Source of the DNA: a phage
DNA: 64,000 bases
Reading direction: 5' to 3' (one strand)
Assembly: GCA_033664045.1 (NCBI GenBank)
Contig: GCA_033664045.1_3674.1
Made by a program: the position numbers and the translations under genes. How positions within the stretch are numbered: the stretch's first letter is position 1; every line of letters starts with the position of its first letter. Below, piece by piece: positions 1-64,000 of the stretch. The notes below the pieces were generated by a model. That model was not told the origin of the DNA. It made no database searches and was given only the letters and a program-made list of their open reading frames with translations.

Positions 1-35
1 ACCTTGTCTGGATTCGGACTGCATTCTAGCAGGCG

Positions 36-338
36 GTGGCAAGGATGCCACTTAAAAGAGTAATGAACATGTTATACCAGAAACACGAACTTTGTGCAGA
101 AAAAGAGTTAAATTTTGACAAAGTTATCCACAGATATTGTTATGGAAAAACCGGAAGACAACTAAGAAGATGCACTCCAGCATTCTTTCACCCCAGCAGG
201 CGGCTAAGTCCTGAAGAGGCGACAGCAGAAAGGGTTGCATACAACTGGGAAGTTGTGTACGATATTGACAGATCCGATGTGACATCTGTTTTGGAAAACT
301 TTGAAAACACTTACACACAAGTAGAGGACTTTTACTAA
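36..338 (+). CDS. hypothetical protein
   Basis: ORF co-directional with downstream operon; stop overlaps next start (TAATG). Confidence 0.4.
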   Translation: MARMPLKRVMNMLYQKHELCAEKELNFDKVIHRYCYGKTGRQLRRCTPAFFHPSRRLSPEEATAERVAYNWEVVYDIDRSDVTSVLENFENTYTQVEDFY

Positions 339-1522
339 TGTCAAGAAACGTATTTGAAAGTGGTCAAATCACTGTCCGTGAGTTGCCAGCTATCATTCAG
401 TTCGCCCAGCGTCATAACCGATCTGTCCTGATTTTAGGACCAATGGGCGTGGGTAAGAGCCAGGTGATGAAGCAGATTGCAGATAATATGTTCGGTGAGC
501 GAGATGACAACCTGGTTGACGTGCGACTGTCAGATAAAGATCCTGCTGACTTATCTGGGCTACCTATCCCTGTAGAAGCGGATGGAACTACACGTACAGT
601 GTTTGCAATTCCAGAATTTTGGCCTGCAGATCCGGACTGGAGCGGAATTATCTTTCTAGATGAGCTTACCCATGCAGATAATTACCTGCAGAAGGTTGCA
701 ATGCAAATTATGCTCGACCACAAGTGCGGCACTTATGCATTCCCTAAGGGCTCTGTTTTTGTAGCTGCAGGTAACCGTTCTACAGATGGTGCTGTTCTTT
801 CAGCGCTTGAAGCACCTCTGGCTAACCGCTTTATCATTGTAGAGGTTACAAGCAATGCAGAGGTGTTTATTGAGGACTATGCATTCCTCAACGGGGTGCA
901 CTCCTCTGTAATTGGGTATTTGAAAAGAGTTCCATCAGCTATCGATAATTATGAGGCTATGGCTGAGATTAATTGTCCATCTTTTGCCACACCGCGATCT
1001 TGGGTTGCTGCATCTGATATCTTGCACGATTTTGACAGCGGTATTATTTCTGACGCTATGGCCCGTGTTCTTCTGCAAGGTGCTATTGGTCACACTGCAG
1101 CGGTAGAGATCTGGACTTACCACACCAAAAAACGCAACTTACCGGAAATCGGTCGGATTATGGCAGGAGGTTGCAAAGAATACGTAGGTCCTAAACAGCC
1201 AGACATCTTGTGGATTCTTGGATCTGAAGGTTGTATCGCTATTCGTAATATGATGGAAAATGCAAGTATCTCCGACGAAGATCTTGTTAGCTGTGTGGCA
1301 AACTTCCTCGATTTCCTTTGGGAAAATTTCAAGGACGAGAACCGAGATTTTGTATTCTCAGTCTTTATGGCGATGATGAAACCTAATGCCTTAGGAAATG
1401 CCTTGCTTATCGGTAAAGGGCGTGACAAGATTGTTGCTCAGCTGATCAAAGCATACCCAAACCTGATGAAGATTGTAAAAGAGTTTGGTGAAGAGTTTAG
1501 CGCCATTTTGGCTAAAGCTTGA
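338..1522 (+). CDS. AAA+ ATPase (AAA_5 / MoxR-like)
   Basis: Walker A LILGPMGVGKSQ, Walker B IIFLDELTHA, downstream VFVAAGNRS sensor-like segment. Confidence 0.75.
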   Translation: MSRNVFESGQITVRELPAIIQFAQRHNRSVLILGPMGVGKSQVMKQIADNMFGERDDNLVDVRLSDKDPADLSGLPIPVEADGTTRTVFAIPEFWPADPDWSGIIFLDELTHADNYLQKVAMQIMLDHKCGTYAFPKGSVFVAAGNRSTDGAVLSALEAPLANRFIIVEVTSNAEVFIEDYAFLNGVHSSVIGYLKRVPSAIDNYEAMAEINCPSFATPRSWVAASDILHDFDSGIISDAMARVLLQGAIGHTAAVEIWTYHTKKRNLPEIGRIMAGGCKEYVGPKQPDILWILGSEGCIAIRNMMENASISDEDLVSCVANFLDFLWENFKDENRDFVFSVFMAMMKPNALGNALLIGKGRDKIVAQLIKAYPNLMKIVKEFGEEFSAILAKA

Positions 1523-1531
1523 GGAGGTTGT

Positions 1532-1912
1532 ATGGCTAAAGTAGGTAAGCGGGGAAACTACTTGGTAGTATTGACCGAGGAGCCGGAGAAGGAGTACGAA
1601 TGCAGCTCCACTTGCGTGATCGATATCCGAGAAAAAGATGTAGATGAAATCTGGTTTGAAATATTAGATGCTTGCGACAGCAGTGATTATTTCTTCATCT
1701 ATGTCAACGATAAAGCTGGGTTCTTCCATGACGACGGAGAGTTGCCGTATGAAATCTATGAACTTGTAGAGGCTTGCCATCGTGGAGATGCGGAGTTGTT
1801 TGGCTTACGGCTGAAAAGCGGTAAATTCTTCTATCAAGATGAGTGCATGAATCTTCATAACTTTGTAGAGGGAACTTGCAACGATGGAGAGATTTTGGCA
1901 CACTACGATTAA
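1532..1912 (+). CDS. hypothetical protein
   Basis: ORF with RBS GAGGAGG upstream of ATG; acidic, Cys-containing. Confidence 0.5.
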   Translation: MAKVGKRGNYLVVLTEEPEKEYECSSTCVIDIREKDVDEIWFEILDACDSSDYFFIYVNDKAGFFHDDGELPYEIYELVEACHRGDAELFGLRLKSGKFFYQDECMNLHNFVEGTCNDGEILAHYD

Positions 1913-1960
1913 TTTCTAAGACCACCCCGCTTCGGCGGGGATTTTCTATTTGGAGTTATT

Positions 1961-2461
1961 GTGAAAATTAAGATCTTTGCTATTATTTTGAGCGCATTTT
2001 TATCGCTGCCTGTTGTTGCAGCACCAAAACAAAAAGTATACCATACTTGCAAGCCATCAGATACTAAGGAAAACATTCTAGCATGCAATATCTACAGGGA
2101 AGCTAGAGGGGATGGCACGATGGGTATGCTGGCATCTGGGTTTGCCACATTAAACAGGAAATCTCACCCTAAATACCCAGACACTATAAGAAAGATTGTC
2201 TACCAGCCTAACCAGTTTTCGTGGACAAACCACGGCAAAACTTTTAAGGTGACAGAAAAAGATTCATGGGATCACGCTAAAAGTCTTGCAAAGATGCTTC
2301 TAAAGGTCTACAATAACAACCATGTTGCATACATGGCTATGGACATAACAGGTGGAGCAACACACTACCATACAACCAAAGTACGACCGAAATGGGCAAA
2401 AAAGATGCAGAGGACAGCTCAATTCGGGAGTCATATCTACTACAAGGAGCGCAATAAATGA
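1961..2461 (+). CDS. SleB/CwlJ-like cell wall hydrolase with N-terminal signal peptide
   Basis: GTG start after GGAG; hydrophobic leader MKIKIFAIILSAFLSLPVVAAP; motif IYREARGDG...ATLNR...IRKIVYQPNQFSW typical of SleB/CwlJ hydrolase domain. Confidence 0.7.
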   Translation: MKIKIFAIILSAFLSLPVVAAPKQKVYHTCKPSDTKENILACNIYREARGDGTMGMLASGFATLNRKSHPKYPDTIRKIVYQPNQFSWTNHGKTFKVTEKDSWDHAKSLAKMLLKVYNNNHVAYMAMDITGGATHYHTTKVRPKWAKKMQRTAQFGSHIYYKERNK

Positions 2462-4440
2462 TTGTAAACAGTAATGAAACTAAAGCAGTACTAACCGGAA
2501 ATATGGAGGTCACCAGGGGCTCAATTTCTCTGAACAAAGAGACTTTTGGGCTAATCATTAAAGGGATTTACGAAGATAAGGTGCTGGCAAGCTGCCGTGA
2601 ACCAATCTTCAATGCTGTGGACTCTCATGTTGAGTCTGGACGGAGTGATGTACCGATCATCATTCACTCTCCTACAGACCTTGAACCATACTTCTTTGTG
2701 CAGGACGTTGGATTGGGCATGTCAGAAGAGATGGTCCGCAACACGTTCATGAACCTTGGAGAGTCAACCAAACGCAACAGCAACGCCCTGGTAGGTAATA
2801 AAGGTGTTGGCTCAAAGGCTCCGTTCAGCATGGTGGACACTTTCGATGTTATCAGTGTGCACAATGGTGTTGAAAGCACATATCTATTGTTCTTGGATCA
2901 GGGTATCCCAAACGTTACCAAGATCCGAGAGCGGAAGACTGAAGAGCACAACGGGGTAAAAGTTCAGTTCCATGTTAAGAAAGAGCATGTCCTGAAATAT
3001 CGCACCGCTATTGCATCATGCCTACGCTATGCAAAATTCCCGTTCACCGTCACTGATCCGATGACGAGCAAGATGCTAGAGGGTGACAAGGTAGAGGCGC
3101 AATACTATTACGAAAAAGATGGTTGGAAGATGACCATCTTGAAGGGCTATACCAGCTCTGACGAGAGTCGTGTGGTAATGGGCCACCAACCTTACCGCTC
3201 TAAGTTCCTGGAGACATTGACCGATTACCCTGCAATCTGCGTGGAAATTCCTATTGGGGATTGCAATATTAACCCTGGGCGTGAATGGACCATAGAGGGC
3301 CATGACGACGGTGGATTCCAGGATCGCCTGGAGGCCTTTGTCAAAGAAGGTATACGTCTTCGCGGGGCAGAAGTTGTTGCAGAACTGGAGACGGCAAAAA
3401 CCTCCGCAGAAGCACGTGAGATGATGAAGAACAGTGGAGTGTTCGGGCACATCTTCGGTAAGAATTTTATGTGGGACCGATGGGAAGAGACAGGACTAGG
3501 AAGTTTGGGAGATTGTGAGATCTTCGCTGGAGGCTTAAATAAAGGCCGCATAGGTTACGCTTGTTACGGAAAGGTAGAATTCTTACGGGGAGTCTATTTA
3601 GTATTTAACGACGGAGACGGCAAATATAACCGAAATAAGTGTAACTACTTAAGCGAGATCACCGGACGCAACGTTTTCTATTGCCGTAACACGGATCTGG
3701 TGAAAGAGTTTAAAGAGGCGGCACACCATCCGTTCTTTGCAGATACGGTAAAATTGTTATCAGAGCTACCTCGCCGACCTGCGAAGAAAGGTGAAACAAA
3801 AACTCATTATGAGCCAGGTTATTGGGTTAAAAAACTTGAGAAGGATGGTTACTTCCGTCGTGAGCGTATTACTAAGGCAGAGTTCAAGAAGATTAAGCAC
3901 TGCATTCCTTATGAGGGTGATATCCAACGTGGAAGTTGTTGGCTGGGACAGCTGAGTAACATCTACCAGCAAAATTATGATCGTGTGCGTGCGGCACTCC
4001 AGATTCCTGAAGGGGAAGATCTGTACCTGGTATCAGAATCCCGTCTGCTTTGGACTGATCCTGATTGCCAGTATGTTACAGAGAAAAATGTGGAACATTT
4101 GTTGAAAGAGGACGCCTGGAAATTCTTACTGACTCGCGCAGCAAATGAAACTTCATATGACAGCCTGTATAGACAATTAGGGAAAATTATCCCCATGCAA
4201 GATTTTGGAAATTATCGGCCACATTTCCACAAGTGGGAAGGTAACACCGCGTGGAAGCACAGTGAGCTAAATCATCGTGCCAAAATCTTAATCGCCAACC
4301 GAGTCAAGTGCGGGAAGGCCTATATTGCAAGATTGGAAAAGAAATACCCACTTTTGAAGCATGTAGGCTTGAAATATTGGGACACTCCTGCTATGATTGA
4401 ATACCGTGAACTGATCGATACAAAGAATAACATCAAATAA
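2458..4440 (+). CDS. GHKL-type ATPase (Hsp90/HtpG-like N-terminal motifs)
   Basis: Bergerat-fold motifs in order: EPIFNAVDS (ExxxNxxD), QDVGLGMSEEM (DxGxGM), NLGESTKRNS, GNKGVGSKAPFS (GxxGxG). Confidence 0.6.
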   Translation: MIVNSNETKAVLTGNMEVTRGSISLNKETFGLIIKGIYEDKVLASCREPIFNAVDSHVESGRSDVPIIIHSPTDLEPYFFVQDVGLGMSEEMVRNTFMNLGESTKRNSNALVGNKGVGSKAPFSMVDTFDVISVHNGVESTYLLFLDQGIPNVTKIRERKTEEHNGVKVQFHVKKEHVLKYRTAIASCLRYAKFPFTVTDPMTSKMLEGDKVEAQYYYEKDGWKMTILKGYTSSDESRVVMGHQPYRSKFLETLTDYPAICVEIPIGDCNINPGREWTIEGHDDGGFQDRLEAFVKEGIRLRGAEVVAELETAKTSAEAREMMKNSGVFGHIFGKNFMWDRWEETGLGSLGDCEIFAGGLNKGRIGYACYGKVEFLRGVYLVFNDGDGKYNRNKCNYLSEITGRNVFYCRNTDLVKEFKEAAHHPFFADTVKLLSELPRRPAKKGETKTHYEPGYWVKKLEKDGYFRRERITKAEFKKIKHCIPYEGDIQRGSCWLGQLSNIYQQNYDRVRAALQIPEGEDLYLVSESRLLWTDPDCQYVTEKNVEHLLKEDAWKFLLTRAANETSYDSLYRQLGKIIPMQDFGNYRPHFHKWEGNTAWKHSELNHRAKILIANRVKCGKAYIARLEKKYPLLKHVGLKYWDTPAMIEYRELIDTKNNIK

Positions 4441-4450
4441 GGAGACCAAG

Positions 4451-5656
4451 ATGATTTTCATCTACGAACATTTCAAAACCCGTAAAGAAGCACGAGACCG
4501 CCGTGCAGAACTGGAGAAAAAGGGTTTCACATGTGCCATTGAGAAAGGCGACACAACCTGGACACTGGCAGTGGGTGCCCCAGAGTTGTTCGATCCTGAC
4601 CGTGACAGCGTCTGCTACACCCGTGAGGATTTTGAAACCCGCGAAGAGGCCCGTTTATTTCGATATGGTCTGGAAGATAACGGCAAGTACGCTATGATCT
4701 TAGATTTAGGCGAAGGTTCCGTTAAACGTTGGGGCGTGGTATATCCCCTGTGTGTTGTTCACGGTGTGGGGTTCACTGGGGTGGCAATCAAGTCAGAAGA
4801 ACCTTTAGTAGAAGTCAAAGATCCGGTGCTGGAGGTGGTGAGCAGTGTGTCTCAGCAACAGACTCGAAGCATCGAGCCTTTGGTAGTTATTTGTGGGGAA
4901 CTCCTCCAGATCACCTGCAACGAAGGTATTTTTGAAATTCGCCGCAGTGAAAGTGAGGAAGTTTACCAGAAAGTCTTCGACCATATCTCTGTTCAGGAAT
5001 ATGATGAGGCAATTGGTGAAATCCTTGTCTGGCTGGAACGCAAGAATGAGTTCACCACACTTGCAGACAACCTGATCATGAAAGATGGTAAGCTCTACTA
5101 CTACGGTGTAGAGATGCGATCCACCATTGCAAAGAAAATTGAGAAAGACTATGCAGACGGAACACTGGATGACCGCTATGTGAAATTCCTCGTTCGCCTG
5201 CTACGCAATCCTTCTGCAAAATCTGTAAACATGCTCTACGATTTTATGCAGGCCAACGATATCCAGATTGCAGAAGATGGTCGAATCGTTTGCTACAAAG
5301 GTGTTCAGTTTAACGGCAGCAAGTGGGTGGATTGGCACAGTGGTAAAGTTCCACAATACCAGGGTGCTTTTGTATCCATGCCTCGTAACTTTGTAGAGGA
5401 TGATCCGGAAGCTGCGTGCTCCTATGGCTTACACTGCGCCAGCAAAGAGTATGCAAAAAGCTACGGCACTGTAATGACTGTTATGGTTGACCCTGCAGAT
5501 GTGGTTAGTGTGCCATACCAACACAATAGCGCCAAGTGCCGTGCATGCCGCTATGAGATTGTGGTAGCTCCGGAAGCACGCAAGGACGGAGACCCGATTG
5601 AATACGTGGTTGACAGAGATGGTAACACTATCGACATTCTTTACGAGGAGGTGTAA
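4451..5656 (+). CDS. hypothetical protein
   Basis: 401-aa ORF with RBS AGGAGA; no motif recognised; stop overlaps next start. Confidence 0.55.
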   Translation: MIFIYEHFKTRKEARDRRAELEKKGFTCAIEKGDTTWTLAVGAPELFDPDRDSVCYTREDFETREEARLFRYGLEDNGKYAMILDLGEGSVKRWGVVYPLCVVHGVGFTGVAIKSEEPLVEVKDPVLEVVSSVSQQQTRSIEPLVVICGELLQITCNEGIFEIRRSESEEVYQKVFDHISVQEYDEAIGEILVWLERKNEFTTLADNLIMKDGKLYYYGVEMRSTIAKKIEKDYADGTLDDRYVKFLVRLLRNPSAKSVNMLYDFMQANDIQIAEDGRIVCYKGVQFNGSKWVDWHSGKVPQYQGAFVSMPRNFVEDDPEAACSYGLHCASKEYAKSYGTVMTVMVDPADVVSVPYQHNSAKCRACRYEIVVAPEARKDGDPIEYVVDRDGNTIDILYEEV

Positions 5657-7026
5657 TGGAAAAAGGGCAGTATGATGTAGGCACAGATGCTGCCCTCGTT
5701 GCAATCATGAGCGGTGAGAATGTCTTCGTTTCAGGACCCGCAGGTTGTGGGAAGACGTACCTCATCAACATGATCCAGTCAATGTATGGAGACTCTTGCA
5801 TAACGGTTGCCCCGACAGGGGTAGCCGCTTTAAACGTTAATGGAGCAACAGCACACCGAACCTTCGATCTTGCAGCAGGTGTGAGCATGGAGTCAGACTG
5901 GACCGCAATAAGGGCAAAAACAGCAAAGCCTTTGAAAAGCAAGGCATTTACCATCCTAATTATCGATGAAATCTCTATGATCCGTGCTGATAAGTTTATA
6001 GAGATGGATAGGAAACTTCGCTTCCTTCGAAAAAATGACAAACCTTTCGGAGGCATACAGGTCATATTGTTTGGCGACTTTTACCAGGCACCTCCTGTTG
6101 TCTCTTCTATGGAGAAGGAAGCCTACTTCAACTTCTACCATACGGACCTGTGTTGCTATACCGAATCTTGGAAAGAGCTTGACCTCCACAACATAGCCCT
6201 AGTAGATCAGTTCCGACAGGAGTCTATTCGATTTGCCACAATGCTCAACTGTGTTCGTGAGGGTCGTCGCATAAAAGAGGTTGTAGCAGAGCTTAATGCT
6301 CGCTGTTACAAAGGCGGTGTACCAACAGACGCTCTCACAATTTGCGCCACCAACAAACAAGCAGAGGAAGTGAACAGAAGGTTCTATGATGCCATCAACG
6401 CCCCAGAGAAGGTATACACTGGTGAAATGAAGGGTAAGTTTCCCTCCACCCTACCAGTTGAGCAGGAGATGAAGTTGAAAATTGGCATGAAAGTTATGAT
6501 AACCGCCAACGATGTTGACCCAACGCACAAAGTACCTTATTATGTTAACGGAACACGTGCCACAATTGTTAAATTTAAGAACAAGGCAGTGGTGGTAGAG
6601 CTTGAAGATGGAACACAGGTTGACATAGAGCAGATGTTGTGGGAGAATAACGAATATAAGCCATCTCAGAGATACAACATTGCAGAAAGGAAGATGGAGA
6701 AGTTTATAGAGAGGGTAGTGATCGGGTCATATAAGCAACTCCCTCTGAAATCTGGGTACGCCGTAACATCTCATAAAAGTCAAGGACTTACACTAGATTG
6801 TTACAACCTAGACCTTGGAAAGAACGGAGCTTTCTCTCCTGGGATGACGTATGTCGCTTTGAGTAGAGTTAAGACAATACAAGGAATAAACTTGTTGCGT
6901 CCACTAAGAGAGGTTGACATTATTGTTGACCCGCGAGTCGTAGAGTTTTACAATACAACATTCCCTGACTTAGACAAAATTGTCAGGAAAGATTTTGAAA
7001 CCAGAGCCGAAGAGGGGGACGTATGA
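5656..7026 (+). CDS. SF1 DNA helicase, Dda/RecD-like
   Basis: Walker A GPAGCGKTY, Walker B ILIIDEISM, C-terminal VTSHKSQGLTLD helicase motif. Confidence 0.8.
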   Translation: MEKGQYDVGTDAALVAIMSGENVFVSGPAGCGKTYLINMIQSMYGDSCITVAPTGVAALNVNGATAHRTFDLAAGVSMESDWTAIRAKTAKPLKSKAFTILIIDEISMIRADKFIEMDRKLRFLRKNDKPFGGIQVILFGDFYQAPPVVSSMEKEAYFNFYHTDLCCYTESWKELDLHNIALVDQFRQESIRFATMLNCVREGRRIKEVVAELNARCYKGGVPTDALTICATNKQAEEVNRRFYDAINAPEKVYTGEMKGKFPSTLPVEQEMKLKIGMKVMITANDVDPTHKVPYYVNGTRATIVKFKNKAVVVELEDGTQVDIEQMLWENNEYKPSQRYNIAERKMEKFIERVVIGSYKQLPLKSGYAVTSHKSQGLTLDCYNLDLGKNGAFSPGMTYVALSRVKTIQGINLLRPLREVDIIVDPRVVEFYNTTFPDLDKIVRKDFETRAEEGDV

Positions 7027-7364
7027 GTTTGTGGAGAAATATAGTTAACTACGTGTGCGGCAATCCAACTCCTGAAGAGAAGGATGTTGTGATTCACGAT
7101 TTTACTAAAAGATCTCGTGAAAAAGATCTACTGCTAACAAAGGTGACTGATAAAGATCCTGCAGTAGGGGACTGGGCAGGTTTTGCGTTTACATCGGACA
7201 AATACACCTTTAACAAAGGTGACTACCTTGTTGTAGATTTTAACGAAGACATCGAGGGTGCTGAACCTTACTATCAGACCCTTATTGTTGCAGGGTGTGT
7301 TGATCTCTCTGCAGGCATGCACAGTTTGATTCTTTTTGAGCTTGACTCTGAAGACCTTGAGTAG
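7023..7364 (+). CDS. hypothetical protein
   Basis: ORF overlapping upstream stop by 4 nt, co-directional. Confidence 0.5.
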   Translation: MSLWRNIVNYVCGNPTPEEKDVVIHDFTKRSREKDLLLTKVTDKDPAVGDWAGFAFTSDKYTFNKGDYLVVDFNEDIEGAEPYYQTLIVAGCVDLSAGMHSLILFELDSEDLE

Positions 7365-7424
7365 TAAGATGTGAGTATAAAGGGGAGGCACTCCTCCCCA
7401 CAAAAACTAAGGAAGCACTAAACG

Positions 7425-7727
7425 ATGAAACGTTATAAACCATACACTTTTGAAATCGATTTCGAACTTGACGATATGTTTACTGTAGAAGCTCAGGCAG
7501 TTGTCCAGTTGCCAGACCCGGAGTGCCGTGATTCTGATGTTGACTATTACGGATTTAGACAAATTACCGATGTGCATGTTTACCACAACGGTGAAGAGGT
7601 GGACTTCCACCAACTGCCAAACGATTTGCGACACTCAATTTACAAACGTGCAGCCCGTGAACTAGAGTCCTATCTGGATGCAGCGACGACAGCAGCTGCA
7701 TTTGCTGAAGAAGTGGGAGGTTTCTGA
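7425..7727 (+). CDS. hypothetical protein
   Basis: ORF preceded by GC hairpin ggggaggcactcctcccc and RBS AGGAAG. Confidence 0.5.
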   Translation: MKRYKPYTFEIDFELDDMFTVEAQAVVQLPDPECRDSDVDYYGFRQITDVHVYHNGEEVDFHQLPNDLRHSIYKRAARELESYLDAATTAAAFAEEVGGF

Positions 7728-8125
7728 TGATTACAGGTGTGAAGATTATCCAATACCACTTAACCAAATTGGAAGATGCTGAAAAAGAGCTTGCAGAAGT
7801 TCTGAATAGTGGATATACTTTACTATCATGCGCCTGCTCAGACACCTACGTTGTGTGGACACTTATCCGGAAGGAAGAGCCTGCGGGGATCTTGGTGCCA
7901 AACCCTAAGATCCTTAGTGAGGTGGATGACTACGCTCAGGACGGCCTGCCAGAAGGCTGGGAAGTATGGGAAGGTGGTGAAAACCCTGCACCAGGTAAGT
8001 GGGTAAAATACAAACTACGTAGCGGTGCGCAGTACGCTGACTACTCTGATGACCTAGACTGGAGTCATTCTTCACCAGGATCGTCTGCAAGTTCATATGA
8101 TATCGTTGCTTTTCAGGAAGAATAA
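7727..8125 (+). CDS. hypothetical protein
   Basis: ATGA overlap with upstream gene. Confidence 0.5.
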   Translation: MITGVKIIQYHLTKLEDAEKELAEVLNSGYTLLSCACSDTYVVWTLIRKEEPAGILVPNPKILSEVDDYAQDGLPEGWEVWEGGENPAPGKWVKYKLRSGAQYADYSDDLDWSHSSPGSSASSYDIVAFQEE

Positions 8126-8137
8126 GGAGATAGTGTT

Positions 8138-8620
8138 ATGTCAGATTTTATGTGGAAAGTAGGTTACGCAGCTCCTGAAATGTGTGAGGCTTGCTTTGTG
8201 AAAATAGGCCGCGAGGATATCGACAAAGTGATCCTTAAGTTTCGTGATGTAGCTGTGATCGGCAACCGAGTGCTTAAGCACTTAAAGAATCTGAAGCTCA
8301 CCAAAAAGAAGTTCTTCGGACTTTTCGAAGAGAAAGTTGATGCTTGGACCCATTGCATTCAGGAAGCTAAATCTCACTACAGTGCTATCGTTACCCCAGA
8401 ACGGGTAGCCAAGATGGAAGGACTCATCAACAGCACAGAGTTTGAGTGCCTAAAGGCTGCCCTTGATAGTTATCCGAAATGCCTCAAGCACTTGGACAAG
8501 TATGTGGAAAAGGATGGGGAAATGTATCTCACCCTGGACGCATATTATGAGATGCAAGAAATTTTAAATTTAGATTTGACATTGGTATCCACCGAGTATA
8601 CAATAGGTATCCGGGTTTAA
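8138..8620 (+). CDS. hypothetical protein
   Basis: RBS AAGGAGA upstream; followed by intrinsic terminator. Confidence 0.5.
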   Translation: MSDFMWKVGYAAPEMCEACFVKIGREDIDKVILKFRDVAVIGNRVLKHLKNLKLTKKKFFGLFEEKVDAWTHCIQEAKSHYSAIVTPERVAKMEGLINSTEFECLKAALDSYPKCLKHLDKYVEKDGEMYLTLDAYYEMQEILNLDLTLVSTEYTIGIRV

Positions 8621-8626
8621 CACTAG

Positions 8627-8654
8627 GCCCTGCCCGAAAGGGTGGGGCTTTTTG
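8627..8654 (+). terminator. rho-independent terminator
   Basis: hairpin gccctgcccgaaagggtggggc followed by TTTTTG. Confidence 0.6.
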
Positions 8655-8671
8655 CATTAGGAGACAGCAAA

Positions 8672-9433
8672 TTGAAATTTATCTACAAAGAACACTACCA
8701 CAAAGGTGTTGTGTGGAGTCTATTTGACGGGTCTGGTGGTGCAGTCATTGACTGGGCAAAAGCTGGATATCTGTGCCTGTGCTTTAATGCAGAAGGTGCT
8801 GATCACGGCAGCTATGCAGAGGTGATAACCGATCATCCCAACATTCACTACGTGGATTATTGGATTGACCCATGGTTCCCTCAGGAAACTTTTTGCATGT
8901 ACCCAGCTCCAGACTTTATTCTTGCATTTCCTCCGTGCACGCATTTAGCGGTATCAGGTGCCGCACATTTTAAGAAAAAGCTGGCTAAGGACCCCATGAT
9001 CCAAATTAATGCTGTAAAGGATGCTCGGGTTGCGGAAGAACTGGGAGAGATTTACGATTGCCCGTGGCATGTAGAGAATCCTGTTGGTGTTATGTCCACA
9101 CTGTGGCGCAAACCTGATTACCGTTTTCATCCTTCTGACTATGGCGGGTATTTACCGGAGGATGATGTAAACCCCTGGTTTCCTGAATTTATAGCTCCAC
9201 GTGATGCCTATCCAAAAATAACTTGCGGCTGGATAGGTAATGGATTTATAATCCCGGCCACAAAACCTGTCCCGCAAATAGTTGACGCGGTTAGCGGGTA
9301 TTCCATGCAACACGCCAAGCTGGGTGGAAAGAGTGCAAGAACGAAGATGATCCGAAGCCTTACACCACGTGGCTGGGCAAAAGCCGTATTCTTAGCAAAC
9401 GAGCCTGTAGTAAGGAGAAGGGCCAATGGTTGA
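8672..9433 (+). CDS. DNA (cytosine-5)-methyltransferase-like protein
   Basis: TTG start after AGGAG; C5-MTase-like motifs LFDGSGG (motif I), FPPCTHLAVSG (motif IV-like, PCT not PCQ), VENPVG (motif VI-like); short, no obvious TRD. Confidence 0.45.
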   Translation: MKFIYKEHYHKGVVWSLFDGSGGAVIDWAKAGYLCLCFNAEGADHGSYAEVITDHPNIHYVDYWIDPWFPQETFCMYPAPDFILAFPPCTHLAVSGAAHFKKKLAKDPMIQINAVKDARVAEELGEIYDCPWHVENPVGVMSTLWRKPDYRFHPSDYGGYLPEDDVNPWFPEFIAPRDAYPKITCGWIGNGFIIPATKPVPQIVDAVSGYSMQHAKLGGKSARTKMIRSLTPRGWAKAVFLANEPVVRRRANG

Positions 9434-10097
9434 CTGGAGCAAGTATTTCACCTACAGTGACGGCAAACTGTTCTGGGCGTACACTGCAAAAGCCGGAAGG
9501 GGCAGGGTTATACATTACGCAGGTGAGGAGGCCACAGGTACAGATAAAAATGGCTATAGAGTGATATATGTGTCAGGTGTTGGGAGTGTTCGTAGGCATA
9601 GAATAGTTTGGGAGATGCATTACGGGGAGATACCCGAAGGACTTGTTGTGCGGCACAAGAACGACATAGCAGGCGATGATAGGGTAGAGAACTTAGTCCT
9701 AGGTACACAGGGCGATAATGCACGAGACATGATCTACAGTGACAAACTGAGCATTAACAATACCTCAGGGTGTCGAGGTGTACGCTACCATAAAGGCATA
9801 AAAAGATGGATTGCATCTGTTGGAGACATATACTTAGGATGTTTTAAGACAAAAGAGGATGCAATTGCATGCAGAAAGTTATGGGAGAAGGGAAAATTCG
9901 TCCCGCAAGAGTTGGATGTTAGAAACACTAGCGGTGTAACAGGAGTGTTCTATGTGCCGAGCTCTGGAAGGTGGAGAGTAAGAGTGCAAAGCGGCAAAAA
10001 GAGAAAGAGCTATGGCACTTACAATACTTTAGAAGAAGCAAAAGCTGTAAGAGATAGAGTGATGAAAGAGATTGAGGAGTTTAAAGATGGGGAATAA
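9426..10097 (+). CDS. HNH homing endonuclease with AP2 DNA-binding repeats
   Basis: HNH core RRHRIVWEMHYGEIPEGLVVRHKNDIAGDDRVENL; two AP2-like repeats SGCRGVRYHKGIKRWIASV and SGVTGVFYVPSSGRWRVRV. Confidence 0.75.
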   Translation: MVDWSKYFTYSDGKLFWAYTAKAGRGRVIHYAGEEATGTDKNGYRVIYVSGVGSVRRHRIVWEMHYGEIPEGLVVRHKNDIAGDDRVENLVLGTQGDNARDMIYSDKLSINNTSGCRGVRYHKGIKRWIASVGDIYLGCFKTKEDAIACRKLWEKGKFVPQELDVRNTSGVTGVFYVPSSGRWRVRVQSGKKRKSYGTYNTLEEAKAVRDRVMKEIEEFKDGE

Positions 10098-12165
10098 GTT
10101 TATATCCTCTGCATATAGCCGCTATGGAGAACCCAACCCGGTTGCAACAAGATACAAAAGTGGGGGCAGTATGAAACGAGACTATCGTGATGAAAAAGAG
10201 GTTGAAACTGTAGAGACTGTTTTAGAAAATACTAAAATTGTCCCTGTTCCACAACAGAATATAGGGCTAATGGCTGCTCAATATTTTGGTGTGCGATCAG
10301 CATTATCCCAAGAAGATGGTGTGACAGTCACTGCAACATATTTTCCATATTATGACCGCTACGGAAATCTGTCTGGTTTCAAAAAACGTGATTGGTCTAA
10401 GCCGAAAGAGCAGAAAGGACACTGGTCTGTAGTAGGCATCGTAAAGGCTAACTCCCAGATGTTTGGTCAAAAGCTGTGTGCATCTTCCAACAACCGTAAG
10501 CAGATTAACGTTTGTGAGGGGGAAGGTGATGTTATTGCAGCATGGCAGGCTGCATATCAGATACAAGTAAAAGGGATTCTCACCAACGCTAAAGCCCCGG
10601 CAAAGGTGAAGCAGTGGGCTAAAGAGGTCCAAGACGGGATCGACGCAGTTATCAACGGTGGTGATCTGGCAGGAAAACCCTGCCTGCCTTTTGTTGGAAT
10701 TAACTGTGGATGTGCAAACGCAGTAGATACTTTTGCAAACAATGAGAAGTTTATCCGTAGCTATGGAACAGTTGTGCTGGCAATGGATAACGATGCAGCT
10801 AACGAGGTAGAGAAGCAAAAACACGTCATCAAAGGTGTTGAGGCCACGCACAATATCGCAGCATTTTTGATGGCTGATAACGTTTACCACGTAGAATACC
10901 CCGGTGAAGTAAACGACCCTGATGGTGTAAAAGATATCCGAGACATGCTGAAGGCTAAAAAGCTGGAAGATATTGTCAACATGTTCCGGCATCCTGTTAA
11001 ATATGTACCTGATGCTGTGTCGGATTTAGAAGACTTCTCTATCGAGTCTTTGCGGAAAAAGACTTCCAACGGGGTAGATATCAGTGCAGAGTTCCCAAAA
11101 CTGCAAAAAATGCTAAAAGGCTTGCACAAAGGGACACTCGTAATGCTTACAGGTCCATCAGGCGGCGGTAAAACAACCGTGGCTAAAAAACTGGAACACT
11201 GTATTGCAAGATACCTAATGGACCCGACATGCCCGAAGGCCGATGACTATGAAGAGGATGATCGTCTATGTATGATCCATCTTGAGGAGGATCCAGAGGA
11301 AGCAATTAACTCCTTGTATGCAAACCAGTTAGGGTTTGATGTTAAAGAGTTTGTTGAAGATCCTAGCCAGTTTTTAACTGATCAAGAACACGCAGAGATT
11401 CACCAATCATGGGCAAAAGCTGGAAAAATCAAAGTGTTCAAACATTTCGGGTCTATTCCGGTGGACGAGTTGATTACCAAGCTTAAGCAAATGGTTTGCC
11501 TGTACCATTGTCGTTATATTGTGCTGGATCACCTGTCCATGGTAATTTCAGGGCTTAATGTTAAGGATGAGCGAAAAGAACTGGACATGGCTATGACCCA
11601 ACTGGCTGCGTTTTGTAAGCAGTTTAACGTGTTTATCTTGGTGATCGCTCACCTCAAACGTACAGAGATTGTGCCTCCTAAAGACAAGGATGGTAACCCG
11701 TTACCTTTCTGGTATCCTGTGCGAAAAGAGAATTTGCGAGGATCGGCTGGGCTTGAACAGTTGAGTTGGGTAGTCATAGGTGTCGAGGCCGAAGAAATGG
11801 TGGATCGTTCTCGTGGGCGTGTCCGTTTAGTAGGTCTTAAAAACCGTCCAGCAAAAACATTGGGTATTGCAGACACTTTGGTTATGGACCCACATACAGG
11901 TAAGTTCCATGATGCCAGTAATTGGTACTGGGACAAAGAAATGCAAATGTTTACAGATGGAGAAGGTGGGGAGGTTGTTTGGAGACCTCAGGCTATGTTT
12001 GAGGATCAGGAGCATGCAGTTGTAGAAACACCTATGGGCAAGGTTGTGGCTGATAAGGTTGTAACTCCTACTGTTAAGCCTGTTGACACGCAGGAAGACC
12101 TCCAGTACGATGATCCGTCCTCTGACCATGTTCCTGGTTTTGAGGATGATGAAACACCTTTTTAA
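10087..12165 (+). CDS. primase-helicase (T7 gp4-like; Toprim + DnaB-family helicase)
   Basis: ATG at 10087 after GAGGAG (track start 10072 is TTG); Toprim EGEGD / AMDNDAANE; Walker A LTGPSGGGKTT; acidic C-terminus ending DDETPF. Confidence 0.85.
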   Translation: MGNKFISSAYSRYGEPNPVATRYKSGGSMKRDYRDEKEVETVETVLENTKIVPVPQQNIGLMAAQYFGVRSALSQEDGVTVTATYFPYYDRYGNLSGFKKRDWSKPKEQKGHWSVVGIVKANSQMFGQKLCASSNNRKQINVCEGEGDVIAAWQAAYQIQVKGILTNAKAPAKVKQWAKEVQDGIDAVINGGDLAGKPCLPFVGINCGCANAVDTFANNEKFIRSYGTVVLAMDNDAANEVEKQKHVIKGVEATHNIAAFLMADNVYHVEYPGEVNDPDGVKDIRDMLKAKKLEDIVNMFRHPVKYVPDAVSDLEDFSIESLRKKTSNGVDISAEFPKLQKMLKGLHKGTLVMLTGPSGGGKTTVAKKLEHCIARYLMDPTCPKADDYEEDDRLCMIHLEEDPEEAINSLYANQLGFDVKEFVEDPSQFLTDQEHAEIHQSWAKAGKIKVFKHFGSIPVDELITKLKQMVCLYHCRYIVLDHLSMVISGLNVKDERKELDMAMTQLAAFCKQFNVFILVIAHLKRTEIVPPKDKDGNPLPFWYPVRKENLRGSAGLEQLSWVVIGVEAEEMVDRSRGRVRLVGLKNRPAKTLGIADTLVMDPHTGKFHDASNWYWDKEMQMFTDGEGGEVVWRPQAMFEDQEHAVVETPMGKVVADKVVTPTVKPVDTQEDLQYDDPSSDHVPGFEDDETPF

Positions 12166-12223
12166 TGTTTAACAAAGAGTGGGAGGGGTAGTACAACCGC
12201 CTCCCCTTTAAGGAGAACACTTT

Positions 12224-15001
12224 ATGAGTATGTATAGCTTCGATTTTGAGGCCTCTGGGCTTTTGGAAGATCCAGACCTTTATTATCACTGCGGCCTGTT
12301 TAAAGCGTTGAATAAGAACCGTTTTATGCTGTTCCTTCCTCTGAATGACCGCACACACTACTCCGAGGAGGATATAGAGAAGGCTAAGAACTTTATTCTG
12401 GCAAAGAAAACTCTTTATAAGGATTTTGAAGTTCGCATAGCAGATTTTTCGGAGTTGGAAGGGTGGCTTACAGGAAATTCTGACTGGTCACCCACAGCTT
12501 TGAACTGCCACAACTGCTACAGCTACGACTTTATGCTGATGGAGAGATTGTCCGGTATTCATTTTGATATGTTCCGTGATCCTAAGTGTATGGGGACTAT
12601 CAACGACCACCAGGTTAATCTGTTTGATACATTGGCTATGAGCCGAATTTTGTGGCCTGACCGACCTTTGCCAAAAGGTTGTCCAGACGCTGTATTCAAC
12701 CCGGTTACTAAGAAAATGCAGCCTGTTGGTCCTCACGGCCTTATGGCATGGGGCTACGCTCTTGGTAACCAGAAAGTTCAAATTGATGACTGGCGCGATC
12801 TTCCGTTGTGGAAGTATGTGGATCGTGTATTCGAGGACGTTATCATCCAGGAGCTGCTCTGGAAAGAGCTGGTAGCGGAATCAAAAGGTGTATTCTACGG
12901 CAAATCTGACATGCAGAACTTTATGTACGATCCTGCCAAAGAGAAGCCGAAAGGATTCAAGAAGATCACCTGGAAGAACGCATTACGTCGAGGCATGCTG
13001 CAGCACTTCCTGATGGAGCTGCAGGCCCGTCAGGGCGTATACTTCGACATAGATGGAGCTATTGCTTTACGTGACCGTTGCGATGCGTGGATGAAAGAAA
13101 TCGCTGATCGTGTTGAACCACAACTGCCTTTAAAAGAGCTGTCAATGTCTCAGCGGCCCAAGTTCCCTGAAAAGCCGTTTAACCAAGACGGGACAATCTC
13201 CAATAATGGTTGGAAATGGTTAAAAGATAAGCTTGGCTATCCTGTAGACATGAGCGCTTTAGAGTTCAAAGCCCCGCCTAAGAGAGCATTTACCTCTACA
13301 GGAGATGTCAGCAAGATGGGGATAAAATGGTGTGAAGAGATGGGATGCAAAGACCCCGATAAGATGGCTGATTTCTTGAGAGGCTATATTAAGGGCACTT
13401 CCACACCACACCCTTTGCCTAAAGAGCTGATGGATCAGGCAATAAGTGATCTACAGCAGAAGCGAATGCCGGACTGCAAGATACCTATGAAAATCAGCAA
13501 CCAGGACGACATTAAGCGATACCTGATCAGTGCTGGCTGGCTTCCGACAATGTGGAGAACTAAGGATGTAACTAAAGACAGCAAGAAGAAAGCTTTACCT
13601 GATGCAGATGTTGATGCACGAGTATATGCATATATGGACGAGCTTTTGGAGTCAGAGTATTGTGACCTAATTATCAACTTCTGGAACAAAACTGATGCTA
13701 AGTTCCAGACAACCGTGCACAAGTTCCGAAGCTTTCCTAACTCCGAAAGGATTAAAAAGGAAGTATTCGGGAAAATACGTAGAAAAGCTAGGGCACTTAT
13801 TACTTCTCCGCAACTGAAAGATACGTTTGGACACCTATGCCCAAATCTTGAAAAATTGAACGGAGAGATGGCTAAAGATATCGTCTTGTGGTTATCATTG
13901 CGAAACCGCAGATCGGTCCTTGATCCAATCAAGGAGGATAAGGTTGATACTGGTCTTCTTAATCACCCACGCTTGAAGATTGACCATAAGCTTCCTGCTA
14001 AAAGTTCTGGATTAACAAACACTTCCCGACAGAAACACAGTATTTGTGCAAACATGCCTAAACCATCTCCTAAAGTGGTTATGGGTAAAGAGATGCGTAG
14101 TCTGTGGGGTGTTCCTCCAGGATACTTTGAGATCGGTATTGACGGGTCCAACTTAGAGCAGCTTATCGGGGCTTGGGGTGCCTTTGAGTTCGACAACGGC
14201 TTGTATTATGATGTTGTAAGTAACGGGGACGCACACCAAAACAATGCTGAGGCATATACAAAAGTAGCAGGCAGAGAGGTGTCTCGTAACGACGGTAAAC
14301 CTATCACGTATGGGGTTATGTACGGGGCACAAAAAGATAAAGTTGCAGACATGCTGGATATCTCTCCAGAGTTGGGGCAAAGGGTAATCGATGCGCTTTG
14401 GGATGCCAACCCAGGTCTTAAGGGGCGTAAAGAGGATCTGGAGAAATTCTGGGAAGCAACTGGTAAGAAGTTTATCTACTCTTTTGATGGTCATGCCATC
14501 TGGACCCGATCTAAACACTCTTTACTTAATGCATACCAACAAAATGGCGGTGCATCGTTGTGTGATTTAGTTGGGATACTCATGCACCACCAAATGGTGA
14601 GGCGTGGGTGGTACGATGAAGGTGTTCGTCGTATTATCTATTACCATGACGAATATCAGCTTCAAGTACCTGACACACCGAAGTATAAGACTGTGTACAC
14701 CTTCGACACAATTGAAGAATTGGAAGCATTTAAGGCAGAGCAGGAGGCCAAACTTCATGTGTTCGACGGTCATAAGTACAAAAAGGCACGCAAGGATGAA
14801 AACGGAAACGAAGTGGTTGACAGAGACGGAAACACGGTGTACGATCCTATCTTGAACGATGACGGAAAGCTTGAACTTATCTGGAGTCCTGTGGGCGAAA
14901 TGGTGGTACATTGCTTCTGGCAAGCTTCTAAAATGATGGGAGTCCCGTTCCAGATCACAGGTGAATACTTGTGTGGTCGTAATTGGGGTGATTGTCACTA
15001 A
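12224..15001 (+). CDS. DNA polymerase, family A, with 3'-5' exonuclease domain
   Basis: Exo I FDFEASG; motif A IDGSNLEQL; motif B RNDGKPITYGVMYGAQ; motif C YYHDEYQLQV. Confidence 0.9.
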   Translation: MSMYSFDFEASGLLEDPDLYYHCGLFKALNKNRFMLFLPLNDRTHYSEEDIEKAKNFILAKKTLYKDFEVRIADFSELEGWLTGNSDWSPTALNCHNCYSYDFMLMERLSGIHFDMFRDPKCMGTINDHQVNLFDTLAMSRILWPDRPLPKGCPDAVFNPVTKKMQPVGPHGLMAWGYALGNQKVQIDDWRDLPLWKYVDRVFEDVIIQELLWKELVAESKGVFYGKSDMQNFMYDPAKEKPKGFKKITWKNALRRGMLQHFLMELQARQGVYFDIDGAIALRDRCDAWMKEIADRVEPQLPLKELSMSQRPKFPEKPFNQDGTISNNGWKWLKDKLGYPVDMSALEFKAPPKRAFTSTGDVSKMGIKWCEEMGCKDPDKMADFLRGYIKGTSTPHPLPKELMDQAISDLQQKRMPDCKIPMKISNQDDIKRYLISAGWLPTMWRTKDVTKDSKKKALPDADVDARVYAYMDELLESEYCDLIINFWNKTDAKFQTTVHKFRSFPNSERIKKEVFGKIRRKARALITSPQLKDTFGHLCPNLEKLNGEMAKDIVLWLSLRNRRSVLDPIKEDKVDTGLLNHPRLKIDHKLPAKSSGLTNTSRQKHSICANMPKPSPKVVMGKEMRSLWGVPPGYFEIGIDGSNLEQLIGAWGAFEFDNGLYYDVVSNGDAHQNNAEAYTKVAGREVSRNDGKPITYGVMYGAQKDKVADMLDISPELGQRVIDALWDANPGLKGRKEDLEKFWEATGKKFIYSFDGHAIWTRSKHSLLNAYQQNGGASLCDLVGILMHHQMVRRGWYDEGVRRIIYYHDEYQLQVPDTPKYKTVYTFDTIEELEAFKAEQEAKLHVFDGHKYKKARKDENGNEVVDRDGNTVYDPILNDDGKLELIWSPVGEMVVHCFWQASKMMGVPFQITGEYLCGRNWGDCH

Positions 15002-15050
15002 TGTAAACTATCAACACATGGAAGTGTTGTTGAGCAAAGAGGAGACTTTT

Positions 15051-15335
15051 ATGGTAGTAGAGCCAACAAAAACATTTACATCCATGACCATTCCTGTTAT
15101 TATGCAGGTGGAGTGTGTTCAGGTATCTCAAGTGTGGCCTGGCACCAAAATCCCAACAGGGCCTGATTTCTTTCAGGTTGGGAAAGTGTACAATGTCTGG
15201 AAGGCACCAGATTGTTACCCTTTCATTAAAGATGACCGTGGGATGCTGTGGTATCTTGGAAATGACTTGACACTGCACCTTGGGAATGCTATTATTGCAG
15301 TATTCAGACTTAACAAGAAGGAGACCGATCAATGA
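15051..15335 (+). CDS. hypothetical protein
   Basis: ATG at 15051 with RBS GAGGAG (track start 14961 overlaps polymerase); KDDRGMLWYL motif shared with next two ORFs. Confidence 0.45.
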   Translation: MVVEPTKTFTSMTIPVIMQVECVQVSQVWPGTKIPTGPDFFQVGKVYNVWKAPDCYPFIKDDRGMLWYLGNDLTLHLGNAIIAVFRLNKKETDQ

Positions 15336-15559
15336 CGACTTTGGTTAAAGCTACCTTTGTAGAAGAAAAGATGACAGACCTGTCATTCTTTAAAGAAGGA
15401 AAGACCTACGAGGTTTATTACGATAAAAATCGTGCAAACAAGATGATTAAAGACGAGGAAGGGATTGCCTGGTTTATCTCCCATCTGGCAAACGGTGAGT
15501 ATCATATCTACGGAACCACCCTGCTTGCCAAGTTTGTAGCTGTTGAAGAGGGCCTATGA
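15332..15559 (+). CDS. hypothetical protein (small paralog)
   Basis: ATGA overlap; KDEEGIAWFI motif. Confidence 0.5.
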   Translation: MTTLVKATFVEEKMTDLSFFKEGKTYEVYYDKNRANKMIKDEEGIAWFISHLANGEYHIYGTTLLAKFVAVEEGL

Positions 15560-15750
15560 AAGTAAAGTATCTGGCTGAGGGTATGAGTAGGTATTTCACC
15601 CTTGGTGAAGAATATTGGCCCTTTACAAGCAACGGCGATGTCTACGTGAAAGATAATTCCGGCACGCCGTGGTTTCTGCACTTTAATGGGCTGGGATACT
15701 CCATTTACTGCGGTGCAGTGAACAACACAACACTTGCAGAGTTTGTATAG
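15556..15750 (+). CDS. hypothetical protein (small paralog)
   Basis: ATGA overlap; KDNSGTPWFL motif. Confidence 0.5.
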   Translation: MKVKYLAEGMSRYFTLGEEYWPFTSNGDVYVKDNSGTPWFLHFNGLGYSIYCGAVNNTTLAEFV

Positions 15751-15760
15751 GGGAGGCAGG

Positions 15761-16132
15761 ATGTTAGTAAAAGGTACTCACACAGTCAAACAGCGTATTG
15801 AAGTTGAGATTGATGATTGTGAGCTGAAGCATATTCTACGGTCATGTTCTAACGTTTTGCTCCTTAGCATTCTTCAGGAGCGAGCAGAGAACGAGTTCTT
15901 AAATGCACTGGCAGGCCGTCCTGGTGACTTCTGTGTGCGTAAGCGTGGTGACAACAAGTCATGGCTGTGGGAAATCGATGCCGACTGGGATTACCACAAA
16001 AATGAGGGTATAGATGAGCCTATTCGTGAATTGACAGACAAAGAGGTTCAGATGTACAATGAAGTTTGTCATTGGGCAACACGCCAACAAATTTACCTCG
16101 ACCCTGTGTGGCTGATTGAAAATAGTCATTGA
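15761..16132 (+). CDS. hypothetical protein
   Basis: ATG at 15761 after GGGGAGG RBS. Confidence 0.5.
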   Translation: MLVKGTHTVKQRIEVEIDDCELKHILRSCSNVLLLSILQERAENEFLNALAGRPGDFCVRKRGDNKSWLWEIDADWDYHKNEGIDEPIRELTDKEVQMYNEVCHWATRQQIYLDPVWLIENSH

Positions 16133-16208
16133 CAAGAAGTAAGATTAGATATAAGATGTTTCACACAAACAGAGCGTTGATTTTTAAATAACTAAGGAGA
16201 CTGCCAAG

Positions 16209-16463
16209 ATGAAAATTACTTTGAAGCCAGAATGCGTTGAAAATGACCGAGCTTTTAAAGATTGCACAGTCGGTGCAATTTATGAAGCAGAGTTTTGTGA
16301 GAACCCTCTGGTAAAAGCCCTTCTGGAAGAAGGGGCCCCTTTATCACAAGAAGAGATCGATGAGCTGGAAAACTCAGCACAGTGCCTTACCTTTAAAGAT
16401 GATGAAGGAGACTCTGTCTGGTGCACTGTTAATGAAGTAGTTTTTGTAAAACCTGAACATTAA
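16209..16463 (+). CDS. hypothetical protein (tandem paralog 1)
   Basis: RBS AAGGAGA; KPECVENDRAFKDCT...DDEGDSVWCT similar to next ORF. Confidence 0.55.
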   Translation: MKITLKPECVENDRAFKDCTVGAIYEAEFCENPLVKALLEEGAPLSQEEIDELENSAQCLTFKDDEGDSVWCTVNEVVFVKPEH

Positions 16464-16466
16464 TAC

Positions 16467-16495
16467 TTGACAACAGTGATAGGGCCTAATATAAT
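16467..16495 (+). promoter_or_regulatory. sigma70-like promoter, TTGACA-N17-TATAAT, -10 inside a palindrome
   Basis: cTTGACAacagtgatagggcctaaTATAATggccctatc; palindrome gatagggcc/ggccctatc flanks the -10. Confidence 0.6.
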
Positions 16496-16526
16496 GGCCC
16501 TATCAAAACGAAAGGGGACCACAGCA

Positions 16527-16799
16527 ATGACCAAACAATATCAACGAATTAAAGCCAAGGTTAAGCCAGACTATCTGGAGAAGGACTCTGCTTTTCGGGA
16601 CTGCACAGCTGACAAAGTTTACACAGGTGCCGTCCTGTTGAACGATGAACTTGAAGTAGATATTCTGGGTAAAGAGGCCACTATTAAGGACGACCAAGGC
16701 GATTATGTTTGCTGCACCACACGTGAGCTAGAAATCTTAGAATACTTCGGTGAAATCTTCACCTCTCTTGATGATTACTTAGACGACGAGGAAGCGTAA
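16527..16799 (+). CDS. hypothetical protein (tandem paralog 2)
   Basis: ATG at 16527; KPDYLEKDSAFRDCT...DDQGDYVCCT. Confidence 0.55.
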   Translation: MTKQYQRIKAKVKPDYLEKDSAFRDCTADKVYTGAVLLNDELEVDILGKEATIKDDQGDYVCCTTRELEILEYFGEIFTSLDDYLDDEEA

Positions 16800-17188
16800 T
16801 GAAAAATATTTGGGATATTGATATCTTTGAAGCCTCTAAGCTTGACGGTGCTGATGGAGTGATTATGGTGTCTGATGGCAAGGCAACACTAACTTCCGGA
16901 GATATCATCTATGCCTTGGACGAGCTGGCGCTTCTGAAGTCTACCGGTAACACTCTAGAGGAGCGTCTTCAAGGCTTCGCCTTCAAAGAAGGCACAAATA
17001 CCGCCATGATGTGCACCACACGGACAGTTCAGGTGGGTAACGGTGTCTATATGATTATTGCTGTGTGTCCTAAATTCAGCAACGTCAACAAAGATGATGC
17101 TGACGCGGTAAACGATGTGGTTGTTCTCTTCGTGGGTGACGCTATGGCAGATCTGATGAATGCAGGAGAAGCAGCAAATGAAGACTGA
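16799..17188 (+). CDS. hypothetical protein
   Basis: overlapping stop/start, co-directional. Confidence 0.5.
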   Translation: MKNIWDIDIFEASKLDGADGVIMVSDGKATLTSGDIIYALDELALLKSTGNTLEERLQGFAFKEGTNTAMMCTTRTVQVGNGVYMIIAVCPKFSNVNKDDADAVNDVVVLFVGDAMADLMNAGEAANED

Positions 17189-17480
17189 AAACATCACCCC
17201 AGCAGGGTTCTTAAAAGTATACCGTGAACTGCTATATACTACAGAGGACAGTGTTCTGGAGTATCCAGAATATCTTTTGCTGTATAAGTATCTACAGGAG
17301 GCTGGTGAAAATCTGCCAGTTAATGCAGAAGGCGGTCCGAACTGGGTATACAGCGCATGGAGAAAGGTTGACATTCTCCCAGATCCAGGTAAAGATATGG
17401 TAGTTTGGCAGCTTATCAACAACATCGGGATTCCAATCTTCGATGAGGCTGTTAAAATCTATTTTGAACTTGACGATTAA
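17178..17480 (+). CDS. hypothetical protein
   Basis: ATG at 17178 with AGGAG RBS (track start 17160). Confidence 0.5.
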   Translation: MKTENITPAGFLKVYRELLYTTEDSVLEYPEYLLLYKYLQEAGENLPVNAEGGPNWVYSAWRKVDILPDPGKDMVVWQLINNIGIPIFDEAVKIYFELDD

Positions 17481-17497
17481 TATCAGGAGACCTTAAG

Positions 17498-17743
17498 ATG
17501 ACTGAAGTAGTTGCTCGCGCAGGACAGAAAGTACGTTGTGTTGAAGTAGGTTTTGGTGGCAAAGGGTGTCAAAACTTGACTCAAGGTAAGGAATACGCTG
17601 TTATCTCTGGTGGTGGCGACGAAAGTATTGTGTTCGAGGGCCACATCCTGGATGCTGAAAACTTTGAAATCTTTGACGACGATGGGGATCCGATCACCTG
17701 CCTGCTGGACGGGAATTGGGGAACTTTCGAAGTGATTGGCTAA
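17498..17743 (+). CDS. hypothetical protein
   Basis: RBS CAGGAGA; small acidic protein. Confidence 0.5.
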   Translation: MTEVVARAGQKVRCVEVGFGGKGCQNLTQGKEYAVISGGGDESIVFEGHILDAENFEIFDDDGDPITCLLDGNWGTFEVIG

Positions 17744-17826
17744 CAAATACCTATTGTAATTTACAGAAGGGGATGCTAAAATAGTGTCTCCTTCTATGTT
17801 GTTCAAATAAAATCGGAGATTCCATA

Positions 17827-18192
17827 ATGGAACAAATGAACGATCAAGCGTCGGTTGCGATGAACGAGCAAGAACAACCTCAAGAATTTTTCTTAGGGTT
17901 AAGTAAAGATCAAGTGTCTCTTCTGCTAGTGCTTTCTTCTTTCATGGGAAGACTTCAGGAGCTCACACAACAGCCAGAGGCTGAACAATTATTCCAAGCT
18001 TTGCGTGAAGAAGAAAAATATCGTCGTTTGGACTATGCCTTAGGTTGGGTAGCTCAACAACGAGATATGCTAATGGCCCTCTCTGGGACTACAAGTTTTG
18101 CAATGGGCCTGTTGGCTCAAGTTCAGGACAAATTAATTCAAGCAGGGTTTGCACACACGGCAAACACTAACGAAGAACAAGGAGATAAATAA
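17827..18192 (+). CDS. hypothetical protein
   Basis: ORF with upstream AATCGGAGA RBS. Confidence 0.5.
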   Translation: MEQMNDQASVAMNEQEQPQEFFLGLSKDQVSLLLVLSSFMGRLQELTQQPEAEQLFQALREEEKYRRLDYALGWVAQQRDMLMALSGTTSFAMGLLAQVQDKLIQAGFAHTANTNEEQGDK

Positions 18193-19418
18193 TGAGCGTT
18201 ATTCAACAATTCGCTAACCCAATGAATCCGCGTGAAACTGTTTTACTGGCTCACGGCATGATTAAACGTGTTAGCATCAAGCCTATCAAAGGTGCTGATC
18301 CTACAACAGGTATTAAAACCACTGTGTGGCAAGGTAAGAAAATTGAATCCAGCCACACCATCTCTTTACTGATTTCTGAACTGGATTCCTCTGATAACCT
18401 GCTTCAAGGTGGTGAAGAAGTCTGGATCAGCATGGGTGATAAGCTGCTTAAACCAGGTCATCAAGACTCTGTCTCTGTTAAGATTGATGACAAGTGGGAA
18501 ACCGTAACGCCAGGATGGATCGTAAATATCCCTTTGAAGGCAAACGAGCATAACGGTAAGACCTATTACAAGGGCTCACTGGCTAAGATGGTTAAGCTGG
18601 GTGCAGGAGAGGCTCCAGCAGCGACTCAGCAGCAAAAACAGCAACAAGGTGCACAATCACAAGGCCAGAAGCAGAAACCTCAGCAGAATGCCAATCAGGA
18701 CGTTTTACGCATCTATGGTGATGTGACTCAGATTGTTGGCAACGTGGTTACTGTTAATGACCACAAGATTGGCGAAGGTGCTATGGTTGTAACTGATGAG
18801 CAGCTTAAAGACCTGGTGGTAGGTGGTCGTGTTGCAGCCATTGTTGACAAAGACACCGGAAACATTATCAGTGGTTTCAAGGCCTATCCCCCTAAGGCAG
18901 AGAACGGCACTCAAGGCTCTGGTGGCAAGCGTAAATCCTCTTACGACCCTATCGGTGTGGAAACGGGGCATAGCATCAATGCGTTGCAGATCATCCTGGA
19001 TCGCGGGTTTAAGGTAGACGACCCGCTGGGCGTGGCTAAAACACTGCACGTAGTCACCATTGAGCTTAAGAAAGAGTATGCTCAAGCCACCAACCGAACT
19101 GAAGATGAAGTAGGTGCCAGTGTCGGTAATGCGGTGTTGAACGCTTGTCGCCGTATTGACAAGAAAACGAAAGTTGATGATTTTGCAGCGGCAATTACTG
19201 CAGAAGCAAAAGATGTCTTGACTAATCTGGCTGAACCGTTGTACGATTGGATCAAGAACGGTGCTGGGTCAACCGACCATCAAGAACCTCAGGCTGCCAA
19301 ACAGGAAGCAGCTCCACAGCAAAACACTGTAGACGCTCCTCCTGTAAATGATGAGGAAGATGACCCAATGGATCAGAATCCAGCACAGTACGCCTTTGAT
19401 GATGACATCCCTTTTTAA
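18192..19418 (+). CDS. putative ssDNA-binding protein (SSB-like acidic C-terminal tail)
   Basis: Q-rich linker and C-terminal DDDIPF, identical to the E. coli SSB tail; N-terminal OB fold not verified. Confidence 0.5.
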   Translation: MSVIQQFANPMNPRETVLLAHGMIKRVSIKPIKGADPTTGIKTTVWQGKKIESSHTISLLISELDSSDNLLQGGEEVWISMGDKLLKPGHQDSVSVKIDDKWETVTPGWIVNIPLKANEHNGKTYYKGSLAKMVKLGAGEAPAATQQQKQQQGAQSQGQKQKPQQNANQDVLRIYGDVTQIVGNVVTVNDHKIGEGAMVVTDEQLKDLVVGGRVAAIVDKDTGNIISGFKAYPPKAENGTQGSGGKRKSSYDPIGVETGHSINALQIILDRGFKVDDPLGVAKTLHVVTIELKKEYAQATNRTEDEVGASVGNAVLNACRRIDKKTKVDDFAAAITAEAKDVLTNLAEPLYDWIKNGAGSTDHQEPQAAKQEAAPQQNTVDAPPVNDEEDDPMDQNPAQYAFDDDIPF

Positions 19419-19433
19419 CAATTAGTTAACATA

Positions 19434-19462
19434 GCCCTGCCCGAAAGGGTGGGGCATTTTTG
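19434..19462 (+). terminator. rho-independent terminator (same hairpin as at 8627)
   Basis: gccctgcccgaaagggtggggc + ATTTTTG. Confidence 0.6.
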
Positions 19463-19480
19463 TATAAGGAGATCTGAAAA

Positions 19481-19897
19481 ATGACATTAGAAGATATCAT
19501 TGTTAAACCTGAGAACTATGACCAATACAACCTGTCAACTCAATCTGTAGACCTCGGATGCGCCACAGTCAGTGCATGGCTGGTTAACGGAAAAGAGCTT
19601 GACGAGTGCCTGGAAGCACACATGTCGGTGAATAAATTTCTTGATGAAAATACCCACTGGCTAGAGGGTGCAGGAGTATATGCTTCATGGTTGGAGAGTA
19701 TGGGATTCGACTACCAATCTGAAGAGGGGTGGTGGAGCTATTTAGCTATCTGCCCAGAGACGCTGCAATGCTTCATGAAATATTCTGAAGATTTGGAGTA
19801 CCGGGCGGTGGTTGATAGTGCCATTGCCCGTTATAGCCGTAAACCTTTTTCCCACGACATTAAAACTGTGGAAGAATTTGTTGAAGTTTTCTGTTGA
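19481..19897 (+). CDS. hypothetical protein
   Basis: RBS AAGGAGA. Confidence 0.5.
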   Translation: MTLEDIIVKPENYDQYNLSTQSVDLGCATVSAWLVNGKELDECLEAHMSVNKFLDENTHWLEGAGVYASWLESMGFDYQSEEGWWSYLAICPETLQCFMKYSEDLEYRAVVDSAIARYSRKPFSHDIKTVEEFVEVFC

Positions 19898-19993
19898 CAC
19901 AGGTTGAAAGGTGTGCAATTATAACTTCATATAACGGGAGGACGCGATGAACGAAGAAAACTGGGATGTATAACTAACAGGAGGCCACTGCCC

Positions 19994-20191
19994 ATGATTT
20001 ATCGAATCCGTGTAAGAGAAGATGCACCAGGCTGTTACTTTGACTGGCGTGGGTGGTGGTTTCTCCACCCAATGGATGGACTCACAGATAGAATGCTGGA
20101 TGCTGCCCTTTATACAGATATCGACATAGAATATAATCTCTATCTGAAGGACGGTATAGATAACGGCCTGTTTGAAGCAATTCCTGTATAA
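19994..20191 (+). CDS. hypothetical protein
   Basis: RBS CAGGAGG; preceded by TTGACA promoter-like site near 19903. Confidence 0.4.
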   Translation: MIYRIRVREDAPGCYFDWRGWWFLHPMDGLTDRMLDAALYTDIDIEYNLYLKDGIDNGLFEAIPV

Positions 20192-20259
20192 GAGACTGTG
20201 ATAGCCATGTTTTATGATCTCCCTGTAGCACCACCCCCTGTTGAACCCGGAGAACTAAG

Positions 20260-20685
20260 ATGATCTATGAAATGCCAAAACTGATTCGCGACGATGCCCA
20301 AAACGCTCACACCATTATTATGGGCAAGCGCATGGATATTATTTGTCATAAAGATTTCTGGGAAGGGAGTTACTTCACAGAATATTTTGGTAAACTGGAT
20401 AATGGTCTGCTGATCCAGTTCTACACCGATGCGGAAAACAACATTCACTGGGAGTTCGAAACTGAAGATATCCATAAACTTTTCACCTTCCTAGGTATTA
20501 AGGTTGAGGCCAAGTTCGAAGAAGGTGAGTGCGACGATTGTGGATTCTACGAGGTAACAGATTTCTATCTCCCAAGTGGTGAGAACCTTTACTATGAAAG
20601 CCACTTCGGCAACTCAAATATGCCACAAGGTTGGGATGAGTTTTTTGAAATTGCGGAAGAGGAGCTGGCATACCGTGATTATTGA
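20260..20685 (+). CDS. hypothetical protein
   Basis: ORF with GGAG RBS. Confidence 0.5.
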   Translation: MIYEMPKLIRDDAQNAHTIIMGKRMDIICHKDFWEGSYFTEYFGKLDNGLLIQFYTDAENNIHWEFETEDIHKLFTFLGIKVEAKFEEGECDDCGFYEVTDFYLPSGENLYYESHFGNSNMPQGWDEFFEIAEEELAYRDY

Positions 20686-21133
20686 TACTGTAGAGGGAGA
20701 TCTAATCTCCATTTTCAAGAAAGGGTCAGGCCACATGATCCACGGTTGTAACTGCTTTCACACAATGGGTGCAGGTATAGCGAAAGATATTGCCCGTGAG
20801 TTCCCTCAAGCACTGGCAGCCGACAAAGAGACTGCCTATGGTAATCTAGACAAGCTGGGTATGTTTTCTTGTTGGGAGCATTTTGCCAAGAACAGGGTTG
20901 TATATGGGATCAACCTGTATACCCAGTTCTACCCAGGGCCCAATGCTGAATACTTCTCAATCATGAAAGGTTTTGAGCGAGTCAACGAGGTATTCAAAGG
21001 TGTGTCATTGCCGTTCTACATCCCTAAGATCGGGTGCGGCATAGGCGGTTTGAAGTGGGAGCACGTGGAAGATGTCATTAATCTTGCAACCACGGATATT
21101 GATGTGGTTGTAGTAGAGTACAAAAAGTGTTGA
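20675..21133 (+). CDS. macro-domain-like protein (putative ADP-ribose binding/processing)
   Basis: GTG at 20675 in frame with track ORF 20576; Gly-rich loops HGCNCFHTMGAGIAKDI and IPKIGCGIGGLKW resemble macro-domain diphosphate-binding loops. Confidence 0.45.
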   Translation: MIIDTVEGDLISIFKKGSGHMIHGCNCFHTMGAGIAKDIAREFPQALAADKETAYGNLDKLGMFSCWEHFAKNRVVYGINLYTQFYPGPNAEYFSIMKGFERVNEVFKGVSLPFYIPKIGCGIGGLKWEHVEDVINLATTDIDVVVVEYKKC

Positions 21134-21384
21134 CGACCATCTTCTGAGGTGATATATTCTCCACAACGACTAAGAGAGGAGAGCGCTGTGGAGACTAAAA
21201 TCTTAATTCTTGCTGTGGTAGATACAACCGAAGGAGCTATATTCGAATCTGCAGGAGGGTATTTCTATCTACCATACGGAAAAAGAACTTCCGAGCCAAG
21301 TAAAGATTCAATCCTCAAAGTGTTCCCGTGTGCTTTCTGGCTGGAGATTTTGGTATAAGATTGCATAGGATTTGAGAGAGAATT

Positions 21385-21579
21385 ATGAGAAACAAGAGAG
21401 AGCTTTACTCTGGAGAGTGGATAAACGATCAACAGGTTGGAGAGGTAACCTGCTTCCGGTGTTTTACTCGGTACAATCTTAAAACTGCACCAAAAAGTGT
21501 TCCAAAGACTGATGGTTATTACATAAAAGAACCTCATTGCCCAAAATGTAAATGCCGATTATACTGGAGTAACCTGTAA
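21385..21579 (+). CDS. hypothetical zinc-ribbon protein
   Basis: CFRCF ... CPKCKC cysteine pairs. Confidence 0.45.
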   Translation: MRNKRELYSGEWINDQQVGEVTCFRCFTRYNLKTAPKSVPKTDGYYIKEPHCPKCKCRLYWSNL

Positions 21580-21583
21580 AAGA

Positions 21584-21611
21584 TTGACATCTTAAAACTA
21601 CAGTGTATAAT
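21584..21611 (+). promoter_or_regulatory. sigma70-like promoter TTGACA-N16-TATAAT
   Basis: aTTGACAtcttaaaactacagtgTATAATat upstream of ORF 21643. Confidence 0.55.
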
Positions 21612-21642
21612 ATACGCACAGACTAACAGAGAGCGACGTATT

Positions 21643-21834
21643 ATGGTAATTTTTAACCGGGATGGCATCATAGTTAGACAGCACCCCTTCCTTGAATACT
21701 ATCAAATTGAGCAATGGTGCTACGGAGATTGCAGTCACTCCTATGGGCAAAGTTGGGGATATCGCACAGTTTTTGAATCAACAGACCTTGACAAAGTAAG
21801 ACAGAAAGTTTTAGAACTTATTAACAACAAGTGA
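21643..21834 (+). CDS. hypothetical protein
   Basis: ORF downstream of consensus promoter. Confidence 0.45.
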   Translation: MVIFNRDGIIVRQHPFLEYYQIEQWCYGDCSHSYGQSWGYRTVFESTDLDKVRQKVLELINNK

Positions 21835-21843
21835 GTATGACAT

Positions 21844-22176
21844 ATGGTAACATTAGAAAGACGTAAAGCTATCGCCGCAACACTGGCAGACATCTTTTGG
21901 GATTGCAACTTAAAAGATACCCGAAATTGTGGCGCATCTGTAGATGTATTATTCCCACGGCCCACCATTGTTGCAATGGGAAACCTGTTAAACGTAGTGT
22001 ACGGAGCATGGGACAAAGAAGGTGGATTCTATATCTGGCAACCTGACTACGGAGCCTGGAAAGAGGTAAGGGGTGCGGATGACTTTGGGCCTACAGTTGC
22101 TAAGATGGACGGCTGGGAAATTTATGTTGGAAACGACATGAAGCTGAAAGGCGAGATTGTTTACTGGCTACCTTAA
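21844..22176 (+). CDS. hypothetical protein
   Basis: co-directional ORF. Confidence 0.5.
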   Translation: MVTLERRKAIAATLADIFWDCNLKDTRNCGASVDVLFPRPTIVAMGNLLNVVYGAWDKEGGFYIWQPDYGAWKEVRGADDFGPTVAKMDGWEIYVGNDMKLKGEIVYWLP

Positions 22177-22185
22177 GGGTAAAGT

Positions 22186-22431
22186 ATGAACACAGAGTGG
22201 ACATCTGTAGACGGCGTTAAAAACATGCCTCTTGGAAAGTATATCGTAGCCATGGCTGATGAGGATGGCAATGTAGATTTCGGAGCTTGCGAGGTTATTC
22301 TTGCAGGATCTGGTAACTATGTAGACAAAACCGGGATAATTAACGGTCAGTTCTACTTTGATCACAACCCTGTTGTAGCGTATATGGCTATGCCAGAGTT
22401 TAAGTTCCCAAAGGAGGGTGCTGATGTTTAA
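22186..22431 (+). CDS. hypothetical protein
   Basis: RBS upstream; stop overlaps next ORF. Confidence 0.5.
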   Translation: MNTEWTSVDGVKNMPLGKYIVAMADEDGNVDFGACEVILAGSGNYVDKTGIINGQFYFDHNPVVAYMAMPEFKFPKEGADV

Positions 22432-22621
22432 GCTTAAATCCGCATGGAACATTGCTGTAGGTGACGAGATCCGTATCCCCGGTGGGAAGACCATTATGAA
22501 GATATCTCGTATTGAGTACGAAGGTGACCGTGTATTCCACATCTTCGCAGAAGATGGTCGAGAAATTTATATACAGGCAGGTTCTCACATTTATATCCGT
22601 AAGAAAGGGGACGACAAATGA
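22418..22621 (+). CDS. hypothetical protein
   Basis: RBS AAGGAGGG upstream. Confidence 0.5.
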   Translation: MLMFKLKSAWNIAVGDEIRIPGGKTIMKISRIEYEGDRVFHIFAEDGREIYIQAGSHIYIRKKGDDK

Positions 22622-22947
22622 CAGAGATCATCATTTCAACTGCAGGGTATGTGTTCCTGACAATCATTGCACTGACTATTTTGGTGACAGTGTATGGGTT
22701 TGTTATCCTTCCTATCCTTGAGACATTTAGTTTGTGTCGGTGTTGGAGAAAAGCTTACGGTCCACAACCATGGAAGGACTGGCCCCACCTGGTGCGCTTA
22801 GCGTTCTCTTATGCTTACGATCACTCCAGTAGTGCATGCATAACCGGATACCACGCCCACAACTGGAGCTGGGAAGGGTTGAGGAAATGGAATGTTACAA
22901 AGACCATACCTCTGCGCATGTACAAACCTAAAAACAAAGACAGCTGA
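22618..22947 (+). CDS. hypothetical membrane protein
   Basis: N-terminal hydrophobic helix IISTAGYVFLTIIALTILVTVYGFVILPIL. Confidence 0.5.
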   Translation: MTEIIISTAGYVFLTIIALTILVTVYGFVILPILETFSLCRCWRKAYGPQPWKDWPHLVRLAFSYAYDHSSSACITGYHAHNWSWEGLRKWNVTKTIPLRMYKPKNKDS

Positions 22948-22984
22948 TACTTGAAAATTCCTGGCATATCAAGTATAAGGGGGA

Positions 22985-23440
22985 TTTCTAAAATGGATTT
23001 CCTCCTTTTGATATTTCACCGGGCTGGATATTTTAAAATTCTTAGAAAATCAGAAAATGGATCGAAAACTAAAATGGATTTTTCAGAGTAGGCGCGACAA
23101 GCTGAATAACTCATCCTATCGTTTGCACCATATTCCAGGCCACAATTACAGATTTCCAGCACATGCTCCCACCCTTCTACTAGAACTTCCTCCACTTACC
23201 CTTTACCTTCTATGGTAACAATCTAACCACTATCTTGAAGTTGCGGTGCAGCTTTCCAGGTACTCGATCTACTTTTCATTTCAGGGCTTGGATTTTCTGA
23301 AAATTTTTCTCGATAAATTTCTCAGTACTCGATCTGTTTTTCGTTTTCTGAATCGGATTTTCTGGAAATCGTTCCGGATCTCGACCTGAAATTTTTGGGG
23401 ACGAAATCGATTTTTCGTTTTCAGAAATGGATTTTTAAAA
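22985..23440. repeat. non-coding tract with short direct repeats
   Basis: AAAATGGATTT x4, TACTCGATCT x2, GGATTTTCTG x2, TTTTTCGTTTTC x2. Confidence 0.5.
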
Positions 23441-23579
23441 TTTGTATATGGAAATATTTTAGGAGGTATTATTTTATATAGAATTGTCACGGTAGGTAAT
23501 TAGCATGCTAACTAAATTTATGAAATGCGAAAAGTTCTCATTTAGAATTTTGAATGATAATCATTCTCGTTTGCAGAAT

Positions 23580-23605
23580 AACGGGCACCCCCGGTGATTG
23601 TCTCC
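23580..23605. repeat. 26-bp repeat, left arm of perfect inverted repeat
   Basis: aacgggcacccccggtgattgtctcc; exact reverse complement at 32392-32417. Confidence 0.6.
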
Positions 23606-23712
23606 CGGCCCCTACTGCCCCGGCTTGTTATTATAGTAACACACAGGACAAAGAAAGCAAGAAGTTTTTTGCATAAATTTTTAGACGATAATGATAATCG
23701 TTCTCATTTTAT

Positions 23713-23741
23713 GCAGCGCCCATCCCCGGTGGTTGTCTCCC
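23713..23741. repeat. degenerate direct copy of the 23580 repeat
   Basis: gcagcgcccatccccggtggttgtctccc, preceded by gataatcgttctcatttt as the first copy is by gataatcattctcgttt. Confidence 0.4.
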
Positions 23742-23963
23742 TGTCACCGGTGCCTGCCGTCCTTTCGATATGTATATTGTGCCACCTGGCGGGGCCGCTG
23801 TCAACACTTTTCAAAAAATTTTTCTAACCTGATGCGCTAACCGCTGCAACCTGGCGGGGCCAGCCTGGCAGGACCTAACTGACCAGGTAGGAGAGAATGA
23901 AGGCTTGCAAACCTGGTGGGCCTATGCTATAGGATAGGTAACAATTGAAGAGGAGGTACAAAA

Positions 23964-24140
23964 ATGAAAGGTAATATAATCCCCCTGGAAAATGTAGCTA
24001 TTAATGACGCTGAGGCTATCGCCCTGGTTGAAAAGGCTATGGCGGGAGCGTTGGAACATAAAGAAGAGTACGAAAAAATGATGGTTAACCTGGCAGGGGC
24101 GGCGGCTGGAGAATTCTACCCAAAAAATAATTTTAACTGA
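23964..24140 (+). CDS. hypothetical small protein (58 aa)
   Basis: not in track (<60 aa); strong RBS AGGAGGT 7 nt before ATG; clean 59-codon frame. Confidence 0.5.
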   Translation: MKGNIIPLENVAINDAEAIALVEKAMAGALEHKEEYEKMMVNLAGAAAGEFYPKNNFN

Positions 24141-24224
24141 TGGTTGACAGCTCGTACAGTTATTGTTATTCTTATCCTCGCAAGGTGAACAACACCACAC
24201 CAATTAACAGAGAGGATAAAAATC

Positions 24225-24422
24225 ATGAACGCCTACGGAATCAAAGTACGTCGCAACACTCGCCAGGTGGTCACCGATCAAATGGTTTGCCGGGTGGATG
24301 TAACCATCAACAACGGGCAAGGCCTTTATAAATTCCGTCGCGGTCAGAGCTATACCCGGCAGCAGCTTAATCGTTGCGCCCTGACAAAAGGTCAGATAAA
24401 CCACTGGTTTAATAAAAAATAA
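24225..24422 (+). CDS. hypothetical protein
   Basis: RBS GAGAGGA; basic small protein. Confidence 0.5.
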   Translation: MNAYGIKVRRNTRQVVTDQMVCRVDVTINNGQGLYKFRRGQSYTRQQLNRCALTKGQINHWFNKK

Positions 24423-24486
24423 GTATTGACATATAGTCCGACACCAAATACACTAAAAGCACAAAAGACACTAAGAGGATAAAATC

Positions 24487-24885
24487 ATGAAAACCACTAC
24501 CTTTAATTTTGATAATGCGGACTTTTCTTTTTCTGATGTCAAGAACTGCCGCCGTGATCGTGGATTTTACAAGGCCTATAATCTGGTGGGCCTGGACGAT
24601 GACAATAATTTGCACGAAGTAGCTGAGATCCGGTATTATGCCGCCGCCAGCGGGAACACTCACTACTGCGTTTTTTGGATACACGACAACAAGAACAATA
24701 AGTACGGCTATACTGGAGGCAAGGCGAGCGGTCACGGTTATGATAAAGCCAACGCAGCACTTCAGAGCGCATTAAATGCTATGGGGATCACTGCCGACGG
24801 CTGGATCTACGAAGAAGAGTTTTTGTCGGCACTTGCTGACCGCCTGGGCTATAAAAAGCACATTGTAACATGCGCCCACGAATAA
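24487..24885 (+). CDS. hypothetical protein
   Basis: promoter TTGACA-N17-TACACT near 24426; RBS AAGAGGA. Confidence 0.55.
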   Translation: MKTTTFNFDNADFSFSDVKNCRRDRGFYKAYNLVGLDDDNNLHEVAEIRYYAAASGNTHYCVFWIHDNKNNKYGYTGGKASGHGYDKANAALQSALNAMGITADGWIYEEEFLSALADRLGYKKHIVTCAHE

Positions 24886-24967
24886 AAATTGTTGACACGC
24901 TGCAAAATTCAAGTAAACTGGGCACAAAAGGCGGGAATGTTTCCCGCCAACATAAAGGAAAAAGATC

Positions 24968-25372
24968 ATGAATAAGAACGTACGCCGCATCATGAACGAA
25001 CTGGCAAACGATGAAAAAATTATTGATATGCATTTGGTCAACATTTGCCGCCGTTGTGTAACATACAACAACCGCGCCGCAAAAGCGCGTGAGATGAACG
25101 CAAAAGGCACCTTAAAGCCATTCCAGGTGGTGGTAAAGGCCATTAAAGATGTAACTAATACGGCAAACCAGGTACAGGGGAACACCAACGAGAGTACCAA
25201 TATTGATCCGTCTTACGTAATGAAACGGATCCGGACTTGCAAGAATAAAGAGCAGGTGTATAACGTCATAGATTGGCTGGACTCCCTGGGCGATGTGGTT
25301 TACAATAGGTTTTCTGCAGCTATTGAGATTCAGTTAGACAGGTTGGACGGGAAAGTACTAAAAACTTACTGA
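24968..25372 (+). CDS. hypothetical protein
   Basis: promoter TTGACA-N16-TAAACT near 24893; leader hairpin ggcgggaatgtttcccgcc; RBS AAAGGAA. Confidence 0.55.
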   Translation: MNKNVRRIMNELANDEKIIDMHLVNICRRCVTYNNRAAKAREMNAKGTLKPFQVVVKAIKDVTNTANQVQGNTNESTNIDPSYVMKRIRTCKNKEQVYNVIDWLDSLGDVVYNRFSAAIEIQLDRLDGKVLKTY

Positions 25373-25373
25373 G

Positions 25374-25420
25374 TTTATTTTTAGATGGCCTTGACTTCAG
25401 GGCCATCAATAAAGTAAACT
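25374..25420 (+). repeat. 47-nt repeated hairpin element, copy 1
   Basis: tttatttttagatggccTTGACTtcagggccatcaataaagtaaact; stem tggcc/ggcca with TTGACT in loop. Confidence 0.5.
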
Positions 25421-25452
25421 AGTCTCAACTAAGCGAAAAAGGGGGCTTTAAG

Positions 25453-25572
25453 ATGAGCACTACACGCCAATACACAAAGGTAACTATTATCGTTTGCGTT
25501 GTCGGTTACATCCTGGCGCAAATGTTAATGAGTAGCGCCAACAGTTTTGCAAAATTTTTCTTAAATTTTTAA
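25453..25572 (+). CDS. hypothetical small hydrophobic protein (39 aa)
   Basis: not in track; RBS AAGGGGG before ATG; VTIIVCVVGYILAQMLM hydrophobic core. Confidence 0.4.
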   Translation: MSTTRQYTKVTIIVCVVGYILAQMLMSSANSFAKFFLNF

Positions 25573-25651
25573 TTGACAAGCTAACCCAAATCGGTATACT
25601 TAAACACGTAAACGGGAAAACTTCCCAGAACACACAAAAGGAGAAAACACC

Positions 25652-25993
25652 ATGACTACTATGACCGCCACAGAAAAAGCTATGCAGATCGCCGCGCTGA
25701 AAAAACAGATCGCAGACCTTGAGAACAAGATCGATAACTTTGAAATCGACGAGGACAAGTACGACGAAAACTATGACGAATGGTTAGACGAGATCTACGG
25801 CGAAATTATGATCGGAAACATTTCTTTTCTTCCGTCGCGTATCCTCAAGGAGCTGGATCCTATCGCTTACCGCTGCGGATTTAGCGACTACATCGACAGC
25901 TTGGATATTGAGGACGATGAAGAGTACCAAGAATTACAGACAGAGCTCGAAGAAGTGAAAGAAGAGCTTGCAGAACTGGAAGAAAACGAGTAA
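25652..25993 (+). CDS. hypothetical highly acidic protein
   Basis: promoter TTGACA-N16-TATACT; RBS AAGGAGA; roughly 30 percent D+E with coiled-coil-like C-terminus. Confidence 0.55.
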   Translation: MTTMTATEKAMQIAALKKQIADLENKIDNFEIDEDKYDENYDEWLDEIYGEIMIGNISFLPSRILKELDPIAYRCGFSDYIDSLDIEDDEEYQELQTELEEVKEELAELEENE

Positions 25994-25995
25994 AA

Positions 25996-26042
25996 TTTAT
26001 TTTTAGATGGCCTTGACTCCAGGGCCATCAATAAAGTAAACT
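25996..26042 (+). repeat. 47-nt repeated hairpin element, copy 2
   Basis: tttatttttagatggccTTGACTccagggccatcaataaagtaaact. Confidence 0.5.
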
Positions 26043-26083
26043 TTATACTGTTAACACTGAACTAATGCATAGGAGTTAAAACC

Positions 26084-26329
26084 ATGGCAGCACTAATCAC
26101 CAAATATTATGCCCCTACCAACACCAAAAGCGCCCGTATCATGGTAAAAGGCTTCGGACGTAAAAAGGTTTACACCTGGGATTATGCCTTAGACACAGAA
26201 GACAACTACACCAACGCGATGACCGATTTTATTAATGATCTGAACACGCGGATCTTGACAAATTATCAAATTACCGATATTGCCTATATAGGGGAAGGCG
26301 GGATCTGTTTTGTCGGTATCGTCAAATAG
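26084..26329 (+). CDS. hypothetical protein
   Basis: RBS AGGAG. Confidence 0.55.
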   Translation: MAALITKYYAPTNTKSARIMVKGFGRKKVYTWDYALDTEDNYTNAMTDFINDLNTRILTNYQITDIAYIGEGGICFVGIVK

Positions 26330-26406
26330 GCTGTTTTTTCGGTGGTCCTGGTAGCAGGGCCATCTATAAAGATAGTTTATCAACACAATGAAAGGAGAAA
26401 GTACAC

Positions 26407-26760
26407 ATGATCAGCGGGGCTAGTTTTATTATTGGCGCTATTGCTACGGCTTTAATTGTAAACAAGATCCAGGATAAAAAAGAAAGAGGAAGTACCGCCC
26501 TTGCAGAATATCCATTTTGGACATTCAACGATAACGAAGATTATATTATAAAGTATAAAAATAAAGAAGGCGACCAAGTAACACCGCGACCGATCCCGGC
26601 TTACAAAATGCAGGAAACACTATACCGCCTGGAGGCGGGGGGCGCAAAAATTGTGGACTTTTGGGGATACGACCACACAGATCAGGAAGTTATAAAGCGC
26701 CGTATCCGGGCTATTCAGGCCAATATTGAAGTTAGCAAGGGTGGAATATATGAAAATTAA
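26407..26760 (+). CDS. hypothetical protein
   Basis: RBS AAAGGAGA. Confidence 0.55.
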   Translation: MISGASFIIGAIATALIVNKIQDKKERGSTALAEYPFWTFNDNEDYIIKYKNKEGDQVTPRPIPAYKMQETLYRLEAGGAKIVDFWGYDHTDQEVIKRRIRAIQANIEVSKGGIYEN

Positions 26761-26947
26761 TTTCGAGAAAATTGTAAAGCGCCCTCATGATTCCGAAGAG
26801 CTGCCAGAACGCCGACAGCGTAACAATAAACTGAATAAGCCAAAAAGATTTGGGAAGATCTGGCGGAATCATTATGATCGTAAATTGCCCGGCCTACTTT
26901 TGGAACGTGAACGACAGGCAGAACGATACCGCCATAAAGACAAATAA
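26750..26947 (+). CDS. hypothetical basic protein
   Basis: ATG at 26750 after AAGGGTGGA; overlaps upstream stop. Confidence 0.5.
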   Translation: MKINFEKIVKRPHDSEELPERRQRNNKLNKPKRFGKIWRNHYDRKLPGLLLERERQAERYRHKDK

Positions 26948-26955
26948 CAACCAAC

Positions 26956-26984
26956 GCCCCGCCATTGTGCGGGGCTTTTTATTT
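26956..26984 (+). terminator. rho-independent terminator
   Basis: gccccgccattgtgcggggc + TTTTTATTT. Confidence 0.6.
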
Positions 26985-27166
26985 CTATCCTACGAATAGC
27001 GCCCCTGGTTGGCCCTGTAAGCGCCAAAAAGGCCCCCACCTATGCAATCGCCCCCCTTTAACCTGAAAACATCGCCCAGGGCCGTTTTATGGCGTTAAAA
27101 ATATCATTGACATCGTCAACAGGTTAGCTATACTAACCACATCAAAGAGAGAAAGGAGTAAACGCC

Positions 27167-27427
27167 ATGCGTAAATTAAAAAATTTTGATAAAGTTGATG
27201 TTATCCTGAATAATTTTTACTACTGCAACAATAAGGCTATTTGGTGGCGTGATAGTTCCACCGATAAAGTCAAGGCGCGCTTTCTTCAGGGGCACTGGCA
27301 AGGCCGCCCAGTGATTAAAATCATGGGGCAATTGGTAGCGTTTAAAAATTGCCGCCGTGTTGATGACGTTGAGGAGATTTTAAACATTTTGCGCCACAAT
27401 AATTTAAAAAATAGTGTTGACAAGTAA
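27167..27427 (+). CDS. hypothetical protein
   Basis: promoter TTGACA-N16-TATACT near 27104; RBS AAAGGAG. Confidence 0.55.
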   Translation: MRKLKNFDKVDVILNNFYYCNNKAIWWRDSSTDKVKARFLQGHWQGRPVIKIMGQLVAFKNCRRVDDVEEILNILRHNNLKNSVDK

Positions 27428-27444
27428 ATCTCAATAAGTATAAT
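27417..27444 (+). promoter_or_regulatory. sigma70-like promoter TTGACA-N16-TATAAT followed by leader hairpin
   Basis: gTTGACAagtaaatctcaataagTATAATtaaacacacaGGCGGGaaaacttCCCGCC. Confidence 0.55.
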
Positions 27445-27501
27445 TAAACACACAGGCGGGAAAACTTCCCGCCACTAACAAAGAAAACAGGAGAAAATAT
27501 C

Positions 27502-28125
27502 ATGACCACCGTTAACATTACCACAGGTTACAATTTATCTTTCGACGTGCTGACCGATGAACAAAAAGAAAAAGCTATTGAAATGGTCCGCGAAAGAGAA
27601 GAACACAGCGGGGATAACTTTTTTGCAGAAAGTGTAATTGAAGACTATAAAGAACATATCTTTCCAGAGTATGGCCTTGAAGATACCAAGGTACATTGGT
27701 CCGGATTTTGGTGCCAGGGCGACGGCGCATCAATCAGTGCGGAAAACGTGGATTTAGAAAAATTCTTGCGTAAAGTAAAGGCCCTTACCAAGTTCCGATC
27801 AATTCGTCACTTGTTCGGCACAATGCACGATGGCGAACTATCCGCAAGCGTTGAGCGTGATCCATATAGCCGCTATAGTCACGAAAACACTGTAAGCGGG
27901 TACATCGATACTACATGGCTAGACCTGACCGCCAAACAAGAAAATAAAGTGGAAGATCTGGAAGAGCTGATCACCGAGACGGTACGGGAGCTATCCCGCA
28001 AGGTTTACGTAGACCTGGAGCAAGCTTATCTTGAACAATTTACTACCGAAAACCTGATCGGCCTTATCGAGGCCAATGATTGGCGGTTTGATGTGGATGA
28101 ATATGGCGAGATGACTTTTTCATAA
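27502..28125 (+). CDS. hypothetical acidic protein
   Basis: RBS CAGGAGA; 207 aa. Confidence 0.55.
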   Translation: MTTVNITTGYNLSFDVLTDEQKEKAIEMVREREEHSGDNFFAESVIEDYKEHIFPEYGLEDTKVHWSGFWCQGDGASISAENVDLEKFLRKVKALTKFRSIRHLFGTMHDGELSASVERDPYSRYSHENTVSGYIDTTWLDLTAKQENKVEDLEELITETVRELSRKVYVDLEQAYLEQFTTENLIGLIEANDWRFDVDEYGEMTFS

Positions 28126-28214
28126 ATAAAGTGTTGCAATAACCTAAAAACCTGCTATATTAAAACTCAAGGGGCAAGACGTTTGCCCCCACACAAAACA
28201 AAGAGGAAAACATC

Positions 28215-28595
28215 ATGAAAAACACCACTAAAGCTATTGACACCGTTATGTTTAACCTGGTTACCTTTCGCGAGGATATGAAAGATCTTCCGCGTGAAAC
28301 AGTGTGCGACCATATCGAAAACTATCGCAAACTAATCAAAGAGTTGCCTTTAAAACGTGATCAGTATGCGGCTAACGCCATGCTTAATGCCATGATCAAA
28401 AAGATGATCCAGTGTGATTTAACTCTGGCCTATGACTATGCGGGTGGTCGTTTTGCAGTATACAATCAGCCCGTGCCTGGTATGAGCACCACCGAAGAAT
28501 TGCACGCGCTCAATCTAAAACAAGACGTGTGGGATAGTATGCCTCGCGTGGTGGTATGGGTAGAAAGCGGAAAGATTTACGGCGATAATTTTTAA
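28215..28595 (+). CDS. hypothetical protein
   Basis: promoter TTGCAA-N16-TATATT; leader hairpin ggggcaagacgtttgcccc; RBS AAAGAGGA. Confidence 0.55.
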   Translation: MKNTTKAIDTVMFNLVTFREDMKDLPRETVCDHIENYRKLIKELPLKRDQYAANAMLNAMIKKMIQCDLTLAYDYAGGRFAVYNQPVPGMSTTEELHALNLKQDVWDSMPRVVVWVESGKIYGDNF

Positions 28596-28659
28596 TCAGG
28601 TAACAGGCGGCATATTTGCCGCCTTATTGTTAATCAGAACTGTAAAAGAGGTACATAGA

Positions 28660-29031
28660 ATGGAATTTATTATTTTGGCTGTACTGGTTGCCTTGTTTAA
28701 CGCCTGGATCGCTGGCAAGATGGGAAGATCCGCCTTTTTATGGTTTATTATATCTATTTTCCTGGGGGTGGTTGCAACTATTGTATTGGTTATCCTTGCA
28801 ATTGTTGACAAGGGGAATAATAGAAAGGGTAAAGTATTTTCAGACCTGTACGACGCTCAAACGTTTGTCAACGCCTATTATAGTGATCTCCCAGTCTCCC
28901 TACGTTGCAGCCTTGCACAACAGGTTTTCGATGAAGCTAAAACCAGAGATCACGCCCATGAGATTTGTTTAACTGAGGCGGATCGCTTATTTGAGAGGAA
29001 TAGAAAATATGTGGGCCAGCCGTTTAAATAA
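28660..29031 (+). CDS. hypothetical membrane protein
   Basis: ATG at 28660 after AAAAGAGG; two hydrophobic helices. Confidence 0.5.
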   Translation: MEFIILAVLVALFNAWIAGKMGRSAFLWFIISIFLGVVATIVLVILAIVDKGNNRKGKVFSDLYDAQTFVNAYYSDLPVSLRCSLAQQVFDEAKTRDHAHEICLTEADRLFERNRKYVGQPFK

Positions 29032-29250
29032 TACCACGTTAATTAATCCGCTTAGTGAAGATTTGAGGCCAGCCGCCTGGCGGGATGGATTCAATAATGA
29101 AAGCTTTATTTTCAGGCCTGATCTTAAGGAATTTTATAACAATGGATCGGACAACGACAGAGATAATTTTTCTTGTAATGTGCGTGGTGATAATACTCCT
29201 GGGGGCCATTGCAAACCACGTAACTGCTAACAGGGGGAAGGGGGGAGACG

Positions 29251-29370
29251 ATGACAACCAAGGATAAGCCCCGCACCGATAAGGCGCGCCGTGCTATGGT
29301 ATGGCTTGAGATCATCGCCCTTGAAATATTGTTAGGTGTAGGGATGTATTTTATCGCTGTAAGTAACTGA
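29251..29370 (+). CDS. hypothetical small membrane-anchored protein (39 aa)
   Basis: not in track; G-rich RBS before ATG; basic N-terminus then hydrophobic helix; terminator follows. Confidence 0.35.
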   Translation: MTTKDKPRTDKARRAMVWLEIIALEILLGVGMYFIAVSN

Positions 29371-29374
29371 TAAC

Positions 29375-29415
29375 GGCCCCCGATCCCTGGGGGCCTAACT
29401 TTTTAAAATTTTTTT
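29375..29415 (+). terminator. rho-independent terminator
   Basis: ggcccccgatccctgggggcc followed by long T-tract. Confidence 0.55.
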
Positions 29416-29513
29416 CTCCTTGGGTGTTGCAATCCGATCCAGAATATGGATAATAACAATCAACGGGGAGACACTCCCCACCACACAGACAAAATTCCAA
29501 AAGGAGAAACAAA

Positions 29514-29714
29514 ATGAGCAACAATATCCGCGTTATTAACTTCAAAAAAGAAGAAAAAATTGCTGTGCTGGTTGATGGTCAAGAAATCTTCAAGGGCGAC
29601 TATGAAGATCATCAAACGGCGATTAGTATCACTCGCGTGATCGGTTACCATAATTTCTACCCCCAAGGCGCTGAGGCAGCAGTTAAACGAATCAAAGAGA
29701 TTGTAGGCCTGTAA
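29514..29714 (+). CDS. hypothetical protein
   Basis: promoter TTGCAA-N17-ATAATA; leader hairpin ggggagacactcccc; RBS AAAGGAGA. Confidence 0.5.
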   Translation: MSNNIRVINFKKEEKIAVLVDGQEIFKGDYEDHQTAISITRVIGYHNFYPQGAEAAVKRIKEIVGL

Positions 29715-29716
29715 AA

Positions 29717-29762
29717 TTTATTTTTAGATGGCCTTTACTTCAGGGCCATCAATAAAGTAAAT
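29717..29762 (+). repeat. 47-nt repeated hairpin element, copy 3
   Basis: tttatttttagatggcctttacttcagggccatcaataaagtaaat. Confidence 0.5.
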
Positions 29763-29805
29763 TTAAACCCTGTTAAAATAATCAGTGCAAAAAGGAGTAA
29801 TGATC

Positions 29806-30105
29806 ATGTTTATACCCGCCAATAATCTTTATTTCTTTGATGGTCAGATCGTAGACGGTGTGGAAGTGGAGATCACTGGGTGCCCTGGTGGTCAGGCTAT
29901 GACTTTTCGGAATAATGCCTTTGATGATTCTCATATCGTTATGAGAATGGAAGTTACAAAGCTGGACGACAAGAAAACGCTTATTGACTATTCCGTGAAA
30001 GATCATCCAGACTACCACATGATCTATGGTGATTTGTGTATTGTTGACCGTGACAAGGTGGGCGGCATTGTGATCGCTATTGTGAACGATGTTTTCTCTG
30101 AATAA
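29806..30105 (+). CDS. hypothetical protein
   Basis: ATG at 29806 with AAGGAG RBS (track start 29785). Confidence 0.5.
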   Translation: MFIPANNLYFFDGQIVDGVEVEITGCPGGQAMTFRNNAFDDSHIVMRMEVTKLDDKKTLIDYSVKDHPDYHMIYGDLCIVDRDKVGGIVIAIVNDVFSE

Positions 30106-30329
30106 TTCCGGCAAATGATGCAAAATAAGGCCCCTAGCAGGGCCTGCAGCGATATAATCACATAAAGGCTATGCGGTTGCATGGCCTTTATTATTTTAGC
30201 GTTACAGCGGCCCCCAAGGCGCTTAAAAAATTTTTAAAGAAGTACTTGCATCAAGCCCTACAATATGGATAATAGGACGTGTCAGGGGGGCGGCCCCAAT
30301 CATTAACCGGATAGATAGGAGTTAAAACC

Positions 30330-30614
30330 ATGGCTATTGTTACTGCTGGCGATGTAGTAGAAATGGAAGCAAAATACTTAAAAGCGGGTATGCATATCCT
30401 ACGGAATGATCAAGAGTTATTATTAACGATGGTCGACTATAATCCCGGCCAGGATTATCCAAGCATCGACTACTTTTTTGAGTATGTTGATGAAGAATTA
30501 AAAGAGGATGAGGCCTATTGCGGTGAGTTCTGCAATTTCTTTTGTCCTGATGAGGTTGTAAAGGTTATCTATCAACCTGGCGTAGCTTTCCCTCTGCACG
30601 CTATCAATAAATAA
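30330..30614 (+). CDS. hypothetical protein
   Basis: promoter TTGCAT-N17-ATAATA; RBS TAGGAG. Confidence 0.55.
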   Translation: MAIVTAGDVVEMEAKYLKAGMHILRNDQELLLTMVDYNPGQDYPSIDYFFEYVDEELKEDEAYCGEFCNFFCPDEVVKVIYQPGVAFPLHAINK

Positions 30615-30679
30615 ACCTGGCGGGGCCGAAAAGGCCCCTACAGCATAAAATCATAAAAAATAAAGAGAGGCAAATCATC

Positions 30680-30913
30680 ATGATGGAACAAATTAAACGC
30701 GCTGAGGCTATTAATGGCAATGTGATCTATTTTGTCAGCAAAAACGAAAAAGGCGTACCATATGCGGCGGTAATAGTACAGCCTGACGGAGATTATTGGT
30801 TTACTGTATACGGATCTTATTCTTTTGGGCGTCCAGTGCATGATAAAATTTTGAAAGTAGCGAACCCCACCGGGAAGAATATCACGGCAGAAAAATTTTT
30901 TGAAAAGTGTTGA
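30680..30913 (+). CDS. hypothetical protein
   Basis: RBS AAAGAGAGG. Confidence 0.5.
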   Translation: MMEQIKRAEAINGNVIYFVSKNEKGVPYAAVIVQPDGDYWFTVYGSYSFGRPVHDKILKVANPTGKNITAEKFFEKC

Positions 30914-30988
30914 CATGACCATATAAAACTGTAGTATATAAATCAAAGGGGGCAACAAGCCCCACCAACCACAAAGAGGATAAAAATC

Positions 30989-31168
30989 ATGGCTATTATT
31001 GCAAAAACTGAGATCGTAGGCTTAGATTCTATTCTCCTCGCATATGAGGAAGCTATAGAAATGTATGTGGTTTCCTATGGTGAGTATATCCGTGAATATA
31101 AATCTATTGATCTGGCTTTTGAATGTTATATTCGCCAGGTAAATAAAGCATATGATGATTATCGTTAA
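30989..31168 (+). CDS. hypothetical small protein (59 aa)
   Basis: not in track; promoter TTGACA near 30910, leader hairpin gggggcaacaagcccc, RBS AAAGAGGA. Confidence 0.45.
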   Translation: MAIIAKTEIVGLDSILLAYEEAIEMYVVSYGEYIREYKSIDLAFECYIRQVNKAYDDYR

Positions 31169-31264
31169 AATAGTTTGACAACAAACAACCATCTAACAAA
31201 GCATAATACATAAGGTGGTAGAATGATCTGATCCGCCACCTGGAACAAAGAAGAGGTAAACACC

Positions 31265-31369
31265 ATGAAACAGAAATTAATTGATGCAGTGATCTTGGTT
31301 ATTGCCCTAGGTATTGGCCTGATTGCAACCATGGCTAATGTGATCTTGTCTTCCAACGGTATCGGGTGA
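31265..31369 (+). CDS. hypothetical hydrophobic peptide (34 aa)
   Basis: not in track; RBS AAGAAGAGG; single predicted TM helix. Confidence 0.35.
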   Translation: MKQKLIDAVILVIALGIGLIATMANVILSSNGIG

Positions 31370-31378
31370 GGTTGACAA

Positions 31379-31594
31379 ATGATCACTAACAAAACAGGCA
31401 AAACGGAATTTTTACGCAACTTGCAGATCGGCAAGCCTGAGATCTGGTATTGCACTAAAACACCACGTGACGAAATGAAAGACTTCACCGCCACGCTGCA
31501 ACGGGTAAAGATATCTATCACGCAGAAAAAGGCCTTACTAGTGGTGGAAGGGGAGATCCCCCAAACCGTTGTTATAGTTGAGCGTACAGCATAG
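31379..31594 (+). CDS. hypothetical protein
   Basis: ORF close after the 34-aa peptide. Confidence 0.5.
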   Translation: MITNKTGKTEFLRNLQIGKPEIWYCTKTPRDEMKDFTATLQRVKISITQKKALLVVEGEIPQTVVIVERTA

Positions 31595-31683
31595 TTTAAT
31601 CTATACCGTACGCCCCATTAACTAACAAAGCATAAACAGGCGGCGGTAACCGCCTTAAACGCAGCAGAAAGAGGATAGACAAC

Positions 31684-31968
31684 ATGAAAAAGATGATCGC
31701 AGTGGTTGCCCTGGTTATTGGACTTAATGCGCCTGTAATGGCTAAAGAGCTGGCAAAAGAGGTAGATCTAACTGATATCCATGCCGTCAATCAAATCGGT
31801 GTTACTTATCGGTTATGCCTTGCCGCAAAAACTTTCCAGGATGGCACAACAGAGTACTACGGATTCGAAGGCATCCGGTGCGGTGAGCTTGCTCGCGACC
31901 TTAAAGAAGATCCAGACCTGGAGGATCTGCCGATAACCGTAAACGGGAAAACTTACGTGAACCGTTAA
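31684..31968 (+). CDS. hypothetical secreted protein
   Basis: signal-peptide-like MKKMIAVVALVIGLNAPVMA; RBS AAAGAGGA. Confidence 0.5.
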   Translation: MKKMIAVVALVIGLNAPVMAKELAKEVDLTDIHAVNQIGVTYRLCLAAKTFQDGTTEYYGFEGIRCGELARDLKEDPDLEDLPITVNGKTYVNR

Positions 31969-31970
31969 CC

Positions 31971-32105
31971 ATGAGAAAGATAATTATCACCATGGGGATC
32001 GTGGCGGGATCGCTGGCGCTCTTTCTCCTTATGGTTAGGTATGTGCTGATCAGTATTGTCCTGACAGTCAGTGATCTATTGGAAACGGTTGGCACCTTGT
32101 TTTAA
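31971..32105 (+). CDS. hypothetical hydrophobic peptide (44 aa)
   Basis: not in track; starts 2 nt after upstream stop; weak RBS. Confidence 0.3.
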   Translation: MRKIIITMGIVAGSLALFLLMVRYVLISIVLTVSDLLETVGTLF

Positions 32106-32118
32106 AGAGCGATAGAAA

Positions 32119-32310
32119 ATGAATATCGAACAAGTTAGAAAGGTATTAACGGTACTGCGTTATCATAATCATAGAAAGGTCATAGACGATCCTGATTATG
32201 TTGATTCAAGCCTGGAAGGGGATACACTGCAAGCCATAAGCAACATGCAAGAATTGCTCAAGCGCATGACAGAGAAAAACCGACCGGACTACATAGGCGA
32301 AAAAATATAA
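32119..32310 (+). CDS. hypothetical protein
   Basis: ORF followed by terminator-like hairpin and T-tract near 32322-32350. Confidence 0.5.
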   Translation: MNIEQVRKVLTVLRYHNHRKVIDDPDYVDSSLEGDTLQAISNMQELLKRMTEKNRPDYIGEKI

Positions 32311-32391
32311 TCCTTATAAACTACAAAACAGGGCTTGCAATGGTCCTGTTTTTTGTTATACTTGTTTCACGGGTGGCACCTGGCGACGGGG

Positions 32392-32417
32392 GGAGACAAT
32401 CACCGGGGGTGCCCGTT
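32392..32417. repeat. 26-bp repeat, right arm of perfect inverted repeat
   Basis: ggagacaatcaccgggggtgcccgtt is the exact reverse complement of 23580-23605. Confidence 0.6.
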
Positions 32418-32522
32418 ATATAAAAAACTATAAAAACCGTTGACATCTGCCGGGTGGTGGGGTAGCATTTACCTTGAAGGGGCAAAAGTGCCCACACAAC
32501 AACCAGAAGAGAGGAAAACACT

Positions 32523-32795
32523 GTGTCAAGCTGGATTAATCAAGAAGTAGAATCACGTTTTAATGCTATTTGGGATCTCATCGAAAAAGAGGACGGAACA
32601 TCAAGCCCCTACCTCAACAATTTGGAATTCCATTTTGTGGAAGCGATGAACGCAGAACATGATCACGAAGGTGGCGCGGATGATTTCGCTAAAGGTTATG
32701 GCTTTAACAATGCCAACGAAATGATCGAGTCGGTCGTACTCCAGGCTGAGGAAGATTATCAATTAAAAACGCTTGAATTCTGCCGCCATAAGTAA
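32523..32795 (+). CDS. hypothetical protein
   Basis: GTG start; promoter TTGACA-N17-TAGCAT near 32443; RBS GAGAGGA. Confidence 0.5.
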   Translation: MSSWINQEVESRFNAIWDLIEKEDGTSSPYLNNLEFHFVEAMNAEHDHEGGADDFAKGYGFNNANEMIESVVLQAEEDYQLKTLEFCRHK

Positions 32796-32856
32796 TAAGA
32801 TAATGACACGGGCCAAAAGGCCCACCAATCAGAACCGCACAAAGAGGAAAAACATC

Positions 32857-33120
32857 ATGAAACGTCTTGACCAGCTCAAATTAGTTCAATATATGGCTTA
32901 TCGTGTTCTTGAAGTCCAAAAAGGTAGCAAAAAAGAGGTTTGCGAGAAAGCATATAAGATCTTTACCCGTAAAAAAGATGATTGGATGTTACGCCAGACC
33001 AAAAAGGCTGACATCTTGGGGTACCTGGAAGAAGAGATCCGGCTTGAAGAACAAGAAGAGATCCGCCGCAGTGAGGCAGATTATCAGGCAGCTTGGGAAA
33101 ACTGGATGAGCAACAAATAA
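32857..33120 (+). CDS. hypothetical protein
   Basis: ATG at 32857 after AAAGAGGAAA; leader hairpin gggccaaaaggccc. Confidence 0.5.
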   Translation: MKRLDQLKLVQYMAYRVLEVQKGSKKEVCEKAYKIFTRKKDDWMLRQTKKADILGYLEEEIRLEEQEEIRRSEADYQAAWENWMSNK

Positions 33121-33265
33121 TACAACAAGTTACATGGTCAGGGGGCAATAAAGCCCCTTTATCGCATAAAAATTATGCTATCCTTGGTTGACAGGGATCG
33201 GCAGTTTTGCTATATTCTTTTTTGAAGGGAAGTTGTAAGAAAATTAACTAAGAGGTAAAAACACC

Positions 33266-33685
33266 ATGAACATTAAATCTAATAATCCGGCATATAGCTT
33301 TGATAACGCTTTTTGTCACGGTCCGGCGGCGAAAGGATTCGAAATCGATGGTAAACTAATTATTGTCAATGTTGACGGGGAAGAGGTTGCAGTATATCCG
33401 GTGGCAGACGTTAAAAGCCGTTTGCAATGCCGCATGGATGTTACCGCCTATCAGCTTGATCCGGTCCGCATAGTTGCCCTGGTCCTGGAAGAAGAAATTA
33501 AAGCCATGCACCATAGCAACAGGTTTATTGGTGACGCACAGGATAATATGAAGGTATGCCGCCATAAAGTTAATGAAGTGCTTAAAGAATATGGCTTTAA
33601 AGATCTGATGATCAAACGTGAGGAAAAATTCCGTTATCGTAACGACCTGGCAAATCGGATTTTTGAAATATACGAATCATTATAA
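33266..33685 (+). CDS. hypothetical protein
   Basis: promoter TTGACA-N17-TATATT near 33186; RBS TAAGAGG; last gene of plus-strand block. Confidence 0.55.
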   Translation: MNIKSNNPAYSFDNAFCHGPAAKGFEIDGKLIIVNVDGEEVAVYPVADVKSRLQCRMDVTAYQLDPVRIVALVLEEEIKAMHHSNRFIGDAQDNMKVCRHKVNEVLKEYGFKDLMIKREEKFRYRNDLANRIFEIYESL

Positions 33686-33703
33686 TTTATTAACTGAATT
33701 ATC

Positions 33704-33730
33704 AAGGGGCTTAAGGCCCCTTTCTTTTTG
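33704..33730 (+). terminator. rho-independent terminator closing the plus-strand block
   Basis: aaggggcttaaggcccc + TTTCTTTTTG. Confidence 0.6.
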
Positions 33731-34179
33731 TTTGCTCTTTTCCTACCACAAACGGCCCAGCCTGGCAAGTGGAATAATTGACTAGCCATCAATCCCGCAC
33801 ACTGTACAAATATACATATAAAATAGATATTGCATAACCTTTCATTGTGTGGTAGCAGGGCCATTTTTACACGTTTTTCCTTCCAAAATTGCACGTAATG
33901 CAGCTATTGCACAAAATTTAACCTGATGCACATCTTCAGTATACTGTCAACAATTAAAAACCCTTATAAGTCATACACTTACACAAACCAAAAAGCGTGT
34001 CCTACGTGAAAAATCGGGTGTAACTATAGCCGACAGATCTCAGAATCCACGTACGATCACCATTCTATAGCCTGCAAAGTATTTATTCCAACCACAGAAT
34101 AACGGAATAGTCAATACCTGTATAAAATAATTATTCGTATAAACTGCATAACATAAACCCGCCCAGGTGTCAACATTTT

Positions 34180-35040
34180 TCGTAAACAGTCCGAAATTGT
34201 CACGGTGAGTTATCATAAATAGAGAAATATTTAGTCGTCTAATGTTTACTGTACATTACTATACTGACTGGAATCATTAGATGACTAAGAGAAAGATAAG
34301 AAATAATTAACAATGTAAGTATTTTACCTGCAACAATAAGGCAACTATGCAAACGAATGTCATGGCGCGACGGAGTCGCGACATAATATAAAAGCAGTAA
34401 CCATCACCCCCGTGATAGTTTGTCTGCAAACTATTAATCAGATCATAGTTGCCTTGTATTTAGTTAATCATGACATAACAAGCAAGGCAACTATAGATCT
34501 TCTAATAGTTGCCCTGCTTTTATATTATGTCATCTATTGTAAATCAGTTAATTGTTTTCATGCAAACGAATGTCATGGCTTATCATTTTTGAGTAAATAG
34601 TTTGTTTGTAAACAATCTATACGTAAACAGTTAACTATGTAAACTATTAGATATGTAAACTATTGGTTATGTAGACTATCAGGAATGTAAACAGTAAAGC
34701 GAGTGAATAGTGAGAGCGTAAACAGTCAGGCATGTCAATTATGTTTAATGTGCCCAGTATGTCACTATTGTGTCTAAAGTGTCATAGTATGTCACAGTAT
34801 GTCAGACAAGTTTTTCTCCTCTTTGTCAAGTGCTGCATGAAAAATTTACAAACTGGTATGGTAGCATTTTTGCGGCCCTGTTTACATTCAGTAATGTATG
34901 TATAATCCTTGTTGTGTGGGCGTTTGGACGTCTAGACGGTTGGAAGTCTGCAGGTCAATATCTAATCTATTGGCTGCTAACTATATCCCACACAAATAGT
35001 AAGAAATATGATTGTTATATGCGTAAACAGTAACTCATGT
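34180..35040. repeat. iteron-rich non-coding region
   Basis: at least 8 copies of GTAAAC(A/T)(G/A)T; 5 copies of (A)GTATGTCA at about 10-11 bp spacing (34757-34805); inverted ATAGTTGCC/GGCAACTAT pairs; palindrome cgcgacggagtcgcg. Confidence 0.55.
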
Positions 35041-36222
35041 TATCAATCCCTGTATGTATCGCCAGTGGTGCGCATAATGGGTATTATGTTAAATTGCCCG
35101 TAATGATAACTATTCTCACAATGATAGGTATTCTCATTCACCCCCACAAGATAGGTTGCAAATGTTGTGCCACTGTGTGAACGGCCTCACCTATTAATTT
35201 GCCTCACTGCCTCGATATTTGAGAATTGTTATAAGAATGAGAAGTATTCCCATTCCGTCCGCCTGGCAGCACTCCAGTCGCTACGGCTCATAACAGGGCA
35301 GAACTGGGTCCATTCAGATATTTCTGGCTGGCTCTTCAGGTCTGTGTGGGAAAAGCCAACCTCTCCTGCGGCGGGGAGGGGGTCAATTAAAAAATTTACG
35401 TGGTATATGTAGCGCTGTTCAGGTAAGGCATGTATTATGGGATGAAATCCTCTTCAGGCAATGATATTTGTGGGTGTGATATTTGCTGGAAAGCCAGATA
35501 TGACGGGACTCCCGGCGGGGCAGGGGTGGTACAGACAGGGAAAATATGGAGGATGTGGTTGGGTGAATTGATCAGACAGGTAGAGTATGGAATATGTTAC
35601 AAGTATGTTAAATATGAAGGGTGAATATCTGTAGGATTTGTGTGTAAAATCAAAGACTTAAGTAGTGTTGTGGTATTTTCTATAAATAATTCAAGTTTAA
35701 TAGGTAATATTTGTCTCTATCCACTTTGTGTGGTAAACAAATTCAGATGAGATTGGTTTACAAGTGTATACATAATATACAAATTAAAGATACAAGAAAC
35801 CCCCCTCCCCCTTCGGCTACCATTCACCTTTTCCTCTGACTGGTACTTAAACACTTATTCAGACTCTTCAGGTTATCACCCATATATCATATGGCAGTGA
35901 CTGGTGTCCTCCGGCCCCTCTTTCGTCACCCGTCCGCTTCGCCATGCTAATGCCATAGCCAAATGTTCGGTTGTTCACCCTGTTCACTCAGGTGTATCTC
36001 CATACCCCTTCAAACCGAAGAGAACAGAAAACCCGAATTACTCGGTAAAAGAAAAGAGAAGAACTTAATTTTATCAAGATAGGCAAGAATGTCAAGGCAT
36101 GACTGCTCACTAAACAAGCAAACAGTCATGTGCGGTAGGTAAGTGATTGTGGTTGTAGGAAATTTAATTGAAAGATGTGTTATAGGTGCTTCCAGCACTT
36201 TAGCCTGGCAGCTAATTGTGTG

Positions 36223-36438
36223 TCAGTCCAGCGGTTCATCCTCTACTTCACTGAAATCAATGTTCATGGTCTCTTCCCAACCATCGATCTCAGCACAAGA
36301 GTGGAGTTCTTTAGGGTTTACTCCCAAAGCCTCAGCAACAGAGTCTATATTTAACACCTCTGGCAGGTATGATTCATCGAATTCAAGGTAAATCAGGCCA
36401 CGAGTGTTGTCAGCTCCACCAAATATTTCTATCTTCAT
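36223..36438 (-). CDS. hypothetical small acidic protein
   Basis: last ORF of minus-strand block; MKIEIF N-terminus shared with family. Confidence 0.5.
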   Translation of the reverse strand: MKIEIFGGADNTRGLIYLEFDESYLPEVLNIDSVAEALGVNPKELHSCAEIDGWEETMNIDFSEVEDEPLD

Positions 36439-36559
36439 GAAATCTCCTCTGGAAATGAGAGTGTGAACAGGGTTTCATACGTTCCAGTGCACAGGAATTA
36501 TGCACGTTTGCCTCTTCAGGCCATGCTTTAGCATGAGAAACCTGTGTGGGCTCGGTGCT

Positions 36560-36865
36560 TCATAGTCTACCACCTCTGAACTCCTCGTGCTCAGGCATAA
36601 TAGAGAACCAGATATCTACGATGTCTTCCCACGTTAAGTCATCAGCCTCAGGATCTACCTGGAGCGAAGATGGAGAATCTTCAGAATCGAAGTTTTCCTC
36701 TTTAACTGGCTCATCCAAGGGACATATAGTCACTCCTTTGGATGTCTCTTCAGATGCATGTGTGTTGATCATGTTCCACCAGTGAGTATTCCTGCAACAG
36801 CCGCTATGGACGTAATGATCATCAGGATCACCACTAAAACTTCGGACAATGTTTTCATTGTGCAC
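36560..36865 (-). CDS. hypothetical protein
   Basis: co-directional minus-strand ORF. Confidence 0.45.
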   Translation of the reverse strand: MHNENIVRSFSGDPDDHYVHSGCCRNTHWWNMINTHASEETSKGVTICPLDEPVKEENFDSEDSPSSLQVDPEADDLTWEDIVDIWFSIMPEHEEFRGGRL

Positions 36866-37069
36866 TCCATATTCTCCAGACTATGTGTGGATACTATCAC
36901 GAGAGTAGCAATGTGTCAACAGAAACGCCGCGAGGGTTTGGTTAAAATCCGAGCGTATGGTGATTTGGGTCAAAACGGACGTGCGTTCTCGCTACGCTCG
37001 AAATATGGAGTTGTTTGTAGAAAGCTCTTAAACGCTCTATAATGAGATTATCTGTCCAAGGTATGCAAT

Positions 37070-37108
37070 CGTGCACTAGATAAAGAAAAGGACGCCACAG
37101 AGCGTCCT
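37070..37108 (-). terminator. rho-independent terminator (minus strand)
   Basis: hairpin aggacgc...gcgtcct followed on minus strand by CUUUUCUUUAUC. Confidence 0.5.
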
Positions 37109-37132
37109 AGGTGTCTTAAATTTGATATTTTG

Positions 37133-37444
37133 CTATACCCATGAGGGCTTATCAAGGTTGGAGTAGCTGAAAGGTGTCAAAAGGTGATTGTCAAAATCTC
37201 TCAAACTATCCAGATCTTTTTCCTCGTCCTGACACCATCTGTGCCTACATTTATTGTTGTAGTGCATAGAATGCATAGCGTTCTGCAACTTAACAGGCAC
37301 AAGTGATTCGGGAGTAGATAGTATTGTTGGGTATGCCAGAACCACCTCAAACAGTGGAAACACATCGAAACTAAAGTCTACCTCTGCAGAGGTTGATGGC
37401 ATGTAGGAGTATTTAGCCGCCTTTGTAGACATAATCCACCTCAC
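37133..37444 (-). CDS. hypothetical protein
   Basis: co-directional ORF, ATGA-type junction with upstream gene. Confidence 0.5.
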   Translation of the reverse strand: MRWIMSTKAAKYSYMPSTSAEVDFSFDVFPLFEVVLAYPTILSTPESLVPVKLQNAMHSMHYNNKCRHRWCQDEEKDLDSLRDFDNHLLTPFSYSNLDKPSWV

Positions 37445-37767
37445 ACAGGTTTGATAATACCTTCACCGAATAGCTCTTCGTATCTAATCTTGTCAGGATC
37501 CCACTCCTGGATAATTTCGAAGACAATATCCAACCCTGGGATAATCACTTCTCCAGTGTCAAGTTTAGCAAGAACAAAACCAGAAGGCTGAATGGTTTCC
37601 CAGTTGCGACGATTGGAATAGAAGACCTCGAAAATATCACCGACCTTGATCTGTTGATCAAGATGTTCAAGATTCTCTTTCATGTAGACGCAGCGTATTT
37701 TTCGTGCAGGCCATAGACCACCTGCATCACGTTCATTTAATTCTTTTACAGTGATCGGTATACCCAT
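37441..37767 (-). CDS. hypothetical protein
   Basis: co-directional ORF. Confidence 0.5.
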   Translation of the reverse strand: MGIPITVKELNERDAGGLWPARKIRCVYMKENLEHLDQQIKVGDIFEVFYSNRRNWETIQPSGFVLAKLDTGEVIIPGLDIVFEIIQEWDPDKIRYEELFGEGIIKPV

Positions 37768-37821
37768 CTCAAATCTCCTTCATAGATAGTAAAAGAGGGG
37801 CCCAAGCCCCTCTCTTTGTCA

Positions 37822-38127
37822 TTATTCCACAGAGCGTTTGAACAGAATGTCTGCCTCGGACATGTGCTCAACCTCTTCTTCGATTTTAGCTCGACGTTTT
37901 TCAGCCTCATATCGAATATCGAACTCGGTAGCCACCAGAGATTTGATGAATTTAGGAGAATACAGATGATCCTGCTTCTCAACGAGAATGATATCCTTGA
38001 TGGCATCTTTCAGATCTTTAATCTGAAGTTGGAGTTCCACCAGTTCTTCGATTGTTTTGCGAAGGCGATCACGTTCTGCAGTGTCAGAAGGAAGAGAGGT
38101 GAACAGTTCAACTTTAGATTTAGCCAT
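37822..38127 (-). CDS. hypothetical coiled-coil protein
   Basis: heptad-like charged repeats; minus-strand terminator hairpin agaggggc...gcccctct downstream. Confidence 0.5.
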   Translation of the reverse strand: MAKSKVELFTSLPSDTAERDRLRKTIEELVELQLQIKDLKDAIKDIILVEKQDHLYSPKFIKSLVATEFDIRYEAEKRRAKIEEEVEHMSEADILFKRSVE

Positions 38128-38155
38128 AGTAAGAGTCTCCTTATGTTGTTTTAAA

Positions 38156-38407
38156 TTAACGTTCTACAAAAATACCGTTCAGTTCAATAACCAGGAATTT
38201 CTGATCTTCACTATCGTCTCGTGCCAGCACCTCACATACGTATCGGTCATCCCCATCATCATCGCAGTCAAATACAAGACTGAGAACTTTATCATGGTAA
38301 ACCTTCGCCACTACCGCCTCGTAAGTATTGCCGATTGTGAATCCAAGATAATCTCCGATGCATTTGACAACAACATGGTCTCCAGCATTTAAGTCAATCT
38401 TCGTCAT
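38156..38407 (-). CDS. hypothetical protein
   Basis: ATG at 38407 with AAGGAG RBS preferred over track TTG start at 38473. Confidence 0.45.
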   Translation of the reverse strand: MTKIDLNAGDHVVVKCIGDYLGFTIGNTYEAVVAKVYHDKVLSLVFDCDDDGDDRYVCEVLARDDSEDQKFLVIELNGIFVER

Positions 38408-38534
38408 TACTGCGCTCCTTGGGTAATAATACTGTATGTAAAACTTTAACCAGAGATGTGAATAACGCCCCAAAACACACCGATAGCGCTAAAACAGACA
38501 AGGCCATCATTAAAGCTTCAGTAAAATCAGTCAT
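38394..38534 (-). CDS. hypothetical small membrane protein (46 aa)
   Basis: not in track; RBS AAGAGGTGAGGA before ATG; hydrophobic core; overlaps next start. Confidence 0.4.
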   Translation of the reverse strand: MTDFTEALMMALSVLALSVCFGALFTSLVKVLHTVLLPKERSNDED

Positions 38535-38562
38535 TCCTCACCTCTTGTTAGTCACTATACTA

Positions 38563-38826
38563 TCATTTATCCTCGCCGTCAAGAACTTTTTTAAATCTTT
38601 CAGGTATATCACCCGTTCTTAGATAGTTCATGACCTCACAAGGTTCCCACTTGAATTTCTTACAGAGCAGGGCGGCTGAGATTGTTTCATTGCGAAAAGA
38701 AAGGATATTAATATCCCACTCTGAGAACCCCAACTTCCGAAGGGTAGCTACAGAAATCCTCACCGCAACCCAGCAGCAAAAACATGCAACAAAAGCCACT
38801 GCTACAACCCACATCAGGATGTTCAT
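38563..38826 (-). CDS. hypothetical membrane protein
   Basis: N-terminal TM helix MNILMWVVAVAFVACFCCWVAV. Confidence 0.5.
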   Translation of the reverse strand: MNILMWVVAVAFVACFCCWVAVRISVATLRKLGFSEWDINILSFRNETISAALLCKKFKWEPCEVMNYLRTGDIPERFKKVLDGEDK

Positions 38827-38915
38827 ATAAGCACCTTACTGAAATACAAGACATAGGGTTAAGGTTACTGACCAGCAAATAATTAACAGTGCCGTTGCAA
38901 CCTTGGCAAGATTTA

Positions 38916-39203
38916 TCATAGTGCCTCTAAGATTTCATATCCTTCGGGTCGGAATACAAGCCACTCCGTGGCTCCGTTTGGTCGATACGCTTTATACAGA
39001 ACAACCTGATCTCGGCACATGCACATAGCTACATAGTTTTCATCCACACCTGCAGCCTGCATTGCAGCTTCTTCTCCGGCAACTGCTTTGCTTACAACCT
39101 CTTTGGTAGGCAGGTGTGCGATCAGCTCGTCACCATCATTAATTCCAAAATGGCTGAGTTCTCCATTGGTATCTTTAATCTTAATCTTAACCAGATCTTT
39201 CAT
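38916..39203 (-). CDS. hypothetical protein
   Basis: co-directional ORF. Confidence 0.5.
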   Translation of the reverse strand: MKDLVKIKIKDTNGELSHFGINDGDELIAHLPTKEVVSKAVAGEEAAMQAAGVDENYVAMCMCRDQVVLYKAYRPNGATEWLVFRPEGYEILEAL

Positions 39204-39532
39204 TAGTCTTCCTCCAGGTTCAAAGGTCCTAAGATTTCATATGCCAGATTAGAAGTTACCAGAGGATCTTCTGCATCTTTAGTATTATACCACCCGTGAA
39301 TAACCAGAGTCCCACTCTGTTTCATATCTAACTGGAACTGTTCTGCAGTTTCCTCATCCATCTCTAAGATCTCCATAAGGTATTTGATGTTAGGGAGGTA
39401 TGCAGCTGTTACAGTCCCCTCTACCAGACCTTCAGGCCAACCTACATCTGGATGACAAGTAGGAACCAGGTTGGTCAGCTTAATGGTGTACGCTTTTTCT
39501 GCACGAGCCTTCAGTAACGGGTCAATCTTCAT
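39203..39532 (-). CDS. hypothetical protein
   Basis: abutting start/stop with neighbours. Confidence 0.5.
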   Translation of the reverse strand: MKIDPLLKARAEKAYTIKLTNLVPTCHPDVGWPEGLVEGTVTAAYLPNIKYLMEILEMDEETAEQFQLDMKQSGTLVIHGWYNTKDAEDPLVTSNLAYEILGPLNLEED

Positions 39533-39882
39533 TATTCGTCCTCCTCTTCGGTGCCTGCTTCCAGTAATAAGTTAAGAATATCTTCTGCACAAGGCTCATA
39601 GAACTCTTGGCCTTCATTATCGATGATTTTGTAGTCATCTCCACGAATAATCAGTGGATCACTCTCAAAATTATCGAGACCTTTAACAACGACAACACGA
39701 TCGATTGCCATCATTGTAAGAACTTTATCGACATTTTCCTCTGCTACACCATACTGCAGCAGAATGTCTTTGGTAGGAGGAACAGCATCCACAACAACAC
39801 CGTTACCAAAACCTTCCGGAAGTTTAGCTAAAATATCTTCCGGAACCGCATTCACATCAAAACCGGTAATTTCTACTTTCAT
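39532..39882 (-). CDS. hypothetical small acidic protein (family C)
   Basis: MKVEITG N-terminus, acidic C-terminus EEEDE. Confidence 0.5.
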   Translation of the reverse strand: MKVEITGFDVNAVPEDILAKLPEGFGNGVVVDAVPPTKDILLQYGVAEENVDKVLTMMAIDRVVVVKGLDNFESDPLIIRGDDYKIIDNEGQEFYEPCAEDILNLLLEAGTEEEDE

Positions 39883-40143
39883 TTACAGCACCTCTTCGTC
39901 AACTACTTCATAAAAATGGCTTGGGATTGCAATAGCGTTCTCACCTTCACCTACAAACACAGTTCCGTCAAGAATCAACATCATAAGAATTTCTGGAATA
40001 TCCTCTTCCGGAACGTTGCCAAAACCTTTAATCAGCTTGTAGGTTGGAAGATTTACCTCTAAGATGTCACCATCTTTAGAGCGGAAATCAACACCATCCT
40101 GAATCTCTGCCATTTCAAGGTTTTTCAGTTTAATCTTCATCAA
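39883..40143 (-). CDS. hypothetical small acidic protein (family C)
   Basis: MKIKLK N-terminus; C-terminal FYEVVDEEVL. Confidence 0.5.
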   Translation of the reverse strand: MMKIKLKNLEMAEIQDGVDFRSKDGDILEVNLPTYKLIKGFGNVPEEDIPEILMMLILDGTVFVGEGENAIAIPSHFYEVVDEEVL

Positions 40144-40219
40144 TCAGTCTCCCGTCTTGTTAAGATGAAGGTATTATTTCACACAGGGTTGGCGTTGTCA
40201 ACACCTGTGTGCAAGAAAA

Positions 40220-40615
40220 TTACTGAAACAGTGCGGATAAATTACCTTCTGGTGGGAACTTATCTGCCAAAAACGGTGTTAGCACAGTAGCCTTCTGAAG
40301 ATCTGGGGTCCACTCGTTGTTCAGAACATCCCAGTAGTACGCAATGTTGCTGTGTGGGTGCCGCATTACGAACTTTTTCCCTTCGTAGTCATCTGAAACC
40401 TCTACAGAAGAAATAACAACAGAATCTTCAAGGGTTTCTTCATAGAAAGATCCACCTTCAAATTTCCAACGAGATGCAAGAGCCCCTGCCTTGAACGCTG
40501 CAGATAACGGACTGTCGGCAAGAACATACATTTCTTGCACTCTGTCGCTGCGATCTTTGCTTCTTACGTTGTATACAGTATCTGAGCTATACTCAACACG
40601 GTATAGGCTTACCAT
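40220..40615 (-). CDS. hypothetical protein (family B paralog)
   Basis: FVMRHPHSNIAYYWDVLNNEWTP matches 42425 ORF FVIVHPDSRVKHYWNARTKTWTP. Confidence 0.55.
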   Translation of the reverse strand: MVSLYRVEYSSDTVYNVRSKDRSDRVQEMYVLADSPLSAAFKAGALASRWKFEGGSFYEETLEDSVVISSVEVSDDYEGKKFVMRHPHSNIAYYWDVLNNEWTPDLQKATVLTPFLADKFPPEGNLSALFQ

Positions 40616-40974
40616 TACCGCACCTCCTCAATAACTTCCACATCTGAACCTACCACAAATGCAAAAGGACAGGTTTCATGAAAGATATCCGGATCGCCGC
40701 CAAGCTTGCTAACAATTTCTCCACCACTAATAAACACAAGCTCACCGATATTCATCAGATTGCTGAAATAGTACCCATAATGATTAAAGAATGCAGCAGG
40801 GTCAGGTAGACTAGTGGCCTCAAGCACTACATCGGTTGAGGTTACTTTCTTATCATAACCTCTCGCCTTTTGAGATGCAAGATCTGCAGAATCCTCAGGA
40901 GACCGGAGATGCACAGGAATTGTTTCACCAATAAAGCGTACTTTCATATTATCACCCAACAACCATAGCTTCAA
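40615..40974 (-). CDS. hypothetical small acidic protein (family C)
   Basis: C-terminal VEVIEEVR; internal MKVRFIG may be true start. Confidence 0.45.
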   Translation of the reverse strand: MKLWLLGDNMKVRFIGETIPVHLRSPEDSADLASQKARGYDKKVTSTDVVLEATSLPDPAAFFNHYGYYFSNLMNIGELVFISGGEIVSKLGGDPDIFHETCPFAFVVGSDVEVIEEVR

Positions 40975-41215
40975 AAGGAGTCATGAACGAATAAACGGCA
41001 TCATCATCTGCTTCAGGGAATGCTCCCAAAGACTTCATGTCTGAGCCCTTGACAAATACAAGGTTTTGATCAAAAGCTTCTTGGGGGTCAATCCGATACA
41101 TATTTCGTAGAATATCGCTTACCTCCTCATCAAGAGGTGAGTATGCTGTGCACGTTTTTCCGATCAAGCTTTGAGAATCAGGGTAGCCACCTGAAGTTTT
41201 AAAATAAACAATCAT
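40952..41215 (-). CDS. hypothetical protein
   Basis: co-directional ORF. Confidence 0.45.
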   Translation of the reverse strand: MIVYFKTSGGYPDSQSLIGKTCTAYSPLDEEVSDILRNMYRIDPQEAFDQNLVFVKGSDMKSLGAFPEADDDAVYSFMTPFEAMVVG

Positions 41216-41309
41216 ATAGTATCACCTCTGGTAAGAGATTGGGATTCCTTTCCCATAAATAATTACAAATCTTCCTTAGCGAGGAAGTAGTATGCTAATC
41301 CAAGCAGGA

Positions 41310-41579
41310 TTATTCCTCTACAATCTCATACACATCAGGAGTTACAATCAACTCTTCTCCGTTACCCGGTGCAACAAACACCACCATTCCTTCAGGTGTG
41401 TGCTTTTTAGCCATCTCGATAACATCTTCTCGCAGAGCTGGCTCCATCAGATCAAAACCTTCACCCAGGGCATCACGAACCACCTTCATATAGTCAACTG
41501 GTTGTGCTTCGACAATCATGCCTTCAACCAGTCCACAGTTTTTGTCTGCCAGCTCAGTTTTGAATAATTTAATTTTCAT
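41310..41579 (-). CDS. hypothetical small acidic protein (family C)
   Basis: MKIKLFK N-terminus; C-terminal VYEIVEE. Confidence 0.5.
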   Translation of the reverse strand: MKIKLFKTELADKNCGLVEGMIVEAQPVDYMKVVRDALGEGFDLMEPALREDVIEMAKKHTPEGMVVFVAPGNGEELIVTPDVYEIVEE

Positions 41580-41716
41580 TTAGAGGTCTCCTCAATTATT
41601 TGATATTAATAGCCGTAACCTAACACATTAACTACAACTGCGATTGCAAACATAATTTCAAAGCATGCAATCTCTACATTTGGGACTAATTTCTTAATCA
41701 CGCCCATTGTAGCACC

Positions 41717-42034
41717 TCATTCTCCAAAGTCAATCTTTACTTTGCCTTTCCTCTTACCTTTCTTTCCACCACATTTAGCCAGCTGACGTGCTGCAACATC
41801 TACCATACGGTCAGTTGCCTCGTAAGCATCACCTCCTTTAGCCTTGGCAATAACTTCTTTTCCAGAATTGTCAAAAATGAACGCCATAACTTCCTGGCGA
41901 TCATTTTCAACTTTTACACTCACACGTGCATGATTTACAGAAGGATGTAGACGCTCCAGTTTTGACATTTTTTGGGAAATGAAAGACACCATGCCTTCGG
42001 TGATTTCTACGTTGCCAGTGATCTCAATTTGCAT
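41717..42034 (-). CDS. hpf: ribosome hibernation promoting factor (HPF/RaiA family)
   Basis: collinear with E. coli HPF: MQIEITGNVEIT...KLERL...VSVKVE...GKEVIAKAKGGDAYEATDRMVDVAARQLAK vs MQLNITGNNVEIT...KLEQY...VVLKVE...GGEIHASAEGQDMYAAIDGLIDKLARQLTK. Confidence 0.8.
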   Translation of the reverse strand: MQIEITGNVEITEGMVSFISQKMSKLERLHPSVNHARVSVKVENDRQEVMAFIFDNSGKEVIAKAKGGDAYEATDRMVDVAARQLAKCGGKKGKRKGKVKIDFGE

Positions 42035-42116
42035 AACGTGTTCCTTTTAAAGAAGAGGGAACCAAACCCTCTTTGAAAACAATGATACTAAATCTGAAGC
42101 GTTGTGTCAACAGTTT

Positions 42117-42407
42117 TTACAGCTTGTTGTCGATAGTATCCAAAATATCTACAGCAAGATCTGCCATTTTTCGAACATACTCTGCAAACTCAACAGGGTC
42201 CTTGATTAAAGAATTCACAGGGTCGTACCCTAGAGCGTTCAAAATGGCTGCAGCATCTACAACCTTCTCATCATTTGCAAAGATCTCTCCGTCAAACTTA
42301 TAGGTCCCTTTTGAGTCAATCTTGGCAGGGCATGGTTGGTCCATGCTTATTACACCATCTTTTTTAAACGATTCGGTGTTATCAGTATCCAAAACTAAAT
42401 CCATCAT
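42117..42407 (-). CDS. hypothetical protein
   Basis: co-directional ORF; minus-strand terminator hairpin near 42043-42065 downstream. Confidence 0.5.
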   Translation of the reverse strand: MMDLVLDTDNTESFKKDGVISMDQPCPAKIDSKGTYKFDGEIFANDEKVVDAAAILNALGYDPVNSLIKDPVEFAEYVRKMADLAVDILDTIDNKL

Positions 42408-42424
42408 GTAAGTACCCCACTGTT

Positions 42425-42823
42425 TCAGCTTATTTTTTCTTCAACAACCCCGTAGCTCGGGGCAGAGTCAAGAGCTTTCTGGTTTAAAAGTGGTGTAGCA
42501 GAATCTGCAAACGGTGTCCAGGTTTTTGTTCTGGCATTCCAGTAATGCTTCACTCTGGAATCAGGATGCACTATAACAAAAACTTTTTCACTTGTCAACA
42601 CATTAATTTCTTCCACACCCCTGCTGATAATTTCTCCGTCATATCCCCCGGTCTGGTATCCTTCGTACCAGGTTCTTGCATAGGCATAGCCAGCCTGCCA
42701 GCATGCAGCCTCCTCCGAGGTGGAGACTACGTAGAAGTCTTTCTCAAATTCTGGGATACGCCCTTGCTTTACGCTCCAAGCTCCGCGAATTTTCATTGTA
42801 ACTTTGAACAGTTTATTTTTCAC
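42425..42823 (-). CDS. hypothetical protein (family B paralog)
   Basis: paralog of 40220 ORF. Confidence 0.55.
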   Translation of the reverse strand: MKNKLFKVTMKIRGAWSVKQGRIPEFEKDFYVVSTSEEAACWQAGYAYARTWYEGYQTGGYDGEIISRGVEEINVLTSEKVFVIVHPDSRVKHYWNARTKTWTPFADSATPLLNQKALDSAPSYGVVEEKIS

Positions 42824-42835
42824 AACGGTTACCCA

Positions 42836-43090
42836 TCACAGCTCTACAATATCTGCATCTGACCCTGCCCCAAAGGCATAATATGACTCTTCCCCGAAAT
42901 AATATTCCGGTGCACCAGCCGCGATCAGGTCTGATCCCAAGATGAACACCACATTGTGGCCTACATAGCTGTGATTTTGCCGCACAGGATCATCCCACGG
43001 CAACCCTTCGAAGTATACAGCAGGTACGATCTTTCCCTTCAGGAATGATTGCCCCAAGTAGACGTTAGAGTCAAGAATTTTAACCTTCAT
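42836..43090 (-). CDS. hypothetical small protein (family A paralog)
   Basis: MKVKILDSNVYLGQ...GSDLIAAGA shared with 43080 and 46712. Confidence 0.55.
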   Translation of the reverse strand: MKVKILDSNVYLGQSFLKGKIVPAVYFEGLPWDDPVRQNHSYVGHNVVFILGSDLIAAGAPEYYFGEESYYAFGAGSDADIVEL

Positions 43091-43304
43091 GATCGTCCTC
43101 CACTACCTCTACATCCTCGCCTAGGGCAAAGTTGTAATTCCACTGACTGTCAAAGCATTCCTGAGATGCGCCAGCGGCAATAAGATCTGACCCTTTTATT
43201 TTTAAAAGGTCAGGGTAATCTTCATTAGGAACAGCGGTAAACACTTTTCCAACCAAAGGCTCTTGACCAATATAGAAGTTTGAATCTAAAACTTTAACTT
43301 TCAT
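43080..43304 (-). CDS. hypothetical small protein (family A paralog)
   Basis: MKVKVLDSNFYIGQ...GSDLIAAGA...VEVVEDD. Confidence 0.55.
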   Translation of the reverse strand: MKVKVLDSNFYIGQEPLVGKVFTAVPNEDYPDLLKIKGSDLIAAGASQECFDSQWNYNFALGEDVEVVEDDHEG

Positions 43305-43588
43305 CAGCGGTCTCCATCGGGCGGCTGTGGAACGTAAACACTGTTACGAATCTCGTCAGCAGTGTAGTAACAAGTTTTCCCCTCTCTGTCTCTGGCAGCA
43401 ATGTATTCAGCTATACCAATAAGTGCCATAGACTTGGTGGCGTATCTTTTAAGCTCGTTAGCTCCCCAGCAAAATCTCTGCCAAAACGGTATGAAACCGA
43501 ATAGGTACACCTTCTGTTTCACTATCCAATAAGTTCCTTTACAGATCACTTTAAACTCTGCAGCACTGTTACTGACACCATTGCTCAT
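43304..43588 (-). CDS. hypothetical protein
   Basis: co-directional ORF. Confidence 0.5.
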   Translation of the reverse strand: MSNGVSNSAAEFKVICKGTYWIVKQKVYLFGFIPFWQRFCWGANELKRYATKSMALIGIAEYIAARDREGKTCYYTADEIRNSVYVPQPPDGDR

Positions 43589-43600
43589 TATCTTCTCCTT

Positions 43601-43885
43601 TTATTTTTCTAGGTTTGGCAGATATTGCACATTGGCAGGAGGAACACCGGATAGCTCCCAAACAACCATAGTGCTATACCCTGGCACACTTCTAACATTT
43701 AAAAGAGTAGGAGCACCAACACATTTAAACTTCCTTTTCCCAAATCCGTTCTCCATCATAACCCAGTATCCGGTATCCTGATCACCTGGAATTTGTGTTC
43801 CATCATCGTCCACCCAGCGGACGGTCCATTTCGATACAGCAACTGATCGGTATTTAAACTTTTTAAACCACTCAAACAGTTTCAT
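43601..43885 (-). CDS. hypothetical protein
   Basis: co-directional ORF. Confidence 0.5.
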   Translation of the reverse strand: MKLFEWFKKFKYRSVAVSKWTVRWVDDDGTQIPGDQDTGYWVMMENGFGKRKFKCVGAPTLLNVRSVPGYSTMVVWELSGVPPANVQYLPNLEK

Positions 43886-43980
43886 AATTCAGCCTCGCAT
43901 AGCCATAATAACTATAAACAGACAAATAATGAATCCGAATGCCACGCCACCCATAAACGTTAATATTGATGCGACCATAA

Positions 43981-44166
43981 TCAATCATCCTCGTTTGGCA
44001 GCTCTTCCATTTTGACATACCGAAAAGTGTTGCCGTAATAGTTGATCCATGACATCAGCTCGCTTTCTTGCTCTTCCTCTGGAATTGACTCTCGGATACT
44101 GACAAGTTTTAAGAAAATCCAATCACAATCCACACCCATCCTACCAGACAGGCAATAGTGCTTCAT
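43981..44166 (-). CDS. hypothetical protein
   Basis: small ORF. Confidence 0.4.
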   Translation of the reverse strand: MKHYCLSGRMGVDCDWIFLKLVSIRESIPEEEQESELMSWINYYGNTFRYVKMEELPNEDD

Positions 44167-44184
44167 AGAACCCTCCCGCCTGGT

Positions 44185-44379
44185 TTAGAATATTGCTTCT
44201 TCCATTACGCCTGAGAGCAATAAAGAGGTAATATGACTAACATTCATCTCAGACTCTACTTCCTCTCCTTTGAAAGGTTCGCGGCAGAATAGGACTGTTT
44301 CAGGACTTTTACTTCGAACAATATAATACAAATCATTCAAAGTGTTGTAGTAATAAGTGTTAAAACGTAAGTTTTTCAT
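44185..44379 (-). CDS. hypothetical protein
   Basis: small ORF; stop overlaps upstream gene. Confidence 0.4.
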   Translation of the reverse strand: MKNLRFNTYYYNTLNDLYYIVRSKSPETVLFCREPFKGEEVESEMNVSHITSLLLSGVMEEAIF

Positions 44380-44663
44380 TTTCTAGTCCCCTTCTTAGAT
44401 TTTTGTGCAGAAACGCTTTCTGCAATACGAGACAGGCGTTCTTCTGAAGCTTTACCTACCCCAGGTTTCTTGAGCGGGTTATCTTTATGACCGCAATCCA
44501 ATTGGATGCTAGATACCTCCCCAACCTTGTAAGTCAATTCTAACAAAAGGTTGTCGTCCTTGTCAAATGTTTTTACGATAAATTTTTTATCGTCCTCCTG
44601 AACTTCGTACCTAGTACCTGCAGTATACAGCATGGTGCCATCAGCATAGGATATCCAGATCAT
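44376..44663 (-). CDS. hypothetical protein
   Basis: overlapping junctions both sides. Confidence 0.5.
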   Translation of the reverse strand: MIWISYADGTMLYTAGTRYEVQEDDKKFIVKTFDKDDNLLLELTYKVGEVSSIQLDCGHKDNPLKKPGVGKASEERLSRIAESVSAQKSKKGTRK

Positions 44664-45025
44664 TGAGCCTCCTTCTGCTGCAACAGCATTAACTCTTTGT
44701 TAGAGATCTTTACTGCTGTTTTTATTGTTCCATCTTTGCGGAACCACGACCAGAACTCTACAGTGTCCCCATTATCAAGCAAAGCATACCCGTGGTAGAA
44801 GTCTTTGTCCTTAGACAGTTTCTCATCTATGTCTGCATCGACACATTCGTGATCCATAGCATTTTGCCTGAATGCATCGGTTATGCCAATGCACGCCTTG
44901 CTCTCAAGACTGGTATATCCAGTATCTTTTAATTCGGTTTCCCAAACCCAGTATCCTACAAAAGCTACGACGGTTACCAGCCCCATAGCAGCTACCCACA
45001 TTAATATCGACTTAATATTTGGCAT
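44660..45025 (-). CDS. hypothetical membrane-anchored protein
   Basis: N-terminal TM helix ILMWVAAMGLVTVVAFVGYWVW. Confidence 0.5.
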   Translation of the reverse strand: MPNIKSILMWVAAMGLVTVVAFVGYWVWETELKDTGYTSLESKACIGITDAFRQNAMDHECVDADIDEKLSKDKDFYHGYALLDNGDTVEFWSWFRKDGTIKTAVKISNKELMLLQQKEAQ

Positions 45026-45085
45026 TCTCTCTACCTCTTTCTTAGTTTAATTAATCATGGCACATCCTTTGTGCCTTGTTGTACA

Positions 45086-45547
45086 CTACTTAAACAACAG
45101 TTCAAGATAGTGCAAAATTAACAGAAGTTGAATTACGCCTAGCACAACGGCGAGTATGTTAATCTTAGAATCAAAAAACTTCTTAACTTTTACCCTAAAA
45201 GGCTCTTTAATGTCCTTTACGATCCTATTTATAGATGATTTCATATCCCTGATTACCATCCTAAACATTAGAGACGGATCCTCCTTCTCTGTAACAGAAT
45301 CGAAAACATACTCTCTTCGGTCATAAGGCCCTCCAGATCTGCGTATTAACCTCTCCACAGAGACCTCGTACGACACACCTGTAACGTAATCATCTATGAC
45401 AAGTAGTGACGGGTCTTTATCATCCAAGGGTATTAAAGTTATCTTTCCAGATTTTGTTAAAATTTCTCCTTTTTCAAGCAAGGTGTACCAATGCTCTCTA
45501 CCAAGATTGTTGAGGCACGTTTTTACATATTTAACAAACATCGTCAC
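45086..45547 (-). CDS. hypothetical protein
   Basis: C-terminal hydrophobic helix. Confidence 0.5.
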   Translation of the reverse strand: MTMFVKYVKTCLNNLGREHWYTLLEKGEILTKSGKITLIPLDDKDPSLLVIDDYVTGVSYEVSVERLIRRSGGPYDRREYVFDSVTEKEDPSLMFRMVIRDMKSSINRIVKDIKEPFRVKVKKFFDSKINILAVVLGVIQLLLILHYLELLFK

Positions 45548-45747
45548 CCCTCATCGCACGTCTGATATAACCATTCTATGAAATCTTGATACCACTCTCC
45601 CTCTGAGCGCTCCGTAGGCCAATAATCTTCCCCCTCTCTTGCATTAAAATCTGAGTATTCAACTTTCCACTCCTTTACCAGCTCGTGGAGAAGGTTTTCG
45701 GCCTGTTCTAAGGATTTATTTTTTGTCATTACTGTCCCCTTTTTCAA
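45544..45747 (-). CDS. hypothetical protein
   Basis: ATGA-type overlap. Confidence 0.45.
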   Translation of the reverse strand: MKKGTVMTKNKSLEQAENLLHELVKEWKVEYSDFNAREGEDYWPTERSEGEWYQDFIEWLYQTCDEG

Positions 45748-45949
45748 GATAATTATACATCAGTGCCGCGCCACCCAAAATGGCTACTAGCAGTAATACT
45801 CCAGAGAGCATTTCAATAAACATGGCTTGAAACATTAGAAGGCCCCCTCTAATTTTACGCACCATTTTAAATACACACTCTTTTCCCATGAAGATGCTGA
45901 ACTAAGGTCTGTATGGAATGCAATCTCCCTAAGAATAGTGTAAACAGTT

Positions 45950-46186
45950 TCAGGCACTGTTACCATCCTTATCTGCCTCCTTCATTTTCCTGACGGTTTT
46001 ACAGTGATCTACCAAGCACATAACAACAATGAAGAGAACGACAGGCCAAAAAGGTGCGGCAGTGATTATAGTTATAAAGTCGTCAAACTTAATTTTTCTA
46101 CAAGATATGATGCAAAGAGTTGCTAAAACAACCATTGTCAGAAAGGTCAATGCGCAATACCAAACCAACACAGTATCTATGGCCAT
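45950..46186 (-). CDS. hypothetical membrane protein
   Basis: two hydrophobic helices. Confidence 0.45.
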   Translation of the reverse strand: MAIDTVLVWYCALTFLTMVVLATLCIISCRKIKFDDFITIITAAPFWPVVLFIVVMCLVDHCKTVRKMKEADKDGNSA

Positions 46187-46187
46187 A

Positions 46188-46715
46188 TCACATCTCCTGG
46201 TTCAAACTGTTAAGAAAGGATACTCTGTCTTCGCTATTTTTCTCTGTGATATACCCTCCAAACATGGAAAGAATCACATGCTTCAAGTAATCTTTTTCTG
46301 GGTCGCTTAGATGATTGCGTGGCTTTATTTCCACATCATGGTAGTCATACAATCCACAATCATGATACCCCCAGTATCGACACACCTCAATACTGATCGG
46401 GAGTTTTTTGTCACACGAAACTTTCCAACGGGTTACGTTGTTACCAGGGGATAAATCCTCGCCCACCTTCACGAATGACAAATCGTAATTCATAAACTTT
46501 TCGTACAGTTTAAGTACAAAACCCTCGACCTGTGGAGAAACACCAGCCACTAGCTGGGCGTATCTATATTTACTTTCAATAATTTTTCGGCGCTTTGCTG
46601 TAAGGTTTATTGCAGCAATTTGACTCTCTGAGTATCTCCAAGGCTTGTATATAAATGCTTTCGGGTCTTTATCGCCATAAAAATCTTTCCAATCAACTAG
46701 CAGCATACCTGTCAC
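46188..46715 (-). CDS. hypothetical protein
   Basis: co-directional ORF. Confidence 0.5.
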   Translation of the reverse strand: MTGMLLVDWKDFYGDKDPKAFIYKPWRYSESQIAAINLTAKRRKIIESKYRYAQLVAGVSPQVEGFVLKLYEKFMNYDLSFVKVGEDLSPGNNVTRWKVSCDKKLPISIEVCRYWGYHDCGLYDYHDVEIKPRNHLSDPEKDYLKHVILSMFGGYITEKNSEDRVSFLNSLNQEM

Positions 46716-46945
46716 TCCTCCACAACTTCAAGGCCTTTTCCGCCTCGTTCTGGTAGATTACTTAAAGACAGGTAATACGTATAGTCAGGAGAGATCCTGC
46801 CAGACTCTGCACCTGCAGATAGTAAATCTTTTCCCTTAACCATGACAACATTATCGTTTGCAGATAGTCGTTTTGCTTCCACAATTTTACCAACGCAGTC
46901 AACCAAGGAAGGGTACCCTAAATCTGTAAGAAATTTAACTTTCAT
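46712..46945 (-). CDS. hypothetical small protein (family A paralog)
   Basis: MKVKFLTDLGY...GKDLLSAGA...LEVVEE. Confidence 0.55.
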   Translation of the reverse strand: MKVKFLTDLGYPSLVDCVGKIVEAKRLSANDNVVMVKGKDLLSAGAESGRISPDYTYYLSLSNLPERGGKGLEVVEE

Positions 46946-46984
46946 GCTACCTCCTACTTCTACCGTCCCTGGTAAGATAAATTA

Positions 46985-47383
46985 TTACTGAACAGAGCGC
47001 GGAGCTGGGAAGGATAACTCTTCTAAAGAGAAGATTTCATTCCCCACAATCCATGTTGCAGGATCATCTGGGTTTACTGGATAGATAATCATCACCTCGT
47101 CAGTGTTACATACCCGCTTTTTACCTGTGGAGTCATCAGCAACCAGCATGCGCGGTTCTTCAGAAATGCACAGGTAGCCTCCTCGGCCCACTGTTCCTTC
47201 CACAGGATCTTGTCCTTTGATCACGATGATTATCTTCTCTCCTGAGGCGATATTACCTTGCACACTCACCGTTTGACCAACCTTGGATGTGCCAATCTTA
47301 GTGACTTCGAACATTACATCCCGAATTACTGTTGCATAATCGCCAGACACTTTCTTACCTTCTTTAGTGATCTCAATCTTCAT
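46985..47383 (-). CDS. hypothetical protein
   Basis: MKIEITK N-terminus. Confidence 0.5.
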   Translation of the reverse strand: MKIEITKEGKKVSGDYATVIRDVMFEVTKIGTSKVGQTVSVQGNIASGEKIIIVIKGQDPVEGTVGRGGYLCISEEPRMLVADDSTGKKRVCNTDEVMIIYPVNPDDPATWIVGNEIFSLEELSFPAPRSVQ

Positions 47384-47646
47384 ACACTGGGCTCCTTAAA
47401 TGAATCTATGTAATCAATTAAATCCCAAGCATCCCTATGACCTGTCAGAGGGTATACTTCTCCAAGAGGGATCATAGCAATAAGTCTATCAAAAACCCAA
47501 TCTGGACGCAACATTTTATGGTGATATTCCCACTCACCTTCTACAGATTTTTTCTGAGTAATCAGGATCTCTGTGTAGTGTTTCGCCTGTCTTGAGTAAA
47601 TTGAAAATGACTTGTACATAAATGACCCCCTTGTTGAGAACAACAA
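47380..47646 (-). CDS. hypothetical protein
   Basis: overlapping junction. Confidence 0.45.
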   Translation of the reverse strand: MLFSTRGSFMYKSFSIYSRQAKHYTEILITQKKSVEGEWEYHHKMLRPDWVFDRLIAMIPLGEVYPLTGHRDAWDLIDYIDSFKEPSV

Positions 47647-47653
47647 TACACAA

Positions 47654-47968
47654 CTACCAAGTTACTGTCAAGTAGGCAACAGTGTTATTTTTCTCTGGAG
47701 AGATGCCAACAACATCTACCTGCAGACCTCCTGCCCTCAAATCCCCAACAATATGCGGGAAGTAATCTGAGAGATGCGAGGGTAGATTTATCGAAAATCC
47801 GCATCCCAGAAAGCCTGCTAACGCTTTATTTTGTATCTCCCCTACAATCGCATCATAAATGGAGTTAAGCTCGTCAGGGAGCGTTACAGGACGTTTTAGC
47901 GCTAACTGGTGTAATTTGTCCTTAGCACTCATTTTCATTTCAGGTCTACCTCTGGGGGTGCCAACCAC
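47654..47968 (-). CDS. hypothetical protein
   Basis: co-directional ORF. Confidence 0.45.
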   Translation of the reverse strand: MVGTPRGRPEMKMSAKDKLHQLALKRPVTLPDELNSIYDAIVGEIQNKALAGFLGCGFSINLPSHLSDYFPHIVGDLRAGGLQVDVVGISPEKNNTVAYLTVTW

Positions 47969-48468
47969 ATAAACGGCGGCAAGTCTAAACGGTTTTTCTT
48001 ATCCCACACAAAATATGCATATGCTTGCCCGTCAGTTCTGCCATTTGATTGAAATGATGGACGCTTAGATATTGTGATCACAGTGGTAGGTGCATTATCA
48101 AGCCACCATTCAAATCTGGCTTTGCTTTCCAGAAAATTAAGACGCAAAAGCATAATAACTACGTCAGCATCTTTCAACGCCTTGTCTACGAACTCACGAG
48201 CCAGACTGTACGGTGGGTTGGTGATAATACAGTCAACATGGTTGTATTCTGTATTCAGATAGTCAACACCTTCTTGGATTTCTCCCCATGCAGATCCTAA
48301 CGGCATACGGGAGTAGAACACACCTGAGGCACTATTCCTGCAAGGCTCTAAGTAGGTCCAGTCCTCTGGGAACGGAATAAGGTCATACAGCCCTTCTGCA
48401 CACCACTCCGGTGTCACATACTCATCGTATGCGTTACGTTGTTCATCAGGTTTTCTAGCACAAGTCAT
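47935..48468 (-). CDS. DNA N6-adenine methyltransferase (small phage Dam-like)
   Basis: catalytic motif IITNPPYSLA (NPPY) in a 177-aa protein. Confidence 0.65.
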   Translation of the reverse strand: MTCARKPDEQRNAYDEYVTPEWCAEGLYDLIPFPEDWTYLEPCRNSASGVFYSRMPLGSAWGEIQEGVDYLNTEYNHVDCIITNPPYSLAREFVDKALKDADVVIMLLRLNFLESKARFEWWLDNAPTTVITISKRPSFQSNGRTDGQAYAYFVWDKKNRLDLPPFMWLAPPEVDLK

Positions 48469-48519
48469 GCAAATCTCCAGATCATAAAAGCCCTCCGAAG
48501 AGGGCTTTAGAATTAATGT

Positions 48520-49569
48520 TTAAGCTTCTTCGACAATTCCTGCACCCAGGATTTTTTCATTGAGCTCTTTTGCTGTTTTAATGATATTGTCCATCAGACG
48601 CTTGCGGGTCTTATCTTTCACCTTAATCTCTTCACCGCCGTTCAGAGTAGTCTTCAATTGAGACAGAATATCCTGAAGTTCGACGACAGAGAATCGCTGC
48701 AGATCTTCTGAAGTAATTTCACCCAAGGCGATCCGGACGGTCTCGCCACTTTCCATCTGCAGATTCAGGAACACAGTGTGAACATCGCCTTTCGTACCAT
48801 TTGCTTTTGCAGACTCAACAGCATGAACCAGCTCGTCCAGAGATGTGCATTGGTGAATCTCTGGCAGGCCTGCTTCGCCTAGCACACCTTCTTCATCACT
48901 TTTTGCCAAAAGCTTTTTCGGTTTCTGTCCATTCTGAATGCGCTGAATGTTTTCATCGTCCAGAATGATAGCACCAGTTCTAGATGCCAGCTCTTCTCCA
49001 TCTAACCACACTTCACCGCCAGCTGTAATGGATGCGATCTCATCTTCTGTTAGCACCCCACCGTAGTATTTTTCAATCAGGCGTTCAAAACGTTTCTTCC
49101 AGTAGTTGATCTGAGTATTCATGTTCACACCGTTACCATAGGTGCCACCTTGATAGTAGTGGAACATAAACTCTGTGTCCGGAGCCACAGTGCGTTCTTT
49201 GCAACCCAGCCATAGGATTGTTCCAGCAGAGCAGCACATACCTTCAGCATGTGCAACAACGCTTGCCTGAGACTCGCGGAATGCCTGCAGATAAGCCATT
49301 GCAATGTGCACGCAACCACCAGGACTATTGATGATCACCCGAATGCTTTCTTCAGGCTGAGCCATACGGATCGTCTGCAGACGAGACATATGATCTTGTA
49401 AGTCTTCCAGATCGTCGATATAAAGAACGTGGTCAACAACAGGTGTTGGGTAGCTGTATGTCTCCATAATACCACCCGGCATACCAAACATTTTATTACT
49501 CATAGGTTCAAAACCGTTCTGTTTTTCTTTCATACCGTGTACCATGGTGCTGCGAGGTGTTAAATTCAT
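48520..49569 (-). CDS. ClpP-family (S14) serine peptidase-like protein with C-terminal extension
   Basis: INSPGGCVHIAMAYLQAF...AEGMCCSAGTILWLG...FMFHYYQGG collinear with ClpP NSPGG / GxAASMG / HQP segments; about 150 extra C-terminal residues. Confidence 0.7.
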   Translation of the reverse strand: MNLTPRSTMVHGMKEKQNGFEPMSNKMFGMPGGIMETYSYPTPVVDHVLYIDDLEDLQDHMSRLQTIRMAQPEESIRVIINSPGGCVHIAMAYLQAFRESQASVVAHAEGMCCSAGTILWLGCKERTVAPDTEFMFHYYQGGTYGNGVNMNTQINYWKKRFERLIEKYYGGVLTEDEIASITAGGEVWLDGEELASRTGAIILDDENIQRIQNGQKPKKLLAKSDEEGVLGEAGLPEIHQCTSLDELVHAVESAKANGTKGDVHTVFLNLQMESGETVRIALGEITSEDLQRFSVVELQDILSQLKTTLNGGEEIKVKDKTRKRLMDNIIKTAKELNEKILGAGIVEEA

Positions 49570-49628
49570 GAGAAATCCTTAATATTGGAAGTTGAAAGCT
49601 ATTTATTAAACCTGATTCACATTTACCT

Positions 49629-49940
49629 TTATTTAGCAATCACTATAGAATACTTACGATTGTCAGAAGCATCACAGCTCAAGGATTGCCAGTCTACCAC
49701 ATACCACGTATCATTGTCAACAATTACTTTATCGCCTGTTCTGTAGCAGGTGCTGCTTTCAATAATCCGAGACTCGATAAAGAATCTGTGTCGGCGCTCA
49801 CGTAGCAACGCTAAGTTGATTATATTACCACCACTGTCCTTGATCCACACATTCTTGGATCCTTTATTTGCCAAAATTGTCTCTCCGTTATAGACAAACA
49901 GGCAGTATATTTTATTCAGTCTCTCTTGTATTGTAGCCAT
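49629..49940 (-). CDS. hypothetical protein
   Basis: ORF downstream of minus-strand promoter. Confidence 0.5.
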   Translation of the reverse strand: MATIQERLNKIYCLFVYNGETILANKGSKNVWIKDSGGNIINLALLRERRHRFFIESRIIESSTCYRTGDKVIVDNDTWYVVDWQSLSCDASDNRKYSIVIAK

Positions 49941-49970
49941 ACTATCTCCTTCTACTTGTCTTGTCCGATA

Positions 49971-49999
49971 ATAATATCTAAAGCTTACCTGTTTGTCAA
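49971..49999 (-). promoter_or_regulatory. sigma70-like promoter (minus strand) TTGACA-N17-TATTAT
   Basis: minus-strand reading: TTGACAaacaggtaagctttagaTATTAT. Confidence 0.5.
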
Positions 50000-50043
50000 C
50001 AACTGTTTTAGATATTTAAGGGTGGAATAACCACCCTTCTGTA

Positions 50044-50832
50044 TTACTCGGAAACAGGGGTCCAAATATGATTTGCACGATCCTCGATAAGATTGAGTGC
50101 AATCTGACGACCCAACCCGGAACGAACGACATCATCTGGACTATCAAAGCTGATCATTCCAACCTCAGGATCTGGATGGCGAGTAAAGAAATCCGTCACC
50201 CATGCAAGGCCAGATTTACCAGGGATGTCACGTTGGCTATTATCGCCCATAATTACAAGGGTGGCCTGATCAGAGATCCTTGTGATAATTGACAACATTT
50301 CTTCAGGGTTAGTTTGCTGTGCCTCGTCAATCAGGACAAAGCATCGCTCATCGAAACTACGACCACGAATGCTTTCAACTTCACAAATCTCGATACGGCT
50401 GTTCTGACCGTCTCCCAGCATTGCGGCAAAAGCACCTTTGCCAACACGACGACAAATAGTGTCCATCATACTACGAAGGTAAGGCCAAAGCTTCTGCATT
50501 GACGTTCCCGGTTTGTATCCGCTTGATTTTCCGGTCTGTACATAAGGACGTGCAACAATGATCTTATCAATCTCGTTCTTACGCAGAAGATCACCTGCAT
50601 ATGCAGATGCCATGAACGTCTTACCAGACCCAAACACACCGTTTACAATAATAATCTTACGTGACCCTAGATAATCAAGATACTTTTGCTGCTTCTTATT
50701 CATTGGTCGGAGAGCTGGAGCGGTGTGCTCTCGTTCGTCAGCAAATTTCTCAGCAGCCTTGCGCAAGCGATCAGATTTGCGAGCCTCTCTAGCTTCATCA
50801 CGCATGCGTTTTGTTTCTTTAGCTCGACCCAT
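50044..50832 (-). CDS. phoH: PhoH-like ATPase
   Basis: Walker A GVFGSGKTF, Walker B FVLIDEAQ, PhoH signature IMGDNSQRD. Confidence 0.85.
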   Translation of the reverse strand: MGRAKETKRMRDEAREARKSDRLRKAAEKFADEREHTAPALRPMNKKQQKYLDYLGSRKIIIVNGVFGSGKTFMASAYAGDLLRKNEIDKIIVARPYVQTGKSSGYKPGTSMQKLWPYLRSMMDTICRRVGKGAFAAMLGDGQNSRIEICEVESIRGRSFDERCFVLIDEAQQTNPEEMLSIITRISDQATLVIMGDNSQRDIPGKSGLAWVTDFFTRHPDPEVGMISFDSPDDVVRSGLGRQIALNLIEDRANHIWTPVSE

Positions 50833-50870
50833 GTTGGGACTCCTTTCAGATTGAGATGTGCCAAGTACTT

Positions 50871-51221
50871 TTACTGCAACAGTTTTTCAATAGCCGCTTC
50901 CATGCTGCTTGCAACAGCCTGAACTCGGATATTCATCTCTTCTTGGTGGATCAGCTCCTTAAGCTCTTTAATGGTAAATTCTTTAGAGAAACCTTCCACC
51001 ATAATCTTGTGTAAGGCTTCTTGCGTATCTACTTGCAAGAACTTTTCCAGTTTGTCGGCAGAGGCTTCTAAATCAGCCCGAATACGAGGGTCATCTGTGC
51101 GATTCAGCATTAGACGTAAGCCATCAAGATTAGTAGAAATAGCGTCTGCATGTTGAGTAACTAACCGTGGCAAAATGAGATCTACAAACTTATTAGCCAA
51201 ATCGATACGTTCTTGTGTCAC
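50871..51221 (-). CDS. hypothetical protein
   Basis: GTG start overlapping upstream stop (GTGA). Confidence 0.5.
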   Translation of the reverse strand: MTQERIDLANKFVDLILPRLVTQHADAISTNLDGLRLMLNRTDDPRIRADLEASADKLEKFLQVDTQEALHKIMVEGFSKEFTIKELKELIHQEEMNIRVQAVASSMEAAIEKLLQ

Positions 51222-51331
51222 TGCTGCACCCCCTCTTCATCCTCATGATGTTTCTTTTCACGCTTGTGTTTTTTCTTAAGCTCAAGCGCAATCTCTTTTT
51301 TGTACGCCTTCTTCAAGGCTTTTTTAGCCAT
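51218..51331 (-). CDS. hypothetical small lysine-rich protein (37 aa)
   Basis: not in track; RBS GGAGGTG; minus-strand promoter TTGACA-N18-TATAAT near 51363-51392. Confidence 0.4.
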   Translation of the reverse strand: MAKKALKKAYKKEIALELKKKHKREKKHHEDEEGVQQ

Positions 51332-51395
51332 TTGGCACCTCCTCTGCTTTCATTTTACGATAATTATACCTATCTAAACAAAGCTTTGTCAACAA

Positions 51396-51869
51396 CTAGT
51401 CTACCTGGACCCAACCGCCTGCTACTTTTTTAAACATTCTTTGGTTATCGCTACCTCGGAACGGTTTCTTGGTTGGTAAGTCTTTTACATACTTACCGTC
51501 AATGATGATATCAGCCAGTTTAAGAACATCACTAGAGATATGGTCAAATGTGAACCCAGTATATACAAGAATAGTTTTCTTGTCACCAAATTTTTCCTTA
51601 ATTTTCTCCATCAGACTAATAATATCTGGCTCATTATAGTATGCTAAGGGTTCTCCACCCAGCAGAGAGATACCGCACACAGACGGGTTATCTAAATCTG
51701 ACAAGATTTTTTGCAAGTCTTCTTCAGTAAACTCTCTCCCCTTATCTTTTGACCAAAATGCCTGATTAAAGCAACCAGGGCAAGCGTGTGGGCACCCAGA
51801 TACCCATAAGGCAGTTCTAATACCTGGCCCTTCGGTGTAAGATATTTCTGTGTATCCGGCAATGTTCAT
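51396..51869 (-). CDS. nrdG: anaerobic ribonucleotide reductase activating protein
   Basis: radical-SAM CX3CX2C motif GCPHACPGCFN; adjacent to nrdD. Confidence 0.85.
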   Translation of the reverse strand: MNIAGYTEISYTEGPGIRTALWVSGCPHACPGCFNQAFWSKDKGREFTEEDLQKILSDLDNPSVCGISLLGGEPLAYYNEPDIISLMEKIKEKFGDKKTILVYTGFTFDHISSDVLKLADIIIDGKYVKDLPTKKPFRGSDNQRMFKKVAGGWVQVD

Positions 51870-51982
51870 AGATACTCCGCATCACATTTAGGGCAATGCC
51901 AAATAAAATCGTCCAGTGCCTTGCACCAACGAAGATTACAATGACAACCGCACTTGCAGATTTTATAGATACCCGATGACAT
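51866..51982 (-). CDS. hypothetical Cys-rich zinc-ribbon micro-protein (38 aa)
   Basis: not in track; RBS AGGAGGT; CKCGCHC...WHCPKC; stop overlaps nrdG start (ATGA). Confidence 0.45.
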   Translation of the reverse strand: MSSGIYKICKCGCHCNLRWCKALDDFIWHCPKCDAEYL

Positions 51983-52034
51983 ACTGCACCTCCTTAGTTA
52001 ATAGCATATTTAAGATATGCATATCTTTCTACGA

Positions 52035-52967
52035 TCATTTACCACAAATCTTCTTGTATACCTCTTCTACCGTGTCAAACACTTCAGGCCTGTAGTAGAA
52101 AAACTCAGTGCTACCGTCAAATTTTACAGGAAAGTTTATTTTATACTTGCTGAAGGCCTTATGCACAGATTTTTCTAAATCTACCATGTTTTGAGTTGAT
52201 CCGCTCCATGTTTTTACTACGTGAAGAGTGTGGACACCTGCGCCAGATTTACGAGCACTGTTAAGCACCTCATTTTTCCTCCTGTGCATTTTAACGCATA
52301 CACCGATTTTCATAAGTGTTGGCACTTCTAAGTCATCAACCATAATGTAGAGTTTACCGTACTCATGAGATAAGAATCCATTTTGTGCGCATTTACAGCA
52401 GCCACGACCACTTTTTAGGTTATTAGGTTTAGCAGACCACTTATACCCACAAATTTTGCACCTACATTGCACTTTTGTGTTATCATTGGCAATTTCCTCT
52501 AATATTTCTATATCTGGGTTGGCTTTGTGGATAATTGCAGCATGCTCCTTATGGGTTAACGCTTGACTTTGCCCACGTCTTAAGTCATAGCACTCTGGGC
52601 AGCCGTTTCTTTGGTATAAGTGGTTTTCAGGGTATTGTTCAAACACACCGTGTTCAGGGCAAACAATTTTTACAGGCGTTCTCATGTTCACATATTTGAC
52701 TAATGAGTAATCGTACTTGTCCCCATGAACAGCCATAGCCTCTTTTATGAACTCTTCAGTGTTCTTTTTCGCTGACCCACCACACCTTGGACAACCATGC
52801 TTCTTGAAAGCATGTGCCACAGGGGTTTGCCAGAACTCACCGTGCTCAGGACAAATTATGCACACAGGTGTCTTGTTGTTTTTATACTCCACTTTGAAGT
52901 AATCATATTTGTCACCATGTATAGTCTGAGCTTTTTCTATAAACTCTTCGGTTGTTAGTCTCCTCAT
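52035..52967 (-). CDS. putative homing endonuclease (T5orf172 / GIY-YIG-like C-terminal domain)
   Basis: three repeated modules HGDKYDY...V.I.CPEHG.F.Q.P..H...GCP.C, then KLYIMVDD...LMKIGVC...RRKNEV. Confidence 0.55.
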   Translation of the reverse strand: MRRLTTEEFIEKAQTIHGDKYDYFKVEYKNNKTPVCIICPEHGEFWQTPVAHAFKKHGCPRCGGSAKKNTEEFIKEAMAVHGDKYDYSLVKYVNMRTPVKIVCPEHGVFEQYPENHLYQRNGCPECYDLRRGQSQALTHKEHAAIIHKANPDIEILEEIANDNTKVQCRCKICGYKWSAKPNNLKSGRGCCKCAQNGFLSHEYGKLYIMVDDLEVPTLMKIGVCVKMHRRKNEVLNSARKSGAGVHTLHVVKTWSGSTQNMVDLEKSVHKAFSKYKINFPVKFDGSTEFFYYRPEVFDTVEEVYKKICGK

Positions 52968-53076
52968 TACCAGACCAGACCCTTCCGCTATTCACTTTAT
53001 ATTGCATACTATAGAAAAGAGGAATAGAAGTCAATAAAAACAAAAATGAGAGCATCCTTGCTCTCAATCTCTTTCC

Positions 53077-54366
53077 TTATTTACTCAACGGACAACAGTC
53101 TACATTCCCAACATGTTTAACACGTTCGATAACCTCTGCTTGTTTACCTGTGTTATACGGTCTACTGTTCGGGCTGGAGAGATAGCCAGACACTCTTCGG
53201 ATCACTGAGATATATTGTTCATCGTGGCATCCACACGCAGGGCAGCAGAACCCTTTAGCTGTTGCACTGAACTCACCAGAGAAACCACACTTAAGACATT
53301 TATCCACAGGTTGGTTAATACCAAAATACATAATGTGTTTATACCCGAAATCGACAAGGGCTTCCAAAGCATCCAAGTTGTTTTTCAGGTTAGGTGTTTC
53401 TATGTATCCAATGTTGCCGCCAGAAGAGATCATAGCAAAACCTTCCTCATACTTCCACTTATCAAAAGGCGAGCTGTTGATCCATACTGGCTGATGGAAA
53501 CTGTTGGTGAGGTATTCATGCTCGTGCTTCAACACTTCTGGGTATTCACGATCCAGACAGGTTGCAGCTTTATAGCATAAACTCTCAGAAGGTGTGCCGT
53601 ACAAGCTAAATGCTAGTCCACTTTCCTTCTTATATCGATCACAAGCATCTTTCATATGCTGAAGGATTCCAAGAGCTAAAGCCTTGTCACCCTCTCTGCC
53701 CAAAATTTGGCAGGTTTCATACACACCAATATACCCAATACTGATGGAAGCGTACCCGTCATAGAAGAGTTTATCGATACTCTCTTCAGGATCCAGGCGA
53801 GCAAGAGCTCCTTCACACCACATGATAGGGTTCTGCCCAGCCTTGGTGCCTTTCAAACGATTAACTCTTACAAGGTGAGCCTCATATGCCAAATCCAAGT
53901 ATTCGTCAAGAACGGCAAAGAAATCAACACCTTCCGTCTTAGCTTTTGCCGCAATCATTGGCAGGTTAAGACTAACAACCCCCAAGTTGAATCTGCCGAG
54001 GTATTTCTCCTCACCTGTTTCCAAGTCATTGTATTTGCTAAGAAAACTCCGGCAACCCATGCTCGTTACTTTGCCATCTGTAGAGCCTGTCACTTTACGA
54101 TTTAGTGGAACAGAAACAAAGTCAGGATAAATCCGCTCTGCAGAGCATTCCAGAGCTAATCGTTTCAAATCATAGTTAGGATCTCCAGGGTTCATGTTGA
54201 CACCTTCTTCTAGGAAGAACAGCACTTTAGGGAACACAGGTGTGATACGTTCTTCACCAAGACCCATTTTGTGGACTTTCAAGTAGTTTTTGGTAATCAT
54301 TCTACCAAATACTGAGGTGTCCAGACCTAAACTTAATGTGATGAATGGAGTCTGCTGTCTCCTCCC
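53077..54366 (-). CDS. nrdD: anaerobic ribonucleoside-triphosphate reductase, 3' exon (glycyl-radical half)
   Basis: QQTPFITLSLGLDTS...GDPNYDL collinear with E. coli NrdD QVPFSSINYGT...GDPNYDL; Zn ribbon CLKCG...CPACGC; glycyl-radical motif RRVSGY. Confidence 0.85.
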   Translation of the reverse strand, partial: GRRQQTPFITLSLGLDTSVFGRMITKNYLKVHKMGLGEERITPVFPKVLFFLEEGVNMNPGDPNYDLKRLALECSAERIYPDFVSVPLNRKVTGSTDGKVTSMGCRSFLSKYNDLETGEEKYLGRFNLGVVSLNLPMIAAKAKTEGVDFFAVLDEYLDLAYEAHLVRVNRLKGTKAGQNPIMWCEGALARLDPEESIDKLFYDGYASISIGYIGVYETCQILGREGDKALALGILQHMKDACDRYKKESGLAFSLYGTPSESLCYKAATCLDREYPEVLKHEHEYLTNSFHQPVWINSSPFDKWKYEEGFAMISSGGNIGYIETPNLKNNLDALEALVDFGYKHIMYFGINQPVDKCLKCGFSGEFSATAKGFCCPACGCHDEQYISVIRRVSGYLSSPNSRPYNTGKQAEVIERVKHVGNVDCCPLSK

Positions 54367-55161
54367 CTGTGTTTCCACAGGGCCAGACTATCTCTTACTC
54401 TACTTCAATAAGATAATAACCCTTTATTGTGAGATGCTTACCTTCGGCATTTCCTTCGATAGCCCTATGAACGTTACCTACGTTCAAATTTAAGGCTTTT
54501 GCACAGGCATAGAGTGAAGGATATTCACCCACCAAGGTTTTCCCTTTGTATGCCTGCACTTTCCTATAGCACTTGCCTGGGCAAAGCCCTGTTCGGAAAG
54601 CATGTCTCTTATTATCTTCCGGCAAAACCCACTCTAGGTTAGACGGATGATCATTCAATGTATTGCCGTCTTTATGATTCACTTCCCAGTTTTCAGGGTC
54701 TTCTGGGACATCTGGCAAACAATACAAGGCAACAATCCTTGAGGTTTGGATTCGAATCTTTTTACCTTTGTGGTTGAAAGAGTACATATAACGGCGTTTA
54801 ACATGCTTGTTACCTTTTCCATAACCTCCCCACAATATTGGGTGTAGCATTCCACGTTTTCCGTATACGTTTCCAACCTCATCAATCACATAGTTTGATT
54901 CTTCACCATTAAGAATGATCTTTTTCATAGAGCCTCTCCATTTCGAAGTTAGTATTTCAACTAACCCCTACACTACTTGGTTCAGAAATGTTTGTCAAGC
55001 ATCTCTGCCTTTCGTTAGTCGTTACAACCGTTCCAACTCCTGTAAGAACTAGTCACGGGATTGGCATAGCTTTCGCCTTAGCGTTCCCCGTTAGCCGGAT
55101 TTACCGACCCCTCTTATGAGGTTAGGAGAGTTTTACAACGGCCAGTTTGTTAACCGTTGAC
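54367..55161 (-). mobile_element. putative group I self-splicing intron interrupting nrdD
   Basis: splits a collinear NrdD reading frame; 5' exon ends in U, proposed intron ends in G; P7-like GACUA ... UAGUC segments; carries HNH ORF. Confidence 0.6.
54395..54928 (-). CDS. HNH homing endonuclease (intron-encoded)
   Basis: HNH core EVNHKDGNTLNDHPSNLEWVLPEDNKRHA. Confidence 0.8.
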   Translation of the reverse strand: MKKIILNGEESNYVIDEVGNVYGKRGMLHPILWGGYGKGNKHVKRRYMYSFNHKGKKIRIQTSRIVALYCLPDVPEDPENWEVNHKDGNTLNDHPSNLEWVLPEDNKRHAFRTGLCPGKCYRKVQAYKGKTLVGEYPSLYACAKALNLNVGNVHRAIEGNAEGKHLTIKGYYLIEVE

Positions 55162-56013
55162 AGAAGTTAACGTATTGATTTGATAAAGCAACGTCTGCAT
55201 GCTGTCAAACACGTCTTTATCTGTCATTTGCATTGCAACAGTCTCAGCATCTGGCAACCAATGTTCCTGGCAAAACTTAAGGTTCTTCTCATAGGTTGCT
55301 TCAGCATATTGTGCCAGATAATGATCAATATGGCTCATAGTCTGACCACCATATTGAGCACTAGCTACCGCACTAGAGATTTGGCTAAGGATTGTTGTTG
55401 CAACCCCTATTGACTTCGGCTTACTGACATGGGCGTTGCCAATGTTGAATCCGTTTTCCAACATATCTGGATAATTTACCAAACAACAGTTTGTTAACGG
55501 ACTGATCAAGTAGTCAAGATCATGCACATGGATGAAGCCTCTATTGTGCTCTTCTGAGACACGGTCTGGCAGGATTTGTGTTGATGCAAGGTGTTTGCTA
55601 AGGATGCCTGCAAGCAGGTCACGATGAGTGTGTACATGATTGGTAGGCTTATTTGCGTTTTCTTTTGTAAATTCATCACAAGTGCGATCCAAGAAGCCAC
55701 TAATATCTGCAAGCAGTTTTCCACCTGCCTCTCTGTTATTATCTCTTGTCTGCCTATACTGGATGTATTCTCTGGCTGCACATTTTAAACCCATATCCAT
55801 AAAAGCGTCTTCAACAAGGGTATGGATATTTTTTACAGAGATCGTGCACTGGTCGGTTGGTAGATTGTTAGCAACAACTTCATTAACCGCGCAGGCGATC
55901 CGGTAAGCTTCTTCTTCAGTATGCCCAGACTCAAGTAAGGCGGACTCTGCCGCCTTGATCACCTTAATTCCGTTATAGACCTCTTCTCTACCGTCCCGTT
56001 TTACAACTTTCAC
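55162..56013 (-). CDS. nrdD: anaerobic ribonucleoside-triphosphate reductase, 5' exon (ATP-cone half)
   Basis: ATP-cone MKVVKRDGREEVYNGIKVIKAAESA; HVHDLDY; ends ...YQINTLTS; track ORF 55150-56013 reads into intron. Confidence 0.8.
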
Positions 56014-56288
56014 TTTTTCTCTCCAAAACCATTCTTAACAAAAGAGATGAAATCGTCGGCACCGCCTATATGGACACTTTCAAGATTGCTTTCTAAGAAT
56101 ATCTGCGGCAACGTTCTGGGTACGATTGGACTGCACTTCTCAATAAGCTCTTCTTTTGTGTAACCCTCGCCAAGTGTCTTATATACAAAAGGCAGACCTT
56201 TACTGACTGCAAATTCTTTTGCTCTTACACAATGTGGGCAGTTATCTTTACCGTAAATGATAAAGAAAAAAGATTTTTCACAGCTCAT
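56010..56288 (-). CDS. glutaredoxin/NrdH-like redoxin
   Basis: CPHC active-site motif near N-terminus, about 90 aa, adjacent to nrdB. Confidence 0.7.
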   Translation of the reverse strand: MSCEKSFFFIIYGKDNCPHCVRAKEFAVSKGLPFVYKTLGEGYTKEELIEKCSPIVPRTLPQIFLESNLESVHIGGADDFISFVKNGFGEKK

Positions 56289-56291
56289 ATA

Positions 56292-57440
56292 TTAAAACTC
56301 CCAAATTTCTTCTTCAGCGTCGTTAACAGTTGTGTTGACGCGGTAGTCGGTGTTCGACATTTCCTGGTTCGCCGTCTGTTGCAATGAAGGTTTCATCCAC
56401 ACCTGCATAAACGGTAGAGGGTCCTTTGTTGGCGGCACAAAGTCTTTGTCGATGCCGTAGTAATCATAAATAGGTGAGCAGTTATAGTCAACCCATTCTT
56501 TAAGCAACGGTGAGTTAAGACCTATAATCGCTCTTCCTTCGCTGAAAATATAGTCACTCCAACCGTACTCTTTGGTTCGTACTTCATCAAGAATCTCTTT
56601 TAACTCCCCTTTTATCTCAAGGAAGCTTTTCTCCCATGCTGGATCATTAAGCAGGATATCAATGATGGCAAAATCACCTTTCGAGTGTAGCATTTCGTCA
56701 AGCATGATTTTTTGAACAAGCTGCGCCACCTGAACAAAAATACCCTGTTCAGCTACTGCGAAAGTGCATGCAAAACTTGCAATAAACTCAATACTCTCTA
56801 GGGCTAAAAGTGCAAAAAGCGCTCTAAGAATGCATTTCCGCACAATATCTTCTTCAACACTAGAAGGATCCAGTCGGTATTTTGCACCAATAACCTCAAG
56901 CTCTTGCATGTATTTGACAATAACGCCAGATCTGCTCAGAACGTTTTGGTTTTCCTGAATCTCTTCTATAATCTCACGGGCATTGGGGAGGCATTGTCTA
57001 ACAATCTCTGAGTAAGTTAGTGCGTGAAGAACTTCAATCTCTGACTGTTTCATCAATAGAGTGAAAAGCTCACTATTAGTGATGAATGGTGAAAAGAGGC
57101 AGATGATCGATCTTGCCGCAACGCTATCAGCCTCCCATTGCCACATCAAGGTCTGCACCATCACATCATAAGTTGACTTGGAGCATGTTACAAAATCTGA
57201 AATAGATTGCGACAAATCTACTTCATCCTCTGCCCAGTCTTGTTCTTTTTGTTTTTTGTACAGTTCGAACAGTTGTGGATATTTTTTGTTGATAGAGTCG
57301 TACATACCCATTTGCTGTCCCAGAAACAGCGGATAGTCACCAGTTTTATGAGCGGTGTTCTCAGCATTAAATACAGCCATTATTCTACCTCTAAAATGGG
57401 GCCGAAGCCCCTTTAAAATTATAGTGCACAGCTTTCGCAA
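56292..57440 (-). CDS. nrdB: ribonucleotide reductase class I small subunit
   Basis: 382-aa ORF directly downstream of and overlapping nrdA; size and position typical of R2. Confidence 0.8.
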   Translation of the reverse strand: MRKLCTIILKGLRPHFRGRIMAVFNAENTAHKTGDYPLFLGQQMGMYDSINKKYPQLFELYKKQKEQDWAEDEVDLSQSISDFVTCSKSTYDVMVQTLMWQWEADSVAARSIICLFSPFITNSELFTLLMKQSEIEVLHALTYSEIVRQCLPNAREIIEEIQENQNVLSRSGVIVKYMQELEVIGAKYRLDPSSVEEDIVRKCILRALFALLALESIEFIASFACTFAVAEQGIFVQVAQLVQKIMLDEMLHSKGDFAIIDILLNDPAWEKSFLEIKGELKEILDEVRTKEYGWSDYIFSEGRAIIGLNSPLLKEWVDYNCSPIYDYYGIDKDFVPPTKDPLPFMQVWMKPSLQQTANQEMSNTDYRVNTTVNDAEEEIWEF

Positions 57441-59734
57441 TACGGATCTTCAACTGAGCTATCTGCAATCAAAGGATAGTTCTTTCTGGTTTCATCTTCA
57501 GCCTGTTTCTTGGCATGAAGTTCCTCTGCCAAGGAGTCACCAGCACCAACCCTAGAGTTTAAATAATACCATGTCTTCATCCCGAATTTAGTGGCACGGA
57601 TAAGGTACCCTAGCTGCTCCTTCATTGAAATTTTACCATCTTTCAACTTGGTGTAGTCTATGTATAAATCCGCGCTGATTGCCTGACCTGTAAATTTTTG
57701 AATCACAGCATACATATCGATCATGTCGTTAGTATCAACGTCCCAAGCCGAGGTGTAATACTCTTTCAACTCATCATAGTCAGGAACGATAAACAGCACC
57801 TGCCCTTGTGGCGATTTTTTAAAGATAATGTGCTCACGGACAGGATAAACCCCATTAGTGGTGTTTGTTGCCAGCGAAGAGCTTTCATTAGGCATATATG
57901 CTTCAAGAACGCTATTACGTAGCCCACCATTTTCAATGATTTCTTTACGTAACCCTTCCCAATCCTGTTTAAGAGAAGGATCTTTCACCACGCTATCGAC
58001 CTCTTTGTTATAGGTGTCGACTGGTAACCAACCTTCTGGATACTTTGTTTTATGCATCCATTCGCAGACACCACGCTCTTTTGCCAACCGTAAACTTGCC
58101 TTATGCAAGCTGTAGCTGTGAAGTTCTGCAAGATCGTGAACAAGCTGCTTACTTTCAGGAGATCCGTAAGTAACCTTGTGGCTGGCAATAAAATGTGCAA
58201 CATTGGTAAGGCCAACCCCGATGGATCTGCGCTTTTTAACAGTGCTCTCCATATTTTCATACGGATATGTCATGATTTCCATAACATTGTCAATCATAAG
58301 CACCGTGTAGTATGCAACATCCTCATACTCCTCTGGGGTAACCCTTCCAGCTACAAGAGATGACAGGAAGCACAATGCAACCTCACCATCATCAACATCG
58401 TACTTGAAGATATTACGCATATCTGAATAGCCTTTTGTCGGGAGGGCTATTTCTGCACACAGGTTACTTGAATAGATCACATCTTTAAAAGGTGTATGTC
58501 TATTCATCTCATCTGTCCAGTATACGTACAGCCTTCCCACTTCGGTACGCTGCGTGATCAGCTCAACAGCAAGATCCCTAGCTCGGATCCATGTTTTAGG
58601 AATACTGTCATCTTTAGCGATACGATCAACCTCTGCATCAAACTCCTCCATAGACATGGTGAAGATACCTTCATGCAGTTGAGGCGCGTGCTTATAAGAA
58701 ACAAGCATCCAATCTAAATTCTTAGCCACACGGTTGATAAACGACCTATTAATACCTATAGAGTAGTCCATGGTGTTGATTCTTTTTGAAGCAACAGTCA
58801 TAGGGTTTCTCAAACGGATTAGCTCATCAATCTGTGGGTCTAGTGCAAGGAATGATACTGTTGCAGAACCGCCACGTGATTGTTGTCTGTTCTCCTTAAC
58901 CCCAGCATCGATACCTCGATAATATGGAATCTTACCCATGTGTTTAATAGTGTTACCACGAACACCATCGCCTGCAGATCTTGATGATAAATAGTAGCCG
59001 ATACCTGCTTGGTTAACCGTCATTGTGTACGCAACTTCACGTGCCACACCAATAGATTTTGCTGTATCATCCGCTTTTATTACACAGCAAGATGCATACC
59101 CTGTCTTACCTGTGCGCAGCCCGTTTAAGTACGGTGTCGGAGCATTGATCTTTAAGTCTGACAGATAAGTGTATAATTTTACAACATCGTTGATACGACG
59201 TTCTTTCGGCATATTCTTCATGACAGCCATTGCTATCCCCATAAACATCATCTGGGGAGATTCAAACAGGGTGTCTTTAAGAGTATCCTTGATCCCGTAT
59301 TTGTCGCGAAACTGTTTAAGTACTGCATAGCCGTAACCGAGATCTTTACTGTGGTCAATAACAGCGTCTAAAGTATTTAGCTCGGTAAAGCTATAACCCA
59401 TCTCCTCCCAATACCCTTTCTCAACCATGGTATTGTAAAACGATGGTAAGGAAGGGATCTTTGTAAACCCTCCAAAAGCCTCTTTATAAATCTGACCAAT
59501 AAGAACACGACCAGCCATACGGGAATGTGCTTCGTCTTTACGGCTAACACAGGAGTCTATGATAGCTTGGTTAACTTCTTTGGTTGTACATCCATCATAC
59601 AGTCGTTTGTATGCATCCAGTGCAATGTGTGACCAATTGCCGTTACCGTCGTCACCGAAAATAGCTGCCTTATTTAAACGTTCTGGATCGAATGCCACTT
59701 CACATCCGTTGCTTTTAATTACCTTGGTGATCAA
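57419..59734 (-). CDS. nrdA: ribonucleotide reductase class I large subunit
   Basis: N-terminal ATP-cone; active-site NLCAEIALPT; C-terminal cysteine pair YCESCAL. Confidence 0.95.
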   Translation of the reverse strand: MITKVIKSNGCEVAFDPERLNKAAIFGDDGNGNWSHIALDAYKRLYDGCTTKEVNQAIIDSCVSRKDEAHSRMAGRVLIGQIYKEAFGGFTKIPSLPSFYNTMVEKGYWEEMGYSFTELNTLDAVIDHSKDLGYGYAVLKQFRDKYGIKDTLKDTLFESPQMMFMGIAMAVMKNMPKERRINDVVKLYTYLSDLKINAPTPYLNGLRTGKTGYASCCVIKADDTAKSIGVAREVAYTMTVNQAGIGYYLSSRSAGDGVRGNTIKHMGKIPYYRGIDAGVKENRQQSRGGSATVSFLALDPQIDELIRLRNPMTVASKRINTMDYSIGINRSFINRVAKNLDWMLVSYKHAPQLHEGIFTMSMEEFDAEVDRIAKDDSIPKTWIRARDLAVELITQRTEVGRLYVYWTDEMNRHTPFKDVIYSSNLCAEIALPTKGYSDMRNIFKYDVDDGEVALCFLSSLVAGRVTPEEYEDVAYYTVLMIDNVMEIMTYPYENMESTVKKRRSIGVGLTNVAHFIASHKVTYGSPESKQLVHDLAELHSYSLHKASLRLAKERGVCEWMHKTKYPEGWLPVDTYNKEVDSVVKDPSLKQDWEGLRKEIIENGGLRNSVLEAYMPNESSSLATNTTNGVYPVREHIIFKKSPQGQVLFIVPDYDELKEYYTSAWDVDTNDMIDMYAVIQKFTGQAISADLYIDYTKLKDGKISMKEQLGYLIRATKFGMKTWYYLNSRVGAGDSLAEELHAKKQAEDETRKNYPLIADSSVEDPYCESCAL

Positions 59735-60039
59735 TTTGCTTCCTCCACTTCATTAACGTATTTATCAAGGCAGGTATCAGTATCTTGCTGGACAAAGGTA
59801 TCCTCTTCTACAGAGATATTTATAATTTTACCTGTATACTCGTCATAATAAACATCATCATACATTTTAATATCGTTTGTCAGGCCGTTGAACCAAAGCC
59901 AACCAACATATTCTGCCCGACTTGCAAAACCAAGATCCTTCCACTTGGAGTTATGACTCATCTTCACCACCTTAGCTTTCAATACCGAATAATTTTTCCA
60001 GGCGATGTAGATCTTCAAAATTGAAAGGTTCATCAACAA
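59731..60039 (-). CDS. hypothetical protein
   Basis: ATGA overlap with nrdA. Confidence 0.5.
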   Translation of the reverse strand: MLMNLSILKIYIAWKNYSVLKAKVVKMSHNSKWKDLGFASRAEYVGWLWFNGLTNDIKMYDDVYYDEYTGKIINISVEEDTFVQQDTDTCLDKYVNEVEEAN

Positions 60040-60472
60040 TATGAATATCTTCAGCCTTTTCAGATTGTTTTGTATACTTTCTTACATTAACACGATCCTC
60101 TACAGGGATATCATACGGGAGATCTTGAACAAGCATTGCCTCACCGGGTGCTTTATCTACATCTAAAATATCTACACCGTTATACATTTGCGGGTATCTA
60201 AAGTCTGCACGCATGACACCAGCAAATACATCTGCCTTTCGATAATGTGTTGGCTTATTTTTGCATCGAACGTTTTTTCCACGAAGAACATCAATACTTT
60301 TTAAATCAAACCCTACGGCAAAGAGTGCAGCTCGGAGACCGTTTCGTGTGCGAACGTTAAACCCGGGAACGGTAGATAGGAAATCCAAAGTAACTGAAAT
60401 AAATGTCTTTTTAGGAATCATAACATTACTCATATCTGTCTCCATTTCTGGCTCACTAACAAAGTGAGCCAT
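59972..60472 (-). CDS. hypothetical protein (weak dUTPase/dCTP-deaminase-like resemblance)
   Basis: 166-aa ORF in nucleotide-metabolism block; TRNGLRAALFAVGFDL only loosely resembles dUTPase motifs. Confidence 0.35.
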   Translation of the reverse strand: MAHFVSEPEMETDMSNVMIPKKTFISVTLDFLSTVPGFNVRTRNGLRAALFAVGFDLKSIDVLRGKNVRCKNKPTHYRKADVFAGVMRADFRYPQMYNGVDILDVDKAPGEAMLVQDLPYDIPVEDRVNVRKYTKQSEKAEDIHIVDEPFNFEDLHRLEKLFGIES

Positions 60473-60531
60473 TATTATAGATTATCTAATACTATTAGTC
60501 AACACAAAAGTTACCTATCGCTGTGATAGGA

Positions 60532-61515
60532 TTAACCTTTCACGAAGTGGTTATTAAGCAGTTGTCTGTGCTGAACCCACCCACAAAAGTTGGCAGACCA
60601 GAATTTACCATCACGGTCTTGATGGGTTACACCTTCCTGCCAAGTGCTAATGTCTTGTGTGATTTCACATGAAGACAGGTAGTAGTTTAAACGTTCCATT
60701 GCGTTATCATGATCCATAGGTGTTGCCTGGTGTTCGTAAGGGCTTGCATGAATACGATCCCCACCAATCAACTTTTTAGCCACACTGTCTGCCTTTTCAA
60801 ACGTACTGTCAATATTTCGATAAGATACTTGTGCACAGCAACTAGCACTAATAGACAGAGCTTCTTTAGTATCAAGAATGCAGAGCTTTCCTTCTGTGTC
60901 ACGTACAGCGTAGTTAAACTCTCCGTCCAAATAAACGTGCTCTACATATGGAGTGTGCCATTGACCTGGTTTAAGGATTTCAGGAGTGCTATTCACAAGA
61001 GCTTCCCACATACAATTAGCCAACATCTGAATCGTAGGATCCGCATCGTGCCAGCAACGGAGATGGAAAAAATTATTCCACTCTGTGCTTGTTACAACTG
61101 TTTTCATGCGCTGAAACGGCTCCACTAAGCGGTTGCATACTTGTTTATGGTAACCAGCAAGGGCGAACTTCTCTGCATGCCAAGCGGCGTTTTTTGCAGC
61201 TTCTTTCCAAAACTCTTCAGGGGTTAGCTCCATGTCAGTGTACTCTACACGGATCTTTTGATCGTGTTCCCCACCATCTTCCATCCCTCGCTTATTTACA
61301 CCGAAGCGAACTGGCATTGCCGGATTCTCCACAATCTGTTGCAGCATCTTGCCGACAGGCACTGCACGGGAAGACATGGCGTTTCGGCTGAACACTCGGT
61401 GCGTCATAAGCTCTGAGTGAATAATTCGAGGATACTCTAGTTCAAAAGTGGTGATACGCTTACCTTTCTCGGAAATGCTGTCAGCAATAATCTTTGCAGT
61501 GCACAGTTTTAGCAT
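60532..61515 (-). CDS. thyX: flavin-dependent thymidylate synthase
   Basis: ThyX-like signature MTHRVFSRNAMSSRAVP and N-terminal FELEYPRIIHSELMTH. Confidence 0.75.
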   Translation of the reverse strand: MLKLCTAKIIADSISEKGKRITTFELEYPRIIHSELMTHRVFSRNAMSSRAVPVGKMLQQIVENPAMPVRFGVNKRGMEDGGEHDQKIRVEYTDMELTPEEFWKEAAKNAAWHAEKFALAGYHKQVCNRLVEPFQRMKTVVTSTEWNNFFHLRCWHDADPTIQMLANCMWEALVNSTPEILKPGQWHTPYVEHVYLDGEFNYAVRDTEGKLCILDTKEALSISASCCAQVSYRNIDSTFEKADSVAKKLIGGDRIHASPYEHQATPMDHDNAMERLNYYLSSCEITQDISTWQEGVTHQDRDGKFWSANFCGWVQHRQLLNNHFVKG

Positions 61516-61715
61516 TATTTAGCTCTCCTTGTTTTAATTTTGGAAATTTCGTCTGGGTTTATGTTGGCCTTAAATGCAAGGTATCTGTTAAACATGTCAG
61601 AGCACATATCTTGGGTGATCCTGGAGGCATACACTAGCTTACCTCCCAGATCATACACCTCTAGCCAGTCACCGTATCTGACTACAGGATCGCCACCTTT
61701 AGAACATCTGCCCAT
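61515..61715 (-). CDS. hypothetical protein
   Basis: small ORF, overlapping junction. Confidence 0.45.
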   Translation of the reverse strand: MGRCSKGGDPVVRYGDWLEVYDLGGKLVYASRITQDMCSDMFNRYLAFKANINPDEISKIKTRRAK

Positions 61716-61716
61716 T

Positions 61717-62310
61717 TCAAATACCTTCTAAAAACTTTCCTATTTTATACCAGCTATCAGCGGTATAGTCAACACTGACCTTTAACTCCTCAAATTGCTC
61801 ATAAGGCGTATCTTTTAGAATTTTAATAACTTCAGGTCGTGAAGCGAATTGGTTCAGGTATTCATGCCTGTCGTCAATTATAACATCTACAGCCACATTT
61901 CCTTTAAAATGTGTGGCGTAGAATCCGTGGCCCTGGGTGTGATCGTCCAGATCCATAAACTCACTTGTCCAACGCTTTAAGAACCTTGATTTAGATGCAA
62001 GGTGACCTTTCTTGCATACCGAGATAAATGCAAGCTTGTGACCGCGAGCCACCAAATCTTTCATAACCTCAATAGCCCCCTCTTCAGGCTTAAGAAAGTC
62101 GTAGAGGAACGGATCACTCCAGAAATCAAAAGGTCCTATGATGTTTTCTTTGGGGCGATCAGGCCAATACTTTGACAGATCGTAATACATCAGCCCATTA
62201 GAAGGTTTAACGACTGTCTTACTGGCTGGACCATACAAACGCTCCAACCACTCCCACCATGCTGTTCCTGAATCTACCAGTGTCAAATCTACATCAATTC
62301 CGATTAACAT
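61717..62310 (-). CDS. HAD-superfamily nucleotidase-like protein
   Basis: HAD motif I GIDVDLTLVDS (DxDxT). Confidence 0.55.
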   Translation of the reverse strand: MLIGIDVDLTLVDSGTAWWEWLERLYGPASKTVVKPSNGLMYYDLSKYWPDRPKENIIGPFDFWSDPFLYDFLKPEEGAIEVMKDLVARGHKLAFISVCKKGHLASKSRFLKRWTSEFMDLDDHTQGHGFYATHFKGNVAVDVIIDDRHEYLNQFASRPEVIKILKDTPYEQFEELKVSVDYTADSWYKIGKFLEGI

Positions 62311-62921
62311 TCTTCTTGGGCCTCTTTAGCATCAATATACTTGCACACAATCTCCGATGCACATTCCCAAGGTGCACCTTCAGGATTTACAACATCGAAC
62401 TCAATCCCTTTTATTCCGTTCTTTTCCAGACTTAGATAGGTTCTGGAATCATTTCCCCAGTCATATCCGACACGGTGAATACGGAACAACAACAGATCTC
62501 CACCTGTGCTGTATGCGTACTCACTAAGGCATGCCAGCTCCTCTTTGAATCCACCATCGGAGTAAACAACAACCCCTTTACCTTTAGGGAAATCTTTCTT
62601 CAAGGATGTGACTGCGGCCTTACCGAAAGCATCTTCACCAAAGATAGGTTTAATCAGATTTTCACTACAATGGATCATCCACTCTCGCGGAGAAACATGC
62701 TTGCCGTCTATCATTAAGAAAGGGCAAGGCTCTTCTTTGTAGTGGCGGTCATAAAGTGCATTCCAAAGTTGAGGAGTTACACCAGCTGCCTTAATTGCCA
62801 CACTGAAGAGCATCTCCTTAACCTCACGGTGGTGTGATTTAGGAATAGCTTCCAACAAGAGATCTGCAATGTGGTCCTTACCACTGCTTGGTGGGGCGTT
62901 AAGAACAATAATATCCATCAA
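62304..62921 (-). CDS. deoxynucleoside monophosphate kinase-like P-loop kinase
   Basis: P-loop VLNAPPSSGKDHIADLL resembles T4 gp1 LSGVKRSGKDTTADF. Confidence 0.6.
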   Translation of the reverse strand: MMDIIVLNAPPSSGKDHIADLLLEAIPKSHHREVKEMLFSVAIKAAGVTPQLWNALYDRHYKEEPCPFLMIDGKHVSPREWMIHCSENLIKPIFGEDAFGKAAVTSLKKDFPKGKGVVVYSDGGFKEELACLSEYAYSTGGDLLLFRIHRVGYDWGNDSRTYLSLEKNGIKGIEFDVVNPEGAPWECASEIVCKYIDAKEAQEEC

Positions 62922-63121
62922 AAACCTCCGTGGTATTCTTCAACTGCATCAATAATACTTTTACACTTATCTACCAGCTCGTTAGCCACTACAGCATCGT
63001 CTTCCCAAACAGCCTCTTCAATCTGATCAAGCAATGATCGCATCTTATCCATCATTTCTGGGATAAAGTTTTCTGAAAAGCTGTCTGGAACTGTTAACTT
63101 TAGTGTCATTGCGGTCTCCAA
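62918..63121 (-). CDS. hypothetical protein
   Basis: small acidic ORF. Confidence 0.45.
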   Translation of the reverse strand: METAMTLKLTVPDSFSENFIPEMMDKMRSLLDQIEEAVWEDDAVVANELVDKCKSIIDAVEEYHGGF

Positions 63122-63136
63122 TCATACTATTCGTTA

Positions 63137-63595
63137 TTAGAAGTTTGTTTTTACACGTCCCTTTTCATCTACCTCATTGTTAGCTAAAAGCGTTACAAAG
63201 TCTGTGAAACGGACATGAAGAACTCTTTTCTTGTCAAGGTATCCTAAAGCCACCCCTGAAAAATTTAGCATCAAGGGGGCTAAAGAAGCTCTAGCACTGA
63301 AATGCTGTTGTTCTACTCTTCCTACACCCTTAGTGTAGGATGGGTTAAGATTGTAAGTTCTGAATCCCAGTTTTGTTGGAGCTTTAGAATTAAAAACAAC
63401 TTTATAGCGTTTCTTACTCAACTTATGCTCCAGGATAAGAATTCCCTTATCACCCTTGATAAGTTGAAAATCTGTAAAGTGCTCTTTTAAGACGAAAGGT
63501 AGTGCCAGTCCCATAGCCTGGCCTCTTTGTACCGCTGTCTCACCAAAAGCTTTTGCATCAGTAAGTTCTTTGGTCAAGTCTATGCTTTTGATCAT
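63137..63595 (-). CDS. hypothetical protein
   Basis: co-directional ORF. Confidence 0.5.
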   Translation of the reverse strand: MIKSIDLTKELTDAKAFGETAVQRGQAMGLALPFVLKEHFTDFQLIKGDKGILILEHKLSKKRYKVVFNSKAPTKLGFRTYNLNPSYTKGVGRVEQQHFSARASLAPLMLNFSGVALGYLDKKRVLHVRFTDFVTLLANNEVDEKGRVKTNF

Positions 63596-63986
63596 ATCGG
63601 GTCTCCAAAATGTATTGTAGTTCTTTCTTGCCTATACTCTTCATTCCAGCAGTCTTACCTGCTTCTTCTTGAAAAGAAGAATAGCATTCAGCAAACACTC
63701 TGTCAACACCGTCAACTAAAGATTTTATGAAATATGTAGATTCTTCAGATTTTGGATCACTATCACCCAATACTTTTCCAGCGTTATACCCAACACGTCT
63801 TACACAGAAGTCGTAGTCATCCGGTGTGCTAAAAGAAAATAACTTATTCTCTCCAATCTCTACAGGATCCCTATTGCACGCCTTTTTCTCCCAAATTTGG
63901 AAAACACATGGCACGTCATAAGGTTTGCCATTAAGTAAAAACGAGTTCTTAGGGCACCTTTCGCTATAGACAAGGTGCATAGACAT
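63558..63986 (-). CDS. hypothetical protein
   Basis: co-directional ORF near window edge. Confidence 0.45.
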   Translation of the reverse strand: MSMHLVYSERCPKNSFLLNGKPYDVPCVFQIWEKKACNRDPVEIGENKLFSFSTPDDYDFCVRRVGYNAGKVLGDSDPKSEESTYFIKSLVDGVDRVFAECYSSFQEEAGKTAGMKSIGKKELQYILETRYDQKHRLDQRTY

Positions 63987-64000
63987 GTCCAGTTTGTTTG

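What the first reader, a model, noticed from the sequence alone, without database searches (positions are those of the whole stretch)
22950..23560. Second repeat-rich non-coding tract between the replication block and the island
About 600 bp with no credible ORF carries short direct repeats: AAAATGGATTT (4 copies), TACTCGATCT (2), GGATTTTCTG (2), TTTTTCGTTTTC (2). It sits where transcription changes from the replication operons to the promoter-per-gene island, so it could hold binding sites for a transcriptional switch, an origin, or a small RNA.
Basis: seen in the sequence. Interest (0 to 1): 0.45.

Follow-up and report, generated by a model that had tools for sequence, protein, structure and literature searches.

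The report
Conserved iteron and AT-rich origin-like tract
The repeats are real and belong to a 1-kb gene-free control region found in hundreds of rV5-like and phi92-like phages; it looks most like an undescribed replication origin fired by transcription, but no experiment has tested this.

Summary
The window is a Vequintavirus (rV5-like) genome. The repeats exist and far exceed chance. The gene-free tract is larger than reported: 22948-23963.

The fourth, AAATGGAT(TT), is a sub-site of that repeat and also recurs at 22991-23079.

- Beside the repeats lies the most AT-rich 60-70 nt of the whole 64-kb window (23421-23490, 17-18% GC).
- Left of them is the most C-over-G-skewed stretch of the + strand (23126-23203).
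- To the right are palindromic, Fur-box-like sites (23524, 23553, 23690).
- Further right is a strong leftward promoter (23804-23776).

The same order recurs in five other Vequintavirinae lineages and in phi92/phAPEC8-like phages, always with three 63-78-nt repeats.

Best reading (about 0.37): an iteron plus unwinding-element origin, activated by leftward transcription. Rivals: a terminator/insulator plus operator switch, and a T5-like DNA-entry pause site.

No small RNA is supported inside the interval. Relatives carry a structured, covarying block just to its right, but the window lacks it. This is a new variant of a known kind, of moderate interest.

The parts
22985..23085 (.). Module I: short direct repeats. 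AAATGGAT(TT) at 22991, 23055 and 23072; GATATTT at 23010 and 23027.
   Evidence: (family D3). Arrays of GATATTT(G) and AAATGG(A/T)TT occupy the same position in Certre-, Seuna-, Mydo- and Henunavirus.
23100..23250 (+). C-rich, G-poor spacer (C 40%, G 8% at 23126-23203). It would act as a Rho-loading (rut-like) stretch on rightward RNA. Read leftward, the RNA is G-rich and could form a stable RNA-DNA hybrid.
   Evidence: the seven highest of the (C-G)/78-nt values sampled every 10 nt over + strand 1-34000 all lie at 23101-23161. It is the most variable part of the tract within the genus, at 25-33 variable sites per 50 nt. Kashira and ChuuTotoro have a similar skew.
23250..23445 (.). Three direct repeats (iterons): units at 23250-23314, 23315-23388 and 23389-23445. 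Each has three sub-sites: GTACTCGATCT, T-tract...(A/T)(T/C)GGATTTTC, and GAAA(A)TTTTT.
   Evidence: D1/D2, spacing 65 and 74 nt; 3 variable sites per 50 nt at 23300-23349 and at 23400-23449. Homologous triple repeats are seen in other genera.
23421..23490 (.). AT-rich stretch, a candidate DNA unwinding element.
   Evidence: 17-18% GC, the lowest 60-nt value in the whole 64-kb window (mean 43%, sd 6%); 26-27% GC over 23400-23549.
23524..23571 (.). Two palindromic boxes: AATGCGAAAAGTTCTCATT (23524-23542) and AATGATAATCATTCTCGTT (23553-23571). Family consensus is AATGA(T/G)AATnATT(C/A)TCATT.
   Evidence: 6 matches in the window against 0.24 expected. This is the only piece of the interval that blastn still finds in other genera (hits H89 and H90). 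Relatives have 1-4 boxes at fixed positions, mostly 29 nt apart.
23687..23708 (.). Third box. GATAATGATAATCGTTCTC (23687-23705) matches the 19-bp Fur consensus at 17 of 19 positions.
   Evidence: The Fur consensus is quoted from PMC4506495.
23572..23775 (.). Two tandem copies (135-137 nt apart) of a GC-rich element, GGGCACCCCCGGTGATTGTCTCC... Copy 1 (23572-23685) is homologous to the left, box-proximal part of the non-coding block conserved in relatives (called the 5' domain in the report).
   Evidence: (D5, D6), alignment, folds. Only 2-6 variable sites per 50 nt.
23776..23825 (-). Leftward sigma-70-type promoter: TTGACA, 17-nt spacer, CACAAT with a TG, preceded by an A/T-rich UP-like element.
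   Evidence: 10 of 12. The homologous promoter scores >=9/12 in 31 of 33 relatives, against 8.7% of random 70-nt segments. The same 27 nt precede a + strand promoter at 30889-30915.
35102..35254 (.). Three further copies of the palindromic box inside the 459-bp terminal repeat (window about 34805-35263). The last ends about 10 nt from the physical genome end.
   Evidence: Gotham and EdH4 records start at window 35263. The Gotham record annotates repeat_region 1-459.

Best explanation
The interval is the core of a conserved, gene-free cis-acting locus that most likely serves as a replication origin activated by transcription.

Shown:
- Three 65-74-nt direct repeats lie directly beside the most AT-rich stretch of the window.
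- On their other side is a strongly C-over-G-skewed stretch.
- A near-consensus host-type promoter 290-350 nt to the right points leftward into them.
- In relatives, the homologous promoter and a second one also point leftward. No good rightward promoter is conserved.

Inferred mechanism:
1. A phage-encoded protein binds and bends the three iterons. The repeat sequence differs between subfamilies that share E. coli as host, while copy number and spacing stay the same, which points to a phage-encoded binder.
2. Leftward transcription opens the AT-rich element.
3. The RNA, which becomes G-rich as it crosses 23250-23100, stays hybridised to the C-rich template.
4. That hybrid primes DNA synthesis or lets the phage's T7-type primase-helicase load.
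5. The palindromic boxes between promoter and AT-rich element would gate this transcription. The binder could be host Fur or a conserved phage protein.

On rightward RNA, the same C-rich stretch may also serve as a Rho-loading site that ends the upstream operon.
For: Repeats:
- Triple repeat with 65/74-nt spacing.
- Exactly three repeats of 63-78 nt in CR8, pEp_SNUABM_01 and phi92 by tool, and in Kashira, KpS8, Hena1 and ChuuTotoro by motif scan; GE_vB_MG shows two by scan plus a degenerate third seen by eye.
- In phi92 the repeat sequence is unrelated, but number and period are kept.

Composition:
- 23421-23490 has the lowest GC of the 64-kb window.
- 23126-23203 is the strongest C>G stretch of + strand 1-34 kb.

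Promoters:
- Leftward promoter in the window scores 10/12.
- Its homologue scores >=9/12 in 31 of 33 relatives and a second leftward promoter in 23 of 33. The plus-strand promoter at the boxes reaches that in 1 of 33. The null rate is 8.7%.

Conservation and context:
- 23300-23800 has 2-12 variable sites per 50 nt. Flanking genes have mostly 3-16, typically about 10.
- The tract is not coding.
Against: - No initiator protein was identified. The genes beside the tract differ between genera and have no Pfam or PHROG function.
- There is no DnaA-box enrichment: 1 site at <=1 mismatch in 1 kb, against a background of 1.34 per kb.
- Cumulative GC skew shows no turn here; it turns at about 36 kb, where transcription reverses.
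- The units (65-74 nt) are far longer than classical 17-22-bp iterons.
- No homologue occurs in plasmids or E. coli chromosomes that would show autonomous replication.
- The C-rich stretch is weak or absent in several genera: KpS8, Hena1 and phi92.
- The same palindromic boxes occur at the genome end, so their role need not be replication.
- All functional steps are inferred from sequence alone.
Confidence: 0.37

Rival explanations
1. Transcription boundary and switch, with no role in replication. The C-rich, G-poor stretch loads Rho and ends the rightward operon coming from the left. The leftward promoters act as an insulator by transcriptional interference. The palindromic boxes are operators for a repressor (host Fur or a phage protein) that sets the timing of early transcription. 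The repeats are extra binding sites, or curved DNA, for a regulator or nucleoid protein.
For: - The C>G extreme starts about 150 nt after the stop codon of the last upstream gene.
- No intrinsic terminator follows that gene; the only terminator-like site is weak, at 23391-23428.
- The boxes are palindromes in arrays, mostly 29 nt apart, conserved across hosts.
- One box matches the Fur consensus at 17 of 19 positions.
- The tract separates two differently organised gene blocks.
Against: - No good conserved promoter overlaps the boxes on the + strand.
- A boundary function does not explain why exactly three long repeats and an extreme AT-rich element are kept in two subfamilies.
- The C-rich stretch is not conserved in all genera.
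Confidence: 0.25
2. DNA-entry pause site, like the injection stop signal of phage T5. The genome end at window 35263 enters first, and the roughly 11-kb island of small early genes is expressed. Entry or use of the rest of the genome pauses at this repeat-rich tract until early proteins act.
For: - The tract lies 11.3-12.3 kb (about 8-9% of a 137-kb genome) from the physical end.
- T5's first-step-transfer DNA is 7.9% of the genome. Its stop signal is a large untranslated region full of repeats, inverted repeats and palindromes (bioRxiv 10.1101/866236).
- The same boxes mark both the end and the tract. In Mydovirus contigs a second box cluster lies about 10 kb from the conserved block, on the early-gene-island side.
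Against: - The eight DnaA boxes that characterise the T5 signal are absent.
- The terminal repeat here is 459 bp, not about 10 kb, so the tract is not inside it.
- Two-step entry has never been reported for these phages in the papers I read.
- Which end enters first is unknown.
Confidence: 0.1
3. The interval encodes a small RNA or small proteins.
For: - Several GenBank records annotate 34-84-aa ORFs here.
- Relatives have a structured, covarying non-coding block just to the right.
- Leftward transcripts probably cross the interval.
Against: - There is no Rfam or tRNA hit.
- Folding energy is no better than shuffles on either strand.
- ORF calls disagree between records, and indels break frames.
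- Repeat spacing is not a multiple of 3.
- The 92-aa ORF annotated in relatives at 23554-23829 is broken in the window, and the same reading frame stops after 23 codons in Seunavirus EC152.
Confidence: 0.07

Closest known systems
Iteron-plus-AT-rich origins (phage lambda ori, plasmid oriV such as P1 oriR and pSC101). Comparison from general knowledge.
   Same: A tandem array of direct repeats at regular spacing sits directly beside an AT-rich, easily melted stretch. The repeats evolve together within a genome, as expected for sites that co-evolve with their binding protein.
   Different: - Units are 63-78 nt with three sub-sites each, not 17-22 bp.
- There are always three.
- No initiator gene was identified.
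- There are no DnaA boxes.
- No autonomous replication is known.
Transcription-activated origins (T7 primary origin, T4 oriF/oriG, ColE1 RNA II). Comparison from general knowledge.
   Same: A host-type promoter is aimed at an AT-rich element. The RNA would become G-rich on a C-rich template, as at the ColE1 hybrid site. The phage has a T7-type primase-helicase (PMC3606486). The tract lies just inside the early region, as the T7 primary origin does.
   Different: - Those origins have no triple long repeats and no array of palindromic boxes between promoter and AT-rich element.
- No hybrid or primer has been shown here.
T5 injection stop signal (iss), bioRxiv 10.1101/866236
   Same: A large untranslated, repeat- and palindrome-rich tract lies at the inner border of a terminal segment of about 8% of the genome, filled with small early genes.
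   Different: - It has no DnaA-box array.
- It is not inside a long terminal repeat.
- Two-step entry is not known for these phages.
Fur box (GATAATGATAATCATTATC; PMC4506495)
   Same: - The box at 23687-23705 matches 17 of 19 positions.
- All boxes keep the AATGA...TCATT frame.
- One arm (GATAAT) is identical to the Fur repeat.
- The hosts are all Enterobacterales.
   Different: - The preferred half-site in most genera is GAGAAT, a symmetrical departure from the Fur repeat.
- The boxes lie downstream of the leftward promoters and at the genome end, not over a promoter.
- Fur binding is untested.

Membership tests
Iteron-type replication origin | Three or more direct repeats in tandem at regular spacing | tested here: met
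   3 copies with spacing 65 and 74 nt. 3 copies in CR8, pEp_SNUABM_01 and phi92, with unusually long units.
Iteron-type replication origin | Adjacent AT-rich DNA unwinding element | tested here: met
   23421-23490 is 17-18% GC, the lowest 60-nt value in 64 kb.
Iteron-type replication origin | Cognate initiator protein encoded by the replicon that binds the repeats | tested here: inconclusive
   Neighbouring proteins have no Pfam or PHROG function and differ between genera. The rest of the genome was not screened.
Iteron-type replication origin | DnaA boxes (in DnaA-dependent members) | tested here: not met
   One site at <=1 mismatch in 1016 nt, against a background of 1.34 per kb.
Iteron-type replication origin | Replication starts there, or the fragment supports replication | not testable with these tools
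   Needs marker-frequency analysis or an origin-cloning assay.
Transcription-activated origin (T7 / T4 oriF / ColE1 type) | Promoter directed into the unwinding element | tested here: met
   Window promoter 23804-23776 on the minus strand scores 10/12. The homologue scores >=9/12 in 31 of 33 relatives.
Transcription-activated origin (T7 / T4 oriF / ColE1 type) | Persistent RNA-DNA hybrid that is processed into a primer | not testable with these tools
   Only the composition fits: leftward RNA over 23203-23126 would be 40% G and 8% C.
Fur box | Match to the 19-bp consensus | tested here: met
   17 of 19 at 23687-23705. 15 of 19 at 23549-23567, counted by eye.
Fur box | Overlaps the promoter it represses | tested here: inconclusive
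   There is only a weak + strand promoter at 23520-23548 (9/12), and it is not conserved in relatives (1 of 33). The boxes lie downstream of the leftward promoters.
Fur box | Bound by Fe-Fur | not testable with these tools
   Needs EMSA or ChIP, or infection of a fur mutant.
T5-type injection stop signal | Untranslated repeat-rich tract at the inner border of the first-entering roughly 8% of the genome | tested here: inconclusive
   Distance to the physical end is 11.3-12.3 kb, or 8-9%. Which end enters first is unknown.
T5-type injection stop signal | Ordered array of eight DnaA boxes; location inside the long terminal repeat | tested here: not met
   No DnaA boxes. The terminal repeat is 459 bp and lies 11 kb away.
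Rho-dependent terminator | C-rich, G-poor untranslated RNA of about 70-80 nt downstream of a stop codon | tested here: met
   C 40%, G 8% at 23126-23203, the extreme of the + strand.
Rho-dependent terminator | Rho-dependent termination of the transcript | not testable with these tools
   Needs a Rho-inhibition (bicyclomycin) read-through assay across 23100-23300.
Known RNA families (Rfam 15) / tRNA | Covariance-model or ARAGORN match | tested here: not met
   No hit with E below 0.4 in the window tract. None in Kashira or EC152. No tRNA.

The most novel reading that the evidence does not exclude
The whole 1-kb locus is a single, previously undescribed replication-control device shared by Vequintavirinae and Stephanstirmvirinae. 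Leftward transcripts, which in most genera begin with a conserved pseudoknot-like leader, must pass an array of Fur-like boxes before they reach the AT-rich element and the three iterons. Host iron status (through Fur) or a conserved phage protein would then decide when the phage origin fires. The same boxes at the genome end would couple this to end recognition.
Probability: 0.12. Interest if true: 0.8.

Novelty: new variant of a known kind. Interest (0 to 1): 0.55.

Why it matters
rV5-like and phi92-like phages are widely isolated and used in therapy cocktails and typing sets. Yet their origin of replication is unknown: the rV5 genome paper looked for it by skew analysis and found none, and it simply labelled a 'non-coding' box on the map (PMC3606486).

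This work gives the tract a defined anatomy with exact coordinates: three iterons, an extreme AT-rich element, a conserved leftward promoter and a family of Fur-like palindromes. Each can now be deleted, footprinted or cloned.

It also shows that most small ORFs annotated here in GenBank records are probably spurious. If the Fur resemblance is functional, it would be a rare case of a virulent phage reading host iron status.

Tried and rejected
- **Known RNA families and tRNAs:** nothing found.
- **Protein coding:** rejected. ORF calls are inconsistent, indels break frames, and the ATG of the annotated 92-aa ORF lies inside a palindromic box. The ORF is broken in the window and short in other genera.
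- **Genome terminus or packaging site:** rejected for this tract. The 459-bp terminal repeat maps to window 34805-35263.
- **DnaA-dependent origin or T5-type DnaA array:** no boxes.
- **GC-skew turning point:** none here.
- **GATC (Dam site) clustering:** 4 sites in 611 nt against 1 per 184 nt window-wide, so not notable.
- **A rightward promoter over the boxes:** weak and not conserved.
- **RNA structure in the interval:** z-scores are not significant.
- **RNAalifold on the full MAFFT alignment of relatives:** uninformative because the variable hairpin is misaligned. A long-range pairing of CGGCG with CGCCG, suggested by a second alifold run, is contradicted by L032, where the partner changes without compensation.
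- **IMG/VR scan with the Vequintavirus box motif:** a single contig.
- **Literature:** no paper describing this tract, an origin, or Fur boxes in these phages.

Full report
**What the window is**

The tract and its flanks are 94-97% identical to Escherichia phages of the genus Vequintavirus (APECc02, PDX, FFH2 and others). 122 phage records match, and 114 cover at least 80% of the query.

The last convincing upstream ORF ends at 22947 and the next one starts at 23964. The rV5 genome paper shows a grey box labelled 'non-coding' with no ORFs, and reports that skew analysis did not locate an origin (PMC3606486). That box is probably, but not certainly, this tract.

GenBank records disagree about the small ORFs they place here.

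**Checking the observation**

TACTCGATCT, GGATTTTCTG and TTTTTCGTTTTC each occur exactly twice, at the stated place and nowhere else in 64 kb. AAAATGGATTT occurs twice, not four times. Its 8-mer core AAATGGAT occurs four times, which are all the + strand copies in the window.

The interval has 13 repeated 10-mers, against 0.8 +/- 1.2 in dinucleotide shuffles.

**Anatomy, left to right**

- **Module I (22985-23085):** AAATGGAT(TT) three times and GATATTT twice.
- **C-rich spacer (23100-23250):** at 23126-23203 it is 40% C and 8% G. The seven highest of the (C-G)/78-nt values, sampled every 10 nt over + strand 1-34 kb, all fall at 23101-23161.
- **Three iterons (23250-23445).**
- **AT-rich stretch:** 23421-23490 is 17-18% GC, the lowest 60-nt value anywhere in the window.
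- **Palindromic boxes** at 23524, 23553 and 23690. There are 6 matches to AATGAKAATNATTMTCATT in the window, against 0.24 expected.
- **GC-rich element:** after the boxes at 23553 and 23690, a GC-rich element is duplicated at 135-137-nt spacing.
- **Leftward promoter:** TTGACA, 17-nt spacer, CACAAT at 23804-23776, with an A/T-rich upstream element.

**Conservation within the genus**

In an alignment of the window with seven Vequintavirus relatives, flanking genes show mostly 3-16 (typically about 10) variable sites per 50 nt.
- The C-rich spacer shows 25-33, so only its composition is kept.
- 23300-23349 and 23400-23449 show 3.
- 23500-23800 shows 2-6.

The repeats, the AT-rich element and the boxes are therefore under stronger constraint than the coding sequence. 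Indels of 1-2 nt and repeat spacings that are not multiples of 3 argue against coding.

**Conservation beyond the genus**

blastn still finds only the box region in other genera. Reading the syntenic gaps, however, shows the same order of modules in these lineages:
- Serratia phages Kashira and ChuuTotoro;
- Seunavirus (EC152, GE_vB_MG);
- Mydovirus (KpS8);
- Certrevirus (CR8, POP15, KaOmega);
- Henunavirus (Hena1, pEp_SNUABM_01);
- the Stephanstirmvirinae (phi92, ESCO13, anhysbys).

The iteron consensus in Vequintavirinae is GG(T/G)(A/T)CTCGATCG-TTTTTCA..-(A)TCGTATTTT or AAATGGATTTTC-..-GAAAAATTTTT.

The repeat finder returns exactly three copies in each genome tested:
- CR8: spacing 78 and 63 nt;
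- pEp_SNUABM_01: 74 and 71 nt;
- phi92: 67 and 75 nt;
- the window: 65 and 74 nt.

In phi92 the repeat sequence is unrelated, yet number and period are the same. Repeats that resemble each other within a genome but differ between subfamilies infecting the same host are what iterons co-evolving with a phage-encoded binding protein would show. This is an inference.

**Direction of transcription**

I scored sigma-70-type promoters at three homologous positions in 33 distinct relatives.
- The rightmost leftward promoter reaches >=9/12 in 31 of 33, many at 10-12/12. Its hexamers are conserved and its GC-rich spacer is variable.
- A second leftward promoter reaches it in 23 of 33.
- The rightward promoter overlapping the boxes reaches it in 1 of 33.
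- Random 70-nt segments reach it 8.7% of the time.

In the window the first leftward promoter is intact. It would cross the boxes, then the AT-rich element, then the repeats, then a stretch where the RNA is 40% G and the template is C-rich.

**RNA**

Inside the interval nothing suggests a structured RNA.
- There are no Rfam or tRNA hits.
- Folding z-scores for 23240-23560 are -0.57 (+) and +0.48 (-).

To the right of the boxes, relatives carry a block of about 250 nt, conserved at 70-80% DNA identity in about 360 records. One hairpin in it has changes on both sides at all six pairs and no G-U pair at all. The whole tested structure exceeds all 500 shuffles and all slid controls on covariation score and on percentage of cells paired.

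The window lacks this block. Where relatives have it, the window has a second copy of the box plus the GC-rich element. This finding is reported as a side observation.

**The boxes**

The consensus is AATGA(T/G)AAT-n-ATT(C/A)TCATT. The site at 23687-23705 matches the Fur consensus GATAATGATAATCATTATC at 17 of 19 positions (consensus from PMC4506495). That paper also stresses that Fur recognition is degenerate and relies on one G, several T and a narrow minor groove.

Unlike the iterons, the box sequence is kept across phages of Escherichia, Klebsiella, Salmonella, Cronobacter, Pectobacterium, Erwinia and Serratia. This points to a conserved binder, either host Fur or a conserved phage protein. 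Most genera prefer GAGAAT half-sites, a symmetrical departure from the Fur repeat, so membership in the Fur regulon is open.

Three more boxes lie at 35102-35254. The Gotham and EdH4 records, which start at the physical end, map position 1 to window 35263, and Gotham annotates a 459-bp repeat there (458-459-bp terminal repeats are reported in PMC6563267, PMC7471380 and PMC6658697). So the boxes also sit inside the terminal repeat, one of them about 10 nt from the end. In Mydovirus contigs a second box cluster lies about 10 kb from the conserved block, on the early-gene-island side.

**Most likely mechanism**

I commit to a transcription-activated origin with iterons and an unwinding element, at a confidence of about 0.37.

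Shown:
- the triple repeat;
- the extreme AT-rich element beside it;
- the conserved inward-pointing promoter or promoters;
- the skewed stretch;
- the strong constraint;
- the absence of coding or RNA-structure signals.

Inferred:
- binding and bending of the repeats by a phage protein;
- melting of the AT-rich element by transcription;
- a G-rich RNA / C-rich DNA hybrid used as primer or as a helicase-loading site;
- gating by the boxes.

Against it:
- no initiator was found;
- no DnaA boxes;
- no skew turn;
- very long repeat units;
- the C-rich stretch is missing in some genera.

**Rivals**

- **Boundary and switch (0.25):** Rho loading on the C-rich RNA ends the upstream operon. The leftward promoters insulate and the boxes act as operators.
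- **T5-like DNA-entry pause site (0.10):** the tract lies 8-9% of the genome from the physical end, at the inner border of an island of small early genes, as T5's stop signal does (bioRxiv 10.1101/866236). However, it has no DnaA boxes and is not inside a long terminal repeat.
- **Small RNA or peptide genes in the interval (0.07).**

These readings are not mutually exclusive. The C-rich stretch could serve Rho on rightward RNA and hybrid formation on leftward RNA.

**Comparison, novelty and verdict**

The tract works most like an iteron/unwinding-element origin combined with a T7- or ColE1-type promoter drive. It is not a demonstrated member of any described family.

No paper in the searched library describes it. 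No plasmid or E. coli chromosome carries it.

I rate it a new variant of a known kind, with interest 0.55. It would not astonish a specialist, but it makes the open question of where these common therapeutic phages start replication directly testable, and it exposes a possible link to host Fur.

Noticed in passing
Relatives: L008:283-540, L007:5029-5290, L013:1742-2000, L010:3001-3290. Absent from the window; window 23572-23685 matches only its left, box-proximal part.: A non-coding block of about 250 nt is conserved at 70-80% identity in about 360 phage records of Vequintavirinae and Stephanstirmvirinae. Its cores are CTACCGGCGATCCACCTT and TTAGCCCCGCCTTTTCGCCGTGGGGTGGCG. One hairpin covaries at 6 of 6 pairs with no G-U, and a pseudoknot is possible. 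It has no Rfam match and is flanked by conserved leftward promoters. It is probably an undescribed structured RNA on the minus strand, or a sense/antisense pair.
   Followed up: partly
window 35102-35254 and 34805-35263: Three copies of the same Fur-like palindromic box lie inside the 459-bp terminal repeat, one about 10 nt from the physical genome end. GATATTTG repeats, like those of module I in other genera, lie at 35463-35490.
   Followed up: partly
window 52159, 52526, 52856, 53300: Four of the six exact DnaA boxes (TTATNCACA) in the 64-kb window cluster within 1.1 kb.
   Followed up: no
window 23664-23669 and about 23739: Compared with seven relatives, the window has one extra T in a T-run and one fewer C in a C-run. 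Together these break the 92-aa ORF that relatives annotate at 23554-23829. This is either homopolymer sequencing error or evidence that the ORF is not real.
   Followed up: partly
window 23578-23606 vs 32391-32419; 23799-23825 vs 30889-30915: There are exact inverted copies of 29 nt (the start of the GC-rich element) and 27 nt (the A/T-rich upstream element plus the -35 of a promoter) inside the early-gene island.
   Followed up: partly
window 23784, 23849, 30615 (also 24088 with 2 mismatches): ACCTGGCGGGGCC occurs three times exactly, against 0.56 expected at <=2 mismatches. At 23784 it forms the spacer of the leftward promoter, and at 30615 it starts a GGGGCC-gaaaa-GGCCCC hairpin after a stop codon.
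   Followed up: no
Relatives, e.g. L008:395-425 (minus strand): A tandem TGTAAAGAnnTGTAAAGA sits directly upstream of the -35 of the second leftward promoter. GTAAA-N5-GTAAA is the CpxR-type direct repeat as I remember it. It is degenerate in the window.
   Followed up: no
window 23309-23318: TCGATAAATT equals the high-affinity H-NS motif as I remember it (from memory only). It may be chance.
   Followed up: no
public records: Sixteen records named 'Campylobacter phage' (host C. jejuni) match this E. coli phage tract; those listed are 94-96% identical to it. CP057073.1, filed as a 137.5-kb E. coli plasmid, appears from its length and this match to be a Vequintavirus genome. These are likely mislabelled records.
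   Followed up: no

What the first reader, a model, noticed from the sequence alone, without database searches (positions are those of the whole stretch)
23578..32417. Perfect 26-bp inverted repeat brackets the small-gene island
aacgggcacccccggtgattgtctcc at 23580-23605 recurs as its exact reverse complement at 32392-32417 (the match extends to about 29 bp), with a degenerate direct copy at 23713-23741. Related GC-rich words (acctggcggggcc) recur at about 23784, 23848, 23910, 30615 and 32375. A long exact inverted repeat 8.8 kb apart in an AT-rich phage region is unlikely by chance. It could mark the ends of an acquired or invertible cassette, paired binding sites for a regulator, or recombination sites.
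Basis: seen in the sequence. Interest (0 to 1): 0.7.

Follow-up and report, generated by a model that had tools for sequence, protein, structure and literature searches.

The report
Paired promoter-leader cassettes with Fur boxes
The perfect inverted repeat is real, but it marks three copies of a conserved non-coding promoter-plus-leader cassette that face opposite ways, not the ends of a movable gene island; the left copies abut binding sites for the host iron regulator Fur, so this lytic phage may read host iron status.

Summary
The 29-bp perfect inverted repeat (23578-23606 / 32391-32419) and the degenerate third copy (23713-23741) are confirmed and far beyond chance. The window is an rV5-like Vequintavirus of E. 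coli.

The repeat is the core of a non-coding cassette: a sigma-70-type early promoter, a 15-31 nt leader, then GGAGACAAnCACC, a short G/C-only tract and UGCCyGyyAU. Two left copies fire leftward and the right copy fires rightward, which explains the inversion.

I found 37 copies in about 12 lineages of Vequintavirinae and Stephanstirmvirinae, always promoter-linked. A complete relative has only three copies.

Perfect left/right identity is peculiar to this isolate: FV3 has 28/29, and rV5 and others differ at 3-6 positions. No inversion, recombinase or target duplication was found, so cassette ends and an invertible segment are rejected.

Left copies, and right-equivalents in other genera, are followed after exactly 8 nt by 1-4 Fur boxes at 29-bp spacing. 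At L1 one box fills the spacer of an opposing promoter, TTGAAT-18-CAGAAT.

No conserved RNA fold, Rfam family, E. coli homolog or publication was found.

Best model, at moderate confidence: a Fur-gated face-to-face promoter pair at the start of the early region. The function of the core motif remains unproven.

The parts
23578..23606 (-). L1 core (left arm of the inverted repeat). Read on the - strand it is GGGAGACAATCACCGGGGGTGCCCGTTAT.
   Evidence: nhmmer E 7e-10. Nearly invariant in close relatives.
23713..23741 (-). L2 core, a degenerate tandem copy: GGGAGACAACCACCGGGGATGGGCGCTGC.
32391..32419 (+). R core (right arm), identical to L1 in this isolate only.
23630..23660 (-). Leftward sigma-70-type promoter of L1 (P_B-L1): TTGCTT 23660-23655, then TACTAT/TATAAT 23638-23630. 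Predicted start is about 23623, 17 nt before the core.
   Evidence: Read. A promoter in this position occurs in all 37 copies; 65% score >=9/12 against 5.6% background.
23776..23825 (-). Leftward promoter of L2 (P_B-L2): A/T-rich upstream element, TTGACA 23804-23799, 17-nt GC-rich spacer, CACAAT 23781-23776. Predicted start is about 23769.
   Evidence: The upstream element plus -35 is an inverted copy of the + strand early promoter at 30889-30937 (inverted repeat I1).
32335..32362 (+). Rightward promoter of R (P_B-R): TTGCAA-16-TATACT with TG. Its -35 lies in the loop of the upstream terminator. Predicted start is 32369, 22 nt before the core.
32325..32352 (+). Stem-loop terminator of the last island gene, overlapping P_B-R (a PeSL-like terminator-promoter composite).
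   Evidence: This block (32322-32422) is conserved across genera.
23550..23579 (+). Opposing promoter P_A at L1: TTGAAT 23550-23555, an 18-nt spacer holding the Fur box, CAGAAT 23574-23579. The predicted start is CA at 23586-23587, inside the core.
   Evidence: TTGAAT-18-CAGAAT recurs exactly in left-type copies of six lineages and with one change to the -10 or -35 hexamer in several more. It is absent from right-type copies.
23555..23569 (.). Fur box 1 of L1, TGATAATCATTCTCG. It has 1 mismatch to the phage box consensus TGATAATCATTCTCA (2 to the canonical 7-1-7 box TGATAATnATTATCA), and the 19-mer at 23550-23568 matches 15/19. It lies 8 nt from the core.
23526..23540 (.). Weak second Fur-like box of L1 (TGCGAAAAGTTCTCA), 29 bp from box 1.
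23687..23706. Fur box of L2: GATAATGATAATCGTTCTC, 17/19 to the Fur consensus and the best match in the window.
   Evidence: It is also the best in the complete relative Aya.
32440..32468 (+). Next early promoter (rV5 P168 equivalent), TTGACA-17-TAGCAT, 21 nt after the R core. The R cassette has no gene of its own.
23784..23796 (+). GC-rich word ACCTGGCGGGGCC. Here it forms the spacer of P_B-L2. Exact copies are also at 23849-23861 and 30615-30627.

Best explanation
The inverted repeat is the shared core of three copies of a conserved non-coding promoter-leader cassette. It does not mark the boundaries of the island.

Each copy lies 15-31 nt downstream of the predicted start of a sigma-70-type early promoter. 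It is therefore transcribed as the first ~50 nt of an RNA. L2 and L1 are transcribed leftward, against the early genes. R is transcribed rightward, with them. The arms are inverted because the cassettes face opposite directions.

The core is a linear motif with three parts:
- a Shine-Dalgarno/translation-initiation-like 13-mer, GGAGACAAnCACC, with no start codon;
- 3-5 variable, G/C-rich bases;
- UGCCyGyyAU.
It has no conserved RNA fold.

In the ancestral cassette the core is followed after exactly 8 nt by one to four Fur boxes spaced 29 bp apart. At L1 the first box fills the spacer of an opposing promoter, TTGAAT-18-CAGAAT, whose predicted start lies inside the core.

My model is that the left copies form a Fur (iron)-gated face-to-face promoter pair at the upstream edge of the early region.
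- With Fe-Fur bound, the rightward promoter is shut and leftward polymerases meet Fur just past the core.
- Without Fur, the rightward promoter fires through the core. It then collides with the leftward promoter and makes RNA antisense to its leader.

R in E. coli phages is a derivative that kept the promoter and leader but lost the Fur box. Its perfect identity to L1 in this isolate reflects a local gene conversion.

Shown here: the sequences, positions, conservation and copy number. Inferred: all transcription, Fur binding, and the interference between the two promoters.
For: - Copy number and conservation: nhmmer found 37 non-redundant copies in 22 loci from rV5-like phages, Certrevirus, Seunavirus, Mydovirus, Serratia and Erwinia phages, and Stephanstirmvirinae. 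All have the same orientation relative to an upstream promoter.
- Promoter enrichment: 65% of copies score >=9/12 against 5.6% of background positions.
- Cross-genus conservation: blastn shows that only 23524-23608 and 32322-32422 are conserved between genera, and both blocks end at the repeat.
- Fur boxes lie at offsets 8, 37, 66 and 95 nt from the core, with consensus AAATGAGAATGATTATCATT. Phage 4MG has a perfect TGATAATGATTATCA.
- The two best Fur boxes in the window, and in a complete 136-kb relative, are the L1 and L2 boxes (shuffle mean 0.5).
- TTGAAT-18-CAGAAT is conserved in left-type copies. The spacing from core to box is fixed, whereas the spacing from the leftward promoter to the core varies.
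- The leftward strand carries real genes in the same gap in other genera.
- A complete relative has only three copies.
- The R tail in the window/FV3 lineage equals the L1 tail at 5 positions where other R copies differ.
Against: - There is no transcript, start-site or Fur-binding data for any of these phages.
- The rightward promoter is weak (8/12). Its -10 loses the key A in some lineages, giving CGGAAT or CTGAAT.
- R copies in E. coli phages keep the core without a Fur box or an opposing promoter. Mid-island copies in Seunavirus and Mydovirus have a Fur box but no convincing opposing promoter. The core must therefore have a role the switch model does not explain.
- No gene lies downstream of the leftward promoters in this window.
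- Fur roadblocking at about +60 is not an established mechanism.
Confidence: 0.4

Rival explanations
1. The core is a leader element that acts on the transcript or on the transcribing polymerase. Possibilities are a put/nut/ops-like antitermination or pause site read as RNA or as non-template DNA, a 5' stabiliser, or a start-codon-less ribosome-binding decoy. The Fur boxes would be a separate, adjacent function.
For: Orientation and linkage to an upstream promoter are strict in all 37 copies, while the distance from the start varies from 15 to 31 nt. The conservation is linear-sequence only, as with ops. The 13-mer scores as a translation initiation region at the 82nd-99.5th percentile of positions, within the range of real rV5 start regions. 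The early region is dense with terminators. The divergent left/right arrangement resembles nutL/nutR and putL/putR (my knowledge).
Against: No conserved RNA structure was found: RNAalifold returned no consensus structure at all on 35 copies (0 kcal/mol) and -1.5 kcal/mol on the 11 R-type leaders. Cognate and chimeric leader/tail combinations fold equally well (p=0.33). Fold z-scores run from -2.0 to +0.1. There is no Rfam match. No N, Q or RfaH-like factor was identified. Leftward antiterminated transcription would have no gene to express here.
Confidence: 0.22
2. The core is a double-stranded DNA operator for an unidentified phage or host regulator. The regulator would control the three promoters together.
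For: The 13-mer is conserved across two subfamilies while the flanks diverge. The motif is an imperfect palindrome, GGTGA-TTG-TCTCC. The spacing to the Fur box is fixed. There is no RNA structure signal.
Against: A symmetric operator would not need one fixed orientation relative to an upstream promoter in all 37 copies. The distance to that promoter varies. I recognised no match to known E. coli factor consensus sequences (CRP, IHF, NtrC, IscR, OxyR, sigma-54); this rests on memory, not on a database test.
Confidence: 0.18
3. The left gap is a replication origin, or a Fur decoy. In the origin reading, regularly spaced palindromic boxes, adjacent curved A/T-rich DNA and strong promoters firing into them act as in a lambda-type origin, with the G-rich transcript forming a primer or R-loop. 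In the decoy reading, the box arrays on replicating genomes titrate Fur and de-repress host iron uptake.
For: Up to four palindromic boxes lie at exact 29-bp spacing. A/T-rich 65-bp tandem repeats lie at 23250-23435. There are tandem leftward promoters with no gene. The leader is G-rich. The rV5 origin is unknown. Multicopy Fur boxes are known to titrate Fur in the FURTA assay (my knowledge).
Against: The boxes match host Fur, not a known initiator. The 65-bp repeats are not conserved outside the genus. The R copy has no boxes. Nothing here tests replication or titration.
Confidence: 0.12
4. The arms are ends of an invertible, mobile or recently acquired cassette, or dedicated recombination sites.
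For: There is a perfect 29-bp inverted repeat 8.8 kb apart. Short repeated promoter cassettes (PeSLs) do mediate recombination in T4-type phages. The R tail looks converted to the L1 sequence.
Against: See the first-reader check: there is no inversion in relatives, the arrangement is ancient, arm identity is isolate-specific, there is no recombinase, there is no target duplication, and composition is unchanged.
Confidence: 0.03

Closest known systems
PeSL (promoter-early stem-loop) mobile regulatory cassettes of T4-type phages RB49/phi1 (Arbiol et al. 2010, PMC2839356)
   Same: Both are repeated intergenic cassettes in a region of small unknown-function early genes. Both have a strong sigma-70-like promoter with an A/T-rich upstream region and a G/C-rich stem-loop that overlaps or flanks the -35/-10. 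The R cassette places its -35 in the loop of a terminator. Several rV5 island genes are annotated as similar to RB49 proteins.
   Different: This is a different phage subfamily. The defining conserved part here is a transcribed 29-nt leader motif, which PeSLs lack. Two copies face against the genes and have no downstream gene. Fur boxes are attached. No mini-circles or shuffling were shown.
Fur-repressed promoters of enterobacteria (Fur box 19-mer GATAATGATAATCATTATC / 7-1-7 motif TGATAATnATTATCA; e.g. the aerobactin, tonB and ryhB promoters; my knowledge)
   Same: The boxes match the consensus at 14-15 of 15 positions. One box sits between a -35 and a -10, the classical repression geometry.
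   Different: The boxes are in a virulent phage and form arrays of discrete boxes at 29-bp spacing. They sit directly downstream of a strong opposing promoter. No iron-related gene follows.
lambda nutL/nutR and HK022 putL/putR (my knowledge)
   Same: Both are near-identical promoter-proximal transcribed elements placed behind divergent promoters, so they appear as an inverted repeat around a central region.
   Different: nut and put act through defined RNA hairpins. No conserved fold is detectable here. No N-like gene is known, and the leftward copies have no operon to antiterminate.
Face-to-face promoters pR/pL of coliphage 186 (transcriptional interference; my knowledge)
   Same: A strong and a weak promoter converge over a few tens of base pairs, so one can interfere with the other.
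   Different: Phage 186 is temperate and the switch is set by a phage repressor. Here the putative gate is host Fur, and the outputs are unknown.

Membership tests
Invertible DNA segment (Hin/Gin/Cin type) | Inverted repeats flank the segment | tested here: met
   29-bp perfect inverted repeat.
Invertible DNA segment (Hin/Gin/Cin type) | Invertase/recombinase gene inside or next to the segment | tested here: not met
   The ten largest island ORFs have no recombinase, resolvase or transposase Pfam hit. All neighbours are annotated as hypothetical proteins.
Invertible DNA segment (Hin/Gin/Cin type) | Both orientations seen among genomes or reads | tested here: not met
   In 57 relatives >=80% of the 11-kb region aligns as one same-strand place. 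Reads were not available.
Transposon / insertion sequence | Terminal inverted repeats with a flanking target-site duplication and a transposase | tested here: not met
   The flanks gtttgcaga and ataaaaaac do not match. There is no transposase. The arrangement is ancient.
PeSL regulatory cassette | Sigma-70-like promoter with an A/T-rich upstream region | tested here: met
   P_B-L2 shares its upstream element with the promoter at 30889-30937.
PeSL regulatory cassette | G/C-rich stem-loop overlapping or adjoining the promoter and acting as a terminator | tested here: inconclusive
   R meets this: the terminator at 32325-32352 overlaps the -35. L1 and L2 have GC-rich spacers but no clear stem.
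PeSL regulatory cassette | Sits immediately upstream of a small gene, ending in a Shine-Dalgarno sequence and start codon | tested here: not met
   The core is Shine-Dalgarno/initiation-region-like, but no start codon or gene follows. R is followed by another promoter.
PeSL regulatory cassette | Mediates recombination or shuffling between copies | not testable with these tools
   There is only an indirect hint: the R tail of the window/FV3 lineage matches L1.
Fur-regulated promoter | Sequence match to the Fur box | tested here: met
   17/19 at 23687 and 15/19 at 23550. The 15-bp boxes have 1 mismatch to the phage box consensus TGATAATCATTCTCA and 2 to the canonical 7-1-7 motif TGATAATnATTATCA. 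There are 43 boxes next to cores in other phages, one a perfect match.
Fur-regulated promoter | Box overlaps the -35/-10 of a promoter | tested here: met
   The box fills the spacer of TTGAAT-18-CAGAAT at L1. This is conserved in most left-type lineages. The promoter itself is predicted, not shown.
Fur-regulated promoter | Fur binding and iron-dependent expression | not testable with these tools
   Needs EMSA or footprinting and expression assays.
nut/put-type antitermination RNA | Promoter-proximal and transcribed | tested here: met
   The core begins 15-31 nt after the predicted starts; these are predictions only.
nut/put-type antitermination RNA | Conserved RNA stem-loop(s) supported by covariation | tested here: not met
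   The only support is one lineage-level leader/tail match among E. coli R copies.
Small regulatory RNA gene | Own promoter plus a conserved intrinsic terminator that defines a short transcript | tested here: not met
   A promoter is present, but no conserved terminator follows on either strand. There is no Rfam family.

The most novel reading that the evidence does not exclude
Large virulent enterobacterial phages (Vequintavirinae and Stephanstirmvirinae) carry a conserved iron-sensing control module at the head of their early region. In it, arrays of host Fur boxes are fused to a promoter-leader cassette. The Fur-released rightward RNA begins with GGUGAUUGUCUCC, the exact antisense of an early-gene ribosome-binding motif, and acts as an anti-RBS regulator. 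The strongly transcribed sense copies, including R, act as its decoys. Alternatively, the multicopy boxes titrate Fur to raise host iron uptake for phage replication.
Probability: 0.2. Interest if true: 0.8.

Novelty: new variant of a known kind. Interest (0 to 1): 0.55.

Why it matters
If Fur really binds here, this would be a conserved case of strictly lytic phages wiring a host metal-stress regulator into their earliest transcription. These phages are rV5-like broad-host-range viruses that are common in the infant gut and of interest for controlling pathogenic E. coli. Infection outcome might then depend on iron availability in the gut or in infected tissue. The work also defines a 13-nt leader motif conserved across two phage subfamilies, with no assigned function and no match in Rfam. 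Finally, it extends the idea of mobile promoter cassettes (PeSLs) beyond T4-type phages.

Tried and rejected
- Trans-antisense pairing between L and R RNAs. Rejected because L/R identity is not maintained in rV5, POP15, PBES02, phiWec186, Mt1B1_P17 or Seunavirus.
- A structured RNA. RNAalifold returned no consensus structure at all on 35 copies (0 kcal/mol) and -1.5 kcal/mol on the 11 R-type leaders. The 5'/3' duplex permutation test gave p=0.22. The chimeric leader/tail test gave p=0.33 for the GGAGACAA-reading strand and 0.82 for its complement. Fold z-scores were weak. Only one lineage-level compensation was seen.
- Rfam at gathering and at permissive thresholds returned only chance-level hits. 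No tRNA or tmRNA was found.
- Host origin. There was no match in 5,426 complete E. coli genomes at E<=10.
- A mini-ORF starting at the conserved NUG (for example GUG-CCC-GUU-AUA-UAA). Rejected: variability is not confined to third codon positions, the Shine-Dalgarno spacing is poor, and CUG starts are common.
- A sigma-70-dependent pause using the -10-like GACAAT. The key T varies among T, A and C.
- ops/RfaH. GGCGGTAG occurs in the leaders of two variants only; the window has GGCAGTAG.
- CRISPR-repeat mimic, G-quadruplex, and sites for CRP, IHF, NtrC, IscR, OxyR or sigma-54. No consistent match; these comparisons rest on memory.
- Genome-end and DNA-entry models. rV5 is reported as circularly permuted.
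- IMG/VR scans added few relatives. The 15-mer scan returned mostly chance hits.
- Literature searches found no description of the element and no transcriptome of these phages.

Full report
**Observation.** The 26-mer occurs exactly twice in the window, in inverted orientation, with none expected in shuffles. The perfect match is 29 bp, at 23578-23606 and 32391-32419. A third, degenerate copy lies at 23713-23741, in direct orientation to the left arm. The word ACCTGGCGGGGCC occurs exactly at 23784, 23849 and 30615, with looser relatives nearby. The region is about 42-45% GC, like its surroundings.

**Context.** The window is an rV5-like Vequintavirus of E. coli, about 93% identical to rV5 over 22.5-33.5 kb. 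Judged by GC skew and the ORF list, and by the rV5 annotation over about 21-35 kb, genes from 1 to about 36 kb run on the + strand. The bracketed 'island' is part of a long run of small early genes, each with sigma-70-type promoters and terminators. The left arm lies in a 750-bp gap with no credible gene (23220-23963). The right arm lies between the terminator of the last island gene and the next early promoter.

**What the repeat belongs to.**
- Distant-mode blastn showed that, in other genera, the only conserved parts of the two intergenic regions are 23524-23608 and 32322-32422. Both blocks end exactly at the repeat.
- I fetched loci from 12 lineages and searched them with a profile. The lineages were rV5-like phages, Certrevirus, Seunavirus, Mydovirus, Serratia phage Kashira, Erwinia phage Hena1, and the Stephanstirmvirinae phiWec186 and Mt1B1_P17, plus IMG/VR contigs. 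This gave 37 non-redundant copies.
- Reading the strand that gives GGAGACAATCACC, every copy is preceded by a sigma-70-type promoter. 65% score at least 9/12, against 5.6% of random positions.
- The predicted start lies 15-31 nt before the core.
- In the window these promoters are TTGCTT...TACTAT/TATAAT (23660-23630, - strand) for L1, TTGACA-17-CACAAT (23804-23776, - strand) for L2, and TTGCAA-16-TATACT (32335-32362, + strand) for R. The L2 promoter has an upstream element that is an inverted copy of the one at the + strand promoter at 30889-30937.
- The arms are therefore inverted because the left cassettes fire leftward and the right cassette fires rightward.

**Not cassette ends.**
- The left/right pair exists in all these lineages, 8.8-12 kb apart.
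- In 57 relatives at least 80% of the 11-kb region aligns as one same-strand place.
- A complete 136-kb relative has only these three copies.
- Island ORFs have no recombinase or transposase domains.
- There is no target-site duplication.
- The arms are perfectly identical only in this isolate. FV3 has 28/29. rV5 has an indel plus two changes. Aya, APECc02 and the IMG/VR contig L126 differ at 3-6 positions.
- L1 is nearly invariant, and the R tail of the window/FV3 lineage matches L1 at the five positions where other R copies differ. A short gene conversion is the simplest account.

**Anatomy of the core.** Per-position conservation gives GGAGACAA-n-CACCGG, three variable positions that are almost only G or C, then UGC-c-y-G-y-n-AU. 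The 13-mer resembles the early translation-initiation regions of these phages (for example GGAGAAATCACT-ATG and GGAGAAAACACC-ATG). It scores at the 82nd-99.5th percentile of positions on a matrix built from 43 rV5 start regions, but no start codon follows it.

**No conserved RNA fold.**
- RNAalifold found nothing on either strand for 35 copies, and only -1.5 kcal/mol for R-type copies.
- Leader/tail chimeras fold as well as cognate pairs.
- Fold z-scores range from -2.0 to +0.1.
- Rfam has no match.
- The one positive hint is that the two E. coli R-type lineages each prefer their own leader-tail combination by 3-8 kcal/mol. This represents a single evolutionary event.

**Fur boxes.**
- Left-type copies, mid-island copies in Seunavirus and Mydovirus, and Certrevirus right copies (at +38) are followed by palindromic boxes. 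Their consensus is AAATGAGAATGATTATCATT, which is the Fur 7-1-7 motif with 0-2 mismatches.
- In left-type and mid-island copies the first box begins 6-8 nt after the core (8 in nearly all). Further boxes follow at 29-bp steps in most lineages, giving offsets of 8, 37, 66 and 95.
- In the window, the two best Fur matches are at 23550-23568 (15/19) and 23687-23705 (17/19). Both lie beside L1 and L2. The same two are the best in the whole genome of the relative Aya.
- At L1 the box fills the spacer of an opposing promoter, TTGAAT-18-CAGAAT (23550-23579, + strand). Its predicted start is the conserved CA at 23586-23587, inside the core.
- This promoter recurs exactly in left-type copies of six lineages and nearly so in several more. 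It is absent from right-type copies.
- The core-to-box spacing is fixed, whereas the distance from the leftward promoter to the core varies.
- No homolog exists in E. coli chromosomes.

**Leftward transcription is plausible.** In Kashira, phiWec186 and Mt1B1_P17 the same gap holds a conserved leftward 88-aa gene (phrog_19316). In Seunavirus and Mydovirus it holds a leftward 63-aa DUF7170 gene. Both lie upstream of the leftward cassette promoter.

**Interpretation.**
- I am confident (about 0.85) that the repeat is the core of a conserved promoter-leader cassette family, and that the cassette-end and inversion ideas are wrong.
- For mechanism, I favour (0.4) a Fur-gated face-to-face promoter pair at the head of the early region. 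R would be a derivative that lost its Fur box.
- This model does not explain why the 13-mer itself is so conserved in copies that lack the opposing promoter.
- Rival roles therefore remain open: a leader element acting on RNA or polymerase, a DNA operator, or an origin or Fur decoy.
- All transcription and binding steps are inferred.

**Known relatives.** The closest described class is the PeSL mobile promoter/stem-loop cassette of T4-type phages. The rV5 genome paper annotated sigma-70-type promoters. It described the genome as circularly permuted and could not locate an origin. In the passages I searched it says nothing about this element. I found no transcriptome for these phages.

Noticed in passing
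window 23250-23435: Three tandem ~65-bp A/T-rich repeats with phased T-tracts lie just left of the Fur boxes, in the path of the leftward promoters. They are not conserved outside the genus.
   Followed up: partly
window 34000-35300: This is a long gene-poor, low-GC (35%) stretch full of short repeats: GTATGTCA five times at 34730-34805, GTAAACAG several times, and CAACTAT(A/G). It holds more Fur-like boxes at 35099-35136 and 35220-35250, and a core-like sequence CATCACCCCCGTGATAGTTTGTCTGCAAAC at 34398-34427. The record of the relative Aya starts at window ~34.80 kb, and several other relatives' records appear from hit coordinates to start within about 0.5 kb of it. It may be an origin, a packaging site or a control region.
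   Followed up: partly
window 25368-25421, 25990-26043, 26325-26378, 29711-29764: A four-copy family of 54-nt intergenic elements. Each carries a promoter -35 (TTGACT) in the loop of a GC stem (GATGGCC...GGCCATC) followed by a -10. They are PeSL-like cassettes within the island.
   Followed up: no
window 23799-23846 vs 30868-30915: A 48-nt inverted repeat (81%). The A/T-rich upstream element plus TTGACA of the leftward L2 promoter is an inverted copy of a rightward early promoter inside the island.
   Followed up: partly
window 25573-25638 and 27417-27482; also 31938-31962: Early promoters are followed by a short 5' hairpin (GGGAAAACTTCCC) before the ribosome-binding site. In Stephanstirmvirinae the equivalent is GGGGCGACAAGCGCCCC. 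This is a recurrent 5'-terminal stem-loop on early mRNAs.
   Followed up: no
L134 13081-13347, L002 17388-17654, L138 12776-13042 (+ strand in each locus); L135 13154-13345, L136 12977-13168: Other genera carry a small gene in the equivalent gap, on the strand opposite to the early genes. One is an 88-aa protein with a helix-turn-helix-like stretch GGTVHQVAxATGL (phrog_19316). The other is a 63-aa DUF7170 protein. Neither is present in the window.
   Followed up: partly
L133 2374, L135 2687, L136 1239 (Seunavirus/Mydovirus): A further cassette copy (core GGATACAAtCACC) sits at the far end of the early region on the same strand as the left copy. In 4MG it lies upstream of genes of the converging transcription unit. 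Cassette orientation therefore depends on context.
   Followed up: partly
window 30615-30641: The third exact copy of ACCTGGCGGGGCC runs into a GGGGCC-GAAAA-GGCCCC stem-loop, right after the stop codon of the gene ending at 30614.
   Followed up: no
phages collection hits: About 20 records labelled 'Campylobacter phage' (MG0656xx, unannotated) are ~93% identical to this E. coli phage region. They are probably mislabelled or contaminant assemblies.
   Followed up: no

What the first reader, a model, noticed from the sequence alone, without database searches (positions are those of the whole stretch)
23964..33685. Array of ~25 small genes as stand-alone promoter / leader-hairpin / RBS cassettes
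Over about 10 kb nearly every small ORF has its own near-consensus sigma70 promoter (TTGACA or TTGCAA, 16-17 nt spacer, TATAAT-like), then within a few nt of the predicted start a GC-rich hairpin (ggcgggaaaacttcccgcc, ggggcaagacgtttgcccc, gggggcaacaagcccc, ggggagacactcccc), then an ACAAA(G)-rich spacer and a strong RBS. The products are small, often strongly acidic, hydrophobic or secreted, and none matches a housekeeping family. This looks like a host-takeover or anti-defence island built from one reused expression cassette, with the 5'-terminal hairpin a candidate mRNA-stability or regulatory device.
Basis: seen in the sequence. Interest (0 to 1): 0.75.

Follow-up and report, generated by a model that had tools for sequence, protein, structure and literature searches.

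The report
Phage early-gene promoter–hairpin cassettes
This is the small-gene region of an rV5-like E. coli phage, where many tiny genes of unknown function each have their own host-type promoter and about ten also carry a conserved leader hairpin; the layout matches the promoter/stem-loop cassettes (PeSLs) already described in T4-like phages, so it is a new example of a known design.

Summary
The window is a Vequintavirus (rV5-like coliphage, about 95% identical to phage Mangalyan). The region 23964-33685 holds 28 + strand genes. Nineteen have a sigma70-like site upstream, and sites scoring at least 10/12 number 11 against 1.8 expected and 0 on the other strand. Only 10-11 genes have the full cassette of promoter, GC hairpin, A/C-rich leader and strong RBS. 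The hairpin starts 8-13 nt after the -10 hexamer and never carries a T-tract. Across nine related genomes its stems vary 3-5 times less than its loops and flanks, and the -35 hexamers never vary. The same geometry occurs in Av-05, phi92-like phages and the jumbo phage phAPEC6. Gene gains and losses between relatives have their junctions inside these cassettes. This matches the PeSL cassettes of T4-like phages, with the hairpin mostly in the transcribed leader. I infer that the hairpin acts as a 5'-proximal mRNA protector or insulator rather than a terminator. That step is untested. The products have no recognisable function, so the "anti-defence island" reading cannot be assessed. The element is a new member of a known kind and of moderate interest.

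The parts
24892..24970 (+). Full cassette for gene 24968-25372: TTGACA-N16-TAAACT (24892-24919), hairpin ggcgggaatgtttcccgcc (24930-24948), A-rich leader, AAGGA RBS, ATG
   Evidence: the stem is invariant in 7 genomes, and L004 carries the inverted hairpin
25573..25654 (+). Cassette for gene 25652-25993 (113 aa, net charge -26): TTGACA-N16-TATACT (25573-25600), weak hairpin gggaaaacttccc (25614-25626), leader, AGGAG, ATG. It is 74% identical over 66 nt to the cassette at 27417
   Evidence: (D6); annotated as P192 in rV5
27417..27504 (+). Cassette for gene 27502-28125 (207 aa): perfect consensus TTGACA-N16-TATAAT (27417-27444), hairpin ggcgggaaaacttcccgcc (27455-27473), tail ACTAACAAAGAAAAC, AGGAG, ATG
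   Evidence: The Av-05 orthologue keeps promoter, hairpin and CA-rich leader with a different hairpin sequence
28134..28217 (+). Cassette for gene 28215-28595: TTGCAA-N16-TATATT with TG extension (28134-28161), hairpin ggggcaagacgtttgcccc (28171-28189), tail CACACAAAACAAAGAGG, ATG
29427..29516 (+). Cassette for gene 29514-29714: TTGCAA-N16-GATAAT (29427-29454), hairpin ggggagacactcccc (29465-29479). It lies directly after T-tract terminator 29375-29395
   Evidence: In six of the eight compared genomes the loop differs (ggggagctaatcccc) while the stem is kept
30246..30332 (+). Cassette for gene 30330-30614: TTGCAT-N16-GATAAT (30246-30273, 8/12), hairpin ggggggcggcccc (30285-30297). It lies after terminator 30162-30191
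   Evidence: L004 has ggaggtgatgcctcc, a compensatory G-C to A-T change
30910..30991 (+). Cassette for gene 30989-31168: TTGACA-N16-TAGTAT (30910-30937), hairpin ggggcaacaagcccc (30949-30963), tail ACCAACCACAAAGAGG
   Evidence: The gene is shared at about 93% nucleotide identity with phi92-like phage PATM, where it sits behind a different promoter
31175..31267 (+). Cassette for genes 31265-31369 and 31379-31594: TTGACA-N18-AAGCAT (31175-31204), longer hairpin ggtggtagaatgatctgatccgccacc (31214-31240). This is an indel hot spot
   Evidence: Mangalyan uses the same leader up to the ATG in front of a different gene and has extra genes (two of them behind their own promoter+hairpin cassettes) inserted here
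32440..32525 (+). Cassette for gene 32523-32795: TTGACA-N17-TAGCAT (32440-32468), hairpin gggcaaaagtgccc (32480-32493), tail ACACAACAACCAGAAGAGAGG, GTG start. It lies downstream of terminator 32325-32352
   Evidence: annotated as P168 in rV5
32773..32859 (+). Cassette for gene 32857-33120: TTGAAT-N17-TAAGAT (8/12), hairpin gggccaaaaggccc (32810-32823). Its CA-rich leader (32832-32850) is the junction of a one-gene indel
31638..31686 (+). Leader hairpin aggcggcggtaaccgcct (31638-31655) plus RBS for genes 31684-32310; no convincing promoter. Inverted to its reverse complement in rV5, V18 (one base differs), ev158, Murica and L003
25368..25421 (+). 54-nt repeated promoter/stem-loop element, copy 1 (gene 25453): hairpin gatggccTTGACTtcagggccatc spans the -35 hexamer; TTGACT-N18-TAAACT
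   Evidence: (D1). L003 lacks everything between copies 1 and 2 and keeps one hybrid copy
25990..26043 (+). 54-nt element, copy 2 (gene 26084)
   Evidence: annotated as a terminator in phage Murica
26325..26378 (+). Diverged copy (61%) of the 54-nt element ahead of genes 26407-26947
29711..29764 (+). 54-nt element, copy 4 (gene 29806)
24144..24172 (+). Promoter without leader hairpin (TTGACA-N17-TATTCT, TG-extended) for gene 24225
   Evidence: annotated as P195B in rV5
24426..24454 (+). Promoter without hairpin (TTGACA-N17-TACACT) for gene 24487
   Evidence: annotated as P195A in rV5
27107..27134 (+). Promoter without hairpin (TTGACA-N16-TATACT, 11/12) for gene 27167. L004 has an extra gene here, and the junction is exactly the TTGACA hexamer
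   Evidence: annotated as P186 in rV5
33188..33216 (+). Promoter without hairpin (TTGACA-N17-TATATT, TG-extended, 11/12) for gene 33266-33685
   Evidence: annotated as P164 in rV5
26956..26985 (+). Canonical intrinsic terminator (GC stem followed by TTTTTATTT). Others are at 28605-28634, 29375-29405, 30162-30201, 32325-32362 and 33704-33732. These differ from the leader hairpins
   Evidence: annotated as terminators in Murica
33139..33165 (+). GC hairpin after gene 32857-33120. In L003 it is recombined with hairpin 33704-33722, which deletes gene 33266-33685

Best explanation
The region is the hyperplastic small-gene region of an rV5-like phage, presumed to be expressed early. It is built from PeSL-type regulatory cassettes. 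Each module has an A/T-rich upstream tract, a near-consensus sigma70 promoter read by unmodified host RNA polymerase, usually a GC-rich stem-loop, an A/C-rich unstructured leader, a strong Shine-Dalgarno sequence and a small gene of unknown function.

In the main class here the stem-loop lies 8-13 nt after the -10 hexamer. That places it at about +3 to +7 of the predicted transcript. It has no U-tract.

I infer that the stem-loop works in the RNA, not as a terminator. In primary transcripts it is a 5'-proximal hairpin that hinders 5'-end-dependent decay by RppH and RNase E. In read-through transcripts it sits between cistrons, where it could block 3' exonucleases and cap the downstream fragment after cleavage in the AU-rich promoter sequence. 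In both cases it keeps the RBS in a constant, unstructured context.

Independently of that role, the repeated cassette sequences (-35 hexamer, hairpin, leader/RBS) are the short homologies at which whole gene modules are gained, lost and swapped, both within Vequintavirus and with phi92-like phages.

Shown: the cassette anatomy, its statistics, its conservation and the recombination junctions. Inferred: early timing, transcription start positions and the stabilising role of the hairpin.
For: Identity: about 95% identical to Vequintavirus genomes.

Promoters: 11 sites of at least 10/12 on the + strand against 1.8 expected and 0 on the - strand. The -35 hexamers show 0 differences in 354 cells across nine genomes. 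Six or seven are annotated as sigma70 promoters in rV5.

Hairpin position and sequence: the distance from the -10 hexamer is fixed (8-13 nt, sd 1.4), while the distance to the ATG varies (19-34 nt). Stem substitution density is 0.032, against 0.157 in loops and 0.093 in the pre-hairpin segment. Loop swaps, G-run slippage, wobble changes and one compensatory pair keep the stems intact.

Generality: the hairpin start peaks at +10 to +13 from the -10 hexamer in Av-05, phi92, PATM, phAPEC6 and Mangalyan as well.

Not terminators: T makes up 5.5% of the first 12 nt after the stem, against 22% in intergenic DNA. Canonical T-tract terminators are separate elements. Three hairpin cassettes (29427, 30246, 32440) follow such a terminator, either directly or after a short gap, where an attenuator would be redundant. 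A hairpin inside the transcript would also act on the gene's own mRNA.

Recombination junctions: between two 54-nt elements (L003); at TTGACA (L004); in the CA-rich leader (rV5 and Mangalyan extra gene at 32832-32850); at the ATG (Mangalyan at 31280); inside GGGGC/GCCCC hairpins (L003). Single genes are shared at about 93% nucleotide identity with phi92-like phages, and the homology ends at the RBS/ATG and at the stop codon.

Background: PeSLs are defined in PMC2839356 and PMC4122927. The 5'-terminal stem-loop stabilisers of Emory 1992, Bouvet & Belasco 1992 and Bricker & Belasco 1999 are listed in PMC3997798. rV5 gp11 is a probable homologue of Srd (PMC3606486), and T4 Srd stimulates RNase E on host mRNA (PMC4980113).
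Against: No transcription start, half-life or timing data exist for any Vequintavirinae phage in the searched library. The 5'-terminal position of the hairpin is therefore a prediction. It leaves about 2-7 unpaired nucleotides, typically 3-5. From memory of the Belasco work, protection needs at most a few unpaired nucleotides, so this is borderline.

Many equally strong promoters elsewhere in the window have short leaders without any hairpin. The hairpin is therefore not needed for expression.

Some genomes carry stem-breaking changes (g27502 in L015 and L003; g30989 in L014 and L018).

The stems are almost perfectly Watson-Crick, so energies do not show which strand is structured or whether the structure forms in RNA or DNA. 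The substitution counts are not phylogenetically independent.

The PeSL authors showed that one RB49 stem-loop lowered downstream lacZ expression and read the stem-loops as attenuators.
Confidence: 0.55

Rival explanations
1. The stem-loops are attenuators or terminators of read-through from upstream modules, as originally proposed for PeSLs. They would insulate each module transcriptionally.
For: One RB49 PeSL stem-loop reduced downstream lacZ expression, and the authors proposed this role. The 54-nt element hairpin lies upstream of its own start site and is annotated as a terminator in Murica. Most modules lack a separate terminator.
Against: No U-tract follows any leader hairpin: T is 5.5% of the first 12 nt. 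The phage uses canonical T-tract terminators elsewhere in the same region. Hairpins of the main class lie inside the gene's own transcript. Three of them lie shortly downstream of a canonical terminator. The fixed distance to the -10 hexamer is not explained.
Confidence: 0.15
2. The inverted repeats act only at the DNA level, as recombination hot spots or binding sites for a phage or host DNA-binding protein. Any RNA hairpin is incidental.
For: Indel junctions fall inside hairpins (L003). Whole-hairpin inversions occur at 24930 and 31638. The PeSL authors speculated about a GGGG...CCCC-binding recombination protein. The stems are symmetric Watson-Crick, so they would form on either strand.
Against: Junctions occur just as often at TTGACA, in the leader/RBS and at the ATG. 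The hairpin is therefore not the privileged crossover site. The fixed spacing to the -10 hexamer and the position inside the transcribed leader, seen in four phage lineages, point to a transcript-related constraint. Loop and stem sequences are too varied for one sequence-specific protein.
Confidence: 0.12
3. The hairpins are operators for a phage RNA-binding regulator. Candidates are a translational repressor, an endonuclease that shuts off these genes after their presumed early expression, or a nut/boxB-like antitermination site.
For: A recurrent core GGCGGGAA-N3-5-TTCCCGCC is present at 24930, 27455 and (partly) 25614. The same core appears in phi92, PATM, phAPEC6 and Mangalyan cassettes. 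Its position near the RBS suits translational control.
Against: Other hairpins of the same positional class have unrelated stems and loops (ggggcaa.., ggggag.., gggcc..). Loops vary freely between genomes. There is no Rfam match. No boxA-like partner motif was seen. The stems (5-8 bp) are too short for RNase III.
Confidence: 0.08
4. The hairpins are terminators for antisense (- strand) transcription entering from the convergent unit at 34-36 kb.
For: On the - strand six hairpins are followed by T-rich tails and were called terminator-like (27473, 24948, 29483, 28190, 31655, 30963). The region abuts a convergent junction.
Against: The T-rich tails are simply the complement of the A-rich initial transcribed sequence. 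Most are interrupted (TGTGTGTTTA, ATTGTTATTA). No - strand sites scoring at least 10/12 exist in the region. The same cassettes occur in phages with other genome layouts.
Confidence: 0.05

Closest known systems
PeSLs (promoter-early stem-loops) of T4-like phages RB49/phi1, T4/PST and KVP40/nt-1 (Arbiol et al. 2010, PMC2839356; Comeau et al. 2014, PMC4122927)
   Same: A composite of an A/T-rich tract, a strong sigma70-like promoter, a G-run/C-run stem-loop and an SD+ATG, placed in front of small ORFan genes. The cassettes are clustered in a hyperplastic region and repeated many times. Indels between close relatives have junctions in the cassette (-10 to SD, stem-loop, AT-rich tract).
   Different: The host phage belongs to Vequintavirinae, not the T4 group. 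The dominant stem-loop position here is downstream of the -10 hexamer, in the transcribed leader. In RB49/phi1 the commonest positions are between -35 and -10 or over the -10 hexamer. No U-tract is present, so I favour a protective role over attenuation. Mini-circles were not testable.
5'-terminal stem-loop mRNA stabilisers of E. coli (ompA and papA 5' UTRs, and engineered 5' hairpins; Emory 1992, Bouvet & Belasco 1992 and Bricker & Belasco 1999, cited in PMC3997798)
   Same: A stable GC hairpin within a few nucleotides of the predicted 5' end, followed by an unstructured leader and a strong RBS.
   Different: The 5' ends are not mapped. The predicted 2-7 unpaired nucleotides are borderline for protection. 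No half-life data exist.
Clusters of sigma70 promoters ahead of small genes taken to be early in large virulent phages (T4 early promoters, PMC2988021; RpoD-like promoters of jumbo phage CBB, PMC5259590; 33 predicted rV5 promoters, PMC3606486)
   Same: Near-consensus host promoters with A/T-rich upstream tracts in front of many short hypothetical genes. Such genes are usually interpreted as host-takeover genes.
   Different: Those descriptions do not include a conserved leader hairpin at a fixed distance from the -10 hexamer.
Morons of lambdoid phages (a gene with its own promoter and terminator)
   Same: Autonomous single-gene expression modules that are gained and lost as units.
   Different: Morons are not flanked by a shared repeated cassette, and their insertion is thought to be illegitimate recombination. 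Here the shared promoter, hairpin and RBS sequences are the crossover sites.
Lambda nut (boxA/boxB) sites and T7 early-region RNase III sites
   Same: Small hairpins in early phage transcripts close to promoters or between cistrons.
   Different: There is no boxA, and the loops and stems are not conserved enough for an N-like protein. The stems are far too short for RNase III.

Membership tests
PeSL (promoter-early stem-loop cassette) | Strong sigma70-like promoter (-35/-10) with an A/T-rich upstream tract | tested here: met
   11 sites of at least 10/12 on the + strand against 1.8 expected. The -35 hexamers are invariant in nine genomes. A/T tracts lie upstream (aaaaattgTTGACA, aaaatagtgTTGACA, aaaattttttgaaaagtgTTGACA).
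PeSL (promoter-early stem-loop cassette) | Adjacent stable stem-loop, typically a G-run paired with a C-run, in one of several positions relative to the promoter | tested here: met
   10-11 leader hairpins of -4 to -13 kcal/mol, plus four copies of a hairpin spanning the -35 hexamer. In Av-05 some hairpins span the -10 hexamer. There are three positional classes.
PeSL (promoter-early stem-loop cassette) | Ends in an SD and the start codon of a small ORFan gene, and is clustered in a variable (hyperplastic) region | tested here: met
   28 genes of 34-207 aa, with all PHROG hits 'unknown function' and no Pfam hits. Gene content differs between close relatives.
PeSL (promoter-early stem-loop cassette) | Recombination between cassettes generates indels or replacements of gene modules | tested here: met
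   Junctions lie in the 54-nt element, at TTGACA, in the leader/RBS, at the ATG and inside GC hairpins. Single-gene exchange with phi92-like phages is bounded by the RBS and stop codon.
PeSL (promoter-early stem-loop cassette) | Stem-loop acts as a transcription terminator or attenuator; cassettes form mini-circles | not testable with these tools
   Needs reporter assays and inverse PCR. The sequence argues against efficient intrinsic termination, since there is no T-tract.
PeSL (promoter-early stem-loop cassette) | Described only in T4-like myoviruses | tested here: not met
   The window is a Vequintavirus. This is a limit on taxonomic scope, not a mechanistic feature.
5'-terminal stem-loop mRNA stabiliser | Hairpin no more than a few unpaired nucleotides from the true 5' end of the transcript | not testable with these tools
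   Predicted only. The stem starts 8-13 nt after the -10 hexamer, giving about 2-7 unpaired nucleotides if transcription starts at the 7th nt. No start-site data were found.
5'-terminal stem-loop mRNA stabiliser | Structure, not sequence, is conserved | tested here: met
   Substitution density is 0.032 in stems against 0.157 in loops. Loop swaps, whole-hairpin inversions, wobble changes and one compensatory change were seen. A few genomes carry disrupted stems.
5'-terminal stem-loop mRNA stabiliser | Removing the hairpin shortens mRNA half-life in an RNase E/RppH-dependent way | not tested
   This is an experiment.
Intrinsic (rho-independent) terminator | GC stem-loop followed directly by a U-tract on the transcribed strand | tested here: not met
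   The tails after the 11 leader hairpins hold 7 T in 128 nt. The scan calls them terminator-like only on the - strand.
Anti-defence / host-takeover protein families (anti-restriction, DNA mimics, anti-CRISPR) | Sequence or fold similarity of the products to a characterised inhibitor | tested here: inconclusive
   No Pfam hit for the ten largest proteins. All PHROG hits are 'unknown function'. The 207-aa protein gave no PDB hit by sequence or profile. Its model (pLDDT 87.4) has no fold match. The other 27 proteins were not modelled.

The most novel reading that the evidence does not exclude
The leader hairpin may be a cross-family mark of phage mRNA. Its recurrent core is GGCGGGAA-N3-5-TTCCCGCC and its spacing to the -10 hexamer is fixed. 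It appears in Vequintavirinae, phi92-like phages and jumbo Asteriusvirus phages. On this reading, the hairpin exempts the mRNAs of these small genes from 5'-end-dependent decay that the phage itself turns up against host mRNA. rV5 encodes a probable Srd homologue, and T4 Srd stimulates RNase E. Selective host shut-off would then be written into a portable promoter-leader cassette that travels with each newly acquired gene.
Probability: 0.2. Interest if true: 0.7.

Novelty: new member of a known kind. Interest (0 to 1): 0.35.

Why it matters
The finding extends the PeSL idea of portable promoter/stem-loop cassettes beyond T4-like phages. In that idea the cassettes both express orphan genes and act as crossover points for shuffling them. 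The same design is now seen in rV5-like, Av-05-like, phi92-like and jumbo coliphages, and single-gene exchange between subfamilies is visible. This helps explain how large virulent phages turn over their pools of small accessory genes.

The fixed position of the hairpin just after the predicted start site, and the U-free tail, give a concrete and cheap test of whether phages use 5' hairpins to protect these mRNAs. The cassettes are also ready-made compact expression parts (strong promoter, insulating hairpin, strong RBS) for phage and E. coli engineering.

Tried and rejected
1. Rfam at a permissive threshold over 21-37 kb gave one chance-level hit and no family for the hairpins.

Two of those seven repeat cassettes seen in phi92-like PATM (L087) and in rV5-like L004 (L125); the others were not classified. 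The rest are about what chance gives for 17 specified bases, so the scan says little about wider spread.

4. Comparing + and - strand folding energies and G-U counts to decide the functional strand was too noisy and came out nearly symmetric. The result is inconclusive.

5. A covariance model of the cassette was abandoned. MAFFT could not put hairpins of different stem and loop lengths in register, and a custom alignment cannot be supplied to the tool.

6. The search for related loci with the 207-aa protein returned only two close loci, so GenBank records were fetched one by one.

7. The tblastn search for the RB49 homologue of gene 32523, noted in the rV5 record, did not list RB49 among the 25 rows shown (123 records not listed). 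The direct link to the original PeSL phage was not followed.

8. Literature searches found no transcriptome or start-site data for Vequintavirinae, and no earlier description of leader hairpins in rV5, phi92 or phAPEC6.

Full report
**What the window is.** Region 23964-33685 matches 221 phage records. The best match is Escherichia phage Mangalyan at 95% over the full length, and 61 records cover at least 80% of the region. These phages belong to Vequintavirus, the rV5-like myoviruses. All genes under the match are annotated as hypothetical. The GC skew flips at about 36 kb. The region is therefore the distal end of a long + strand unit of small genes that converges on a - strand unit. This corresponds to rV5 ORFs 164-197.

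**Checking the observation: genes and promoters.** I placed 28 + strand genes of 34-207 aa in the region, each with a Shine-Dalgarno sequence.
- The consensus scan found 53 sigma70-like sites against 33.7 +/- 5.8 in shuffles. The best sites were all on the + strand and in front of genes.
- In my own count, sites of at least 10/12 number 11 on the + strand and 0 on the - strand. 300 dinucleotide shuffles gave 1.77 +/- 1.26, maximum 6. Sites of at least 11/12 number 4 against 0.13 expected.
- Including weaker sites, 19 of 28 genes have a candidate promoter.

**Checking the observation: hairpins.** A GC-rich leader hairpin is present in front of 10 genes, or 11 if gene 31684 with its unclear promoter is counted.
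- Five good promoters have none.
- Four genes sit behind a 54-nt repeated element whose hairpin spans the -35 hexamer (family D1).
- The remaining genes are coupled to the gene before them or follow a terminator.

The pattern is real and far above chance, but it does not apply to "nearly every" gene.

**Anatomy of the cassette.** The stem begins 8-13 nt after the -10 hexamer (mean 10.2, sd 1.4). It ends 19-34 nt before the start codon (sd 4.6). The hairpin is therefore anchored to the promoter, not to the RBS.
- The segment before the stem is 60% A. The tail after it is 56% A, 20% C and 7.5% T.
- In the first 12 nt after the stems there are 7 T in 128 bases, against an intergenic T fraction of 0.219 (P about 3e-7).
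- Canonical terminators with T-tracts are separate elements, at 26956, 28605, 29375, 30162, 32325 and 33704. They are annotated as terminators in phage Murica.
- The scan calls the leader hairpins terminator-like only on the - strand. That happens because the + strand sequence before them is A-rich.
- Repeat analysis confirms reuse of cassette parts. A 66-nt promoter+hairpin pair (25573 and 27417) is 74% identical. The 54-nt element has four copies. Two RBS/leader families of the form ACAAAGAGGAAAACATCATGA have six copies each.

**Is the pattern specific to this region?** Strong sigma70-like promoters are not. On the coding strand, sites of at least 10/12 occur at 8.2 per 10 kb in 1-22 kb, 5.7 per 10 kb in 36-64 kb, and 11.2 per 10 kb here. 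Many of those sites are plainly real promoters with short, hairpin-less leaders, for example 15267, 16467, 21584, 51392 and 49999. This agrees with the rV5 paper, which found 33 host-type promoters spread over the genome (PMC3606486). The combination of promoter and leader hairpin, however, is nearly confined to 24.9-32.9 kb, with one more copy at 7342. Elsewhere, hairpins that precede a gene are ordinary T-tailed terminators.

**Conservation.** I aligned the cassettes of the window with eight other Vequintavirus sequences: Mangalyan, rV5, V18, rV5_ev158, EduardKellenberger, Murica and two IMG/VR contigs.

The table gives the fraction of alignment cells that differ from the window.

| Segment | Fraction differing |
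|---|---|
| -35 hexamer | 0 of 354 |
| -10 hexamer | 0.062 |
| Spacer | 0.086 |
| Pre-hairpin | 0.093 |
| Stem | 0.032 |
| Loop | 0.157 |
| Tail | 0.056 |
| SD and spacing | 0.096 |

- By column, 16% of stem columns vary, against 42% of loop columns.
- Individual changes keep the helix: loop replacements (29465, 32810), G-run slippage (28171, 30285), wobble changes (27455 in L004, 32480 in EduardKellenberger) and one compensatory pair (30285 in L004, GGAGG...CCTCC).
- Two hairpins are replaced by their exact reverse complement in other genomes: 24930 in L004, and 31638 in rV5 and four others (one of them, V18, with one base changed). This preserves the stem and flips the loop.
- A few genomes carry stem-breaking changes, so the constraint is not absolute.
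- These counts are not phylogenetically independent.

**The same design in other phages.**
- In Av-05 (Avunavirus), the orthologue of the 207-aa gene keeps TTGACA-N18-TACTAT, a different hairpin (ggcgatacaccgcc) and a CA-rich leader. Several neighbouring genes have TATTAT or TATACT followed by ACGGGGA..TCCCCGT. Other hairpins there span the -10 hexamer.
- In phi92 and PATM (Justusliebigvirus, a different subfamily), cassettes read TTGACA-N16/17-TAnnnT, then about 11 nt, then GGCGGGAAgtggTTTCCCGCC and an RBS.
- In the jumbo phage phAPEC6 (Asteriusvirus), a nearly identical cassette is repeated in front of successive small genes: acTTGCAA-N17-TATAAT, then 11 nt, then GGTGGGGAAtagTTCCCCAC.
- Pooled over these phages, the hairpin start relative to the -10 hexamer peaks sharply at +10 to +13. 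Minor classes lie at -36/-37 and at -16 to -19.

**The cassettes are recombination junctions.** BLAST of the region against the relatives shows whole-gene indels. Their junctions are as follows.
- IMG/VR contig L003 lacks genes 25453 and 25652. One hybrid copy of the 54-nt element is left where the window has two.
- L003 also lacks gene 33266-33685. The junction lies inside the GGGGC...GCCCC hairpins at 33139 and 33704.
- rV5, Mangalyan and L003 have one extra gene at 32832-32850, and EduardKellenberger shows the same-sized insertion. Where inspected (rV5) the junction lies in the CA-rich leader.
- Mangalyan has extra genes inserted at 31280. Two of them sit behind their own TTGACA promoter, hairpin and RBS. 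The shared leader runs right up to the ATG of a different gene.
- L004 has an extra gene at 27107, and the junction is exactly the TTGACA hexamer.
- Genes 30680-30913 and 30989-31168 are about 93% identical at the nucleotide level to genes of phi92-like phages that are otherwise too divergent for megablast. The homology starts at the RBS/ATG and stops at the end of the gene.

**Comparison with known systems.** This combination was described as PeSLs (promoter-early stem-loops) in the T4-like phages RB49 and phi1 and extended to T4/PST and KVP40/nt-1.
- PeSLs are strong sigma70-like promoters with an AT-rich upstream tract, a G-run/C-run stem-loop in one of five positions, an SD and the ATG of an ORFan. 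They are concentrated in hyperplastic regions and mediate modular shuffling (PMC2839356, PMC4122927).
- All structural features of that definition are met here. What differs is the phage family and the dominant hairpin position. In RB49/phi1 the hairpin is most often between -35 and -10 or over the -10 hexamer. Here it is in the transcribed leader.
- The rV5 record notes that three ORFs of this unit resemble RB49 proteins.
- I found no paper describing these cassettes in rV5-, phi92- or phAPEC6-like phages. However, six or seven of the promoters are annotated in rV5.

**Mechanism.** Shown: the promoters and stems are under purifying selection, the geometry is fixed, the tails are U-free, and the cassettes are crossover sites.

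Inferred: transcripts start about 7 nt after the -10 hexamer, so the hairpin begins at about +3 to +7. A hairpin that is part of the gene's own transcript, lacks a U-tract, and in three cases follows a canonical terminator within about 100 nt is a poor candidate for an attenuator.

The best-fitting known role is that of a 5'-terminal stem-loop that hinders RppH- and RNase E-dependent decay (Emory 1992; Bouvet & Belasco 1992; Bricker & Belasco 1999, cited in PMC3997798). In read-through transcripts the same hairpin would sit between cistrons.

One circumstantial link exists. rV5 gp11 is a probable Srd homologue (PMC3606486), and T4 Srd stimulates RNase E on host mRNA (PMC4980113). Phage mRNAs would therefore benefit from 5' protection.

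Against this reading:
- the starts are unmapped;
- 3-5 unpaired nucleotides is borderline for protection;
- many strong promoters in the same phage do without a hairpin;
- RNA-level and DNA-level function could not be separated.

I put about 0.85 on [quoted passage not shown]. I put about 0.45 on "the leader hairpin mainly protects or insulates the mRNA". The combined explanation gets 0.55.

**The products.** All PHROG matches are families of unknown function, and there is no Pfam domain.
- Four proteins are strongly acidic, with net charges of -26, -23, -13 and -12. Nine have a hydrophobic segment, and one (31684) looks like a signal peptide.
- The host-takeover or anti-defence label is therefore a reasonable prior for such small phage genes, but it remains untested.

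**Verdict.** The element is a new member of a known kind: PeSL-like cassettes outside the T4 group. One feature is testable and not previously emphasised, namely the promoter-anchored, U-free leader hairpin shared across several coliphage lineages.

Noticed in passing
window 23578-23606 and 32391-32419 (third, diverged copy about 23720-23770): A perfect 29-nt inverted repeat lies 8.8 kb apart and nearly brackets the whole gene array. It is part of a GC-rich element of about 45 nt found in ORF-free stretches. Across Vequintaviruses its outer stem switches between CACC..GGTG and CAGG..CCTG. There is no Rfam hit and the folding z-scores are weak. If both copies are transcribed from the + strand, the two RNAs would be complementary.
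   Followed up: partly
window 32325-32362: A TG-extended promoter-like site (TTGCAA-N16-TATACT) is embedded in the stem of a T-tract terminator. It would fire into a 160-nt ORF-free stretch that contains one arm of the 29-nt repeat.
   Followed up: no
window 22950-23960, repeats at 23250-23435: About 1 kb without a convincing ORF holds three tandem copies of a 65-nt unit and several short T-rich repeats, just upstream of the gene array.
   Followed up: no
window 24930-24948 and 31638-31655 against loci L004, L011, L013, L014, L018, L003: Whole-hairpin inversions between genomes: the orthologous hairpin is the reverse complement (exact in all but V18, which differs at one base), so the stem is kept and the loop flipped. 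This suggests arm-to-arm recombination or template switching at these palindromes.
   Followed up: partly
window 30677-30906 and 30977-31170; L016 1501-1730; L017 1501-1694: Two single genes are about 93% identical at the nucleotide level to genes of phi92-like phages (Stephanstirmvirinae). The homology is bounded by the RBS/ATG and the stop codon. This indicates recent cross-subfamily transfer of single gene modules.
   Followed up: partly
one search hit list (for example MG065659, MG065647, MG065635): 23 GenBank records named 'Campylobacter phage', with host given as C. jejuni, match this coliphage region; those listed are about 93% identical over the full length. They look like rV5-like coliphages that are mislabelled or are contaminants.
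   Followed up: no
window 15267, 16129, 16467, 21584 (+ strand); 51392, 49999, 40201, 36919 (- strand): Near-consensus sigma70 promoters with leaders of 25-35 nt and no hairpin lie in front of genes all over the window, on both transcription units. Host-type promoters are thus a genome-wide habit of this phage, not a feature of one island.
   Followed up: partly
window 27502-28125: This acidic 207-aa protein is conserved from rV5-like phages to jumbo phages of five enterobacterial genera. Residues G58, G68, F69, Q72, G73, D74, G75 and H127 are invariant. It has a confident predicted fold with no PDB relative. Some records call it a YeeU-like antitoxin, which these searches do not support.
   Followed up: partly
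L002 (Av-05) about 8600-8652: In one Av-05 cassette the hairpin GGGGTGAatttaaTCACCCC contains the Shine-Dalgarno sequence itself, only 5 nt before the ATG. This is a different arrangement that may be translationally repressive.
   Followed up: no
window 33700-36000: An AT-rich stretch (GC 0.39) at the convergent junction of the two units has no convincing ORFs and many weak - strand promoter-like sites. It may correspond to the 'non-coding' box of the rV5 map.
   Followed up: no
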